From Sporopachydermia quercuum (taxonomy: Eukaryota): a stretch of 64,000 nucleotides of DNA. Positions 1 to 64,000 of this stretch are shown here, piece by piece. Under the pieces are notes generated by a model. The model saw only the letters and a list, made by a program, of their open reading frames with translations. It did no database searches and was not told the origin of the DNA. The DNA is taken from NCBI GenBank assembly GCA_001599295.1, contig BCGN01000001.1, positions 682,001-746,000 of the forward strand, given 5' to 3'. A program made the position numbers and the translations under genes. Each line of letters begins with the position of its first letter. The stretch's first letter is position 1.

Positions 1-328
1 GAGGGTTAGCTATTCTTTATCACTTGGAAGAATTAAAATCCTTTATGTGTAATGTCTGCACCATGAATGCGTCTGGGTGAAGCATAGAAATTGGTGTAAG
101 ACAGTTACAAGACTCGGTANATACTTGTTATTGGTCTCAGACCACAGCAGAAGCGATTGTTCTCGAGAACTAAAGTTGTAGTAATATAATAGTATAAAAC
201 TAGCTAGCACGCTTTTCAAGTGCTCATGTTAGCGATCTAACTGGTAGTGCCGATTGATACGATCAGTCATTAATTACACTCTAAAGCCATTTGACGGTCT
301 TTGATAACTACAAGAGCAATCAATCATT

Positions 329-3300
329 ATGAGCCTTGTACCTACAAGAAGATTCTCCGAAGATGACGGAATCTCATCAAATAACACACCTTCAAAAATT
401 CACGGCAGAGCTTACGATGCTGATTACATTTACGTACCTGTCATGGAATCGTCCTCAGTGAACTTCTCCAAAGTACTGAACTTTACGGNAGCTAAATCCA
501 ATGACCTGGTTGTTGCTAAAACAGACAAAATTGAAGTGTTCAACCTTACGAAGTCTTCTTCAAAACAGGAACCAACATTAATTTTGAAATCCTCTCTCAA
601 CCTCTTCCAGAAAATTATGGGCATGGTACAAATCACTCCTAGCAAGTGGAAGTTTGGATGGACCAACTCAACTATATTCAGCCCAGATCATCATACCGCA
701 CCATTAGATATGGTTGGCGTTTTGCTTGAAGATGGAACCTTTGGAATTGTCTATTACGAAAAAATTACCCAACGTTGTGAGATTGCTCTTGATTTCCGAA
801 CGAAAAGAACTAGACTTAGTGTTATTGCTCCTCTTTTATGCGGAGACTCCACAGGAAGAAGTATTGCCATTAACGACTCTGCCAATGATATTACTATTCT
901 GTTTATTGATCTATCCAACCTTGAAAAAGCTTACATTCATACATCAACTCATCAAACAGGTACGCTTGAGGCATCAAATATATACGACTTTGCTAAACCT
1001 GCTTCTATTCCTGATATGGGTATTATATCTATGACCTTCATTCCTCCTGATTCCAAGCATTCACTTGAAACCTCTCTAGCTTTACAAGTGGCAGACGAGC
1101 CTCATAAATCAATGAGAGACAAAGTAAACAACACGTTTATTCTAGCATGCTTAGCCAGAGACGTTTTCAAGGGCAGAATAGTTCATTTTTTCCGGTTCAG
1201 AAAACTGAAACCCAACCAACAAGTTGCAGGACCAAAAATCGTATCTGAGCTTGAATTCATCAACAAAATGCCCATTAGAGATGATAAATGCAATTTTATT
1301 GTCCCTGCTCCCAAGCTTTGTGGTGGTGTTTTTACTGTCGGTAGCAGATTCTGTGATTGGGTTCCTTTGACTTATGAGACTTTTCAGCACTACGTACCAG
1401 GTCGAATGTCGATAAAACTAGATAAGCCAACAGATAGATTCATCAGAGTGATCACATCGGTTGATCTGAAGACCAATTTGAAAGGCTATCCGGACGAATG
1501 TGTAAAGTTGTACGTTGGATGCGAAACTGGAGATATTTTCTCTCTCTATATAAAGGTTGTATCCCCTACGAAAATGCTATCTTCAAAGGTGGATTTAGGA
1601 AAAGTGACAGTTCCAACATGTATCTCGGAAATAACGCCGCAATTTCTGTTTGCTGGATCTCACTTATACGATTCTTGTGTGTGTGAAAAAATTGGGGATA
1701 AAGAATCTGGCTATAAGTTGAAGCACTTGATTTCGTTAGCTGGACTACCAGTGATTATTGATTTGGCAGTAGACTTTGAGAAGACAACCAATTCGTTGAC
1801 ATGTTATGCTGCTACTGGTGGGTTTTTCTCCTCTTCAGTTCGAAGGCTTCAATTCGGGTTGAAAACCGATGAAATAGAGGCATCTCCCATTGGACTATCG
1901 CTCGCCAATATAGGATCAATGATCCCTTTGAAAGATGATACTGTCATTCTGATAGATACAGTACTTGATGAAGAAACAAAGGTCATCACCTGGAGACAAG
2001 ATCCTTATATTGCAGACGTTCTAGATTCAAGAGTTGATCCTAGAGAAATGATTGCTGCTTGTAAAGAACTACATTGCATTGTTGCTAAAAATTGTTTGAT
2101 CAACACCATCGACACCGGAAATTTGGATTTTCCATGGAGTATATATGAATTCAGACCTTGTGATGGTTTCTTCACTGTTTCTGTTGTTTTCACTGATAAG
2201 TATGCTGTACTATTGTTTTCCAATAATGAATTAAGATTTTACAACACTACGAATGGTAAGGAGTTATTGTCATTTACTCCCAAAGAGGAAATTGCATTAT
2301 TTGACTGTGTATCGTTTCATGATAAGTACCATTTTTTCCTGACCTTCACCAGCATTTCCAATCCTCTACCTGGCATTTATGGATTTTATTGTGATCCTGC
2401 TGGTGAGAATCATAAAATTATTGATGTTGGTTCAACGATGATATCCTTATTGTCAATAACAGATGATAGCTCGATAGTTTCTAGTGTGAAATGTGTCTTC
2501 TCAGAACAGGATAACACTTTAGATATGTTCTTAGGTATGGAAGATGGAATGCTGAACGTTTATTCATTTTCAATCCATACCAGTTTGATAGAACAAAGTG
2601 TTGATGAAATGGATGGGATACAGAATGTTAGCTTACCATATGACCCGTATAATTTATCTGACGTTTCTATCAACAGTGCCAGTAACACCAATGATAATAA
2701 CAATGATAGTAACGAGAGCAAAATTAATGATTATGAATTTCTTACACTTGATGGCTTTTACATGGCAAAAATTGGATCTACCATTACATATTTAACGTGC
2801 GTCCATGAAGCAGATAGACGTCATGGGTTTATTGCCTCTTCCGGGGATTCTCTGGTGAGAATTTCATACAATGAGTCATCTGTTCATTACTGGAATTTCA
2901 CTAGTATCAATTGTGCATTGCCTTTCTTATGGTGTATCAAGTCTTATAATTCAGTGAAATCACCATTTTACGTTGACAATGTTAACAAAATTGAATCGTG
3001 CGATGAAGTAATTTCCATTCTAGCAACTGATGGTGAAACTCTTGTTTCCAAGAACATCTATTCAGACCATGCAGCCAAAGTTGATAGTTGGTCGTATAAA
3101 GGTTTAGTAAGAAAGATTATTAAACTGCCAGGTAATATTCTAGCTGTGGGCGGAATCAACATGCCTCAGGATAAACTCCCAGAAGAAACCATTAGCGAGG
3201 ACATTTATTGTGAGGCCCTCCTTGTCGATTGCAATACTATGGAAGAAATAGCAACTATTGAATTAGAACCTGGCGAGGAAATAGTTGCTATGTGTAATTT

Positions 3301-4819
3301 GAATTATAATGGCAATCAAGGACAACCCAATAAGGAGTTTTTCTCTAATTTCCATCAAGACAGCGCGACATCACCAGAATTGAAGCAAATTCTGTCCAAT
3401 ATGTTTGCTATTGGTACTATCTGTGTGTCAAAGAAAGTAAAATCAACAGTGACTAAATCCAAAATAAAAGTTTTTCGGAGATTTCCTAATAATAATTTTC
3501 TACTCCTGACTCAAGCTGTGACAAGAGATAATATTATAGCAATGGAAAACTATGGTGGACAAATGTTTGTTGTTGGAGTAAGCAACACTATTTTGCTTCT
3601 GGGCGTAGATATTGATAGCGATACAGGGAAGTGTTCTTTAAGACCTATGGTTAAGAAACCTTTAGAACTACCGTATCCTGTGACAGACATATCAATTCTC
3701 GACAAAGGAATATTTGTTTCCAATGCTATTCATGGTTATAATTTCTGTTGGGTTGAAGATAAGGAATCAGAGAGCGAGAACCATTTGTATGGTATCTCTG
3801 ATGAGAAGCTATGGAAATCTAACACAGCTAAACTGTCTACTATTCATATTGCTAAAACAAAAACTCCAGCATGTATAGAAGTAGTTGGATATCGAGAGAT
3901 TTTACTAGCCGATAGTCAAGGGAAAATCTCTGTTGTTTTCCAGGGTCAGCAATCATCTTATACACGTGAGGACGGAAGAGTGAATCCATTTTTTGACATT
4001 TCACCTACAGTATCGACGTTTTCGACAGATTTCAGAGAAAACATTAATGTCATCAAACGATTACAACCTGAGGACGATTTTTACGATTTGGAGGATTTAC
4101 CTATCGCTGTTATTGGTACTGTAAGTCAAACCCTTTGCTGATTTGTCCCATTCATAAGGAATTAGAAATAGTTTTCAAGTGTATATTATCATACTGTGAT
4201 TGAGATAATTATTATTTACTAACACATTTTCAGGCTGGAGGAGGATTATGGATTTGTCATGATAACAAGAAAACTGCCCAAGGAGTTCACGGTTATTTCA
4301 GACCCGTCAATGATCTGTTTGAAAATAGAAAATTGTATGTCCTTTTATGATTTATTGTCTTACTTTATTGATTATGATATAGATGGAAACAAAATCATGC
4401 AACATTCTCAACGTTATATGTACTATTGATACTAACCTATCTATAGGTCTCAATTTGAACAAAGCATTCGCTCGAAAATGTTTTATAAATCTCAGCAAAG
4501 AAATGAAGAGAATCAAGAAAACCAATGCGATAGAGAAGATGCGGCGTTGAGTTTATCATTCAATGCATACGATACTTTGAATTTCTACAAGCTTAAGAAC
4601 AGAAATGAAAACGAAACTGAGGGATTGAAGGATCCTGTTTTTCAAAAGAAGTGTTCAGATTTTCCGATTAGATTGGGTTTAAGTGCGGAATCTCCTGAAG
4701 GACCTATAGACGATGTACTATCATCTTACTCTAAAACAGTGCTGTACCACATAATGAGAGAGCCATTATCCAAGAATCTATTCTTTTCTGAAGCTCGAGA
4801 AGTTGCAGACAAGTCTTAG
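329..4819 (+). CDS. DDB1/Mms1/Rik1-family (CPSF_A-type triple beta-propeller) cullin adaptor, copy A; 3 exons, 1421 aa
   Basis: Exons 329-4120, 4234-4334, 4447-4819. Introns 4121-4233 (GTAAGT..TACTAAC..CAG, phase 0) and 4335-4446 (GTATGT..TACTAAC..TAG, phase 2); splicing joins in frame with ORF 4478-4819. Motifs GKVTVPTCI..FLFAGSHLYDS, LPVIIDLAV and TGGFFSSSVRRLQFG resemble DDB1 GETSIAECL..VVFVGSRLGDS, LGPIVDMCV and SGAFKEGSLRIIRNG as recalled. Confidence 0.75.
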
Positions 4820-5997
4820 GGTAATGTTTAACGGATAATAAGGGTTGTTTCTTGTTTATTGATTTTATTATCTTTTTGATATGAGAATGAGATTAGTCAT
4901 TGTCAATTTTAAGGTACAGTAACAGTGCGGATGAATAATAAATAAATATGTATGCAGATAAGCTCAAAAGTAAGTCTATATGGTAGTTCAATTATCACTG
5001 TAGTGTATCTTTGAAATTTAAAGAAAATCCCTGGCAAACTTCAGGAGCACGAGACAAGCGTAGTGGTTGATCTGTAATTATAAATCTCTTTGGAGATTGT
5101 TTGTCCTGCGCAAAAGCAACTTCAGATCACGTAACATAGAACCACATTTCGTCTGAAAAGTTCTAATCACATGGTTGTAAACAGAATCAAGAGTCTTTCT
5201 TAAGTAGCAGACGGCAACACAGTTGAAAGACTGTTAATGTTAGAACTGCTGCTTTCAATTTTCTTTCGAGCATCCAATATGAAGAAGGTCTTATCCGTTT
5301 TTGTTGTCAATCATGTGGTAATGTCTAGTGATGTACTCCATTACTCATTATTCATGTATGCTTCTGCAGAGTCAAACTCATTCAATGCAGAAGGCAGAAC
5401 ACTACGCTTTCGTTCAACAAATTGATTTGTTCAATTAGTTGAATCCGTATTTGATACCTTGTTCTCAATAATAATAAAATTTAAAATCAGACAAATATAT
5501 TCTTCAAAGTGGTAAGAATCTGAATAGTTCTCATCTCAACCTACTCAACCAATCTCNAATAGAATGCACAGCTAACGCATTATACTGCGCCATTCTGCAT
5601 CATCCTGCAATGTCGGCATCACTGTACAATTAACTGGTTTCTTCATATCTCATTCTCATATTCTTTGATTACCAGCAAGATTTTATTTATTCCTAATCAG
5701 CATCAATCATAACGACAAAATCGTTGGTTTAGAAAAGAAACAGAGCTCAGTAGTCTCCAATTCCTGCTTTATTCACTACTATTAGCTGACCGCCTTCTTA
5801 CACCTTTGCTCTTTAGTCAATATGCATCTTACACTGGGAGTGATCTTCGATAAGAAAGGACATTCCAATATCGATTGATACTGATACAACAGAAGTATAC
5901 CAAGTTGGAGTGNATTCGAAAATCAGCGGTTCCTTTACCTACTNTTCTCATCTAAGTGCAATATCAGCTGTAACGAACTTTATTAAAAATATCCGCC

Positions 5998-8900
5998 ATG
6001 TCTTTTAAGGCTAAACACAAAGCGTTAACTTCATCCTCCTACAAATTGCATCCTTTAGTGGAGAACACAAGTATCACCAATGCTTGCTATATCCATTTTA
6101 TCTCGTCATCAGAAAAACATCTTGTCACTTGCACTAGAGAACATATAAATATCTATCAGTTCGGTAAAAGTGGGCTACAGAAGGTGAGATCGGAAACCCT
6201 TGAAAATAAGGAAGACATCTTTCTATCAATGATACCTCTGAGAGTGCATCCTAAGAGATCCCTGATAAGTACTCTGTCGACAAATGCTGAAAAAGGTCTG
6301 AACATTTTAAGAATCCACGTATTGCGTAATAATGAGTTTTTCTCTGTCTCCACAATTCATTTTGAGCAATCAATGATTGATAGTTTACCTGCTTTGCAAT
6401 GTTTTGATCCTATGTCCAAAATATTAGTGGTTCTCACCAATCCTGGGACTCTTTTTATCGGCCAGATTAAAAAAAATACTTTTGGAGGNGATAGGAAGAT
6501 NCCGTCTCTAGACTTTAATGCTCTAAGAAAAGATGTGATGTTTTGGGAATATAGAATGCACGTCTCAATTCCTGCTTTGAATATTGTCAATATGGCCTTT
6601 CCTACTACCAAGGAAATATCATATGAGTTTCAAATCATTTACTCATTTACTAAAGGTAAAATATCTACTCCAGTATTTCTAGCTGTCTTACATAATAACA
6701 GCGAGAGTAGTAAATTTATTGAGATCTTTCAATTTGAACAGAGGGCGGAGAATAAGAAAATTCTTTATTCTGATGATTATATTAACTTGAAATCTATTTT
6801 CAAAGAAGAACTGTTAGATATCTCTGCGTCAGTAGTTCAACCTGCTTCAAGAGCNCTCGGTGGTTTATTTGTTATTGGCAAGCAAACTATTTACTGGATC
6901 CCTAGNCCCATTCCTTATATTGAAGAAAATTACACAGGAAGGATACCTAAGATTTATTGGAAAATACCAAACAGAATAGTGCAGATCCCATTGGCTTGCA
7001 TCATTCCTATTCAAGCTATTACTAGTCTTGAGGATAATGATACTCAGTATATTCTTGGAACAGAAACTGGTGAGACACTCATAATGAATATTGAGTATGA
7101 AATTGATGAGGAAGCAAATAAAAGGAATGGCAATGATCAAGTGGACGATTCGCGCGTAGAATTAATGAGAGAGAATCATTGGTATAATTATTCGACACCA
7201 CGATCCATTGTTGATTCAGATGATGAACTAGAAGAGAGATCGTTTAATGTTGTGGGCGTTAAAGACATAACTATCCACCCTTCTGGTAGAACAACGATTC
7301 CAACCTGTCTGGTACATCTGAAAGGTGAATACTTCTTTGCCGGTTCTTCTATGCATAATTCATGTTTGTTTTCTTATGATTTCTCTGATCAGCTGTTTAA
7401 ACCAATTCAGGAACTAATTGGATCTCCTCCGATTCTTGATATTGCGGTAGAGATAAATGCAAAGTCAAATACTTTCACTGCATATTCTGCTGCTGGTGGA
7501 TTCTTTAGCGGCTCCATCAAAAAATACTCCTTCGGTTTGAAAGCAACAAATCACGTCTTCACAGGAATTGAGGTAAATCCAAGCATCAGTGGTGTCAAAA
7601 CTGTGGGGAAAGACTTGCTGNTAATTTCTTCTGATGATCCTGAAGAAAAATACCAGTGGTATAAAATTGATTATACTACAATGAATACTAAGAAAATTAA
7701 CTTCCCTTTACCGTTAATTGAAAATATCATTGGTTTCAATGATCGCAAGAACTTGATGTTTACTGGCACTTCAGTCATAAACACCAAATTTCTTACTATC
7801 GAGCCTTTGCCTTTTTTGAATGAGAAAATCGGCAAAAAGATAACTTCTATCGCCACATCTAATGATCAAACATGTTTTCAAATCGGTGACTCAACACTAG
7901 TAGTAACGGATGAAAATTTCCAAGAAATCGCCTGTTATGAAAACTCTGATGAGATTTCTAGTTTTGATTTCTGCTCTTTCTATTATAAGGGAAGCAATGT
8001 GGTAATCATTTGTTTCTACAAGAACAATGGTGATATTATGTTTCTTAAATTTGCTGCCACTTCAAAAGGTTCGAAGAGAAAGAGACATTTTGCTAATCAT
8101 CAGAAGGAAAGCAATAGACGAAGTACACTTGAATTGGATCAAGAGAAGCTTGTATCGAAAGAAGCTTCTCTTTCAGATCTGAAAGTAACCCGCGCTTTTG
8201 AAGATGCAGCTGAAAATCCTGACTCGTGTTATATTTTCATTTGGGCCCCAACAACAGGTGGTGTGCTTAATATTTATGCTTACTCTGTTCATGATGATTT
8301 ACTGAATACCGTCCCTTTGATGAGCCTGTCAGTAAGCAGTTCTGCTATCTCATTATCGAAATGCTCTGAAACTAAGCAGTTTTGCGATATAATTATTCAA
8401 ACCGAGCAACAGCTTTTCACAGTGAAAAGATACTCACTAGCTTTACATTCCACCTCGGAATTTACCTATTGTTTGGTGAAAATATGTGGGAATAGTCCTG
8501 TGTTACATTCTATTTGCTACGAGAACAAGCTGTTAAATGAACGAGATCCGTTTGCTGAATCTGACCCTTTACATTGCTATTGCTTGGTAACGTTAGACAG
8601 GAGTGATAATGTATGCATATCTTTGGTTGATGATAAAATATCTTGTGATCACGAGATTCTAACATTGAATATGCTCGTGAGGAGGATACTGTATAATGAA
8701 CGTCGGAATTGTATTATTGCTGGAGCCGTTTCTTTTGCTGGTTTACTTAATCAACCAAATGTTGGTGATCTGAAAAGCCTGAGTAACAGTAGTCAACAGC
8801 TTGAATCATTTGTTTTATTGGTTGATAAGAATAGCATGAAAGAAGAATTCAGATTCAAGCTTGGTATTGGTGAAGAGTTTACTTCTATGTGTTCTCTTGA

Positions 8901-10244
8901 TCTTGATGGTAACCAAAGCAATTTTGATTTGTTTTCCGACGATAACAAGATCAAATTTGCTGTTCTCGAAGAATCTATTGATACAGAAATACGGGAATTG
9001 TTTTCTCGACTTATAGTTGTTGCCTCAAATGAAATGGTATCTTCGTTAAGTACTTTACGATTGTTTGAAATAGAACGAGGAAAGAGTAGGAAACTGAAGG
9101 AATTACATAAATTCACAACTCATCACGACATTCTNGCAGTTGCAAATTATGGAGGCCAAATGTTTGTTGTTGGGGAAGGTAGCAACTTGTCATTGTTTGG
9201 AGTATATGAGCGAGATGGAAAGTTAGTTATTGACCGAGCGATGTATCATAATGGATTTGCCCAAGATCAAATAACGGAAATCACCATTCGAGATAAAGGT
9301 ATCGTTGCTTCAAGGTTAGGTTCTGGGTATACATTAGGTAGAATCAATGATGAAAGTGCAAAAGATGAAAGACTTCCATATGGGCAAAACGATGAGATCA
9401 TCAGAAATCATGGAAAAGGCAAATTTGTAGTACGNTCATCGAATGATGGAGCATGGCCTTTAGCGGTTGAACTGGTTGGACCAAGTACTTTCATGATGTC
9501 TTATGACAATAATAAGACGTCTTTTTTCAGATTCAAAGGAGATTGCAGTGAAGAAAAGAATGCTGATAAACGATTGGCGAAAAGAGACAAAGGTAATACT
9601 TATTTCAACATGATGAACAAGTATGAGCAGACCGGTTCATTGATTGAATTGTTCGACGGTGTTAATGTCATTAGAAGTATTCCAACAAAGCTCTCAGATG
9701 GGTTGCACCTCAAGAGTAATAAAACGAGGCCGGCTGTTCTGCTTGGGACTGTATGTTAATATTTGAAATATTGTTATTTGGAGCAGTTAATTTGGAGCTG
9801 AGTTCTTTGATGATTATTTGATGTGCTAACAATTGATAAACGTTTAGAAATCTGGAGCCATATACTTTTTGGATGAGAACATTGACAAAGAAAGCTACGA
9901 GGACAATAAATAGTAAGTATTTTACGACAGCATGTGTTTGAATGCTCGTGCTTATCATATCCTATGATATTTTTGATTTCTGGTTGACTAACACTTATTT
10001 TTCCTCTTATTAGCAATAGGGTGGAATTTCCAAATTCTCAGCTTCAGAATAGTCACTCTAACCAGGAGAATGTAAGTCATGCATCAAGGGATAGTGCTGG
10101 TTTGAAAAGATACAACTTGTTTCCAGTGTTTGACTTTGTGACTCATATTCTCTCTGCTTTTAGGTAGGACGGAAGGCAGGTTATATGGATTTGGGTAGTT
10201 ATTTGAATGTCTTATTTCATGGCTATGTAACTATAGAAAATTGA
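5998..10244 (+). CDS. DDB1/Mms1/Rik1-family cullin adaptor, copy B; 3-4 exons
   Basis: Exon 1 5998-9750; intron 9751-9847 (GTATGT..TGCTAAC..TAG, phase 0); exon 9848-9912; intron 9913-10013 (GTAAGT..GACTAAC..TAG, phase 2); exon from 10014. It ends at TAG 10165-10167 or, if 10072-10163 is a third intron, at TGA 10242-10244. Same motifs as copy A (GRTTIPTCL..YFFAGSSMHNS, PPILDIAV, AGGFFSGSIKKYSFG, NYGGQMFVVG). Confidence 0.72.
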
Positions 10245-10653
10245 ACTGTTTATATTATGATGCAACTGCTTGCAATAACCGATAGATACAATTCTTACAA
10301 TACTCATCGTTTCACCAATCCGTATTCTATTAAGATATATTTATAGTACATACATTATGTAGATGCGTAAGTAAGTTATAACCATTTCTAGCATTTCATG
10401 ACTGATGAAAAATCGTAAGTCATGAAATGTTTCCAAGTTCCAGAAGTATATACAACAAAACTAACTGAATAGTTCAAGTCAAATTATCATCATAGTATAA
10501 TCATTTATACTTAGGATAACAATCATGCTATCCATGTACATAAAAGATGACACTAAATTGATTATAATATACCACTAGAACAGAAACATCTAGATCAGGC
10601 ATATTGCTTTAAAAAAGTAATTGAGTACACATAAAATCCATAAAGCGTAGAAT

Positions 10654-11034
10654 TTAAATGAGTAAAGTCTCAATTTTGTCCTTAATAGCAAAGATCTGAG
10701 TCTTCAATTGAGAAGCATCGTTAGATGTGACAGATGCAGCAATAACTGGTCTGGAAACACCACAAGCTCTTCCGAGAGCAACTCTGGAAGGAACGAAAAC
10801 ATAAGGAACGTTCTTATCTTCGCATAATAAAGGCAAATGAAGTAAAATTTCAATTGGTTCAGTATCAGCTGCCATGACAATAAATTCAGAGATACCTCTG
10901 TTGAGTGTCTTAGTAGCTTCGTTAGCACCTTTCTTTAATTGTCTCAAGTTGGCAGATTGTTGAATAACGTCTAAAATTTGTTGAGTCAAAGCTGAATCAG
11001 CTAAAGGAAAAGCCTTAGGATTAGGAGCAGACAT
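10654..11034 (-). CDS. SNU13: 15.5K/Snu13 K-turn RNA-binding protein, 126 aa
   Basis: [42 protein letters not shown] is near-identical to yeast Snu13. True ATG at 11034; the ORF-track start is a non-ATG extension. Confidence 0.98.
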
Positions 11035-11323
11035 TTTGAACTGAATTGTAACGATTAATCGGATTGTCTTTAAGTATAAGATATAACTTTGAGGTTGTTT
11101 ACTGAGATAGTTGTTTGCTTGCTGATTGTCAACCTGGGGTGAAAAGGTTCCTTGCAATCTGTTAGCTCGCCTTTATCTTTGATAAGATTATTACAATCTT
11201 TATTGTATCAAATTGAATGATAAATTGATGAGAAGTTTTGGTTTCGTTGATGGTAAGTTAAATCCTATATATTCTAACCAACTGATGCATGAATAGAAGA
11301 GAAAGAAGTTTTCAGTGTACTAC

Positions 11324-11333
11324 TGAAAAATTT
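11324..11333 (+). promoter_or_regulatory. RRPE (ribosome-biogenesis promoter element) upstream of SNU13
   Basis: TGAAAAATTT about 290 bp upstream of the SNU13 ATG; fits a ribosome-biogenesis gene. Confidence 0.55.
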
Positions 11334-12009
11334 CTTAGCTATTTGAGAAAAAGATAATTTGTTAGAGATTGAATATTCACGCTTACTACTGTATTCATGG
11401 TATATTTGATCATACCTATATGATCATATATGATTACTTAATCAATATCTACATATATATCCTTCGGAGTAAGTTCACAGNAGCAAATTCTGAATGTATG
11501 GGTGTAATTATGCAGCCGAGTTCACACTTAGAGTTCATGCTGACATGCAATTCTCCTGCATTAAACCTGTATTACCGATATTTCTCGCATAATAACTCAA
11601 TGTATAAATATGCATTAATATACCACATCCGTAACCATGAGTATTCACATGTACATACTATATCATGTAAAATGTGTCTGCACAAATTGCCAACTACTTC
11701 TCATAATAGGCAGCCATTTCGTCCTGGGCTTCTTCCTTTTCTTTTCCAATGACTGGAGAGATACGAAGAGTTCAACTAAACATGATTCAAGAAAATAACA
11801 ATTATAAAATCACATTCTCCTGTAAAGAATTTAAGAATTGATCAATAGGATATATTATATTCCTGCTGGTAATTGATAGATTGTGTTGTTGTTTGTTAGA
11901 AGATAGCTGTCCTACCTAGCTTTATTACTGGGTTTATTTGTTTATAAAGCCAATTGCATCACTGATTACTTGAGAAAATACCAAATAATCAATCACAAAA
12001 ATATTTACA

Positions 12010-12459
12010 ATGTCTGATCTTTGGTATGTAAAGAGAGTTGAGTTGTTTGAAATTGAAGCAACAGATGATTGATTGAATTGTGGATTGATGAGAGATATAA
12101 ATGGTGATCTGATAGGAGGGAGGTTGAGGATACTACCAGTGAGACCGTAAATGACGTGTGACAACCAAGGTTTCAACAGTATTTTAGAATATGACATGAT
12201 ATAAGCTTGCAATTATGTTTTGAGAAATTAAAACGTTGGTTCAGTCAAGTTTGTCTTGATTGTTGTTCGAAGATAATACAATTGATAACAGCAGTTATGC
12301 GACTTTTCGGTTGGGTCAGATTGATCAATAAATCTACAATGTAATATCATCACTAAATGCGCTGAAGGTGAAAAATAGAGTAGAGTTTCGTTATACTGAA
12401 ATCAGACACAAAAAATTCTTACCATTTTGACTTTCTCGGTGTTCACACTGGCATTCACC

Positions 12460-12498
<39 letters not shown>

Positions 12499-13420
12499 GT
12501 CAGTCAGTCAGTCAGTCAATCAGGCTGTTGATTTTTACTTCATATGACACAATAGGAAAAAGTTTTCATGATATTTGTTGTGCCTATCATAAAATTACCT
12601 ACTAACTGCTATATTTATTTAGCCCGGTTTACGCTGTATGGATTTGTTTTTGAACATAAGCAGTTTGCTTGAACTATGTGGAATATGCGTATAGATATCA
12701 GAATGCATTATTACTACTGCGTCATATTCCTACCTTTTTCTTGGCTTTCATTCTAACTCTTTATTATCAGCCATTTTTTGGATCTATGGGATGTGCTGCT
12801 GCCATCATCTTCACCTGTATGTTTTCATTTGTTTTGTAGTATGATGTGATAGTGCATTCAAGAACACTTGCATCTATACTTTGATATTATTTTGACCGTA
12901 CATTTCATTATCTAACACATATATTAGGTTTCGGTGCTTCTTACGGTACTGCTAAAGCTGGTGTCGGTATTTGCGCTACCTGTGTTTTAAGACCTGATTT
13001 ACTTGTCAAGAGTAAGTATTAGTTGCATAACATATTATTGAATACCTAACTCAGCATATTGAACAGCTCCATACTAATATTGTGATCATTATAGATATCA
13101 TTCCCGTCATTATGGCAGGTATCATTGCCATTTACGGTTTAGTCGTCTCCGTTTTGGTTTCCGATTCCCTTAAACAACAGCAAGCCTTATACACTGGTTT
13201 CATTCAACTGGGTGCAGGTTTATCTGTTGGTTTGGCAGGTTTAGCTGCTGGTTTCGCCATTGGTATCGTTGGTGATGCTGGTGTTAGAGGTACTGCTCAA
13301 CAACCAAGATTATTCGTTGGTATGGTTTTGATTCTTATTTTCGCTGAAGTCTTGGGTCTTTACGGACTTATTGTTGCTTTATTGTTGAACTCTAGAGCAA
13401 CTCAAGATGTTGTTTGTTAA
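12010..13420 (+). CDS. VMA3: V-ATPase V0 proteolipid subunit c; 5 exons, 160 aa
   Basis: Exons 12010-12023, 12623-12635, 12771-12816, 12928-13011, 13095-13420 total 483 nt and give [73 protein letters not shown]. Donors GTATGT, GTATGG, GTATGT, GTAAGT; branch points TACTAAC, TTCTAAC, ATCTAAC, TACTAAT. Confidence 0.97.
12461..12523. repeat. Compound tetranucleotide microsatellite (CAAT)n(CAGT)n in VMA3 intron 1
   Basis: caatcaatca accaatcaatcaat...cagtcagtcagt..caatcag read directly. Confidence 0.95.
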
Positions 13421-13960
13421 TTTGATAAACTGGATATTCAGACGAAAGTGAGATGACAGTGAATTCCTCTCATGATTGGATGGATCAATCAAAGGTAAAA
13501 AATCAATAAGTAGCAAGCAAGCAACATGTGAGAGTATCAACAAGTTGTACACGTACTATGTCATTGAGATGTTATAGAATTTTCATCATATGATATACTC
13601 GTTTATGATTTGGAAAATTAAGTAAAGGAATTAATCGAAAACATACATGGATATTATATGTTATGTTACGTTAAGCTGTATTGTAATCATGTATTGATGA
13701 TCCATACTTTACGGGGTGATTAGTTTATCGTAGTGAATAAGTATACATTTCTGTTTCTAATGTTTCAATGTCTAAACAAGTAGGCGATCTCATGGCCATT
13801 ACAGCACTGTCTTATCGATCGATAAGTATACAACTTGTCAAATGGTGTACATTCACCTCTAAACTATCAACAGTACTATTGGAATTAAATACATTGCTGA
13901 AACTGAGATATATAATAATACCTTCCAATTCTTCGAATCAATTTTGTTCTTTATTTTTAA

Positions 13961-16816
13961 TCATAGCCCGGATACCATAAAAGACTTAGAAAGCTCTTTT
14001 GCTACACATATCCTTATTACCCTTAAAAACTCATTAACAGAAACCGCTCTCAAATCAGATCCTGCTAAAGTACATAATTTATAACGCCAATCATAGCCAG
14101 GAATAATCCGAGTAGATAATTCAAGATCTTCATTATCATCAAAACTAATGCAGTCGAATTTAAGATTATTACGAGCTGCCAATGTCTTTAACATAGTGAT
14201 TGCGGTTTCTTCATTATCTACTTCATCCAAATCATCTAAATTACCCGTTTGAATATCAAGAACTGTCATGAAGAACTGAAAAGATCTGTAGAAGAAATTG
14301 ATTTTATCTTGATGATCATCGCTATTCAGTTGATCCTGTGGTTTATCAACAAATTCGTATCTTAATGGGTTTTGTTTATCATTTTCTCGTGAAGGCGATG
14401 TTTTTTGTTCATGAGCAATAATACTTGGTTGGTATAATTGATCTAGATTGCCTTTACCAAACTCTAGTAGATCTATATAGTTGATGATATCTAATAGCTC
14501 TTCTGACGAGAATATTGACGGGTCTAACGCGTTTCTAGAGTCATCAAAAAGACACAGGATGTTCGCCAGAAGATTTAGCTGAAATCTTTCATTCAAATGA
14601 GGAAAGTTCAGTAGCTGAAGTAAGATGAATTTTGCATCTTTATATAATTGCTTGAGATTAACCAGTTCTTTGTTTCTGTCAGCATTATCATTAGTACTGA
14701 TAGCAGCAGTATCAATAGTGGTAGTGATAATAGTATTGCCTTGCTTGTTTTCCTCAAGTTCAAGTTCATGTCGTTTGATATAAATAGCTTCAAGCTTTTT
14801 GTAGAACTCTAATAGTACACCAAATGGTGCCAAGCATTGTCTAACAGTCGCACTGAGTAAATTCTCATCAAACTTANTAGGATTGTTAATGAATTCCATC
14901 AAATTCTCATCTTTGTTGCCAGAATGACCAAGTAGGAGTGCATCTTCGAATAACTTCCAGCAGTAACTAGCTATCGAGTTATAGTCATTGAGACCATTAT
15001 ATAATGCTAATGCTTCAAACAGCTTACCACCAAAAAGATATCTTCTAGCTAAAGCTTTAATTACCGACTCTTTAGTACTTTTGGTTATCAATGAAGGCTT
15101 GGATTCCATAAGACTTAGTATGAATTCCACATCATCTCCCTCGCGTATGAAGTATCTTGTAAGAAATTGATAAGCTGTTTCAACTCGTATATCTTTTACT
15201 TGGATCAGCTCGAGCATATCAAATCCAAGCTGCAGCATTGTTCTTTTCAGTTCTGAGGAGAAATCAGAGGATTCTTGAATACTTAAACATCCCTCTAATA
15301 GCTCACAGGCTAAAGAATGAAGTAAGTACTCTGAGATAGACGATGAGACAGTTGCTGTTTCGATAGCAGGATTAAGATCAAGTGCGTCTGAAACCTTTCC
15401 ATAGTTGATATCAGATAATAAGTGTTTGAAATTAGCAAAATAAGACACTATACAAGCGAATCCTAAGTCTAAAGCTTGTAAATGGGAAATTACTAGTAAA
15501 TAGTTCTTCCGTAATAGTTCCCAGCAAGCAAACTCCCAAACAATAGTAGAATCAACTGAAAGCTTCGTATCTATTAAATCTAGCATTTCCTTGAGTTTCC
15601 CTTCGTTGAAATAAAGGCCTAGATCACTGAAGTAAAGCAATGCTGATAATGCATCATACCATGTCTTCGAATGATTTAATATGATAAAATGGTTACCATC
15701 TAAGAATTCCAGTACTTGAGTGAGCTTATTTTTCACAGATACATTGTTTAATAATCTCAGATCAGGACTCATTAATAGCTTTTTAATACTAGACTTCCAT
15801 TCAATGAAGCTCGGATATGAAAACTTGTTAATACCAGGGAAAGCATCAATAATGTCTAGAATTGAAGATGCAATAACGTTTACTTCATTGCCTTCTTCCA
15901 AGAGTTTAGAATGTAAAAACAATGTATGCAAATTAGTAAAGCGGCCTCTTGAGATTAATTGGAAAACCTCAGGCCAGAATTCATTTGAATTGAAGTCTGG
16001 ATTAGTCTTGGAAGAGGCATTAATGGTAATAGGTGATGCATAACTAATCCAACTGACAATCTGTTCTGCTAACTTATCCGAAAATCCAAACTGCAAACTC
16101 TGAAAGCATCTGACTATCTTCAAGGCTTCCTGTATTGAGAGTTTAAGAGCTTCAGCTGATCCAATTGAATCAGAAGGTGATCTTTCTTGAGATCTCTCAT
16201 CAAGACTATCAAGTAGTATTTCTGCTTCTTTTATTAGATCATTAAATCCATTGTGAATCATATACTGTCTTCTGACAATTGCTTTAGTGGATCTATCAGA
16301 AATATCAGGTAGCTTGTTCAGCAGTTCCTGTAATATTCCAACAAAAGAGCGCGATAAAAATTGAATATATTCTGGGGTCAATTGAGTGGTGGGTGATATA
16401 TCACTTACAGGATAAATAGATGTGAAAGCAGCCAATTCGTTTGGTCTAAAGGAAGGATGTTCATTAGTTAAATTTTGGTAGGAAATCCATGCTAATCCAT
16501 CATTAGAAGAATTAGGATCAAGAGTGAACTTCACACATTTAGATTGTAGAGATAAAGATTTAGTCCCACCAGGAGGAATCGGCGTGTTTGGTAAATGTTC
16601 TTCTATAGTATTGACAACTTGCGTCATAGATTCCAGCAGATAGCTACTCAATTTGAAATCAGGCAGGTTCAATCCATTTTTTCCTGCTGCTATAGTGCTT
16701 TGTCGATCTTTTTTTTTTGTCTGATTCAAATGTGTTGGTTTGGTAAANAGTGAATCACTATTATTTGGTAGTGAGCCTAGGGTAGAACTTAGGCTGGAGT
16801 TCATGGCTCCTGACAT
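13961..16816 (-). CDS. NUP85: Nucleoporin Nup85 (Y-complex), about 951 aa
   Basis: Long uninterrupted ORF, first ATG 16816. FWPEVFQLISRG, SKTWYDALSALLY and DSTIVWEFAC..LQALD match recalled Nup85 helical-domain motifs. Confidence 0.8.
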   Translation of the reverse strand: MSGAMNSSLSSTLGSLPNNSDSXFTKPTHLNQTKKKDRQSTIAAGKNGLNLPDFKLSSYLLESMTQVVNTIEEHLPNTPIPPGGTKSLSLQSKCVKFTLDPNSSNDGLAWISYQNLTNEHPSFRPNELAAFTSIYPVSDISPTTQLTPEYIQFLSRSFVGILQELLNKLPDISDRSTKAIVRRQYMIHNGFNDLIKEAEILLDSLDERSQERSPSDSIGSAEALKLSIQEALKIVRCFQSLQFGFSDKLAEQIVSWISYASPITINASSKTNPDFNSNEFWPEVFQLISRGRFTNLHTLFLHSKLLEEGNEVNVIASSILDIIDAFPGINKFSYPSFIEWKSSIKKLLMSPDLRLLNNVSVKNKLTQVLEFLDGNHFIILNHSKTWYDALSALLYFSDLGLYFNEGKLKEMLDLIDTKLSVDSTIVWEFACWELLRKNYLLVISHLQALDLGFACIVSYFANFKHLLSDINYGKVSDALDLNPAIETATVSSSISEYLLHSLACELLEGCLSIQESSDFSSELKRTMLQLGFDMLELIQVKDIRVETAYQFLTRYFIREGDDVEFILSLMESKPSLITKSTKESVIKALARRYLFGGKLFEALALYNGLNDYNSIASYCWKLFEDALLLGHSGNKDENLMEFINNPXKFDENLLSATVRQCLAPFGVLLEFYKKLEAIYIKRHELELEENKQGNTIITTTIDTAAISTNDNADRNKELVNLKQLYKDAKFILLQLLNFPHLNERFQLNLLANILCLFDDSRNALDPSIFSSEELLDIINYIDLLEFGKGNLDQLYQPSIIAHEQKTSPSRENDKQNPLRYEFVDKPQDQLNSDDHQDKINFFYRSFQFFMTVLDIQTGNLDDLDEVDNEETAITMLKTLAARNNLKFDCISFDDNEDLELSTRIIPGYDWRYKLCTLAGSDLRAVSVNEFLRVIRICVAKELSKSFMVSGL

Positions 16817-17830
16817 CTTTTCCAATTATCCGTTAAGATGATGGACGCGGCGTATACTTAAGACGCCAACTGGATTTTGTACTTAGGTATTTAGAAGTCT
16901 AATTAGTAGTAGATGGCAGTGGAGATATAGAAACAAACGTTTTGATGGTGCATGATGTGTTAATCTTGTATATTATGAAAGCGATTTACAATAACGGTGC
17001 AAAAATCAAAAACTGCTTATATTCAACCATGGGATATGGGACAGGTTCACATCTACATCTAAAATAGAGGGGTAGTTTGTGAGATTAAAAAGGGTAGTTG
17101 CTAATTACTTCAATAAGAAGAAATAGGCTGAATGTATGAGATGGTCAGTGTATCTTATGACTGGTAGCCGGCTTTCAATATTGATTATGCTCATAATTTT
17201 AAGATTGTTCTCTGGATACAAAAGCTAAGCTAGCTGCTAAGTAAAGGGTTGAATTTTTGAGCTCTAATAGTATCGGGTAGAAGTACGTACTGAGGGATGT
17301 TCTACAGTGAGGAACAAAAGGATGATCTAAAATGAAGTGAACTAAAATAAAAAATTCATTAACTTAGAGGGTTTATCCAACTGGAGTAATTAAAATAAAC
17401 GTCTAACAAAATGATCTCGTCTGATAGATATCGCACTTCACATAAGTTGAAGTAGACTAAACAACACTTGTTCATATTTTNAAACGTTATAAAGACTTTT
17501 AATTCATTGAATTTTGTAAGGGTTTTTACATGTAAACCGACGAAGAACTACCAACAAAGATCTACTGAATACTAATTGCTGGCGACACATTATTTGTTGG
17601 TGACATATTAATTTATTATAAATAAGCTAATATCCAGATGCTTATCTTGCTTTATTATTCCTCTTAAATACCACGAAATAGCTATANATAAAAGGGCACG
17701 AATGGAGAAAAACAACATATAGTCACTAATAGGACGAATCTACGAGAGNCCCATAATCGGAGAGGGTTATCAGGGTNAATTATCTTACATATTTCTGTTA
17801 CAACCAGCTATGCATTACTTATTACTANAC

Positions 17831-17850
17831 CACGTGACCTTTCACGTGAC
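17831..17850. promoter_or_regulatory. Tandem CACGTGAC E-boxes (Cbf1/Tye7-type)
   Basis: cacgtgac-cttt-cacgtgac: two perfect sites 12 bp apart. Confidence 0.5.
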
Positions 17851-18072
17851 ACATTGGTATTTTACATCTATCTATATTTCTATTTGTACCTTTTATAAAT
17901 ATACTATTTACTTCGCTGATTATTTACTCTCATTCTTCTCTTTCTAATTAATAAGAAGAAGAAGGAGAAGAAGGAAAAAGAGTAAGAATTCTGATACAAT
18001 TCTTCAATTTTTCTTAAAATTCATTTTATTTTACTGAATGATGTATGATCAGACAGCAACACATTTCAAGCT

Positions 18073-18144
18073 GGGCGATTAGTGTAGTGGTTATCATACT
18101 TGCCTTCCAAGCAAGTGACAGGGGTTCGATTCTCCTATCGCTCA
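18073..18144 (+). tRNA. tRNA-Gly(TCC), no intron
   Basis: Acceptor GGGCGAT/ATCGCTC+A, A-box TAGTGTAGTGG, anticodon arm CTTGC-CTTCCAA-GCAAG, T-loop GGTTCGATTC, followed by a T-run. Confidence 0.97.
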
Positions 18145-19193
18145 TTTTAGTCGTGAAATTTTTAGATCTTTTTAAGTTTTTCAGANCTGAACCTTCAATC
18201 TTATTTTTTAAGTTGAGAAACTTGAATATACTGGTATTGACAGAGGTTTATATTGATTGGTACGTACTTTTAGAACATTTCTTTGCATGTATTCTTTTTC
18301 TAGGTAGCCTCTAATATTACTTCTTATTACTTCCTTTTTACTCAAATATTTCTAACAATATTTCAAATATCTTGCTTGTGTTTCTTTCCGATGAATGACA
18401 ATTTTCGCTTCTCTCAACCTGTTTCCTGATTTGAATTTAAACTCTCGTAACTGTTAGAATAGCGTTTCTTCTCAAACTTTAATTGAAGAGAATTAGATAA
18501 CCTGCGTACTTTTTGTGTTTTATATTATGATGATAACTATGTTCAATTATTCTTTGTTTACCATTACTCTATTCATTCAAATACCTTTGGAACAGACAAA
18601 TGACCCTTTTCGGTATCTTGCATACTGAAAACAAAGTATGCTATATCCCATCTAAAGCATCTAACTCAGAAGAAATATTAAGTAGATAGACATCTGGTTT
18701 ATCTTTCTCTTAACAGCTTGGAGGAAACTATTTCCTTTTCTCATTATACATCAACTTTCCCCTAAAATTTGTCGATATAATTATGTCTTCTGGTATTTGT
18801 AGACCATATTCAAATACTTCAGGTCGATCCCAAGGTATATACACCCCAGAAGATTATCTGAATATTGGAAGTAGTGAAAACAACGACGGAAGAAGCTATT
18901 CATTCTGGTAGGGACTTACTAGATGATATAGTGTTTATTGAAAAATTTACAATGCAAGAATGCTGTTACGAATTCATTCCTACATTACACTTAAGTTGAA
19001 TGTATGAAATATGAGCCACAAAGGAAACTACCGCATTGGCCAATACTTTATCAACAATTAAAGTAAGACATATTCTTGTCAGTTTCATTTTGTTTACCAT
19101 TACCTAGTTCCTAATACGTAATACCTAACACCCTAGTAATATAGCCAGCCAACTATTCATAACCTCTTTTTTTCCAATATCTCATTATTTTGT

Positions 19194-22100
19194 TTATTTC
19201 AACCCAAAACCTTCACTCATTTCAACCGCCATTTCTAATTTCTGCCTTAGCTTTTCTTTATTCCTATACATGTACAAACAAATCTCATTAAAACATGTAT
19301 GAGAACTAGGTAGTCTGTCGCAATCACCACCTAAATATGATATCTTGAATTTCAAATTACTAATTCCTGTTGCAGGAATTCGATCAGATCCTGTTACAAA
19401 TATCAGTAGTCTTTTCTGCATTTCGACGTTATAACACGTGAACAGCTCCCAGAACCATTTAACTACTGGTGAATTCTCTGCGGCCTGTATACTCGGCCAA
19501 CCGTGATACCTCACAACAGTTTTCAGTAATTCTATGTCTAAGCTTTCATTGGAACCGCAGATTAAGAGCTCAATTTCTTCAGGCGTAAATAATGATAATG
19601 CATTACCACCAATAACATGATGGAACCCTCTTTTGAATGGTTCAAACGCTCTTGCAATAGACACATCCAAGAAATATGCAACATACTTTTTAACATACTC
19701 TTTCCTGTTCTCTTTTGTGACAATAATATTTTCACCGTTAGGAATCAATGGCTCTGTTTTCATTAATCCAAAAATATTAGTGTCAACAGAAAACGTTAAT
19801 GAGAAGACTTCACTAAAATCACCCCCCTGGTACTGCAATAAAGCTTCGAGACTCCTTCCCTGTACAGGATAAAGTTCAGTGAATTCCGCCAAACCATAAT
19901 CGTAACCTAAAAGCTTCTTATACAAAGCAGAAGGAAACGCTAAATCTAAAATAATAGAATTATAAATAGCCAAGCCTAAAACCACACCAACAAGATAATA
20001 CTGTGTTGTTTTTTCAAAAGGTTGACTTGAAAACCAGCATTTTAGTGATTCTTCATCATAAACAAACATCCCATAGGAAGGATCAAGTAATTCTTTGGTT
20101 AATAATGCGAACCACTCTTTCTTAAGACCCCCTGCATCAATTCCTGGTTCTCCACTAAACTCTACTTTCAGGCTTTTCTTAAAATTATCCTCCTGTTGAG
20201 ATATACTTGTTAGAGAGTCTTCTGTGAGACAATCCCGTCGTACCTTTATTTTGAAATTAACATCGATTAATGTCTGCCGATCAATTGCATCAACAAATGC
20301 CTCTTCTGCTTTTCTTGCCATTTGTTTCCCAGCTTCGTATTGTAATATAACTGTTTTTGCGCCTAAGGATAATAAGAAAGGAAATTGGCAGAATATATGT
20401 TTCACTGTTTTGTTTGAGCCTAATAATGTAGAATCCGTTTGATCACTCAGTAACACATCAGTGTTTTCAATTGTTGTTTCAATGTCACAACTACTACTAC
20501 CAGCTATACCCGTAGGGCCAAAAGTAGAAGAGGTGGTCCAATTGTCCATGTATTTTTCCAACGCAGATTTCACGCTTTTATTCTTTCCTGCTAAAGCGGA
20601 CAATGAAATCAATGAAGAGGGNGATTTTTTCATTTTACCTGAATTATGACTTGTTTGCCATCTCTCAAAATCAGCTTTAACATTAATATAATCACACATA
20701 GTGTTATAGAACTCTGATACTGGGCATTTGAGCTTCCCTGCACCTCTAGCTAAATTAGCTGTGAAAAAAATAGCTAAAACTCTTGCGCAGGTTTTAATTT
20801 GCCAGTCAAATGCATATACATTTGGATCTATAAGCATCTGCTTGCCCATCTTTGATTTTCCATTTGATCTTCCTAGTAGTACAGAGGGTAATCCTAATGA
20901 TGATATTAATCCATTGGGGCCATAATCATCTTTATTATCAAAAGAGTTGCTTGAATTGTTAATAGATCCATTAACATGAGTATTCATCCTGTTGACATCA
21001 TGGCTTGTGATAGGTTTACTAGGAGTAGCTGATTCCCTGTAATGTTTCAAGAGTCTGAACGAAATATATGAATTTAATAGCTGCACTTTGCTAACAAACA
21101 GCTCCTGGTCGTATCTTGCAAACCAGTTTAGTAAATAGTTCATTTGCTGTTCATTACACTGAGAAAGGACACCTGTTCCTCTTCTAACTATGCTGTAAGA
21201 TAATGTTTGTATTTCTTGGATTTCTGTATGAGCAACGTCTTTGAAGCTTTTCAGTAAATGAGAGTCAGGTAAACTAGTTCCAAAGGCACCTTGAGATAGT
21301 ACCGGATTCTCTAAAGCAATGAGTATCCAACAAAGATTTCTTGCATCTGATAAAGCATCTACTGGTAATTCTTTTAGCAGATTTTTTACTCCTAGCATGA
21401 AAGCAATGATAGGTTTGCAAGATTCTAAGGAAAACAATAAATCGTAGAAGGAATGTACTTCTGTCATGTCAAATCCTGGAGTTGAATGGTGTAATCTGTT
21501 TGCTTTTGACTGTTGTTTTATATTGCTGTTGAAAGATCCGTTAAGTTGTGCAAGAGAAATAGCTGTGGTATAGACAATTTGCTCTAATGGTGTAAAAAGT
21601 ATCTCGATATCGTTATTTGTTAATCTTGAATGGTTCAAGCCTTCTTTACATTTGCTGATGACTCTTTTAACAAGAGATAAGCTGAGAGGACGGCCAATTC
21701 CTGGTTTGAAGTCAACCGGTCCATGCAAAAGTACTGTGTTACATATTCCACCTGCATATGTTAGTATAAGTAGAAATAAATATAACTGAGTTGAAACAGC
21801 TGCAGAGAAACAGACGAAATAAAGTCCATTAACATTACCACAGATACATACATTTGACTTTCATTATACCTTTTGGATACTTTATAGAAGTACCACAGCA
21901 TCTACAATATGTAGTTACCTAGTAAGATAAGGAATCATTCGTTAGTAAACTCTTTCTTCGGTTTATCACGGTTCTTCTCGTCATCATACTTACATTATAA
22001 TCGACGCTGTCATTAACATCAAGATTATCAGAGAAAGACGAGTCACAGGTATCAATGGAATTCAAATCAGCTTTTTTTCCACCGTGTTTACGGCTATCAG

Positions 22101-22338
22101 GGCTCTGAGTGTGACTACTTTCATTACTGCTGGTTAGCCTTTTTATACGTCCCATGCCTCCCCATAATGACTTCTTTGCAGGTTTAGATGCTTTGCCATG
22201 TTGTTGGGCGTTCTGATTTTGCTGTTGTGATAATGAAGCTGACACTGACTGAACAATGTCATTGACTGACGATTGAGTTGATATTGAAGAGCTCGAGAAC
22301 ACACGAGCTTCGTTTGAGCTTCCTTGTTGTAAGGACAT
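19194..22338 (-). CDS. HUL4: HECT E3 ubiquitin ligase Hul4; 3 exons, 989 aa
   Basis: Exons 22338-21994, 21918-21852, 21751-19194; introns 21919-21993 (GTAAGT..TACTAAC..TAG) and 21752-21851 (GTATGT..TACTAAC..CAG). Splicing restores the CRCCGT..YPK..KCGICNT motif. HECT motifs GEPGIDAGGLKKEWF and catalytic LPSSHTCFN. Confidence 0.9.
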
Positions 22339-23046
22339 TGTCGTTATTTGAAAAGAACTCGCTATCTCAGTGTATAGTTTTAGTTGTCCTTTTTTTTTGT
22401 GCATAAATAATAGTTTTTTATCAAATCAACTATCAACGACCAATCAATGCGTTACTATTCATTTTGCTTAGTGATTTAATTTCCTTCAAGTCAATCTGTT
22501 TTCATTTGAACCACCAGAATCTCTACTGGTTTGAAAACTTGACTCTTTATTGATAGATTTGATCTTGACAGCAAATAACTATTTTATGGTGGAACAGTAG
22601 ATAAGAAATATACTATGATATATATATCTACTTATTGAGTGATCTTGTACTCTTCTTTGTAAGTTAATAATACACCATGCTATGAGGAAATGCTCAAACG
22701 CAGTTACCCCGTTATCTTCCAAATGGTAGCAATTTCAATTTCAGAGTAATCAGTGTAATGTAATGACTTCAGTGATTTCACGCGANCTATTTCTATGTAG
22801 AGTTTAAAAGACAGCGTAGATCATCCAAGAGATCAGAACGAAGTTATATGGTCTTTAGCAAGCCAGGTTAGATTAGTAGCAAAAAAGATAGAATGAATAA
22901 AAAACAATAGCATCGGATACAAAGACTAGCAGAGTTGTCTGGAAAACCTGGAGGGANATTGGAGGCTAACACGGAGACTTACGACGTGTACGTAATGCAA
23001 AGAAAGGTTTAAGTTTGCAAGTGAGAGAATTCTATGAGGATGAGAT

Positions 23047-23056
23047 GCGATGAGAT
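23047..23056 (+). promoter_or_regulatory. PAC-like element GCGATGAGAT
   Basis: Exact PAC consensus about 710 bp upstream of the HUL4 ATG; single site, function not shown. Confidence 0.3.
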
Positions 23057-24785
23057 AGCGCAGAAAGATATAACGGAGATTTAATTTCAGAACGCATTTT
23101 AGAGCAAAAGAAGGAAGCGCTGTGTTTGGTTATTGTAATTAATATCTAAGTAAGAAACTCAAGAATTTTTTTACAAATTTCAAATAAAATAGTGGTATAG
23201 AATTAAAGCAAGTATCCTTATACTCAGAACCACCGTTGAGAGGGAGTAGAGAAGTTAAAATTCAAATAATTGAGGTAAAGTTTGTTAAAGGTCGCTAGTT
23301 CTGTAAATCTTGAAAGTCTGATAAAAACTAGTTGAAGAGTTATGGGTTTCAATGAACATATATTTGAGACTAAATATGATTGTTTCAAACTTATTTAAAT
23401 TTTTGATTTTTGGTCGCTCATTGGAAAGCCATTCCTTCATATCCTGGGACTCTTTCCAATCTCAAGTACTCCGTTCCTGTTCCTATTTCCTGTTCNTTGG
23501 TTTATTTCCTTATGTGGATTTCAGTTAGAACCAGTACGTACAAAGTACGTCAAGTCCCATTCTCACCTCAATTGGCCTGAATTCAAATGGGGCTAGCTTG
23601 CCTGTTCACCAGGAACTGATCTGCAATCAATAAATACAACAAACGACTTGATCGATGGTGAGGTCCTTAGTAAATTTAAGCACATGTNGGGAGAGGTGTT
23701 TAATTACCAGTGTGGGAAGAAAAAAAATGAAGTGTATAAGATGGGAACCTTTGTGCTGTTCCGTCGATGCATCAACCTGGAGTGATAAATAACTCCGTAG
23801 AGAGGCTTAGAATTACTACCGAAATCATTCGTTTATTGTTAAAGTTTGTTGTTTTCTAGATGTCTTTGGGCTAGAAGGCCAAATAGTGAAGAATGAAATG
23901 CTAAGTTTCTTATTGTTCTAGCTGCTCATATATCTATANCTCATATATCTCACTTGCTATCTAAAGTGATTTACAAGATCTATTAGTCCATTATCTATGT
24001 TATATAAGTACATCTGATAGGGAGAATTCAACTCCCATCTATTNAGTCTCGATGTCATTCATGAAAACTACAGCATATAATTTTTTCTTCTTCTGCTTCA
24101 TCTTTTACTCGTTCTTCAAGGTTTTTCTTCTTCTTGCGAGCGTTCTAATTATAGTCCATAATAACGTTTCCAATTAGTTATTGGTATATTTGACAGTTGA
24201 TATGTACAGATTATCTGAAATATTCTGTTCACTATTCATTATTCTTTTTGTTAATTGAATAGACAATTGACGCACATTGACGAAGCTGCAGTTCTATAGT
24301 TTTGATAGTTTTGAGTGAGAAATAAATATTCATATTCTCCCATCGATTATCTAATCTCAATATCCTATTCAATTGAAATTCGCTCTTATGCATATAACAA
24401 CTGATCTTATTATTCTGTCCCATTATATTCTCTCAGCTCCAAGGCAAGAATTATTTACCCATTCAGATCTCTAACCATAATCACGTAATCATAAATAATC
24501 CCCATCTCCAGTACCACTCCCTATCACATCGCATCTCCTTTAATACAGGATATTTACTAATTTTTTCAGTGTGTTTCCGCTTTGTTCTATGGATTGTCTC
24601 CGATATAAACTATGATTGACAATTTGAGAGCCGTTATTCAATCGATTCACCTATTAGCATCATCTATTTCTTTCTTACACTTTGTATCAATCCGAAAGTA
24701 CAATCAATATATTATCATTAAATCTTTGTTCTTTTGGATTCTTATCTCTGCTCGTGCTTATCATGATCAGCAAGCTATTGACATA

Positions 24786-25592
24786 ATGAGACCATTGAGG
24801 ATCACACTCATTGACACATCAGATGTGATGTGCAAAGCCTGGAAAAGGCTTATAGCGGATTTACTCGTAATCAAACAAGCAGATGGAAAAGTCTTCCGGG
24901 ATGATATTCCTGAGCTTGAAGTTCGCCAAGGTGTATTTGATAGAGGGTCAGAAGCATGGAAGAACTCCATATTTGACACAGTAGTATCACCAGGCAATTC
25001 GTTTGGCTCATTGGGAGGAGGTTTTGATTTGGCCATTGCCAGATTCTTTGCACCCAAGAATAGTTCTCCCAAAATGATTGATGACATTGTGGAAAAGCAT
25101 TTTGATTCTGGAGTATTGATGGGTTATAATCCAGTAGGAAATGCTCAAGTGATTGACATGAAGGAAGCATTCAGCAAATACTCATCAATTGACTTCCAAT
25201 CAAGTTCTCCAGCATTTGTTCATCATCAATGCCGTTTTCTAGTCCATCAACCAACAATGAGAACTCCTCTAGCTTTCAATAAGCATCTAACTGAGCTTGA
25301 GCTTTTATCAATAGTATTTGACTTTACCTGGTCTATAATGGCTGCAATTGAGTCATATAACAGAGGCTCCAATGAGCAACAGATCTCTCGAATAGTATTT
25401 CCCGGCCTTGGAACAGGAATAGGTGGTATACCAAAAGAACTTGCCGCTACTGCTATGATATACGCTATTATTATTAGGTATATTGATGATTCCTCCCGTA
25501 GAAAGCAAGCCCTATTGCAACTGCTTAAAGGGAAAACCAACAACTTAACAGAGATCATTGTCAAATCTGCATCATCAAATCTAACGCTGTAG
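24786..25592 (+). CDS. Macro-domain ADP-ribose-1''-phosphate phosphatase, YMR087W-type, about 268 aa
   Basis: VVSPGNSFGSLGGGFDLAI and IVFPGLGTGIGG macro-domain motifs. Likely start MRPLRITLID at 24786; in-frame upstream ATG at 24612 is also possible. Neighbours match YMR087W-VBA1-YTA12. Confidence 0.85.
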   Translation: MRPLRITLIDTSDVMCKAWKRLIADLLVIKQADGKVFRDDIPELEVRQGVFDRGSEAWKNSIFDTVVSPGNSFGSLGGGFDLAIARFFAPKNSSPKMIDDIVEKHFDSGVLMGYNPVGNAQVIDMKEAFSKYSSIDFQSSSPAFVHHQCRFLVHQPTMRTPLAFNKHLTELELLSIVFDFTWSIMAAIESYNRGSNEQQISRIVFPGLGTGIGGIPKELAATAMIYAIIIRYIDDSSRRKQALLQLLKGKTNNLTEIIVKSASSNLTL

Positions 25593-25597
25593 AGCTT

Positions 25598-27861
25598 TTA
25601 AAGCTTAGAATTCCTATAGGCTGTAATTGTTGACACAGTTAAAGCAAAAATACTAATTACTAGTGAGCATGTTAATGATATAAATATGGCTTTCTGAAAG
25701 ACATGGTAAATGAGNTGTTGGAGATTTGGTGTCAATTCCTTAATAAAATCTGTGTCTTTCAGTATTCGTTCCACTATCTCTTTTTTCTCCACTTTGGGAA
25801 TAGAGAAAGATGTTTTGTACAATCCATTTCGCCATAATGTTTGGTATAAATGAAGAGTGATGGAAGCTCCTAGAACGTTACCAGTCGAACGAAAAAAGTA
25901 GTTCATTCCAGTAGCTGCTGCTTGGCCTAGATGAAAAATAATTCTTGTTAGTAGGTTGCTCAGCGGTAAGAAGCATAAAAATTGGTTGATATATTCGAAT
26001 CATTACATGTATGTCTATACATACCTTGTCTTCCTGTGATAGCTATTATGTATAAGAGACTAGATACAAGGTAAGAGCCCAAGCTAAAACCTGTGCATAT
26101 TAATCCCACTATTAATAGTGGAATAAATGTGGTCGGATTTTGTCCGGTTATTGCCCCGAAGCCTGTTGTAGCAAAAATTATCAATACTCCAATGAATTCT
26201 ATTAGGAAAGCAAGTGAAATAAGTTTCGATGCTTCTTTTTTCATAACATTAGATGCCTCATTTCGGTCCCTGGATAAAAAATGTCCTGTTACTAATGAGC
26301 CGATTGATGTTGATGCAACTGAAAACATTAGTAAGCCACCAGAAAATGTGCTAGATTTCTGAAATAACACTTGGACATATAATGGAATAATGAATAAAAT
26401 CTGTATGATAGTTAGCACGCCGCAGCTTTTGTATTTGAATATATTTGCTTCTGCAGAGCAGCAAATGACTGTTTATACTCACAGGGTTCAAAGCCATAAG
26501 ACCTAAGCCAATTGTTGATGATGCTAGTCCCAGATCGCCTTTGAGGAGCTTTCCTGGCAGAATTGGTGTTTCCGTGTGGTTTTCACAATAATAGAATGCA
26601 ATAGCTCCTAACAGAGCTATAACAGGACAAGCGTACTTGCAGAATAGATCAAACAGGCTTAACTCTGAGCTGCTAGAATTATTACTTGATGCTGATAAGG
26701 CTAGTAGAAATGAGCTTATAGTAATTAGCAATGTGATGGACCCAGGTATGTCTATTAACTTCAAATTCTCTTTACTTAGTTTCCCATGTTCTTGACCTAG
26801 GATTCCATTAAATTTGACATATTTCAAAGTCAAAATTCCACAGTATAATGCTATGGGAACTTGGATAAGAAACATATACTTCCAGCCAATTGTATCCGAT
26901 AAAAATCCACCTAATGGTGCGCCTATTAATTGACCTGCTCCAAATACTACGTTAGCATAACCTTGGAACGTTCCACGCTTCTCCAAAGGTACTAAATCGC
27001 TAACTGTGATTGAACTAAGAGCAGGAAGTCCTCCGCCACCAATTCCAGCAATTACACGAGCTATTGAAAACATGGTAACAGAAGAAGATGTGGCGCATAA
27101 TAAACATCCCAAGCCGAAGAAGAACTGAGCAAACAGCAGAACAGGTCGTCTACCAATCAAATCACTAGTCCCTGGATTAATCGAATTGTTAGGTGATAAT
27201 TCAATAACGTTGATAAAAATCAAAAAGAAATTAAATAAATAATAATAATAATAATAATACAATATAATATAATATAAAAAAGCGTTACATTCCGCTCAAA
27301 ATCCTTGTTATAAAATAGCTGTACTTACTCCCGTATAATGCTTGAAAAGCAGTATTGGAAATTAAGTATGAAGTTGCAATCCAAGATGCTTCATCAGATG
27401 CTCCTAAATCCGAACCTATTGGTATAAAATGTTAATAAGTCCATATTTCACCTCGCCATCCAATACGTAAAACATATGTTCCAGCTGTTCAAAATTGTCT
27501 AATACTCTATCAAAAACATTTCCTTCTACATACTGATATTCCCCATAATGCTAGCAACCACTGTACTATCTAATGCACATAGGAAACTACCAGACCATAG
27601 GGCAATTAGTATATTACGAAAAGCGGTTCGATCTTCATAGTAAATATACCTCTGATTTGAAATTCTTGATTGTTTAGAAACTTGTGGTGCCAAATCATCC
27701 CCAAAGAACATAGATCCATAGTCAGTATTATCGTCGTTATCCGTATCGATGTTATCACTGCTTGCGTTGATTGGCCCTAACAAAGGCTCAGGTTCATGCT
27801 GGTGAAAATCATCATGTTCTGGCTTCAAAAGAGATGTCCGATCAGAGCTTGAAACAGCCAT
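25598..27861 (-). CDS. VBA1: DHA2-family MFS vacuolar basic amino-acid permease; 5 exons, 602 aa
   Basis: Exons 27861-27534, 27415-27329, 27171-26483, 26400-26025, 25926-25598 total 1809 nt in frame. Donors GTATGT, GTAAGT, GTGAGT, GTATGT; branch points TATTAAC, ACCTAAC, TGCTAAC, TACTAAC. Motifs FLCALDSTVV, SWIATSYL, YGRTSDLIGRR, ARVIAGIGGGG. The symbol rests partly on synteny. Confidence 0.82.
27238..27258. repeat. (AAT)7 microsatellite in VBA1 intron 2
   Basis: aataataat... read directly; it produces the spurious poly-Tyr start of ORF 26351-27262. Confidence 0.9.
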
Positions 27862-28357
27862 TTCAACCCGGATCAATACTATATTTCATGCTCGAAAAAA
27901 GCTATTTGTATAGTTGATGTTGTTAAACCTGAACGTTTCGTGACCTTAATTGTTAGATGGAAAAGAAGAACTTAAGAAATACCATACAAATAAACTTTCT
28001 GAATTTTTCAGATATGAACATGGCATCTCCTCTTGTAACTTAATTTTTGGTCACGTGATATAAGTTAATGGTAGGGTTATGCCCGTTGAATGAGAATAAT
28101 AATCTACAGATATGATTAATATGGTATTATTATTTTGAAATGAAACAAAAGTATATACAAAATGAGATCTCTAAAAGGTTCCCAACAAAAGGAGCTTCGT
28201 TGAATATGAACAAGATATAAAACATTAATGATTATCTAATCACACAGCCTGCAATATTCATAAGGAACATGATTATGTAATCAGACAGTAGTTTGTTTAA
28301 TACATTAATTGATCAGGAATAATCAGTAAATGATATTTCAACTAGGAAACAAAATCA

Positions 28358-31099
28358 TTAACTATCTTCTTTTTTATTGTTATTTTCATCTTTCTTTTCA
28401 GTTTCAATTTCCTTCTTTCCATTTGAAACTTCATTCTCTTTCTCTTCTTTACCTTCGAGATATTTATCAAAAGCATCATTGCGATCAGGGAATGGTCGCT
28501 TTCCTAGTAAGCGTATCATATCCTCACGGCCAATGACTTCCTTCGCTAATAATTCCTCAGCAACAACAATCAACTCTTTCTTTTTCTCCAATAACAATTT
28601 CGTACACCTTTCATGTGCTTCTTTAACAAATCTTCGAACCTCGTCATCAATCTCGGCTCCAGTTTCTTCAGAAAATGGTTTAGTAAATTGTTCACCATTC
28701 TGTTCAAAATTCACCCAACCAATCTTCTTACTCATTCCAAGATTTGTAACCATAGCTGTAGCCATTCTAGTGACCTTCTTGAAATCATCGTGAGCCCCAC
28801 TGGTAACAGAATCGAAGTTGATTTCCTCAGAAACACGTCCACCAAGTGTCATGGTCATTTTATCCATTAGTTGTTGTTCACTCATGAGATATAAATCTGG
28901 AGGAACATACATAGCATACCCTAAAGCACCTTGACCTCTTGGAATAATTGATACTTTCAATAAAGGATCAGCGAATTCTAAGAACCAGCCGCAGATGGCA
29001 TGACCAGCCTCATGATAAGCAACAGTTTTCTTTTCATCGGGTGACAAAACAGTTGATTTCTTTTCTAAACCACCAACAACACGTTCAATAGCTTGTTCGA
29101 AATGGGATACAACGACAGACTCTGCATTATATCTAGCTGCAATTAAAGCTGCTTCATTAACACAGTTAGCAATATCAGCACCCGAAAAACCAGGGGTTAG
29201 AACCGACAATCTACCAGCCAGATCTTCGAGATTTTCATTGGTTTTGATTTTCTTCAAATGAACAGTGAAAATGGCTTTCCTTCCCTCTAAATCAGGCTTA
29301 TCAATATGAATATGTCGATCAAATCTACCTGGTCTTAATAATGCCTGATCTAAAACATCAGGCCGATTGGTACCAGCTAGTACCACAACATGATCAGAAG
29401 TTGAAAACCCATCCATTTCAACTAACAATTGATTAAGAGTTGATTCACGTTCATCATTAGCACCAGACATCTTATTCTTGGATCTGCTTTTACCGATGGC
29501 ATCAATTTCATCAACAAATATTATACTAGGGGCGTTCTTTCTAGCATTCTGAAACAAGTCTCGGACTCTGCTGGCACCAACACCAACAAACATTTCAACG
29601 AATTCTGAACCAGAAACAGAGAAAAATGGTACACCAGCTTCACCAGCAGTTGCTTTAGCTAAAAGAGTTTTACCAGTACCTGGAGGACCTGAGAGAATAG
29701 CACCTCTGGGAATCTTAGCACCAAGTCTTTCATACTTAGCAGGATCCTTCAAAAATTTAACAAATTCCATAACTTCTTCCTTAGCTTCATCCATACCAGC
29801 AACATCTTTGAATTTAACATTGACAGTTGTTCCTTGGTTGAACACTTTGGCCTTTGATTTACCAACACCAAAGATTCCTCCTCCTAATCCACCACCTTCA
29901 TTGAATTTTCTAGTGAGCCAAATTAACCCACCAACCATTAAAATAGTAGGTAAAAGAGATCCAATGACTTTCCACATGCTAGTTTGAGAAACGTAAGCTA
30001 CAGGAATCATGGAGTCTGAAGGAACACCGTTTTCTGCTTGTGCTTCATTTAGTTTCCTCTCAAATGATTCAACAGAACCGATAGAGAAAACATAATTCAC
30101 TGGGCCATTTTGAGATAAACCAGCTTCATTTAAAACAACTTTAGCGAACTCTTTATTGATAACAACAATTCTATCCACGAAACCTTTATCCAACAATTGA
30201 GCTCTGAATTCTTGCCAACTGACTTCATGTCTCTCTTCTGCTAGAAGTATGTCATTAAACAAAAAATAACCACAGCCTAACACGAACAGAATTCTCAGAA
30301 AGCTTAGTTTAAAAGAAAAAACCTTCACTTTGCCCGCATTGTCAGAGTTTGGCATTTTTCCAAATCCAATGAAACTACCTTTTCCAACTCCGTCTTCGGA
30401 CTTATCAACTGATTTCGTCATTTCAATCAATAAATCATGGAATTCTTTCACTTCGGTAGGATTTGAAATCCAGTTTTCATACCCTGCGTACATGACATCT
30501 AATTTAGCAACTGTTTTGAAGGTGGAAATGTCAAATCCTGTGTTTATTCTCCAAGAAACAATCTTTATTCTGTAACAAAATAATAAGAAAACTGGATCTT
30601 TCAGTTCAGCATACACTTTTTCCAACCCTTCATCGACTTCTTTTCTGACTGAAGGCTCTAAACGACAATATCTATCACAAAGCAATTGTTCTATAGTATA
30701 AGCAGACTCCAGTTCTGGATCTATGTTTTTTAATACCAAACTCGCAGTCTCAGCAAATTCTTTCATTGCTTTCTCTGAGATAGCAGGTTTTAGCTTCTGC
30801 ATATATAGCTTAACTTTTGCGATGGCATCTTGCCTACTAGTAAAACCTGGTGGGATATTTGGGTTGCTGTTGCTCATCCGCAAACTTGAGGCATGCAATT
30901 TTCTTGTTGGTATGTTGCGGAAACTACTATTAGGTCTTAATAATAAATTGGTAGATACTCTATTCGATACTTTAGGCACACACTTAGCTGGCGATACCAA
31001 AGTCCTAATTGATATCAGACTTCGAGTTCCAGACAATGACCCAAATGCTAGGCGTGTGGATGCGCTTTGGCATCTCCACAACAACTGGGTTCGTATCAT
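28358..31099 (-). CDS. YTA12: Mitochondrial m-AAA protease subunit, 913 aa
   Basis: Basic presequence, two TM segments, Walker A GPPGTGKT, Walker [14 protein letters not shown] zinc motif. C-terminal TKPFSEETG is Yta12-like rather than Afg3-like, and it lies next to VBA1. Confidence 0.88.
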
Positions 31100-31714
31100 G
31101 GTTGAAAATAAGCTCGGAGCTGTCTATTTACAAAAGACAATACTCTGTAACTTGTGTGGATAGACAATTGTGATAGAAACTCATGCTGATATTTGTATAC
31201 CTTGTGGCAAGAAGTGTAAGCTTGAATATTATAGTAGTCAACATTAGGTTTTCGTTCATACTGAGGTTTGTGGGACTGGGTGTGACAAATATGATTATGC
31301 AATCCACAATTATTAGAGTGTGATGCGGCATGTATGCGATGATATGTATGTTATGCATTAAGAGCAAAGCTTAATGGGGACGCCATGAGATAAATGAATG
31401 AATAATAAGATAAAAGATAGATCTTAATGAAATAATATATATAGGTACAAGAGGTAGAAGTCATCAGAGACATGGGTTGGTTTAAAAGTGAAATAAGTTC
31501 TCTAAGAGATGTGTATGTGTGCGCGTGTTTGCTGATTGTACCAAGCATTCAACATATGTGTCCGTGAGTTGAGAAGCTGGAGACATTAGCTTGTTACCAT
31601 TATAGTTGATGTCCAGAAATCGGCTTTGAGTATGTTATAGATGCACTCATTGTTGTTCTTCTGTGTTTAAAAGATGTTTCTTGTGACCGAAATTCGTGAT
31701 TGTGAACTTCGTGG

Positions 31715-32536
31715 TCAAATGGACTCCTCATCTTTTTCTATCTTCTTACTCTTGTCCTCTGTCATGTGGTCAGAGTTGAATATAGTAAGAATTCCGTCTT
31801 CTACGGAAGCATTCACTAAATTCAAAGCGCCCAAGTCTTGAAATAACTTCATTGTAACATTACTCTTATCTTCATCAGTTGGAGAGGCTCGATAAGATAG
31901 TAGATCAACACACCCTAATGATGCATTTTCAGGAAATGAAAGGTTGAAACATACTGATAGTAGATTTTGAGAAATTCCCGGTAGAAAGTCCAAAGCAGAA
32001 TTTAATGAAGGTAATGAGGCAATATAGTGATACTTATAGTGTTTCGTTGATGATGACAATAGCCGAGCAAGCGTTTTGATTTCCCCCTGTCCCAATTTCT
32101 CAGATACCGTGTCCCATTTATCTTTCAACGTTGGATCTTCTGGATAGGCGTTCACACATGCTGCAAAGAACTGTGGATCAATCTGTCTCAGGATACCATA
32201 CTTTGGACGTCTTGGAAACACAATCAAACTAGTTTCACTAGCAAATGTAAATAGTATCGGGTACTCTTTGATGATCTTATGATATAAAGTAAGTATCAAC
32301 GTTTCTTCACTGTACTTTGGATATACTGTTTTATCTATTTCCTCTTGCGGAATGTAGAAAGCTGAGTGAGTCTTTGATTTGTATTCAGGTTTTTGCCCAT
32401 AAAGTGAGTTTTCGTTCTCTGATCCGCTGAGGGTACTTGAATGGTGCTTTGAGGAGTTTGAGAGTGAGTATTTTTCTGGTAGTGAAAAGAAAGAGGGTGC
32501 TGCTTTAGTTGTATATCTCCTACTTATTCCCAGCAT
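31715..32536 (-). CDS. Probable mitochondrial protein, weakly uL10m (Mrpl11)-like, 273 aa
   Basis: Clean ATG ORF with presequence-like MLGISRRYTT; distant colinear resemblance to recalled Mrpl11 blocks (see findings). Confidence 0.55.
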   Translation of the reverse strand: MLGISRRYTTKAAPSFFSLPEKYSLSNSSKHHSSTLSGSENENSLYGQKPEYKSKTHSAFYIPQEEIDKTVYPKYSEETLILTLYHKIIKEYPILFTFASETSLIVFPRRPKYGILRQIDPQFFAACVNAYPEDPTLKDKWDTVSEKLGQGEIKTLARLLSSSTKHYKYHYIASLPSLNSALDFLPGISQNLLSVCFNLSFPENASLGCVDLLSYRASPTDEDKSNVTMKLFQDLGALNLVNASVEDGILTIFNSDHMTEDKSKKIEKDEESI

Positions 32537-33165
32537 TTTTGCGTCAATTGTTTGCCCGAATGTTTCTCTGGTAACGCATTCATTATCAAATAGTAGTGTA
32601 TTGGTCTAATAGATCATCCTTTCAGGTAGTCATTGGTCATACAATGTTTATTCAGATAGCTGGAAGAAATGGTGAGAATGGTAAACGGATATAATATTGT
32701 CACGTGTATGTTATCAATGTCTCTGTTTGACATTGTTGAGTCATGTGAAGGAGGTTGAGCAATTGACACAGGAGAAACAGTAGTTCTAACCACATCATAC
32801 AACGAAATTCAGAGAACTAGAATTTATATGATCATCTCTAGGAAAACAGGTTTTTTTGAGCACTATTATTAGTTTGATTATAATCTTATTACTGAGTGTG
32901 TGTCAGCTGTTCTGGATAACCAAGGTCTTATCAGCGGTCACTATGTCTCCTCAGACATGAATCACCATGACTTATCTAGGATTTCTCCATAAGCAGTGCG
33001 AATTCATTTTTCTTGCAATACTATATTGACATATAAGTCTTTGAAGAGTGGAATGAAATACAATTAACGGCTACTGACTAGGTAAGGTGCCTCGTAGGCA
33101 ATCTTCAACTAGTTTTTTTGTCCNAATATACTGATGTACTAAAAAGCTTAGCAGTTCTTTTTAAG

Positions 33166-33260
33166 GACACTTTGGCCGAGTGGTTAAGGCGGAAGACTCG
33201 AATCTTTTGAACGTTATCTTTTGGGCTCTGCCCGCGCAGGTTCGAATCCTGCAGGTGTCG
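33166..33260 (+). tRNA. tRNA-Ser(CGA) with 13-nt intron (33203-33215), SUP61-like
   Basis: Acceptor GACACTT/AGGTGTC+G, D-arm GCCGAGTGGTTAAGGC, anticodon CT-CGA-A then intron, long variable arm GGGCTCTGCCC, T-arm GCAGG-TTCGAAT-CCTGC, followed by a T-run. Confidence 0.96.
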
Positions 33261-33530
33261 AATTTTTACCCTGATATTCGAATTTATTTTTTGCCTTCTT
33301 ACTCAACCTTTTTTATTGTCAATGAAAGACATAATTAAATATCATGATTTGGGATTCTTCTATTTTTCTTATTCTTGTTAAACTCTCTGAAGCGATTGAC
33401 GTTGGTGAGTTCTGAATTATCGGCTACTCTCAGGTTTCANTGTTTTTACCCATCAAATCAACGGACAAAATATTATCATATCATATGACAAGTNCGAGGG
33501 AAGCATTTCTACGTTTGAAATAATTAGACC

Positions 33531-33974
33531 ATGCCAAAAATAAGAACATCAAGGACGAAGAAAGCTCCTGAAGGTTTTAAAGAGATTGAGCCTACTTTAA
33601 ATGAGTTTGCTGATAAACTGAAAGAGGTCGAAGTGGCATCTCATGAAGGAAAAAAGAAGAATGAAGTATTATGGGAAATTTTTCAAATTCATCATCAGAG
33701 ATCACGATACATTTATGAACTGTACTACAAGAAAAAAGCCATTTCTAGTAAACTATACGATTGGTTGTTGAAACAGAAGTTCGCTGATGCTAATCTAATA
33801 GCTAAATGGAAGAAGCAAGGATATGAGAATCTTTGTTGTCTGCAATGTATTCAATCAACGGAAACAAATCATGGTTCCACATGTATTTGCCGAGTACCAA
33901 AAAACCAACTAAAATCAACAAATTCTNTTCAGTGTGTTACATGTGGTTGTAGGGGATGTGCTAGTTCTGATTGA
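33531..33974 (+). CDS. BUD31: Bud31/G10 spliceosomal protein, 147 aa
   Basis: [30 protein letters not shown] and [13 protein letters not shown] signature motifs. Confidence 0.98.
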
Positions 33975-34151
33975 ATAGCAAGGAGAAAGTGTGTGCATTA
34001 TCATCATAGCATATTTGTGTACTATAGAACAATAACTAAGCAAAAGTTGTCGTATATTTTTATGGTTATTAATCCCAAATGTACTAATTAATACACTGTA
34101 TTATTACCATATATAGATTACTATTAACGTTGTTATCAATTATACATTCTT

Positions 34152-34931
34152 TTAACCACGAATGAATTCACGTTTCATCTTTGGCTTCTTTGGAGCCACA
34201 GGCTTTGGTACATCTTGATAGATACCTGCAGTCATAGGGCTTCCTTGAATAGCAGGACTGAACAATGGTACAATAGTATTCATTTTGAATCCTCTTGGCT
34301 TTTGCATATCATGAGGTTTTATTTCTTTTAATTCTGGGGCGGGAACAAACTCATGAGGCGTTTCTTTTGTTGTTGGATGACTCTTAAGATACTCACTAAT
34401 TAATAAAAGCAATCGTCCTTTGTTAGGAACTGAAGCCTTTGTAGGTTTGCCATCTTCTTTCAAGAAAACTCTGACTCTTCCCATATTACCCCAATCTTGA
34501 GGATGTGTTTTATCTGTCTCTAATACTCCAATCATACCAAAACTCCTCACAGCGTCTAAAACAGTTTTCGCTAATGGATTCTCAACTGCGTTCTCCTTGC
34601 TAACTCTTCTCCCATTTTTNTGTGATCGATTCTTATCAAAATAACATGGGTAAACCAAAGAAAGCTCTTTCAGTTGTTCCATTTCATCATCATTTAATGA
34701 TTGACCTCCTGGTGTTTGATACACGTCTTTTCTGCCATCTGCACTAGGTCTGGTGACCATCGTAGATGTATTTGAAGATGNTGTTGCTTTAGAACTGGGA
34801 CCTGATTCATCTTCAAAACCTGGCAGTGGAACATGACTCCTAATTTCTTCCTGTTTACTAGGATCGAAATCTTCCATATCCATATCGAAGTTGTCAATAT
34901 CTTCGGGGTCTAATTCTTCTATCTTAGGCAT
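34152..34931 (-). CDS. SEC65: SRP19 homologue, signal recognition particle subunit, 259 aa
   Basis: MPKIEELD..DIDN start; VYPCYFDKNRS..GRRV..AVENPLAKT and KTHPQDWGNMGRVRV. Confidence 0.95.
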   Translation of the reverse strand: MPKIEELDPEDIDNFDMDMEDFDPSKQEEIRSHVPLPGFEDESGPSSKATXSSNTSTMVTRPSADGRKDVYQTPGGQSLNDDEMEQLKELSLVYPCYFDKNRSXKNGRRVSKENAVENPLAKTVLDAVRSFGMIGVLETDKTHPQDWGNMGRVRVFLKEDGKPTKASVPNKGRLLLLISEYLKSHPTTKETPHEFVPAPELKEIKPHDMQKPRGFKMNTIVPLFSPAIQGSPMTAGIYQDVPKPVAPKKPKMKREFIRG

Positions 34932-35802
34932 TTCGGAGACTTTATGATTTTATACAGGAAAATGATCGATGATCAAAGTAAACGAAACACTTCGTATTGA
35001 TATAATATCAATCAAATTAATAACCAAAATATTACCTCGTTCAATAGCCCTACGTAGTCTTACGAACGTTTCACTCTATTCATTCTCTCAATCGAATCAT
35101 GGTTCAGTTCAGCATCTACATACAAGATACAACATGTTTGTTCCCTTCATATGCTAACTATTACCATTTCTTTTTTCATCATGAACATCAATATTGTCCG
35201 AGAAAAGTATTTGTGGACACTTGATATTAGTTTCGAAGCTGTCCAATATCCCATATCCTATAGGTAGAAGAGCTTAGACACTAGTTATTCATGGCAAATG
35301 TCAGAGCTAACTTACAAGTTATGACATTCTAATGACATTTCTTCTAAATGTCCCAACATGAAAACCATGGTCATTCAATTCACTTGAGTGTTCTCTAGTT
35401 CTTTCGTTTACTTTCTTTGAATGCTTGTCAAATGTCTATTCTGTTTTATCTTAGTTACTGTTTGTCATCCTCAAATAAATAGATGTTAATCTGGCAGCTT
35501 AATCTGCAGATTTTTCATCAAACGTTTGGTAGAGCTGTGTACCTACAGCTTCTATCACTACCAGATATCCCTGAGAACATCAGATCATTGCTTCACTCTT
35601 CTTATCTGATTGATACATTGTCCAACATCTGTAGATTACCTGAAGTAATAGAATTGTTGATTAGCGGATCATACTGAATTATCAAAGTGGAAATCCATTG
35701 AAATCTACTAATTACATGGGCTCTTACAACACCAGGAGGACCGCACCCTAGAGACTCCCACCATATACCTGACGCTTCTATTTCTTCATTCTGTTTCTCA
35801 CA

Positions 35803-36864
35803 ATGGGTTACTCAAGAAGAAGGGAAATCATCAAGCGAACGTTTGAAAAAGAAGTAGACAAACTAAATGAGCCCTCAAATGCCAAATTCTCGCAGGAGAG
35901 ACAAGAAACATTACGTCTGATAAGAGATCTAGTGTCAGCATCAAGTGAATTACAATTCATTGAAGAAAGATACCGTTTGAACCTATCTCTGCATCTATAC
36001 TCTTCTTTCCTTCTCCATATAGAAACGCCTCATTTTCCTGATAAAGATTGGTGTGGTTGGCCATTACCTGCCACAAAAGCTCTGAAACCTTTACATCAAG
36101 ATATATATGTAAATGAAGATGCCATTACTGGGATCAACGATAAAGATTCAAATGATCCATTAAATATTCATAATGATAATCAATTCAAGGATGACATATG
36201 GGCAGTCGACAGTTTACAGTTTGAATTAAATGCTGTTTATCGAACGTTTATTTCAAAAGCAATCAAACTGAATAATGAAAAGCAGAAAGAGTTATTAAAG
36301 AAGAGACTAATAGACTCTGGTTCAGTTAGTGACAAAAAATATAGATTTCTAGATATCATTGTTGAACCAGTGCCAAAGCTGTTCCCATCACAAGAGAAGC
36401 AATTAATTGGGATCATCAGTAAAATTATTCGGAAATTATTTAAATCACCAAATATCCGAACAAAGATCCCTCCAAATAATGATATTTTTGATACTCAAGC
36501 GTTTCGACAATTATCATGGATTGATGTGATGAACATATGTATCCCATTAATACAAGACAAGTCAAATGGGCTAATAATGAAGAGAATATTCAAAAGATGC
36601 AATAACTTGTTTAATAGCAAGAAGGTTGCAGAGTATAAGAAATACAGGAGATTGAATGGAGTTTATAAAGAAGGGATGAGACGTGGAAAGAATAATGATG
36701 ACAGTAGTAATGGTGATAGCAATGACGATTGGAGTTTACGAGATATACCAGGAGAAAAGCTTGAAAGTATAGGAAAGCATCGTATGATAAGAAATGAGCT
36801 GCATGAATTGAAACATTTTACAACAAAGAGAATGATGAGGGTGAAGAATTTATTAGATGAGTAG
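35803..36864 (+). CDS. RRN9: RNA Pol I upstream activation factor subunit Rrn9-like, 353 aa
   Basis: NLSLHLYSSFLL..FPDKDWCGWPL matches the recalled Rrn9-domain signature. Confidence 0.72.
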   Translation: MGYSRRREIIKRTFEKEVDKLNEPSNAKFSQERQETLRLIRDLVSASSELQFIEERYRLNLSLHLYSSFLLHIETPHFPDKDWCGWPLPATKALKPLHQDIYVNEDAITGINDKDSNDPLNIHNDNQFKDDIWAVDSLQFELNAVYRTFISKAIKLNNEKQKELLKKRLIDSGSVSDKKYRFLDIIVEPVPKLFPSQEKQLIGIISKIIRKLFKSPNIRTKIPPNNDIFDTQAFRQLSWIDVMNICIPLIQDKSNGLIMKRIFKRCNNLFNSKKVAEYKKYRRLNGVYKEGMRRGKNNDDSSNGDSNDDWSLRDIPGEKLESIGKHRMIRNELHELKHFTTKRMMRVKNLLDE

Positions 36865-37051
36865 ATAATTTGTATAATATAATAAGAAGCAATAGAAAGC
36901 AATAGGAAAATACGAATGCATAGAAAACAATGTCAATATAAATCAGCTTTACTGCCTTTCATATTTAACTGCCATCCACTAAATATAAAGTAATAACCTG
37001 TTATTACTTTATTCACATTACATTTATACAGTCATAACCATACACTGATCC

Positions 37052-40000
37052 TTACCTTCTATCTACCAACTCAGGAAATATGACACATAAGGCTTCATCC
37101 AGTAGCTGATACACTAATTGAGCATTCAAAATAGGATTCTGAATCATATGAAATAACATCGAAGATGCGTATTTACTACTAGAATTCCCAATCACCATTG
37201 CAAATGAATCATTTATCAGTCGGTCTAATGATTGTCTCGCATTCCTTTTAACATTAGACTTTTCACTTTTACTTCTTGGTTCTCCTCTTGGTTTAAACAT
37301 TCTATTATTATCCCATAACGACTCCTTTACACTACTAAAAATGTCAACCATCTTACTGTCAGTTTGGAAATAAACGACTTGATCCCGAACTAATCTTTCT
37401 ATAGTTCCTCCTAGAATTTGTTGTAATAGTATCAAAATAGCCCTTCCTCGGAATCCACCATTTCCTCTATTTAAACCAAACACATTCAGGAATAAATCAC
37501 AAATTGGCTTAGCAAATGATTTATTACTATCACCTACTTGGTTATCATCAAAAAGCTCCAATTCATGTTGAATCTCATTCTGCATACCATTACCTTTAGA
37601 ACTAGTATTCATACTCATATTAATATTTCTACTACCTCCCAACCTACCATTTCTGTTCCCATAATCATCATCGTATCCTAAACTAGCAAATCCACTTTTC
37701 AAAAGCTCTTCTTCTTCATTAAGAGAAGGAATAACAAAACTCTCAGAAGATAGAAAAGATCTAAACGCCCTACTACGACATATTTCCGGGATTGTTAATA
37801 AGTCCTGTAAATACTTCTCTAGAGCAACTCTTCTGTAATCAGCAAACGATTTCTGTTGAAATTTCAGTACAACTCTTTTTTTTGGGAAGTCCAGTCTCCT
37901 TACTTTCGGATTAATTTTCAAGTACTCATGTAATTTATAGAACTGTGAATATCTTCTACCAACCAGCCATCCTGCACTTATGGTACTCTCACTAGTATTG
38001 CTATTGCCATTGCCATTATTTATGTTATTTGAAAATCTTTGAACTTCAATAATATAGACAATATATTCACGAGAATTAGAACCTTTCTCAAGAATGTAAG
38101 ATTGGATTCTAATTTTTGATTTCCCATACAAGTTATTATCACTTTCTTGAATAATGTATTGTTGTTTTTGAAGTTCTTTCGATCTCAGTTCTTGTTTTAA
38201 GCTTGATTTTGATTTTTTTAAGATCCTCAGTTCTGATGTGTTATTTGTTAACTCTGCTTTATTTATCAGCTGATCAATAACTGCTTCTTGTCTTGTTAAT
38301 CTATCGATATCGATTGCTAACTGTTTGATAGCCTCTGTTAGTCCTAAATCTCCTGGAGCAGCGAAATGAAGCTGGCTAGTATCGGGAGCGTTAGTGGTAG
38401 CAAGATCATTAGAATTTGTTTTAGTATCCCCATCATCCGCATTGATTTCGAGACTATTATTGATACTACTATCACCCTTATCGGAATCGGAGAAAATCTC
38501 AGAATCAGAGTCATCAGAGAAAAACAACTTGTTCTTCAGATGGGTCATTTGAGGATTTATGCTCAACACTTTATTAGATATTAAGCTATCACCACTTTCA
38601 TTTAAAGCTAGCAGCTTATCAGAATCAATTTCATTCATAGTATTAGTAGTACTGCTACTACTATCATCATAATCGGACAACTGATTATTAGTACTAGTAG
38701 TGATGTTATTGGTTTTTGAGAATGAGGATCCTAGGACTGAAATATGTGAAATAGATGTTGAGCTATTGTTACCTATCATTGATTTAGGTCTGATAAAAGG
38801 AGAAGAATCGATTAGCGTCGATCTAGATGATTTTGATTTTGATATTGATGTAGATGACGGCTCAGTATCTGATAATTTAGCAGTACTAGAACCAACACCA
38901 GTATTTGCAGCTGAGGATGTAGTTGATAGTCTAATTGAAGAACTACCTCTAAGATAATTATCAAGTTCCTGTTTTTCTATTTTACGCTGCTTGTCAATAA
39001 AAGACTGGGATTTTGCTCTTGAATGCGATTGAGAAGGTCGAGTATCAGTAGAATTGGCGGGAGGATTGTGGCTACTACTGTTTTTATTGTGGGGGCTAAT
39101 GGAATTCTCAGTTGAATCATCATTCGAATTCATTATTTCATTGAAAGCAGTTTCAACAGCTTTCACTACATTATCCCCAATAAGCTCCGGCTTGACATTA
39201 CCAGAATTATCAGTGTAGTCATCGAATTCTCCATTTGAATCATCAGCAAACTCTCCAGAGATGTCGCCTTGATCGGTGATTACATCTAACTGTTGTAGAT
39301 CATCACCTGTGGACTTGTTGTAATTATTGATTTTATAGTTGACACTTTTAATGCTTTTCTCATAATTATTAGAGAAAACACTATCTGTTGCGGTTCTGTT
39401 GATAGTACTGGTATTACTAGTACTACTAGTTTTGATATTGGAATTAATACTTTCATCATATGCTAAATACTTTAGAAACAAGTCTGATTTCTTGAATGCA
39501 GGAAGATCCTTTTTAGACATTCTAAGGAAAATATCGTCTTGGGATTCGAGTAGTTTTGCCCTTGCTTTAATGTATAATTTCTGATTGGATTTTGTTCTGA
39601 GATTAGCCGGAAAAATAGTATTCTCCACCAAAGCATTATTATTATTATTATTGTTGTTGTTGTTGATAACTAATTCATTCTGTTTATCTGACTCAATTTT
39701 ATGAGTGAACTTAGCAACAGAATCATAAACGTCTTTTCGTAGTTTCAGTAAAGGTTTATCGAAATAAGAGTGAAAGATTTGAATAATATCTTCAGAATTT
39801 GACATATCAAAAGAGACACTTAAGGCCATATCAGACAATGCATCTGAACTATCATCACTGTCGACATTGGTATTGGATGAAATATATGCTGAATTGTTAT
39901 TAAGGTCGTTATCGTTGTTATTATTACTCATTTGATGCTGTGCGTTGCTTGATGGTATATGAATATCAGGTAAAGTGTTATTTGGATCGAATAATGAATT

Positions 40001-42028
40001 TTCATCGGTGATAGCATCCTTAATAAAACCATTGATAAACGCTGTAACTCCTTTACTAGTATCTTCCTCTGCGTGTCGAGAATGACCCACTGGTTCCAAA
40101 GGGTTTCTGATACCATCAACAGTTGACCAGTACTGAAGAAGATCTATCCTATTGCATTGTTCCATAAACTCCATGAAGAAAGATAATGCAGAAGGGTCTG
40201 AGAGAACGTCACGCAGTGTCATGCTTTCTCTAGGATCTACTAATAATGAGCTTTCAGAAAGAATTGGTTTGTTTGTAATGTTATCAATGTTAGCACTGTT
40301 GCTGCTGTTGCTATTAGTATCATGATTGCTGTTGCTAATGAGGTTGTTAGTATTGTTATTGTTACTACTGATAGCGGTACCAGTGATAATCTGAATTCTA
40401 CTTTCAATCATGTTCTTGAGCTCACGGAGACGTTTAACATATAATTGACTAGCATTCGGGTCCTTCAATGCCCGTTTTAACTGAACTGTAATATAGTACC
40501 TATTTTGTCTGAACTGCGCTAGATTGTTCATTTTTGATAAGTGTTTTATGATTTTTTCGTATGATGATTGAGACATTCCTGGCTTCATTATCGTTACCAA
40601 AGGTCTTTTATCAAGATTACTAATACTTGGCTTCCGAGTAATTGTCTTGCTCGAACTAAAGCTTTTAAATGGTTTCGAACTGAGTATAGATGCCGATGCT
40701 GAAGCTGGTCTGTTGAAAGAAGAGCTATTGGTACCAATAGAGGCGTTGGTGTAATTGGTTTTAGGATTCCCGTTTCCAATATTGGCTCTATTATCAGTGA
40801 ATTCATCGTCATCTATATCGTCATCATCATCATAACCATCAACTCTTTTAACATATTCATCAAGATAGGGATCATTTGATATCTCACTAGCATGTTGATC
40901 CAATGCTGCTCTTAGTTTCCTTACTTGGTCCCTATCTTTCAAAGTAGCTTCTGCTATACGTAATATCTGTTGATTATAGAAATCTGAATCCGATAGCATA
41001 TTCATGATAGGATAGAAAATACAACAAGCTAATAATTCTCTCAGTAGAATTGTAACAACTCTTGAATTTTGAATGTCTAGCCGTTGTGGTAATAATAAAG
41101 GAATTATCAACTCACAGGTCTTTCTTAGCCATTCTTTCTCACTTTTTTCTAGTCCCTTACCGCTTATTAACTTAAACGATGAAATGGCAGGATGAAGATG
41201 CATAGTTCCATTCTTTAAGTGTTTTGCTTTTAAATTCTGCTCGAACTGTTCAGCAATTGCTTCACTCAATTCTTCAGATTCTGTTAAATCACCTTTTGCA
41301 GCTTTATTTCTTACTTGGTTATTTGCCTCAACAAACTGCTGGAAATGAGATGCAAATATTGGTATTAATTTAAAAACAAGGAATGATGATAAGTCAATTT
41401 TTTGCTCTTTGAACCTCTCGACAAAACTCTTTAGCAGTAAGTGTAAAATGTTCTTTATCTCATTTATTAACGATTGATCGGTTGATAGTTTAGCATACCA
41501 TGAGTTAACAAATGATTCCATTACGAGATCAATCATATCATTTGTCAACCGATTCAATTCATCATTATCTTCAAAAATAACACTAGTGTCCGTTGAAGTA
41601 CCTGCTTCCAAAATATTTCTTTCATAGTCCCAGTCGTAATTATCAGTCGATTGTTCAAACTTAAACGCTCTGAATAACGTCGATGATTCAGATTTGTAAT
41701 ACGGCGAAAGATGTTTGATCGATTCATTTGAATGCTGTTCAGCTAGGATATAGAAGATGATGAAACCAGAAAATGCAGTTAAAGCAAATATGAAAGACAA
41801 CAAGTGACGGAATAAAAATCTAATTAACCATTGAATAAAGAAGACTGATAATGACGCTATAACTATCACAAGAGTAAAAGTTAAAGGTGATATCTTAGAC
41901 TCAATGCTGGGCATAGAAGTAGTAGGATCTGTTCTGACATTTGAGGAACTGTTGATAGTACTCTCACCATTGTTTGATGGTTTATGATTATTATCCCCTG
42001 AAACTGATTTCTCTTTGGATTCAACCAT
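37052..42028 (-). CDS. MDM1: Mdm1/SNX14-type sorting nexin (TM-PXA-RGS-PX-Nexin_C), 1658 aa
   Basis: Two N-terminal TM helices, PXA (FVNSWYAKLS), RGS (LSFFMEFME..LQYWSTVDGIRNPL), PX (GWLVGRRYSQFYKLH), C-nexin (LLQQILGGTIER); long Asn/Ser-rich linkers. Confidence 0.93.
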   Translation of the reverse strand: MVESKEKSVSGDNNHKPSNNGESTINSSSNVRTDPTTSMPSIESKISPLTFTLVIVIASLSVFFIQWLIRFLFRHLLSFIFALTAFSGFIIFYILAEQHSNESIKHLSPYYKSESSTLFRAFKFEQSTDNYDWDYERNILEAGTSTDTSVIFEDNDELNRLTNDMIDLVMESFVNSWYAKLSTDQSLINEIKNILHLLLKSFVERFKEQKIDLSSFLVFKLIPIFASHFQQFVEANNQVRNKAAKGDLTESEELSEAIAEQFEQNLKAKHLKNGTMHLHPAISSFKLISGKGLEKSEKEWLRKTCELIIPLLLPQRLDIQNSRVVTILLRELLACCIFYPIMNMLSDSDFYNQQILRIAEATLKDRDQVRKLRAALDQHASEISNDPYLDEYVKRVDGYDDDDDIDDDEFTDNRANIGNGNPKTNYTNASIGTNSSSFNRPASASASILSSKPFKSFSSSKTITRKPSISNLDKRPLVTIMKPGMSQSSYEKIIKHLSKMNNLAQFRQNRYYITVQLKRALKDPNASQLYVKRLRELKNMIESRIQIITGTAISSNNNNTNNLISNSNHDTNSNSSNSANIDNITNKPILSESSLLVDPRESMTLRDVLSDPSALSFFMEFMEQCNRIDLLQYWSTVDGIRNPLEPVGHSRHAEEDTSKGVTAFINGFIKDAITDENSLFDPNNTLPDIHIPSSNAQHQMSNNNNDNDLNNNSAYISSNTNVDSDDSSDALSDMALSVSFDMSNSEDIIQIFHSYFDKPLLKLRKDVYDSVAKFTHKIESDKQNELVINNNNNNNNNNALVENTIFPANLRTKSNQKLYIKARAKLLESQDDIFLRMSKKDLPAFKKSDLFLKYLAYDESINSNIKTSSTSNTSTINRTATDSVFSNNYEKSIKSVNYKINNYNKSTGDDLQQLDVITDQGDISGEFADDSNGEFDDYTDNSGNVKPELIGDNVVKAVETAFNEIMNSNDDSTENSISPHNKNSSSHNPPANSTDTRPSQSHSRAKSQSFIDKQRKIEKQELDNYLRGSSSIRLSTTSSAANTGVGSSTAKLSDTEPSSTSISKSKSSRSTLIDSSPFIRPKSMIGNNSSTSISHISVLGSSFSKTNNITTSTNNQLSDYDDSSSSTTNTMNEIDSDKLLALNESGDSLISNKVLSINPQMTHLKNKLFFSDDSDSEIFSDSDKGDSSINNSLEINADDGDTKTNSNDLATTNAPDTSQLHFAAPGDLGLTEAIKQLAIDIDRLTRQEAVIDQLINKAELTNNTSELRILKKSKSSLKQELRSKELQKQQYIIQESDNNLYGKSKIRIQSYILEKGSNSREYIVYIIEVQRFSNNINNGNGNSNTSESTISAGWLVGRRYSQFYKLHEYLKINPKVRRLDFPKKRVVLKFQQKSFADYRRVALEKYLQDLLTIPEICRSRAFRSFLSSESFVIPSLNEEEELLKSGFASLGYDDDYGNRNGRLGGSRNINMSMNTSSKGNGMQNEIQHELELFDDNQVGDSNKSFAKPICDLFLNVFGLNRGNGGFRGRAILILLQQILGGTIERLVRDQVVYFQTDSKMVDIFSSVKESLWDNNRMFKPRGEPRSKSEKSNVKRNARQSLDRLINDSFAMVIGNSSSKYASSMLFHMIQNPILNAQLVYQLLDEALCVIFPELVDRR

Positions 42029-43144
42029 TATTCTAGTTTATCATTATGATTTAGTAGTTGTAACAAAGATAATCATACACATGCTCTTTTTGAGGAGGAG
42101 GAAGAGGATGTGGAGAAACAGTAGTTTCTTTAATGTTAAGCTTTATAAGTTAACACGAAAGTAAAACAAAAAGTGTAAAAATCAAATTATTAAAATTGCG
42201 CTGCAGACCCTTGCAAGTGCATCGACGACTGACCGTCCTTCAATTGATAATGAATAAAATATGATCACAAGTAATTATTTCGTTGGAAGGGACAGGCACA
42301 AATTAATACTCTCTCACATAAATTATTATAATAGATACAAAGAGCTTCTTGTGCACTAAGCTGCATGATATCTGCATATCAGAAAACCTTGTTTATTCTC
42401 GATTGGTGACTAGAATACTATTCATTAAATAATCAGTGTCTTTCCAGAATTAATCAATTACAGATAATATAAATTGTATTAAACTTAGTAGAAAAATAGA
42501 ATGTGATTCAATTATCTGCCGGTAAGTTTTCATTGCTTGTAGAGAACGATCTAATTACCTTATCAATGTTTATGTGTTGACACTTTCTCTAGATACAGAA
42601 ATACACTACATATTCATGCACTGTATGCATGCCCTGTAGAAACTTTGGAAACCTTTCGTACAAATGAACGAAAAGATCCAGAGAGTGGAATAGTGTATAG
42701 CTAGGGGTTCATCTTCAATCAATCAATTTTCATTTGTATTATGAGCCTACTCATTGCCTATCTATGTTTCTTATCCTCCTTGTTAGCTTGAAGGAGATAT
42801 TGCAAAAGTTCTACAACAGCAGTAATAAATGATGTGCTCACGACACATACAATAGTTTATTTAGATTAATGAATATAAAATGCGAAGACAATATAAAAAC
42901 AAAAGAACGATTCAAAATAAAACTTAGAATGGACAACTTCTGAAAAGAATAAAACCAAACAAGAAAGGTAATTTAAATTGGTTGATTCGTAAATCACCAA
43001 TGAGAAAATTTCTGTAGTGAGATATCGAATAAGTCGAGAAATTCACTCGCACTTGAACAGAAATTATGACAATTGAAATTCTCAACCAATTGACTACCTA
43101 ATATTTCATTTTCATCGGATGAGTCAAATATCAAATCAAAATAG

Positions 43145-43618
43145 TTATTTTGCGGCAGGAGGACTTTGAACTTGGTCGTAAGTAGAGAAAGGATTGGCGT
43201 TGTTGGCCTTCAAGACCTCGTTGCTGGCTTCTTGCCATTCACGGTTCAAGGTCTTTGGTTGTTGACCACCGAAGTAACGGACGAAAGCAAAAAGACTGCT
43301 AGAGATGGTTAAGCCAATAAGAACACCACCAAAGATCTTTAATTTGTCACCTTCAGAGTGAATTGGCTTTCTTGGTCCCCAAGCACCATATTCAATGTAC
43401 CAAGAAGCTTGCTTTTCAGGTAAGGAGAGATCCTTCCATGATCCCTTTTGACGTTCAGCTAATAAAGAAACAATATCTTGTTGCTCTTCGCTGGTCATTC
43501 CTTCCCATCTGGTTTGGAGATCTGCTATGATTGGTTTGGAGATAGGCGTAGATGAGGCATATCTCAATCCGCCAATTCTGGTGCTAGGTAAAACTGATCT
43601 AAGAGAAGTTCTGAACAT
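43145..43618 (-). CDS. COX5: Cytochrome c oxidase subunit V, 157 aa
   Basis: Presequence MFRTSLRS; LQTRWEGM..WKDLSLPEKQASWYIEYGAWGPR, TM helix, PKTLNREWQEAS..ANPFS. Confidence 0.96.
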   Translation of the reverse strand: MFRTSLRSVLPSTRIGGLRYASSTPISKPIIADLQTRWEGMTSEEQQDIVSLLAERQKGSWKDLSLPEKQASWYIEYGAWGPRKPIHSEGDKLKIFGGVLIGLTISSSLFAFVRYFGGQQPKTLNREWQEASNEVLKANNANPFSTYDQVQSPPAAK

Positions 43619-44298
43619 TTTTATACTTATAATGCTATGTCTATTGAAAATGAGTGTTAGTAAATATAATTTGAGAACAAATGATTCTCCACTATTCAAC
43701 TAATGAGCTATTTCTTCCATGTCTAAAAAGTTAGAAGGAATTCAAGCACATTAAAGACGAACAATGAACAAACTGATCACCCAGAACCAACCTTAACAAT
43801 CTGCTAAAAAATGGTATCAATAAGCTAAATAAGAAGTCTCTAACAACACAATTTATACTATGTTTAACCTCCAATTGACGAATATTCGATATCAGTATCA
43901 TATTCAACCTATTACAGCTATTCCATATTCCAATCGTTTCAATACCAAATAATATTATTTAGACATGGTAGGCAGGTTTTTTGCACGAAAACTTTAAGCT
44001 CCATCTTAATCACACCACTTGATATGAGATCCCCCATTCACCCAAACATCTGAAAAATAGTGGGCCCTTGTTTTAATGTAATAGACCCTTTCCTCTCACT
44101 GCTTGTGGTATTCCATTTATTTCAATTGCGCTGTTGAATTCATTTTTTGAGTTTTCTGATGTACTGAAAGAATCCCGAGTTCTCTGACAAAAAAATCAAA
44201 AAAAAAACAAGACAATTCTCTTTGTGCTCGTGGTATCTACTAAAACATTGTTCATGTACTCATTTCCTTCACATCACGTCTCATCTTGTGATCATCAA

Positions 44299-44393
44299 CC
44301 AATCAAACTGTTGTACCTCTTACCCAGACCCTCTAGTCAGCCAATGGCTGGAAGAACAAACAATACAATGAAAGCCATCTCAAAAGCGCCAAT
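44299..44393. promoter_or_regulatory. Three CCAAT boxes (Hap2/3/4/5-type) upstream of COX5
   Basis: aaCCAATca at 44299, agCCAATgg at 44341, cgCCAATat at 44389, 680-775 bp upstream of a respiratory gene. Confidence 0.45.
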
Positions 44394-45385
44394 ATCAACC
44401 AACCAGAGAGCCTGGAAACAATGAAATCAAATAACATTAATCGCAAATAGCACATTACTGTTTGAAATAATTGGATGATAAAAACGAAAACTGGATATTT
44501 CAAGATATCAATTTATGTACTTCATACAAAAAAAAAATTCAATTGCTGGCGACCATTAATTCTGGTGCGATTTGTGCCATATCATCCATATTCTTCCCAT
44601 TCAACGCAAATTCCTTCACTCAGTTTGTTCATGATAGTCTTCAATTCCACACAATATATAAACTTACAGTAAAACTGACAACAATCAATGCAAAAAACTC
44701 TGATGTCGAAAGGCTGATGGCGAACAATTTCTCATATTCAAGTTGTATCTTATGAACATTATCGCATATGAACAAGTCTCGTAGCACTTGTAGTCAATGA
44801 AAAGGAAGAAAGAAGCAAAGCTGTCCGCGAAGTTACGGAGAATTCTCACAGTTTGATTTTCTAAATAAGGTTTGACTGACTTCAAGTCTCATCTTGAGTA
44901 CTTGTCAAGGGTCTGTATGGGCTTAAAGTGTCTTATTTGGGGTGATGAGACGAGGCCAAGTAAGATGATCAAGATGGTCTGATTTGAGGGCATTATTCAA
45001 TAGTAAGAAATTGCATATATTATCAGTTCGTTCTTATAGATATGGAGGGAGAGTTCGGCAATTAAGAACTTGAGGAGCAGGCAAACAACATGCCATATGT
45101 TGTTCTATACATACAGGTCATGCAATAAATAGTTGGAAGGTTTGGTAAGTAGGTAGATGTACCATTGGTCAGTTAATGTTGAATATCTTGTGGTTACTCA
45201 CACCTACTCAATTGGTTTGATGGACTAGAACGATTGCAGGTTGATAGCACTTATTTCGTTGCAGTGATATATATTTTAGCTAAATAAAATATAACTATAA
45301 AGTGAATATGATACATATACTATTGTACAGTAGCGCTGAGGATAGAATTCAATTGGACAGCATGCGATCATACCGTTGGTGTTAG

Positions 45386-48300
45386 TTAGTTCCTAGACGA
45401 ATCATCAGTATCCTTAACTTTACCTAAAAATCTTAAAGGAATTCCTGTACTCCTTCTTTGACGATAATCCAATTTGGTTTTACGTTGCAAGGAATGTTGT
45501 GAGATATCTGTTTTTGAATCATTCTGCTTTTCGGGTGATGCTGACGGTGTTGTTTGGAGCCTTATCCATTTTGATCTCCAAGAATCACAGATTTTTTCCA
45601 TCTGTCGTTTGTGAGACTGGTTATGTTTTAAATCATTTTCAAATGCTTTCTCGTCGACATCAATAACAATCGGTGATATGTTTTTGATGAAATTAAAAAC
45701 AGAGTGGTAATTTTCCTCAATCAATTTTATAACTTCGGATAGCTATAATGAGTAAACGTTAGTAATATTATCCGCAAATACAAATAAAAGCATTGTTGAA
45801 AATAAAAAGGGTATACATACTTTTAACCAATTCAAACCTAAAGAAACGAATTTCTCTTTTTCAACATCCACTTCTTTTTTGCTCAAATTGATTTTAGGTA
45901 ACATTATGGTCCTCAATGAGCGCCATAAAGAGATCTTATTGTCGATACTTATTGGTTTTCGAGTTAAGTCGGGATCTAAAAAATATTAGTATAAGCCAGA
46001 CTGCAAGTAGTCAACAATATAATAACCAATTATCAGTAATACATCAAAAGAGCAACTTACACTTGTTATTGAACTCACTATCGCCAACTGCCATGATTAC
46101 TTGTACATCACAAACCCATTGAGTCGTATATTCATTTCTAATAGAATCCTCTTTAGAAAATATGTCTTCGGACAATGCAGTATAAAACGGCAGATACTGA
46201 TAGCATTCTTGTTCAGAACGTTTTTTCCAGTTTGTATGATATAGCCCATACGGATAACACTCAATGAAGATTGTTCTCCTTTTCTTTTCCTTTTCAAATA
46301 CTTCTTCCTTTCGTTTCTCTTCTTCCAAACGTAATTTCTCTACGCGTTCTTTTTCAACTTGCTCCTCTTTTTGTTTCAGCAAATCATTCATTTCTTGCTG
46401 CTTTTTTAGTTGTAGCTCTTCTTGTTGACGCTTCATTTTTTCTATATTCGCTTTAATTTGTTCCTCTTGTTCTCTTCGTTTTTGCTCTTTCTGGGCCTCG
46501 TAGAGATCACGCTTATCTTTCTCCTTCTGAAGCTGAAGTTCTCGCTCTTTCCTTGCAGCTTCTTCTTTCTCCCTCCTTGCAGCTTCTTCCTTCTCTTTTC
46601 TCGCAGCAACTTCTCTTGCTTTCTCCTCCGCCTTCTCTCTTGCTAATCGCTCTTCTTCCTCTTTCTTCTTTCTTGCAACTTCTTCTTTAAGTCTTTTTTC
46701 CTCTTCGCGTTTTCTTTCTTGTTCTTGTTCCTCGCGTTCTTTCTCCTTCCTATCTTTTTCTTTCAAAACCAGAACAGCAGCATCCATAAAACTGTCCGAT
46801 GATTTGGGCTTTGCGCTATCATGAACTTCAGTATCTCTATCTTTATCCTTGTCTTTCCCTTTCTCTGTCTCTTGATTCGGATGAGAAGGCTTTGAAATAT
46901 TGCTAGTACTCGACTTGGTCTTAAATATACCTGATTTTTGACGATGAGATGATGAAAGAAATTTGGCAGTGAAGGGGTCAATCTCTTCCTTCCTGTCTTG
47001 AGATTTTGATTCCTTTCTTGTTTCGATTTCTCCACCGTTGACACTCTCATGTTGTTCTTTTTCACGTTCACGCTCTTTATCTTTCTTTCTCATCAATTTA
47101 CGTTTCTTGATCAGTTTAGATTCTTCATCAGAATAATCTGCAGATTCGTGAGAGGTTTTTTTTCTTCGGTCCTTTGACTTTTCCTTTCTATCAAAATCTT
47201 TGTCAGCAGTATTCTCTTTCTCATCATCAGTTCCAACCGAGAGCTGTTTGTTTGTATTGTAACGTTTACCTTTCCACTCGCTTAAGGCCTTCTCTATTTG
47301 TTTTTCTTCTTTGTCATCGTAAATTAATCCATTTCTAGCTAGATCCAATAGAGATTTTCCATTTTTAGTGACTCTTGTAGGGTTTGCTCCTGAGTTTAAC
47401 AACAGCTGGACAGTTTCGACATGCCCTCTTCCTACAGTTGCCAAAAGAGGGGTTATCCCATCTTCATTTACACCATCAGCTTTAGCACCAAAGGCAAGCA
47501 ATAAATTGCACACTTCGTCATGTCCATTCTTTGCTGCCATAATAAGCGATTCAGTATCAGGAACCCATCCATTTTCTAGCAATAGCCCAACTACTTGCAT
47601 ATCTCCTTCAGCTGCCCTCTGGTAGATTTGTTCTCTTCCAGAATGTGTTGTGTAATCAATATATAGCAGCTCATTTCTATTATGATGGGCTCTTCCAGCT
47701 CTTCTGCTTCCACCAAGGGGTGATAATTTCCTTCTCCTTTTAGGCTTGACATCTGAATCATTTTCACTATCAGAAGATTTAGTCTTCCCATTACCTCTCT
47801 GATTTCCTATTCTTCCCTCATCTGAACTGTACTCACTATTCAACGAAGCCTTAGACAGTTTGCGCTGTTTTGAGTTTACTTTTTCACTATCGGATGGTTC
47901 TCTAGATGGTTCTTTGTTATCATCTGAAGTATACCCTTTGAATCCATTTGGATGAAATTTTATACCGTCATCTAGAAATGTCCTTTTTGACTTCAGTTTG
48001 GTTGCATATTCTTTTAAAAGCAAAATAATTTCTTTTGCATCATCAGAGGTTTCATCAACAGAATCAAGAGCTGTTTCCCCTTGCGCATTTAGTATTCTTG
48101 GATCGGCGCCTCTTGACAGTAATAGTTTAATGACATCCAGGTGCTCGTTCGCTACTGCATCTATTAAAGGTGTATCCAGAACATTTGGACCTGAACGAAT
48201 ATTAACAAATGCGCCTTGGTCTAATAAATACTTAGTGATATCATAGAAACCGTTCAATGCTGCCTCGTGTAATGCAGTATTTCCAGCATAATCTCTGGCG

Positions 48301-49673
48301 TTCAAATCACAACCTTCTGCTATCACACGCTTCACCTCCTGAAATTTACCTTTGTCACAAAATCTTTGCAAAGCCAGCCGTCCATTTGCGTCTCTTCTTT
48401 GGTTGGAGACACTTCTTTGTGAATTTGTTTTCCTGTTTGTTCTTGAATCTTTGAAGGATTTCTTGTCACGGGACTTTTTCATTCTAATTACAGTGGCAGA
48501 ATCTTCGGTATCAGTATCCGTATCAGTATTAGTATCATCACTGGTAGTATCATACTTCCTAGTTCTCCTAGCACTTGGAGAACGTTCAGTATTTACCCTA
48601 GTCTTAGAAACTTTTAAAGAATCGACGTTTATGATCGAGTTAGTCTTATAACCCTTATGATTCACATCATTATCGCCACCGGTATGATGCTCCTCTTCTT
48701 CTTCAGATGATGAATATATAAACTTTCTTCGCTTATCTAAATATTTTAACGGTTTCTTTGGCTTTCTATTCGAGCCCGGTGGGGACTTAGAAATAACAGT
48801 CTCTGTTTCAGAGGTAACTTCCACATCATCATCATTAGCCTTAACAACACTAGACGTATAATTTTTTGCAATTGTTTGATTTGACTCGTTTGTTAGCTTC
48901 TTGTCAATGTGAAGTTCCATTTTTCCACTATCATTCATTGCATCCTTTCCCTTTGTCAAAATTTCCTTGGAATCGTTCTCTAGTAGCTCAACTGATGATC
49001 TATCAAAAGGTTCGGTCTTTAGTTCACGTGCCTTCTTGGTTTCTGATAGTACTGCATTACTGGCTTTTTCATTACCTGCTTCTCGAGGTACAAAAGTTGG
49101 AGGTGCTTCTCGTTCAACATCCATATCATTATCATTGGACTTTGATTTACCTGACGAATTTATGTTCACCTTCGAAGTATCACCCGTACTTTGCTTACCA
49201 TTCAGTTTTTCACTTGATTCACTTCTCGATAGGCTCTTCTGTTGTTTGATATCATCGCCGTCTGTTTCTTGTGGTCTCCGACCCTGATTGGGAATTGCCT
49301 GTACATCACCTTTCTTAGATATCAAATGTTTGAACTTATTCAAATTAGAGCTCTCACAAGGTTGATGCGAAAAATTGTCAGCATTGGTTACCGAACTTGA
49401 ATTGAATATACTCGATGTTTTCTTTGTAAGGGGGGGCTTTCCAGCTGAATCCGCTCCAACTCTTGGTGATGCAGGAACTTTTTTGAACAGGCCAGACTTC
49501 GAATGTATTGGTGCACCGGATGAACTATTTGAAGCAGATTGCTTTCTAAAAAGCTTATGCGTTAGCGGTGTTCTATGATGTGAAATTCCACCGTTATAGC
49601 TATCTCTATTGGTACCAATATTTGAATCGTCATTTGATCCTGAGCTCCCAGCTCCGTTGTTACTTTCAGCCAT
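45386..49673 (-). CDS. HOS4: Ankyrin-repeat Set3C deacetylase-complex subunit; 3 exons, 1374 aa
   Basis: Exons 49673-46061, 45975-45821, 45742-45386; introns 45976-46060 (GTAAGT..TACTAAT..TAG) and 45743-45820 (GTATGT..TACTAAC..TAG) keep the frame. Two ankyrin clusters (GNTALHEAA, DTPLIDAV, GITPLLATV), a Lys/Glu coiled coil, and position next to COX5. Confidence 0.85.
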
Positions 49674-51248
49674 AATAACTTTTAATGTAGATACTGCTTT
49701 CTCGATCTATCTTCGTTAACCATACATTAGGATAGTAGTAAACACGCTAGATAGTTCAAAATGGCATATGGTTATAGAAAGGTTTTTAGGTCTTCAGTAG
49801 ACAATCAATACAGCTTGAAGCATCAAAACAGCCAACTTAGATTTGTAGCTTTGAACTCAATAAGTAAATATCTGCTGTGCAGGAATGAAAACTGGCACAG
49901 TATAATACACTTTGTTTGTTACTTGTAGCTCATGAAACTTGATACTAGCAATATAGACGAATATACCAATAACACGCCTGTTTTTCATACCAGTTAAGGC
50001 CAAATAACGAAAGATTAAAAGGAAGTGGGAATCGTCAAATGGAAAAGAAACTTATCACAAGCATATTTTTGGTTGGGAGTTTACCTGTCTTTTGATGTAC
50101 TTCTGAGGTTTTGTGGTTATTTGTACTGAGTTTTGAAGTGTGTTTGTTACATTTTGAGAAGGGAGGTATTCACGAGATACCGGGAGGTTTGAAAAGCCTA
50201 TTAATATATTATGTCATCAATAAAGATGTTCTAGGGCTACATAATAGGTATAGAATGATGACGGATATAAAGACAGCTTAATCCTTACAAATTACCCGTG
50301 CAGTTTAAATTATAAGAGCTAAAAACAAAAGTGAATGAAATACACAAATATCAGGTTCCCCTACAACTGAGAAATCTGACTTATCTTACCATGGATAGTT
50401 CAATGGTAGCTCATCAAACAGCTTATTTCTCTTCAGAATGCCCTGTACTTAAATACCAAACAGAAACTCTATTCTTTTAAATTTCACATGTACTACTTGC
50501 TTTTGCAATGGCGCCCAGGAAAAACATCTTATCACACAGAGTTTTTTGCTTCTCCTTTGCTATTAGAGTGTAGACGATCAATCGCGGAAGATTATTTATC
50601 AATAGTGAAGAGAAAAAAAAGGGACTATCAAAACGAAACTAACTGGAAAAAAAAAATTCAGTAATAAGTTCAAGGTAGGATTTGACTGATTGGCTTGTTG
50701 AGAATCAATATCAAGGTTGTCAAACAAACAAATTTTAGTACTACGGGGTTCCACTGTCATCCTCAGAATTCTGAATACACTGAAAAGATCGAGTTACATC
50801 TGGGAATATTTTGTTCGACTATTCCTTTAGATACGATTCATATCTTCAGATAAGAGATTAGAAGAAAGAAGAGGGTTAGATTTTGACAATAATTACTTGA
50901 ACGTGTTGAAGGATTATTTGCTTATCTTAACAGAACTTGATTGAATCACTCACTTGAAGACTTTTCATTTTTTTCACTATCAAATTGAGGGATACAGTAC
51001 CGCAACAAAGAATCATAATCAGTTTACATACATGAATTTTCCGTCTCATCAATTGGTAGTGAAATCGTAATCTTATTAAGACTGTTGAGATTTGTATTCT
51101 TTGATTGCTTGTATTTTTATTTTATATCTTTTTTTTACAATACACTTTGCCAAAGCAAAGTAACCGAATCAAAAGACACTTTACCATTTCAAGCTTTCGA
51201 CTATAATAAGATCTCCAAAGCATAATATTCGATAGAAATTACAACAAG

Positions 51249-53570
51249 ATGTCAGCTTTGGTGGATCGAGATGTTGTAAACGCAAATACTTCGAGTGTTA
51301 GTAATAATAGCTCGAGTGCTGCTGATATTGAAGATCCTTATAATGTTGCATTATTGATTGACGAATTGAAAGATGATGAGATTTCGTACAGAATCAATTC
51401 TATCAAAAACATTGACACTATTGCCAAGTCATTAGGATCACAAAGAACTCGTGAAGAATTAGTTCCTTTCTTAGAGGATATGGCCCAAGATGATGAGGAT
51501 GAAGTGATAGTTTTAATGGCAGAAGAACTAGGTCACTTTTTGCCTTTAATTGGTGGATCACAGTTTGTCGAGTGTTTAAATTCTCTATTTGAAACACTTT
51601 TATCAGCTGATGAACCTATTCAATCAAAAGCTATTGAATCATTCATTTCTATCGCAAATACAGTTGAAATAAAGGATCTTGAAGTTTCTTTAACAAAACT
51701 AGCTAAAGACTTATGTTCTAGCGATTGGGTTAGTTCTAGATTAGCTGCATCAAGCTGCTTTGTTCCTATAATGAAAAGATTACCGTCATCCGATTTACAA
51801 GATGAGTTAAATCAGGATTATTTCTCAAAATTGATATTTGATAAAACACCTATGGTCAGAAAATCAGCTGCATCCAATTTTGCAAAGATTGTTCCTCATT
51901 TGAATTTCTCTAAAGATAGCAATTCCAAAGATTTCAATAACTGCATTTATTGGAAGTTTTTTGAAACCCTGATCTCAGATAATCAAGATTCAGTTAGGCT
52001 GTTGAGTATAGATGTTTTAGTTGCTATTGCTAAAGGATTAAAGAAGCAACAACCAGAGAATTTTGAGAATGAATATAAGAGTGATTTAATAGATATTGCC
52101 ACCACCTTATTATCTGATGATAGTTGGAGAGTTCGATACATGGCAGCAGAAAGGTTTGACGATTTAGCTGCAAGTTTAGAGTCTGAAGAAATGGAAAAGA
52201 AGTTCTTAACCGTTCTGATTGATTTACTAAAAGACAATGAAGCAGAGGTCAGAACAGGTATATCTAAGCAATTACCAAGGTTTTGTCGATTTTTGCCAAG
52301 TAATTTAATCTTGGATGATATTATTCCATGTGTTAAGAAGCTATCAAAAGATTCATCTGAACATGTTCGAGCAGCTTTAGCAAGTGAATTAACTGAAATT
52401 GCTCCACATCTAGGTAAAGAGAATACAATAAAATATCTACTGCCAGTTTTTTTACGATTACTACGAGATGAAGATCCAGATGTTCGTTTGAATATAATTT
52501 CCAGGCTACGAACTATCAACAATATAGTTGGCATAGAAATGCTTTCCAAATCACTTTTGCCAGCAATCCATGAGCTTGCTGCTAATTCACAATGGAGAGT
52601 ACGATTAGAAGTCATTCGTCATGTACCTATTTTGGCTGAACAGTTTGGTACTGAATTCTTTAATGAAAGACTGGCACCGTTATGTTTAGGGTGGCTGTGG
52701 GACTCTGTATACTCAATTCGTGAAGCAGCAGTAGAAAACATTCAGAGACTAACAATGGTATTTGGTGTTGAATGGTGTAAAGAAAAAATTATTTCTGTTA
52801 TAATTAATTCACAATTGAGAGCAGAAACTGTTACTAACAATCCTGCAACAGCAGCTGCCAATGGACCAAGCGATAGAAGGGCAACAGACCGATTGGAAAG
52901 AAGCCCTAATAAATCACTTGATGAAAATGAATCCTCAGATGATGAGTTCTATACCGAAATTTTCAAAGATTTTGATGAGGAACGAAAGAACAATAATTTA
53001 GTCGTTGATTCTGATCATGAGTTTAATACGGCTCCAAATAACTATTTAGTAAGATTGACATCGTTATTTGTTCTTACGAAGATAATCCCAGTGATTGATA
53101 GTAAAACAGTTGTTGATGTGGTATTGAAATTCATCTTGGAAAACTCCATTGAAGATGAAGTGCCAAACATTAGATTCAATGTGGCTAAAACACTTTTGAT
53201 TATAGCAAAGAGATTGATTGCACCTCAAGCATTAATTGAAGATATTCAATCGACGGTGAAAGCTCAAATTGAAGAATCAAGTAACGGAGCTACAGGAGAG
53301 CTAACTGGCACCATAATCCCGCCAATAAGTCCTGTTAAATCCAGGTCAGAAAAGGAGAATAAATTACAAGAAATGAACAAAATGATTGATTGCATGAATA
53401 AACTTGTTGCACAAGAAAAAACAGAAGAGAATGCCGAAATAGTTAAAACTGTTATTCTGGAAGCTATTAAATCTAAATTAGTTGAGGATGGTGATCCTGA
53501 TGTTAGGTTTTTTGCAAAGAAAGCTGCAACTGATATTGAGGAGTTCCTAGATGTAGTAGATATGTCCTAA
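51249..53570 (+). CDS. TPD3: PP2A scaffold (A) subunit, HEAT repeats, 773 aa
   Basis: ALLIDELK..RTREELVPFL..QDDEDEV, TPMVR, WRVRYMAA, WLWDSVYSIREAA, DEVPNIRFNVAK, DPDVRFFA. Confidence 0.93.
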   Translation: MSALVDRDVVNANTSSVSNNSSSAADIEDPYNVALLIDELKDDEISYRINSIKNIDTIAKSLGSQRTREELVPFLEDMAQDDEDEVIVLMAEELGHFLPLIGGSQFVECLNSLFETLLSADEPIQSKAIESFISIANTVEIKDLEVSLTKLAKDLCSSDWVSSRLAASSCFVPIMKRLPSSDLQDELNQDYFSKLIFDKTPMVRKSAASNFAKIVPHLNFSKDSNSKDFNNCIYWKFFETLISDNQDSVRLLSIDVLVAIAKGLKKQQPENFENEYKSDLIDIATTLLSDDSWRVRYMAAERFDDLAASLESEEMEKKFLTVLIDLLKDNEAEVRTGISKQLPRFCRFLPSNLILDDIIPCVKKLSKDSSEHVRAALASELTEIAPHLGKENTIKYLLPVFLRLLRDEDPDVRLNIISRLRTINNIVGIEMLSKSLLPAIHELAANSQWRVRLEVIRHVPILAEQFGTEFFNERLAPLCLGWLWDSVYSIREAAVENIQRLTMVFGVEWCKEKIISVIINSQLRAETVTNNPATAAANGPSDRRATDRLERSPNKSLDENESSDDEFYTEIFKDFDEERKNNNLVVDSDHEFNTAPNNYLVRLTSLFVLTKIIPVIDSKTVVDVVLKFILENSIEDEVPNIRFNVAKTLLIIAKRLIAPQALIEDIQSTVKAQIEESSNGATGELTGTIIPPISPVKSRSEKENKLQEMNKMIDCMNKLVAQEKTEENAEIVKTVILEAIKSKLVEDGDPDVRFFAKKAATDIEEFLDVVDMS

Positions 53571-54407
53571 TAATGTGTACTTGTTACTGTTTCAAATTGT
53601 TCTGATTAGTATTTAAATTCATGCTTATTTATGTATTAACTAATGTTTCACAGTGTTGAACTAGATTCTTTAATAGTCGTAGGCTCGAGTAGTTTTGTTG
53701 TACCACATGATATGATTATGATTGTGAATGAAGTTTATGTATGAGTATGCATACTTCTGTAAAAATTGCCGAGATGCATATTTCAGCATGCACTCTCGCA
53801 ATGAATACTTATATATAGAATTAACTGAATCATTGATATTTTGTTTCAATATTATATACATAAATAAGCAATTTCTTGAATAAAAAAGAAATTATTATTT
53901 ATTATTTCGATTCCCTGTATACTCAATTATCTTTCTGCTATTGCTATTCTTCTCAAAACTTTGGCGCTTATGCATATTCGTATTAACATTATCCATCAAA
54001 AATTTTCACTTGCTCCCCAGTATATAATAAATGGTTCATCAAATCAGGAAACTTCGACCAATTTCATTCTCGTAACAGCCTCACGCTGACGTTCCATTGA
54101 CTGTTACAGTTTGTATTTCTTGATAAGAATAATATAGGAAGCTAGTATTGAGCCAATCTTCATGCTTGATACTTTGATTTTGAATGACTCACTTTTCTAT
54201 CATGTTTTCAATAAGGTATATAAGGTAACTAGCAACCTTCGAAAGACTGTAGAGTCTCACATGCAATTAGAATAAGTGGTTTATTATTGCTTACAGCGTG
54301 CGAGCTGAGCGTATGATAATATGAAAACTTGCAGCAAACAGTAGCTAATATCTTGCTAATTTATACGTAATTAAATTGTGCATAATTCCTTCATAGATAA
54401 ATGCATA

Positions 54408-55421
54408 ATGACTAAGCCTAAAGTTCTTATCGTTGGTTTTGTTCAGTTTGCTGATGAAGCTCTTGAGAAATTTAAGAAATCAGCTGAAGTGTCTATTTAT
54501 TTCCCAAAATCTCGAGAAGAGCTTGCTGAAGCATTGTTAAAGAAGTTCAACGATGTTCAGCATATTTTCTATGGATGGCAAGTTCTTCCAACAATTGGAA
54601 GATTCGATAAAGAATTGCTCGAGGCTTGCCCAACCAGTTTGAAATCAGTATCATGCAATGCATCTGGTTACGATTATGTTGATGTTGATGGGCTCACTAA
54701 AAGAAAAGTTAGAGTTTCTAATACTCCAGGTTGTGTTGATTCTGCTACCGCGGATTTAAATCTGTTTTTGTTACTTGGGGCCATGAGAAATTTGAACCAA
54801 GGATTGAAAGTTCTGAGAGATGGTTTTTTCAAACAACGTTTCCTAGAAGATAAAGTGCAGATTGGTAGGGATCCAAGATCAAGAGTATTGGGAGTTTTAG
54901 GTATGGGAGGTATTGGTCAGGCATTGAGAGATAGAGCTAAACCTTTAGGATTCAAGAAAATTGTGTACTATAATAGAAGAAGGTTGCCAGAGAAACAGGA
55001 AGGTGGTGCTGAATATGTTTCACTGGAGGAGTTATTTGCAGTAGCAGATGTCATTTCGATTACTGTTCCGTTGAACGCAAACACTCGACACTTGATTAAT
55101 AAAGATACAATTGCCAAGATGAAAGATGATGTAGTGATAGTTAATTTAGCTAGAGGACCAGTTATTCATGAGCAAGCTTTAGTAGATGCTTTAAAGTCAG
55201 GAAAGGTTGGTTCTGTTGGTCTCGATGTTTTTGAATTTGAACCTGAAGTTCATCCTGATTTGGTTTCAAATGATAAAGTTATCCTTACTCCTCATATTGG
55301 AGCATGGACAGATTTAACCCAAGGAGACATGGAAGCTGCTGCGATGGCCAATATTGACAGTATGATCAAAACCGGTCGTGTGATTAACAGTGTTCCAGAA
55401 CAAGAGAACATGAGCTTTTAA
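54408..55421 (+). CDS. D-2-hydroxyacid dehydrogenase / glyoxylate reductase-like, copy 1, 337 aa
   Basis: GMGGIG Rossmann motif, NLARG, LDVFEFEP and PHIG catalytic motifs; ATG 54408 (MTKPKVL). Confidence 0.93.
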   Translation: MTKPKVLIVGFVQFADEALEKFKKSAEVSIYFPKSREELAEALLKKFNDVQHIFYGWQVLPTIGRFDKELLEACPTSLKSVSCNASGYDYVDVDGLTKRKVRVSNTPGCVDSATADLNLFLLLGAMRNLNQGLKVLRDGFFKQRFLEDKVQIGRDPRSRVLGVLGMGGIGQALRDRAKPLGFKKIVYYNRRRLPEKQEGGAEYVSLEELFAVADVISITVPLNANTRHLINKDTIAKMKDDVVIVNLARGPVIHEQALVDALKSGKVGSVGLDVFEFEPEVHPDLVSNDKVILTPHIGAWTDLTQGDMEAAAMANIDSMIKTGRVINSVPEQENMSF

Positions 55422-55614
55422 AAGGAGAAGCTGTTTATAAACTTCATTTTAATAGTGGCACTGAAATTGCATTGGATAAAGACTCTCTGAGAGGGATGTC
55501 GTTATATATAGTTATTACTTTAGAAATTATGCAGTTGCTCCAGTAACTATAAAGATTCAACAAGAATTATATTTTAAATGGTCACATCTATAATCTATGG
55601 TTCCTGGCATGTAG

Positions 55615-56649
55615 TCATAAGCTTAGGATTCCTTGTTGTTCTTTGATAATGGCCGGTAACTTGCCGTTAATAACTTCTTCAATTAGACTATCAACAACAT
55701 AATCTTGCATTCCCTCAATACATTCACGAGTAAATGCACCAATATGAGGTAGCAAAACAGCACGACGATTCTTCAATAATCCTTCATGAATCTTTGGTTC
55801 ATGTTCGAAAACATCTAAGCCAACGTTTCTAATCTTTCCCGATTCTAATCCATCAACTAAGGCCTGCTCGTCAATAACTGGACCTCTAGCGGTGTTGATG
55901 ATCACAACACCATCCTTCATTTGTGAGATTGTATTTTTATTAATCAAATGGGTTGTATTAGCATTCAAAGGAACATTAATTGAGATGACATCAGACTGTT
56001 TGATCAATTCACCAAATGTAACATATTCAGAGTCTTCTTCTAATTCAGGACTTAATTTACTTCTATTATAATAAATAATCTTCTTAAATCCTAAAGGTCT
56101 CGCTCTGTCTCTAACAGCTCTACCAATACCTCCCATACCGACAATTCCCAGAACTGAAGACCTGGGATCAACAGGCACATCTAAATCTATACCGTCTCTG
56201 AATTTACCTTCTCTCAAGGCTTGAGCGAATTCACCGAAATTTCTCAATGCTCCTAATAAAAGATATAGATGTGTATCAGCAGTTGCACTATCAGCAGCAG
56301 CTACCACATTGGAGATTCTGATTCCGTATTTTGTATATGTATCAATGTCCTTAAGATGGTCATAACCAGCACCAATTGATACAATAGCTTTCACTTTAGT
56401 GTATTTATGTAGAGCTTCGGCGATCTCTCCATCAAAATTACCAACAACAGGAATAATTCTGAAAGTATAGTATAAAGCTACTGCATCCTTATATTTAGTT
56501 TCTAGATCCTTGATGAATGATGGTCTATCTTTTGAGTCCACAGTAATTACTTCAGCTACTTCATGAAGCTTGTCAATATAGCGGCCATCCCTGTATTTAG
56601 TTCCTTCCAGATCGGCCGCTGTAAGAAGAACTATAGGCTTAACAGTCAT
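55615..56649 (-). CDS. D-2-hydroxyacid dehydrogenase / glyoxylate reductase-like, copy 2, 344 aa
   Basis: GAGYD, GMGGIG, NTARG, LDVFEHEP, PHIG. Confidence 0.93.
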   Translation of the reverse strand: MTVKPIVLLTAADLEGTKYRDGRYIDKLHEVAEVITVDSKDRPSFIKDLETKYKDAVALYYTFRIIPVVGNFDGEIAEALHKYTKVKAIVSIGAGYDHLKDIDTYTKYGIRISNVVAAADSATADTHLYLLLGALRNFGEFAQALREGKFRDGIDLDVPVDPRSSVLGIVGMGGIGRAVRDRARPLGFKKIIYYNRSKLSPELEEDSEYVTFGELIKQSDVISINVPLNANTTHLINKNTISQMKDGVVIINTARGPVIDEQALVDGLESGKIRNVGLDVFEHEPKIHEGLLKNRRAVLLPHIGAFTRECIEGMQDYVVDSLIEEVINGKLPAIIKEQQGILSL

Positions 56650-58106
56650 TTTGTGTACTGGTTGGTTATAAATTTGCTTGATTCAACTATTGAAGTTTTC
56701 GTACTAGTTTATATCACGGCGCTACAACAGTCTGAAATGCTTCCAGTCACTATTTGATACTTGACAAACTATATATGATAATTATATATAAAAATAATAA
56801 AACCAAGGAAGGAGGAAATATCATCAGAGGTATCTAGGCTCTTCTATATATACTCCCAAATGAACAAACTTGCTGAAATTATATATACGGACTTATAGAA
56901 AAATCTCCGGATAACTATACTAACGTAAGCGTTTGATATCAGGTCTTAGGTTGAAGTAATTACTAATCTATATCGATTCTTTTGAAGATTTACCCAGTTT
57001 ATTATAGTAATTAGGTTAGCCTATGGATGAAAGATATGTCTGCTAAGTTGACCAATGATTGAGTTGAATAGTTGAATAGAAATTGCGTCAAATACTATAT
57101 TTTTACATCTATTTCTTGAAGAATTCGCGTAACATTTATGTAATCGTATTCCAACGGGTTTATTGATAATTGATTGGTATTTTTCTCGTAATAAATGAAT
57201 ACTGATTCAATTCATATGACATTTGGAACTCTCGCGTCATCAAAGTGAAGAATTGGTAATAAAGAAAGTTTGACAGTAATCGTAGAACTAAGTTAGCTTA
57301 GATTTCATGCATAATGATGCATGATTGGTGCATGAGAGGAGTCAGTGGTTGCAAAGTAGTTATTCTTGATAGAATATTAAAAATTTTGGGGGTTCTGAAT
57401 GATTTGAAATAATCGAAAAGAATACTGAAAATTGGTTCTGATGGTTTGGAGGAATTTTGGCCCTCAAGTACACTAATTTTGATTGTAGGTGTCCACCGAC
57501 TTAGGCTGTTGGGGAAGGTCTTGAGAGGTTATGGGATTTAAGTACAGTACACATGATAATCAAATTTCCATGTCGCAACAATCAATTGCTCAATATCAAA
57601 GCTGATTGCCAAAGCTAAATTGACAGCTTACTTAAATTTCTTTAATTACTGGTGGAAGTGTGTGTTGTGAACTCAAATTATTATTAAAGCTTTTATCTAG
57701 TACCATAATTCATAACGGTAGTCGTAATGGCGCGAATTATGGCATTTCAGAAATTTCATCATGATTACTACCGGATTGAGTAAACAAACAGATTATCTCC
57801 TATTATGGGAATACCTTCCATAAATGGTCTGTTGTGATTTTTCCGTTTCTGACAAGCATAATCACATTTGATCGATGATCTGACTAGGAACAATGAAAAA
57901 TGATTAGTAGACTCAAAGATATCAATAGATGCAAAGATCTGGTCATTACAATAGTGAAAATTATGATAAGTATAAATTGGATAACTGATATTTAATTGGC
58001 AACTGATTGATTGATTGATTGCTTGTTTTTGTAGTCACTCTGATTTGATCTTGCTGACTTCATTTTCTTGACAATTTAAGTTGAAATGGAAAGGTGAGAA
58101 AGTGTC

Positions 58107-58658
58107 ATGTCGATTCTTACATCTTCACTACCAGCCCAATTTATAGCACTCAGTTCTATTTCAACGCCAGAAGAAGCTGCCAAAGGAAAACAAGGATCTC
58201 AATATGTTGATTTGATTGCAAAATTTCTAACTGAGAAGAAACTTTCAGTTCTGGATGATGCAACACAATCAATTGTCCAGTCTTTGGAACTTTATGATTT
58301 GAAAGTGCAGAGGAAGAGGAGACATTATTCGTTCAGTAACTCCAGTGATGGTGAGAACGAGATGGATGGAGTCCAGGTTTATGGCATGATATCACCAAAG
58401 AAAAGGAAGTTAGCTGTCGGAAATGATATTCAAGAAAGGTTGAAGAACTTACAAATGAACCAGTTGTCTCCCGTTTCCATAATATCATATAGACCCAAGA
58501 AGGGATCCGCTAAGTTTTTCTGTATGGACCAGCACTCAATTGCCCAAGTAAATGCATTGAGACATTTTAACTGCGAAGAAATCTATTGTAGGATATTGAC
58601 TGTGTGTGACAGACAATTGAAAATGTTCGGATTGGAGCATCTTCTGTATAAGGGATGA
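58107..58658 (+). CDS. Hypothetical 183-aa protein with basic NLS-like motif
   Basis: Stand-alone ATG ORF with protein-like composition and SPKKRK and RKRRH motifs; no family recognised. Confidence 0.65.
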   Translation: MSILTSSLPAQFIALSSISTPEEAAKGKQGSQYVDLIAKFLTEKKLSVLDDATQSIVQSLELYDLKVQRKRRHYSFSNSSDGENEMDGVQVYGMISPKKRKLAVGNDIQERLKNLQMNQLSPVSIISYRPKKGSAKFFCMDQHSIAQVNALRHFNCEEIYCRILTVCDRQLKMFGLEHLLYKG

Positions 58659-59052
58659 ATATCACAATGTGAAGCAAGAAAAGAAAGAAGAGAAGATTGT
58701 TTCATTGTATGGCCTATGATTATAATAAAGGGAAGTAATATGTGTGGCACAGTGAAAAATAATAGTTAGTAACAAGTTGAAAAATATCATTATATGATGA
58801 TTCAAATCAGTAATGGTAATGCTAAAATGAGGACAAAGTATTTCAGATATCATAAGATTGTAGATAGCAGATACTCTAAAATTTCATTCAGTGTTATTTA
58901 CTATTAATATACTAGAGAAAACAACTCAACTATACTCCAGGAGTCTTTGTAGTTGCTTGAGGAAATAAAAATCGAAATACGTGGTTCACTAATGAAACAA
59001 ATGGTATATTCTCAAAAAGCTATATTCTCACTAAACAGAGTGACAAGATAAA

Positions 59053-60057
59053 CTAAAACTCAACATTAGTTTGCTCAGGAACAATAGTTAAAACCTTACC
59101 AGTTGTCAAACAAGAGTCAAGATTATCAATGACATGCTCTTCCATATGTTTCTGGGTTTCGTAAGTGTGTGTACCAAGATGAGGAACAACACATACATTT
59201 TCACTCTCTAATAAGTATGGATGTACAACAGGTTCATGTTCAAAAACATCCAGGCCAACATTTCTAATTTTTCCTGATTTCAACCCTTCAACCAAAGCAT
59301 CTTCATCAATCACTGCACCTCTAGCTGTATTGACGATAACCACACCTTCTTTCATTTTGGATATAGCTTCTTTATCAATTATATGTCTAGTATAAGGATT
59401 CAAAGGAATGTTAACGGAGATAACATCAGATTTGATCAATAACTCTTCATATGAAACATATTTAGCGCCTCCTTCAAGCTCCGGAGATAATCTAGATCTG
59501 TTGTAGTAGATTATTTTCTCAAAGCCTAAAGGCTTTATTCTGTCTCTAACAGCTCTACCAATACCTCCCATACCAAGAATACCAAAAGTTTTTCCTTCAG
59601 GATCATGTCCCACAGGGATGTCTTTCTTCCACGCATTTCGTCTCAATTGACAAGTCCCAAAAGGAAAATTCCTCATAGCACCTAGTAAAAGATATAAATG
59701 TGTATCAGCTGTGGCATTGTTAACCTTTTCAGGAACGTTTGAAACCTGAATACCTCTCTTCGTATAAAAATCAACATCTATTTGATCATATCCAGCACCG
59801 TTATGACAAATACATCTCACAGTAGATGGCATATGCTTACTGAGCTCCTCATCAAAACGTCCAGTGATCTTCACTGAATCGAAAGTACGATAAAATCCAA
59901 ACACATCATGGTATTTGCCCTTGAGATCTGAAATAAATTCTTCTCTATTCTTGGATGAGACTTCTAAAAGCTCAGCATGTTTTGACAAAGATGCCCATTT
60001 TTCAGTAGCCCAGACAATCTTTCCAAGTAATAGAACTTTCGGTTTAGCAGTAGTCAT
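59053..60057 (-). CDS. GOR1: Glyoxylate reductase, most Gor1-like copy (copy 3), 334 aa
   Basis: YRTFDSVKITGRFDEEL, CHNGAGYDQID, NATADTHLYLLLGAMRNF, VGHDPEGKT, NTARG, PHLGTHTYET. Confidence 0.85.
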   Translation of the reverse strand: MTTAKPKVLLLGKIVWATEKWASLSKHAELLEVSSKNREEFISDLKGKYHDVFGFYRTFDSVKITGRFDEELSKHMPSTVRCICHNGAGYDQIDVDFYTKRGIQVSNVPEKVNNATADTHLYLLLGAMRNFPFGTCQLRRNAWKKDIPVGHDPEGKTFGILGMGGIGRAVRDRIKPLGFEKIIYYNRSRLSPELEGGAKYVSYEELLIKSDVISVNIPLNPYTRHIIDKEAISKMKEGVVIVNTARGAVIDEDALVEGLKSGKIRNVGLDVFEHEPVVHPYLLESENVCVVPHLGTHTYETQKHMEEHVIDNLDSCLTTGKVLTIVPEQTNVEF

Positions 60058-60747
60058 TGTGTTTATAGATAAGTGTCATACGATCAAATGTATGTATATT
60101 TGATATGCTCAGCACTCAATTGTTTTACCTTAGCAATTGAAACTCGTAGATTAATTACACGCTTGATGATCTGGATTGTATTATTAATCAGTACAGATTT
60201 GTCTTTTAAAAGAAGTCCCACAGTTGATGTCTTTTATTATATTATTTTGATGTATCATCAACTCGTTCAAGAAGTTCATTTGAATAAGAATTGTTGTGGT
60301 ACGTTTATCCATTCTTGAGGTATTATTGCATCTGTAGTGATATAATCTTCTAATCTCGTAAACATTATTCCGGCCTACTTACTGATAAGAATTTGAAAGG
60401 GGAAAATTTTAGAGGCGAAAGAGGAGAATCGGGAATATAATGGAAGTATGTAATATGGGACGGCGGGAATGAACTAATCTCTTTCTGCGTTTGTAGCAAG
60501 AAGGTGGTTAAATAAAAAGAAGAAAATCTGGCGATGAATGTCTAGAAGGATTTCCTTGTAATGTTCTAAACGATTAGGTGAATGCAGTTACAATGTGAAT
60601 AATTTTCGAAGTGTAAATAGTACAGTTTATATTTATTTTTAAATTGATTTACCAAAATTTACAGAAGTGGAAGAAATCAAGAAAAACCCAGCCGAAGAGA
60701 ATATGAAAGCATGTCAAATAAGAAAGTCGTCCTAGATTTTAGTAGAA

Positions 60748-61224
60748 TTAGATCAGTAGGGCGGCAATTCCAGCAACAGCTAATCCATAAGCGCCGTTTA
60801 TTGATTTAGGAGAACCACCGTTGGTGAAAAAAACACTTGGCACAACAGTTGTGTTTGATTTTTCACATTTATGATCGGCGCATGAAGTGATAGTTTCAAT
60901 AACAGTCTTTGGTTCTTGAGTAGTAACAATTGGCTCTTCAGTCACAGAGGAAGCTTGTGCGGTAGTTGATACATCAGACGCTTCTTCAGTTGTTGATTCT
61001 GGTTCTGCGGCAGGTTCTGTTGCCACAAGTGTTTCAAGTACAGTAGAGCTTGAAGTCAAAGTGTAGGGAGTACCATCAGAGTAAGAAACATAGACATATG
61101 CAAAAGTAGTAGCCAAAACTGTAGTTCGAAGAGTGATTGAAGTTTCACTGTAAGTAGTTTCAGTGACAGTTTGAGCAGAAGCACCAGCAAGGACACCAGC
61201 TGAGGCAATAGTAGAGAACTTCAT
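60748..61224 (-). CDS. Small Ser/Thr-rich GPI-anchored cell-wall protein (Tos6/Ccw12-like class), 158 aa
   Basis: Signal peptide MKFSTIASAGVLAGASA, Thr/Ser-rich body, TITSCADHKC flocculin-type-3-like motif, NGG omega-site candidate and hydrophobic tail GLAVAGIAALLI. Confidence 0.85.
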   Translation of the reverse strand: MKFSTIASAGVLAGASAQTVTETTYSETSITLRTTVLATTFAYVYVSYSDGTPYTLTSSSTVLETLVATEPAAEPESTTEEASDVSTTAQASSVTEEPIVTTQEPKTVIETITSCADHKCEKSNTTVVPSVFFTNGGSPKSINGAYGLAVAGIAALLI

Positions 61225-62020
61225 TTTGTTGATACTTGTTGTATGTTTTTATTAAAAGAGCGAACGTGGGTAAGTTTTAACGAATGTAGATGCTTTTGCA
61301 ATGTGTTTCGATGGTTTGACTGTACAAATGATTATATTTTCCAAGTGAAACCAGGCGAATAAAGACGAAGTTGAAATGTGACTTCGGGGAAGTAAATGAT
61401 CTTTATACAATTCGTATTTGCAGTTAGTAGCATTTGAGAATAAAGATTCCGACGTCAATCACATAGTGAAAGAAAATCTCGATAATTGAGTATATGAGAA
61501 ATTCCAAAACGTCGAAGTAGTAACAAGCTTTGGCCTGGATTTTGCTTATTTCGGTTGACTTATTCTATCGATTTACCAGAACCGGTAAAATCCATTTGGC
61601 AATCCACTTGACAATAATTCTTCAATCTGGTAATAGTTATGGCGTTTAAAGACATATTAGGATCAAGATGACCTATTTGGTATTACTTATTTCTTTTTAC
61701 CTGTTTCACTGAATTTACTTCTGTTCCAAAGCGCATTTACTTAATAAAGTTTGGTGTAGTAATTTTTCATGAACCCGTCAAAAAAAAAAGATGAGCGGAG
61801 ATTTTCTTCATTTTACGTGTTCATTTATTTTTTTTTTTTTTGGATAATAGCCAAGAGGTTAGTTTAAAAAGATTAGAAATTACCGCTCTAATAATAATAA
61901 AATTTAAAATAATTTATTTCAAATGAATTGTATTCTATTTACTATTGGCATTGTGTTGATTAAAATCTATGTAGTAAACACGGTTCATCTCGTAAATGGA
62001 TTAAGATAAAACCTTAATTA

Positions 62021-62131
62021 CACGAAAATAATAAATATGAAAAACTCAATAGGAAGGAAAGACGCGTTTTGTTTGAACCTGTATTTTACTTGAAAAAGAT
62101 TTAAATAAATAAGAAGAAAAAACAAACGCGT
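62021..62131. promoter_or_regulatory. G1/S element cluster: SCB plus two MCB
   Basis: CACGAAA 62021-62027, ACGCGT 62062-62067 and 62126-62131 within very AT-rich DNA. Confidence 0.55.
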
Positions 62132-64000
62132 CCGAAATTACTAACTAGGAAAAATATAAGAAATCTTACATTTCAAGAGAAAAATTGCCAAAGTGATTGA
62201 ACGCAATCGAGTACGAATAAATGGCTTAGAAACGACTTTCACAAACATAATTGGAAGGTATTTTGAATTGTAGAGTGAGATCATATTTTGCTTGCATCGG
62301 AATGGCTGTGAGTATTGCAATATTAGATAAAAGAAGAAAAAAGATAAAACAGTTTATGGTTGATCAATTGATGAGGAAAGTTCCATATGCAAGAGGGCTA
62401 ACCTACCATTTTGGCAAACAAAATCCAGGGCTTGCTAGTATGCTCTAGAAATGGACATAAAATATATGAAGTGGTCAGTATGACGAAAAAACGTAAATAA
62501 TAGATCGATAATAGCAGTTAGAACGAAGAGATCTGTTAGTGTATAAATCATATAACACAATGCACTTGCAATCCATTTGATTACTCTCAGATTGTAAGAC
62601 ATAACATATTTTATCCTATGACTATCATTGATAGCACGAGAAGGACAGGTTCTAGCCTGTCAGTTATCTGAATGTGAACGGATTTAACGCCGTGATGCTG
62701 TTTGAAAGGATGAAGAATCTAATTTACTCGATTCGTCTTATCAGTGAACATGTGGAACGATTTTTGATATTTCAGTGATTGAGTAAATAGATATAGAAAT
62801 AATGATGAGAATAGTTTGAATAGTTCTACTAACTAGATCAATAGTGTCAACTAGCAGAAATCGTCAAACTAATTGATCCTCATATAGAATCTATGCCATC
62901 AACCATGCCAAACAACAAAGCAAGAACTGGCGATAGCAAACAATTTCTATTCGTCGATGTTTCTGAGAGTATAAGTATTTTGCATAGTTAGCGTAGGAGA
63001 GTTCAATTAATTACAGATTTATAACGTTATACTGTTATTTTAAACATGATTAGTACAATGCTAAAAAGAGGCCGAATCTAATTAAGAACAGAAAGCAGTT
63101 TAACTTTATAATTAACATTGAGATGATTTTTCCTAATGTACATTTGTGCACCAGAAAAACAAAAGCACAACTGTACGTAACAGCTGAAATTATGTGAGTT
63201 TGTCAGTTTCAACTGCGCTCGTTGAATGATATTCATGAATGAACAATCGAATAAAGCTTAATAATAAATGAACCTTATTTTCAACGGTTATTCATTCTTG
63301 TTTCTGAGCTTGAGATTGATTCTTATCTCTGTATTCTCTTTGAGAAGTAAATTAATATCAACAAAAATAGAAAATGCAATAATGTTTGTCAATGTACTTA
63401 GATGATACTTGCCCTAAAGATAATTTGAGCTGTTTAAGATGTTAAGTGAATTCATAATGAACCTTTTAGAACAAGGAACTAAAACCTAGTTTTGAATCTC
63501 GGAGAAGTTAGGAAAAAAGAAAATTTAAACTTTAATATCATGATACTATGTTCAGCAATTTTATAACTAATCGGGTAGTGTTTTATGGAAAATGTTTAGG
63601 TTTCACTCACGCCTAGAACTCCTTTTTAAATTAGATGTTGTTGGGTTTTTCAAGACAGATAGATATAAATAATTCAAAATGTTTCTAACATGTCTTCAGA
63701 AGGCTGTGTTGTTTCCAGAAAAATGCGTATCTGCCCAATAATATCAGGTTGGAGAAAACATAGTCAGAAACTTAAAATAAAGACTCCAAGAAAAATCAAA
63801 ACTTACCGTTTATTACTTGAAATAATGAGGAATGTAAGGCGATATTCCATGCCGGAGGCTTGGAAAAAATATAAGCTAACAGTTTCATTGTATGATCTTC
63901 AAACAATCACTCGATTAAGCTTAACGTTTGTCTTTTTTTCTTTCTTTTTCCTTTTTAGATTTTAAGGTTTTATCTGCTCTTAAGAATCTGAAACGAGGAA

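Follow-up and report, generated by a model that had tools for sequence, protein, structure and literature searches.

Two old tandem paralogs, putatively of the DDB1/Mms1 branch, with two intron positions in common in Sporopachydermia quercuum

Has a budding yeast kept two different linkers where one is expected to serve? Rtt101–Mms1 is described as the budding-yeast stand-in for CRL4, in which the DDB1-like Mms1 joins Rtt101 to Mms22, and this single linker is shared by several receptors and pathways, namely replication through damage, histone H3 hand-off, FACT, DNA–protein crosslinks, and 25S rRNA decay (PMC11763709, PMC4743919). The question is raised by a 64-kb window (the whole stretch of Sporopachydermia quercuum DNA that we analyzed), in which two large genes of putative DDB1/Mms1 type lie head to tail on the + strand. 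We modeled them as g1 (329–4819, 1421 aa) and g2 (5998–10167 in the preferred model, 1323 aa), with the following features:

329..4120, + strand: g1 exon 1, 1264 codons, with the first propeller, middle region, and third propeller (open reading frame with translation, Pfam)
3548..3577, + strand: g1 codons for NYGGQMFVVG, a decapeptide identical in g2
4121..4233, + strand: g1 intron 1, phase 0, GTAAGT...TACTAAC...CAG, 113 nt, at alignment column 1380 like g2 intron 1
4234..4334, + strand: g1 exon 2, 101 nt
4335..4446, + strand: g1 intron 2, phase 2, GTATGT...TACTAAC...TAG, 112 nt, at alignment column 1413 like g2 intron 2
4447..4819, + strand: g1 exon 3, a C-terminal tail of about 124 aa, stop at 4817–4819
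4820..5997, no strand: intergenic spacer, presumed g2 promoter
5998..9750, + strand: g2 exon 1, 1251 codons with seven single-base Ns (Pfam, Atlas features)
9145..9174, + strand: g2 codons for NYGGQMFVVG, 26 of 30 nt as in g1, the four differences all synonymous
9751..9847, + strand: g2 intron 1, phase 0, GTATGT...TGCTAAC...TAG, 97 nt
9848..9912, + strand: g2 exon 2, 65 nt
9913..10013, + strand: g2 intron 2, phase 2, GTAAGT...GACTAAC...TAG, 101 nt
10014..10167, + strand: g2 exon 3 in the preferred model, stop at 10165–10167
10014–10071 (exon), 10072–10163 (doubtful intron), 10164–10244 (exon), + strand: alternative g2 3′ end, 1318 aa

The first exons stay open over 1264 and 1251 codons, for which the chance is about 1e-40 each at the local base composition, so the claim of the initial annotation that both copies are intact holds. 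The single-base Ns in these frames (one in g1 and seven in g2 exon 1, translated as X) are assembly ambiguities, not stops. The 5′ ends of the four firm introns read GTAAGT or GTATGT, and 9–20 nt ahead of each 3′ AG lies a CTAAC branch box; the genome is intron-poor and of budding-yeast type. The putative third g2 intron (10072–10163) lacks CTAAC, and the unspliced g2 tail aligns with the g1 tail at a score of 37 (7 of 500 shuffles score as high), versus 29 for the spliced alternative (70 of 500). For these two reasons, the likelier end of g2 is 10167; the end at 10244 given initially depends on the doubtful intron and is not retained. The g1 exon 3 tail matched no Pfam family in our scan, and the spacer (4820..5997) contains no open reading frame of at least 80 aa, no Rfam match, and no ACGCG box. 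Such cell-cycle boxes are missing upstream of g1 as well as g2, and across the window they occur at chance level (17 observed versus 14 by chance). We assumed the standard genetic code throughout and find weak support for it over an altered reading of CUG; CTG occurs 10.6 times per 1000 codons, and in the m-AAA protease encoded in the window the single CTG of the aligned part falls on a leucine of human AFG3L2.

To describe how g1 and g2 are related, we compared them at the levels of protein, gene structure, and DNA. BLASTP of g1 against g2 gave two HSPs (E 2e-24 and 2e-23; 98 and 95 bits; 23–27% identity). Overall, 284 of 1191 aligned positions are identical (23.8%), with regional values, in g1 residues, of 19.3% (1–386), 35.2% (387–513), 20.1% (514–900), and 27.8% (901–1264). 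In a MAFFT alignment that was blind to the introns, the first intron of g1 and of g2 follows column 1380 in phase 0 and intron 2 of both falls at column 1413 in phase 2; thus, the two g1 introns (2/2) match the first two g2 introns in column and phase, in the order that the initial annotation had described. Similarity at the DNA level is confined to one 44-bp island (82%). The four synonymous differences within the 30 nt that encode the shared decapeptide indicate selection at the protein level and no recent gene conversion and, together with the small size of the DNA island, led us to reject recent conversion between the copies. We located all three motif islands first pointed out in the pair (NYGGQMFVVG, identical; GGFFS.S.....FGLK; GEE...MC.L...GNQ). 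The islands recur as core motifs throughout the superfamily, as illustrated by the alignment of GGFFS..FGLK with DDB1 SGAFKEGSLRIIRNGIGI, and therefore on their own are no sign of a special kinship between g1 and g2. What does point to such kinship is the pairwise E-values together with the introns in common. Because the introns are in common and DNA likeness is restricted to the 44-bp island, we conclude on sequence grounds that this is an old DNA-level duplication without recent homogenization, in agreement with the tandem duplication originally proposed. At 24% protein identity, synonymous sites between the copies are saturated. No third copy was found within the window.

Which family the two proteins belong to was addressed with profiles. 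Each scores above the Pfam gathering thresholds for PF10433, the first propeller of the RSE1/DDB1/CPSF1 superfamily (cut-off 26.9 bits; g1 residues 44–452, 63.5 bits; g2, 34.2 bits), and for PF03178, CPSF_A (cut-off 27 bits; g1 residues 964–1140, 32.0 bits; g2, 28.6 bits), with the PF03178 matches covering the first half of the profile only; the membership in the DDB1 superfamily that had been read from the letters is thereby borne out. The Pfam scan, run to E 1, detected the second-propeller family PF23726 in neither protein, and a middle region of about 390 aa, the right size for a second propeller, is present. By ESM Atlas features, the best matches of g1 are DDB1/RSE1-type clusters (0.95–0.96), and the g2 piece 7624–9132 matches clusters with Beta-prop_RSE1_2nd (PF23726) and CPSF_A (0.95), among them SF3B3 and Cft1 clusters besides DDB1-like ones; the Atlas recognition values, 1552 and 1443, are low. 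An AlphaFold2 model made from the two-row alignment only (pLDDT 27.2, pTM 0.24) is unusable for the fold.

A profile of g1 and g2 searched against the PDB at E up to 10 matched 40 distinct sequences, of which 39 are DDB1 (best 4.5e-5) and one is CPSF1 (E 2.9); no SF3B3, Rse1, or Cft1 chain appeared. Profile positions 24–83 align with the DDB1 N-terminus and positions 387–513 with DDB1 274–406. Searched singly with phmmer, the two reach DDB1 over about 110–120 residues at E 0.21 and 12.2 bits (g1) and E 0.024 and 15.1 bits (g2). Since the profile finds DDB1 weakly and no Rse1 or Cft1 chain, g1 and g2, which show no clear full-length DDB1 similarity, do not appear to be canonical Ddb1 and, as far as solved structures show, are not Rse1 or Cft1 either. 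The absence of any grouping with Rse1 or Cft1, on which the initial annotation had staked its reading, is thus supported at this level. We assign the pair provisionally to the DDB1/Mms1 branch from the DDB1 matches (24 bits) and the absence of Rse1/Cft1 matches.

We considered whether g1 and/or g2 might nevertheless be very diverged Rse1 (SF3b130) or Cft1 (CPSF160) of this yeast, and thus not cullin linkers. Rse1/SF3B3 and Cft1/CPSF160 share the three-propeller superfamily and the identical Pfam families with g1 and g2, the Atlas matches of the g2 middle piece include their clusters, and proteins of this genome can be very diverged, as its Nup85 matches no solved Nup85. However, structures of both the yeast and the human forms of Rse1/SF3B3 and Cft1/CPSF1 are solved, and the g1/g2 profile significantly matches no solved member of these families, whose roles lie in splicing and 3′ end processing rather than with cullins. 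The split of Rse1 from Cft1 predates the eukaryote radiation, and the two would not be mutual best matches or have introns in common. We regard this explanation as highly improbable.

Closer relatives were sought in larger collections. No match was found for g1 (7870 candidates) or for the g1+g2 alignment at E up to 10 (7642 candidates) in a word-indexed protein collection, for g1 residues 71–1270 by phmmer against 1.84 billion representatives at E up to 0.001, or in a metagenome scan, where the peptide pattern occurred in 406 stretches and none was confirmed. As a control we used the Nup85 open reading frame of the window, which Pfam recognizes at E 5.9e-41; it too found nothing in the word-indexed collection and no solved Nup85 in the PDB. 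Because this control was equally blank, the empty searches with g1 and g2 reflect reach and coverage for the organism, not uniqueness.

Mms1 has a weak, profile-only likeness to DDB1. Like g1 and g2, Mms1 (S. cerevisiae YPR164W; S. pombe Mms1) is large, with PF10433 N-terminal and CPSF_A toward the C-terminus, has diverged from DDB1 so far that only profiles detect the kinship, and occurs in budding yeasts. Mms1 is reported to evolve fast, with no ortholog recognizable in C. albicans (PMC4683630), and budding yeasts are mostly without Ddb1 and Cul4 (PMC7145719). The pair differs from Mms1 in its tandem double copy. Our literature search found no paper describing tandem Mms1 copies. DDB1 itself (human; S. 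pombe Ddb1; N. crassa DIM-8; the CRL4 linker) is the sole solved family that the pair profile matches significantly, aligning at its N-terminus and over the final blades of its first propeller. Yet that score is just 24 bits and is carried by one 127-residue stretch, g1 and g2 exceed the DDB1 chains of 1140 aa by some 200–300 aa, and their second-propeller Pfam family goes undetected.

Fission yeast offers a third comparison. Rik1, of the S. pombe CLRC, is a precedent for a diverged DDB1 paralog that builds a second, specialized Cul4 assembly in the same cell (PMC11763709). Its partner is the H3K9 methyltransferase Clr4, whereas nothing found here ties g1 or g2 to heterochromatin. Rik1 is not known to be the tandem neighbor of its paralog. 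The S. pombe background of Ddb1 and Rik1 given in the initial annotation is incomplete, as Table 2 of PMC4683630 includes an S. pombe Mms1 as well; several DDB1-branch paralogs in one ascomycete are therefore not unprecedented. This bears on a second alternative, in which g1 and g2 are side-by-side orthologs of two old DDB1-branch lineages, such as an Mms1 next to a Ddb1- or Rik1-like gene, with no lineage-specific duplication. One ascomycete can hold several such paralogs, as S. pombe does with Mms1 (PMC4683630), Rik1 (PMC11763709), and Ddb1, and Ddb1 and Cul4 persist in early-branching Saccharomycotina (PMC7145719); at 24% identity, moreover, the age of the split is unreadable from the pair alone. 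Against this, neither copy is canonically Ddb1-like (best single-sequence E 0.02 and 0.21), the two match each other at 98 and 95 bits versus 12–15 bits to DDB1, and the genes adjoin in the same orientation with two intron positions in common. We consider separate old lineages distinctly unlikely.

We favor, with moderate confidence, the explanation that g1 and g2 are old tandem DNA-level duplicates of an intron-bearing DDB1/Mms1-branch gene, both kept intact, each a putative cullin-RING linker, with partners probably divided or changed. Their paralogy, family, shared introns, and intactness are observed in the pair itself. The gene duplicated in tandem would have been an intron-bearing member of this branch. 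Each copy most likely acts as a cullin-RING ligase linker: the middle propeller would hold the cullin (of Rtt101/Cul4 type), as in DDB1 and Mms1, and the clamp of first and third propellers would hold substrate receptors. Sequence divergence affects the copies over their whole length and is strongest in the middle propeller, the C-terminal tail, and, within the first propeller, the N-terminal two-thirds; from this we infer that the copies probably split or changed partners. The linker function and any division of labor are inferences. Among the 14 other open reading frames of at least 200 aa scanned in the window, none is a cullin or receptor gene, Mms22 included.

The copies are not equal in every respect: the PF10433 score of g2 is the lower one, and downstream of intron 2 it encodes a tail of about 50 aa, compared with about 124 aa in g1. 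The lower score and short tail could mean relaxed constraint on g2. A further alternative holds that the working Mms1-type linker is encoded by a single copy, probably g1, and that g2 is under relaxed constraint or in a cullin-free role. Consistent with it are the PF10433 scores (34.2 versus 63.5 bits), a g2 C-terminal tail shorter by about 75–100 aa, and long acidic and basic insertions in g2. Set against these are a g2 frame open over 1251 codons, splice signals kept at both inherited intron positions, retention of the superfamily core motifs, and phmmer matches to DDB1 no weaker than those of g1 (15.1 versus 12.2 bits). We think a single working copy unlikely.

Returning to two maintained linkers, that this lineage runs two distinct CRL4/Rtt101-type ligases is speculation. 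A tentative, more specific version, to which we give a minority weight, is that a single Mms1-type linker split into two specialized scaffolds, each at the core of its own cullin ligase and differing in receptors or even in cullins. If true, the split would parallel, independently, the fission-yeast Ddb1/Rik1/Mms1 division and would provide a natural separation-of-function system for the many roles ascribed to Rtt101–Mms1 in fork repair, histone hand-off, DNA–protein crosslink repair, and ribosome decay. On present evidence, g1 and g2 are best described as a lineage-specific paralog pair in a known family. They are a clean case of intron positions outliving a duplication after the proteins have faded to 24% identity. 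The long retention of two such different copies suggests that this lineage might have parted the roles of Rtt101–Mms1, and if so, the pair would help in sorting which linker surfaces serve which partner.

The plus strand of the window carries two long open frames, at 329-4141 and 5998-9759, that belong to two head-to-tail DDB1/Mms1-like genes, g1 and, downstream, g2. In both frames, a Gly-Thr codon pair is followed immediately by a GTAAGT or GTATGT 5′ splice site, and splicing by coordinates yielded the following models.

Gene models of the tandem pair
329-4120, 4234-4334 and 4447-4819, + strand: exons of g1, spliced product 1421 aa
5998-9750, 9848-9912 and 10014-10167, + strand: exons of g2, spliced product 1323 aa

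All four introns are 97 to 113 nt long and have a CTAAC branch box 9 to 20 nt ahead of the 3′ AG. The initial annotation had ended g2 at 10244, which requires an extra intron (10072-10163) with a good 5′ site and no CTAAC. The unspliced g2 tail aligned to the g1 tail with a local score of 37 (equalled or exceeded in 7 of 500 shuffles), compared to 29 (70 of 500) when this intron was spliced out. Because the extra intron has no CTAAC and the unspliced tail aligns better, we prefer the end at 10167. The window also contains 35 isolated single-base Ns spread across otherwise continuous sequence, eight of them within the pair (one in g1 and seven in the first exon of g2); they resemble positions masked for ambiguity or heterozygosity rather than gaps, and those in the two frames translate to X and give no stops. 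Each first exon is open for more than 1250 codons, for which the chance is ~1e-40 at 0.070 stops per random codon.

We found that the first-exon proteins matched one another by BLASTP in two HSPs (98 bits, E 2e-24, 23% identity over 348 columns; 95 bits, E 2e-23, 27% identity over 331 columns), and 284 of 1191 aligned positions (23.8%) were identical between the spliced proteins. The three islands noted initially (NYGGQMFVVG, identical; GGFFS.S.....FGLK; GEE...MC.L...GNQ) are present in the MAFFT alignment, but they are core motifs of the whole superfamily and thus do not mark this pair specifically; the evidence for its kinship is instead the pairwise scores together with the introns. In an alignment of the spliced proteins built without intron information, the g1 introns coincide with the first two g2 introns in column (1380 and 1413) and in phase (0, then 2), as the initial annotation had proposed. 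This coincidence is meaningful because the genome is intron-poor; a simple intron-signal pattern gave 11 matches across the 64-kb window, of which four are the g1 and g2 introns.

The common introns rule out retroposition: this was a tandem duplication at the DNA level, and the parent gene already had both introns. The earlier proposal of such a duplication, with both copies intact, is borne out by these introns and the open frames. DNA-level likeness was detectable only in one 44-bp island around the decapeptide (82%), and a repeat search recovered the same island and otherwise nothing of note. The codons for the decapeptide show 4 base differences in 30 positions, each of them synonymous. 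These differences, together with the lone DNA island, rule out recent gene conversion and indicate that protein-level selection has kept the motif in both copies. That g1 and g2 are instead two older lineages standing side by side seems quite improbable. No third copy was found within the window.

Both proteins scored above the Pfam gathering cut-offs, in agreement with the initial assignment, for the RSE1/DDB1/CPSF1 first propeller (PF10433; g1 63.5 and g2 34.2 bits, cut-off 26.9) and CPSF_A (32.0 and 28.6 bits, cut-off 27), while the second-propeller family PF23726 was not reported for either at E up to 1. By ESM Atlas features, g1 falls with DDB1/RSE1-type clusters (0.95-0.96), and an X-free middle piece of g2 clusters with second-propeller and CPSF_A families (0.95). 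The latter match supports only the superfamily, because its recognition values are low and its clusters mixed (SF3B3, Cft1 and DDB1-like). Single-sequence searches of solved structures gave faint DDB1 matches (E 0.21 for g1, 0.024 for g2). With E allowed up to 10, a profile of the pair matched 40 distinct sequences, 39 of them DDB1 (best 4.5e-5) and the remaining one CPSF1 (E 2.9), with no SF3B3, Rse1 or Cft1 chain among them. Profile positions 24-83 align to the DDB1 N-terminus and 387-513 to DDB1 274-406, and GGFFSSSV..FGLK sits over DDB1 SGAFKEGSLRIIRNGIGI, at the end of the first propeller. AlphaFold2 run from the two-row alignment gave a pLDDT of 27.2, too low for comparing folds.

A canonical fungal Ddb1 is expected to show strong similarity to human DDB1 over its whole length, and Mms1 is recognized as a DDB1-branch member through profiles only. 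Neither copy has a strong full-length match to human DDB1, which argues against a canonical Ddb1 identity. A true Rse1 or Cft1 identity, although SF3B3 and Cft1 clusters occur among the Atlas matches of the g2 middle piece, is highly improbable, as neither copy matches the solved yeast or human counterparts. Because these matches are absent, what remains is that g1 and g2 would be DDB1-branch proteins visible to profiles only, as Mms1 is. Excerpts of PMC4683630 give no recognizable Mms1 orthologue in C. albicans, which agrees with profile-only recognition. According to excerpts of PMC7145719, Saccharomycotina lost Cul4 and Ddb1 early on, both are still present in Lipomyces and Tortispora, and Rtt101-Mms1 takes over part of their role; Rtt101 is discussed as a fast-evolving Cul4 in the excerpted PMC2785787. 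The initial annotation credited S. pombe with Ddb1 and Rik1. Rik1 stands, as a distant DDB1 homologue within CLRC (PMC11763709, in excerpt), but the count is one short: S. pombe Mms1 is listed in Table 2 of PMC4683630, as excerpted, which brings the DDB1-branch proteins of fission yeast to three.

The 1178-bp spacer between g1 and g2 contains no ORF of at least 80 aa, no Rfam match (scan of window 1-20000) and no ACGCG box. No cullin or obvious receptor was found among the window's 14 other ORFs of at least 200 aa.

Other features of the window
10654-11034, - strand: L7Ae/Snu13-type gene, downstream of g2
13112-13420, + strand: ATP-synt_C (proteolipid subunit c) exon, downstream of g2, probably V-ATPase subunit c
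13961-16816, - strand: Nup85, beyond the ATP-synt_C exon (Pfam E 5.9e-41)
31715-32536, - strand (273 aa), and 35803-36864, + strand (353 aa): ORFs with no Pfam family at E up to 1e-5
33166-33260, + strand: 95-nt ARAGORN tRNA lacking an assigned amino acid, its anticodon given as four bases ('cgaa'), probably a misread intron-containing tRNA
46044-49673, - strand: 1209-aa protein with many ankyrin repeats, matching a KRIT1-type ankyrin domain (102.8 bits, cut-off 80)
54408-55421 (+), 55615-56649 (-) and 59053-60057 (-): three D-isomer-specific 2-hydroxyacid dehydrogenase paralogues within 6 kb, the window's second local gene family expansion

Word-indexed protein searches retrieved no homologue of g1 or of the g1 and g2 alignment, nor did phmmer over 1.84 billion representatives or a metagenome scan. 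These blanks say little about the isolation of the pair, because the Nup85 control was equally blank: it had no matches in the same word-indexed collection, and phmmer against the PDB found no solved Nup85. As the Nup85 case illustrates, this organism's proteins lie far from anything reached by the PDB and that collection. In full-text searches of open-access papers, we found no account of budding yeasts carrying an Mms1/DDB1-like gene in duplicate or in tandem.

In DDB1, the middle propeller binds the cullin, and a receptor helix is held in a clamp of the first and third propellers. In each copy, the middle propeller would likewise bind a cullin and the first and third would clamp a receptor helix. 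Mms1 is described as the linker joining Rtt101 and Mms22 in excerpts of PMC4743919, and by analogy with DDB1 and Mms1 each copy is most likely a cullin-ligase linker. The degree to which the two are identical varies along their length.

Identity of g1 to g2 by region
g1 residues 1-386, first propeller, N-terminal part: 19.3%
g1 residues 387-513, last blades of first propeller: 35.2%
g1 residues 514-900, middle region: 20.1%
g1 residues 901-1264, third propeller: 27.8%

Past intron 2, the g2 tail is ~50 aa and that of g1 ~124 aa, and g2 has a long acidic insert and a basic stretch containing KRKR. This divergence fits two scaffolds that kept the fold and differ in their partner-binding surfaces, and fits equally well one working copy beside one under relaxed constraint. 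The short tail and inserts of g2 are consistent with the latter. We regard it as unlikely that only one copy is a working linker. We conclude that g1 and g2 are an additional pair in an already known family, whose paralogy is sound and whose functional reading is by analogy, and we think it somewhat probable that both are maintained DDB1/Mms1-branch linkers derived from a lineage-specific duplication.
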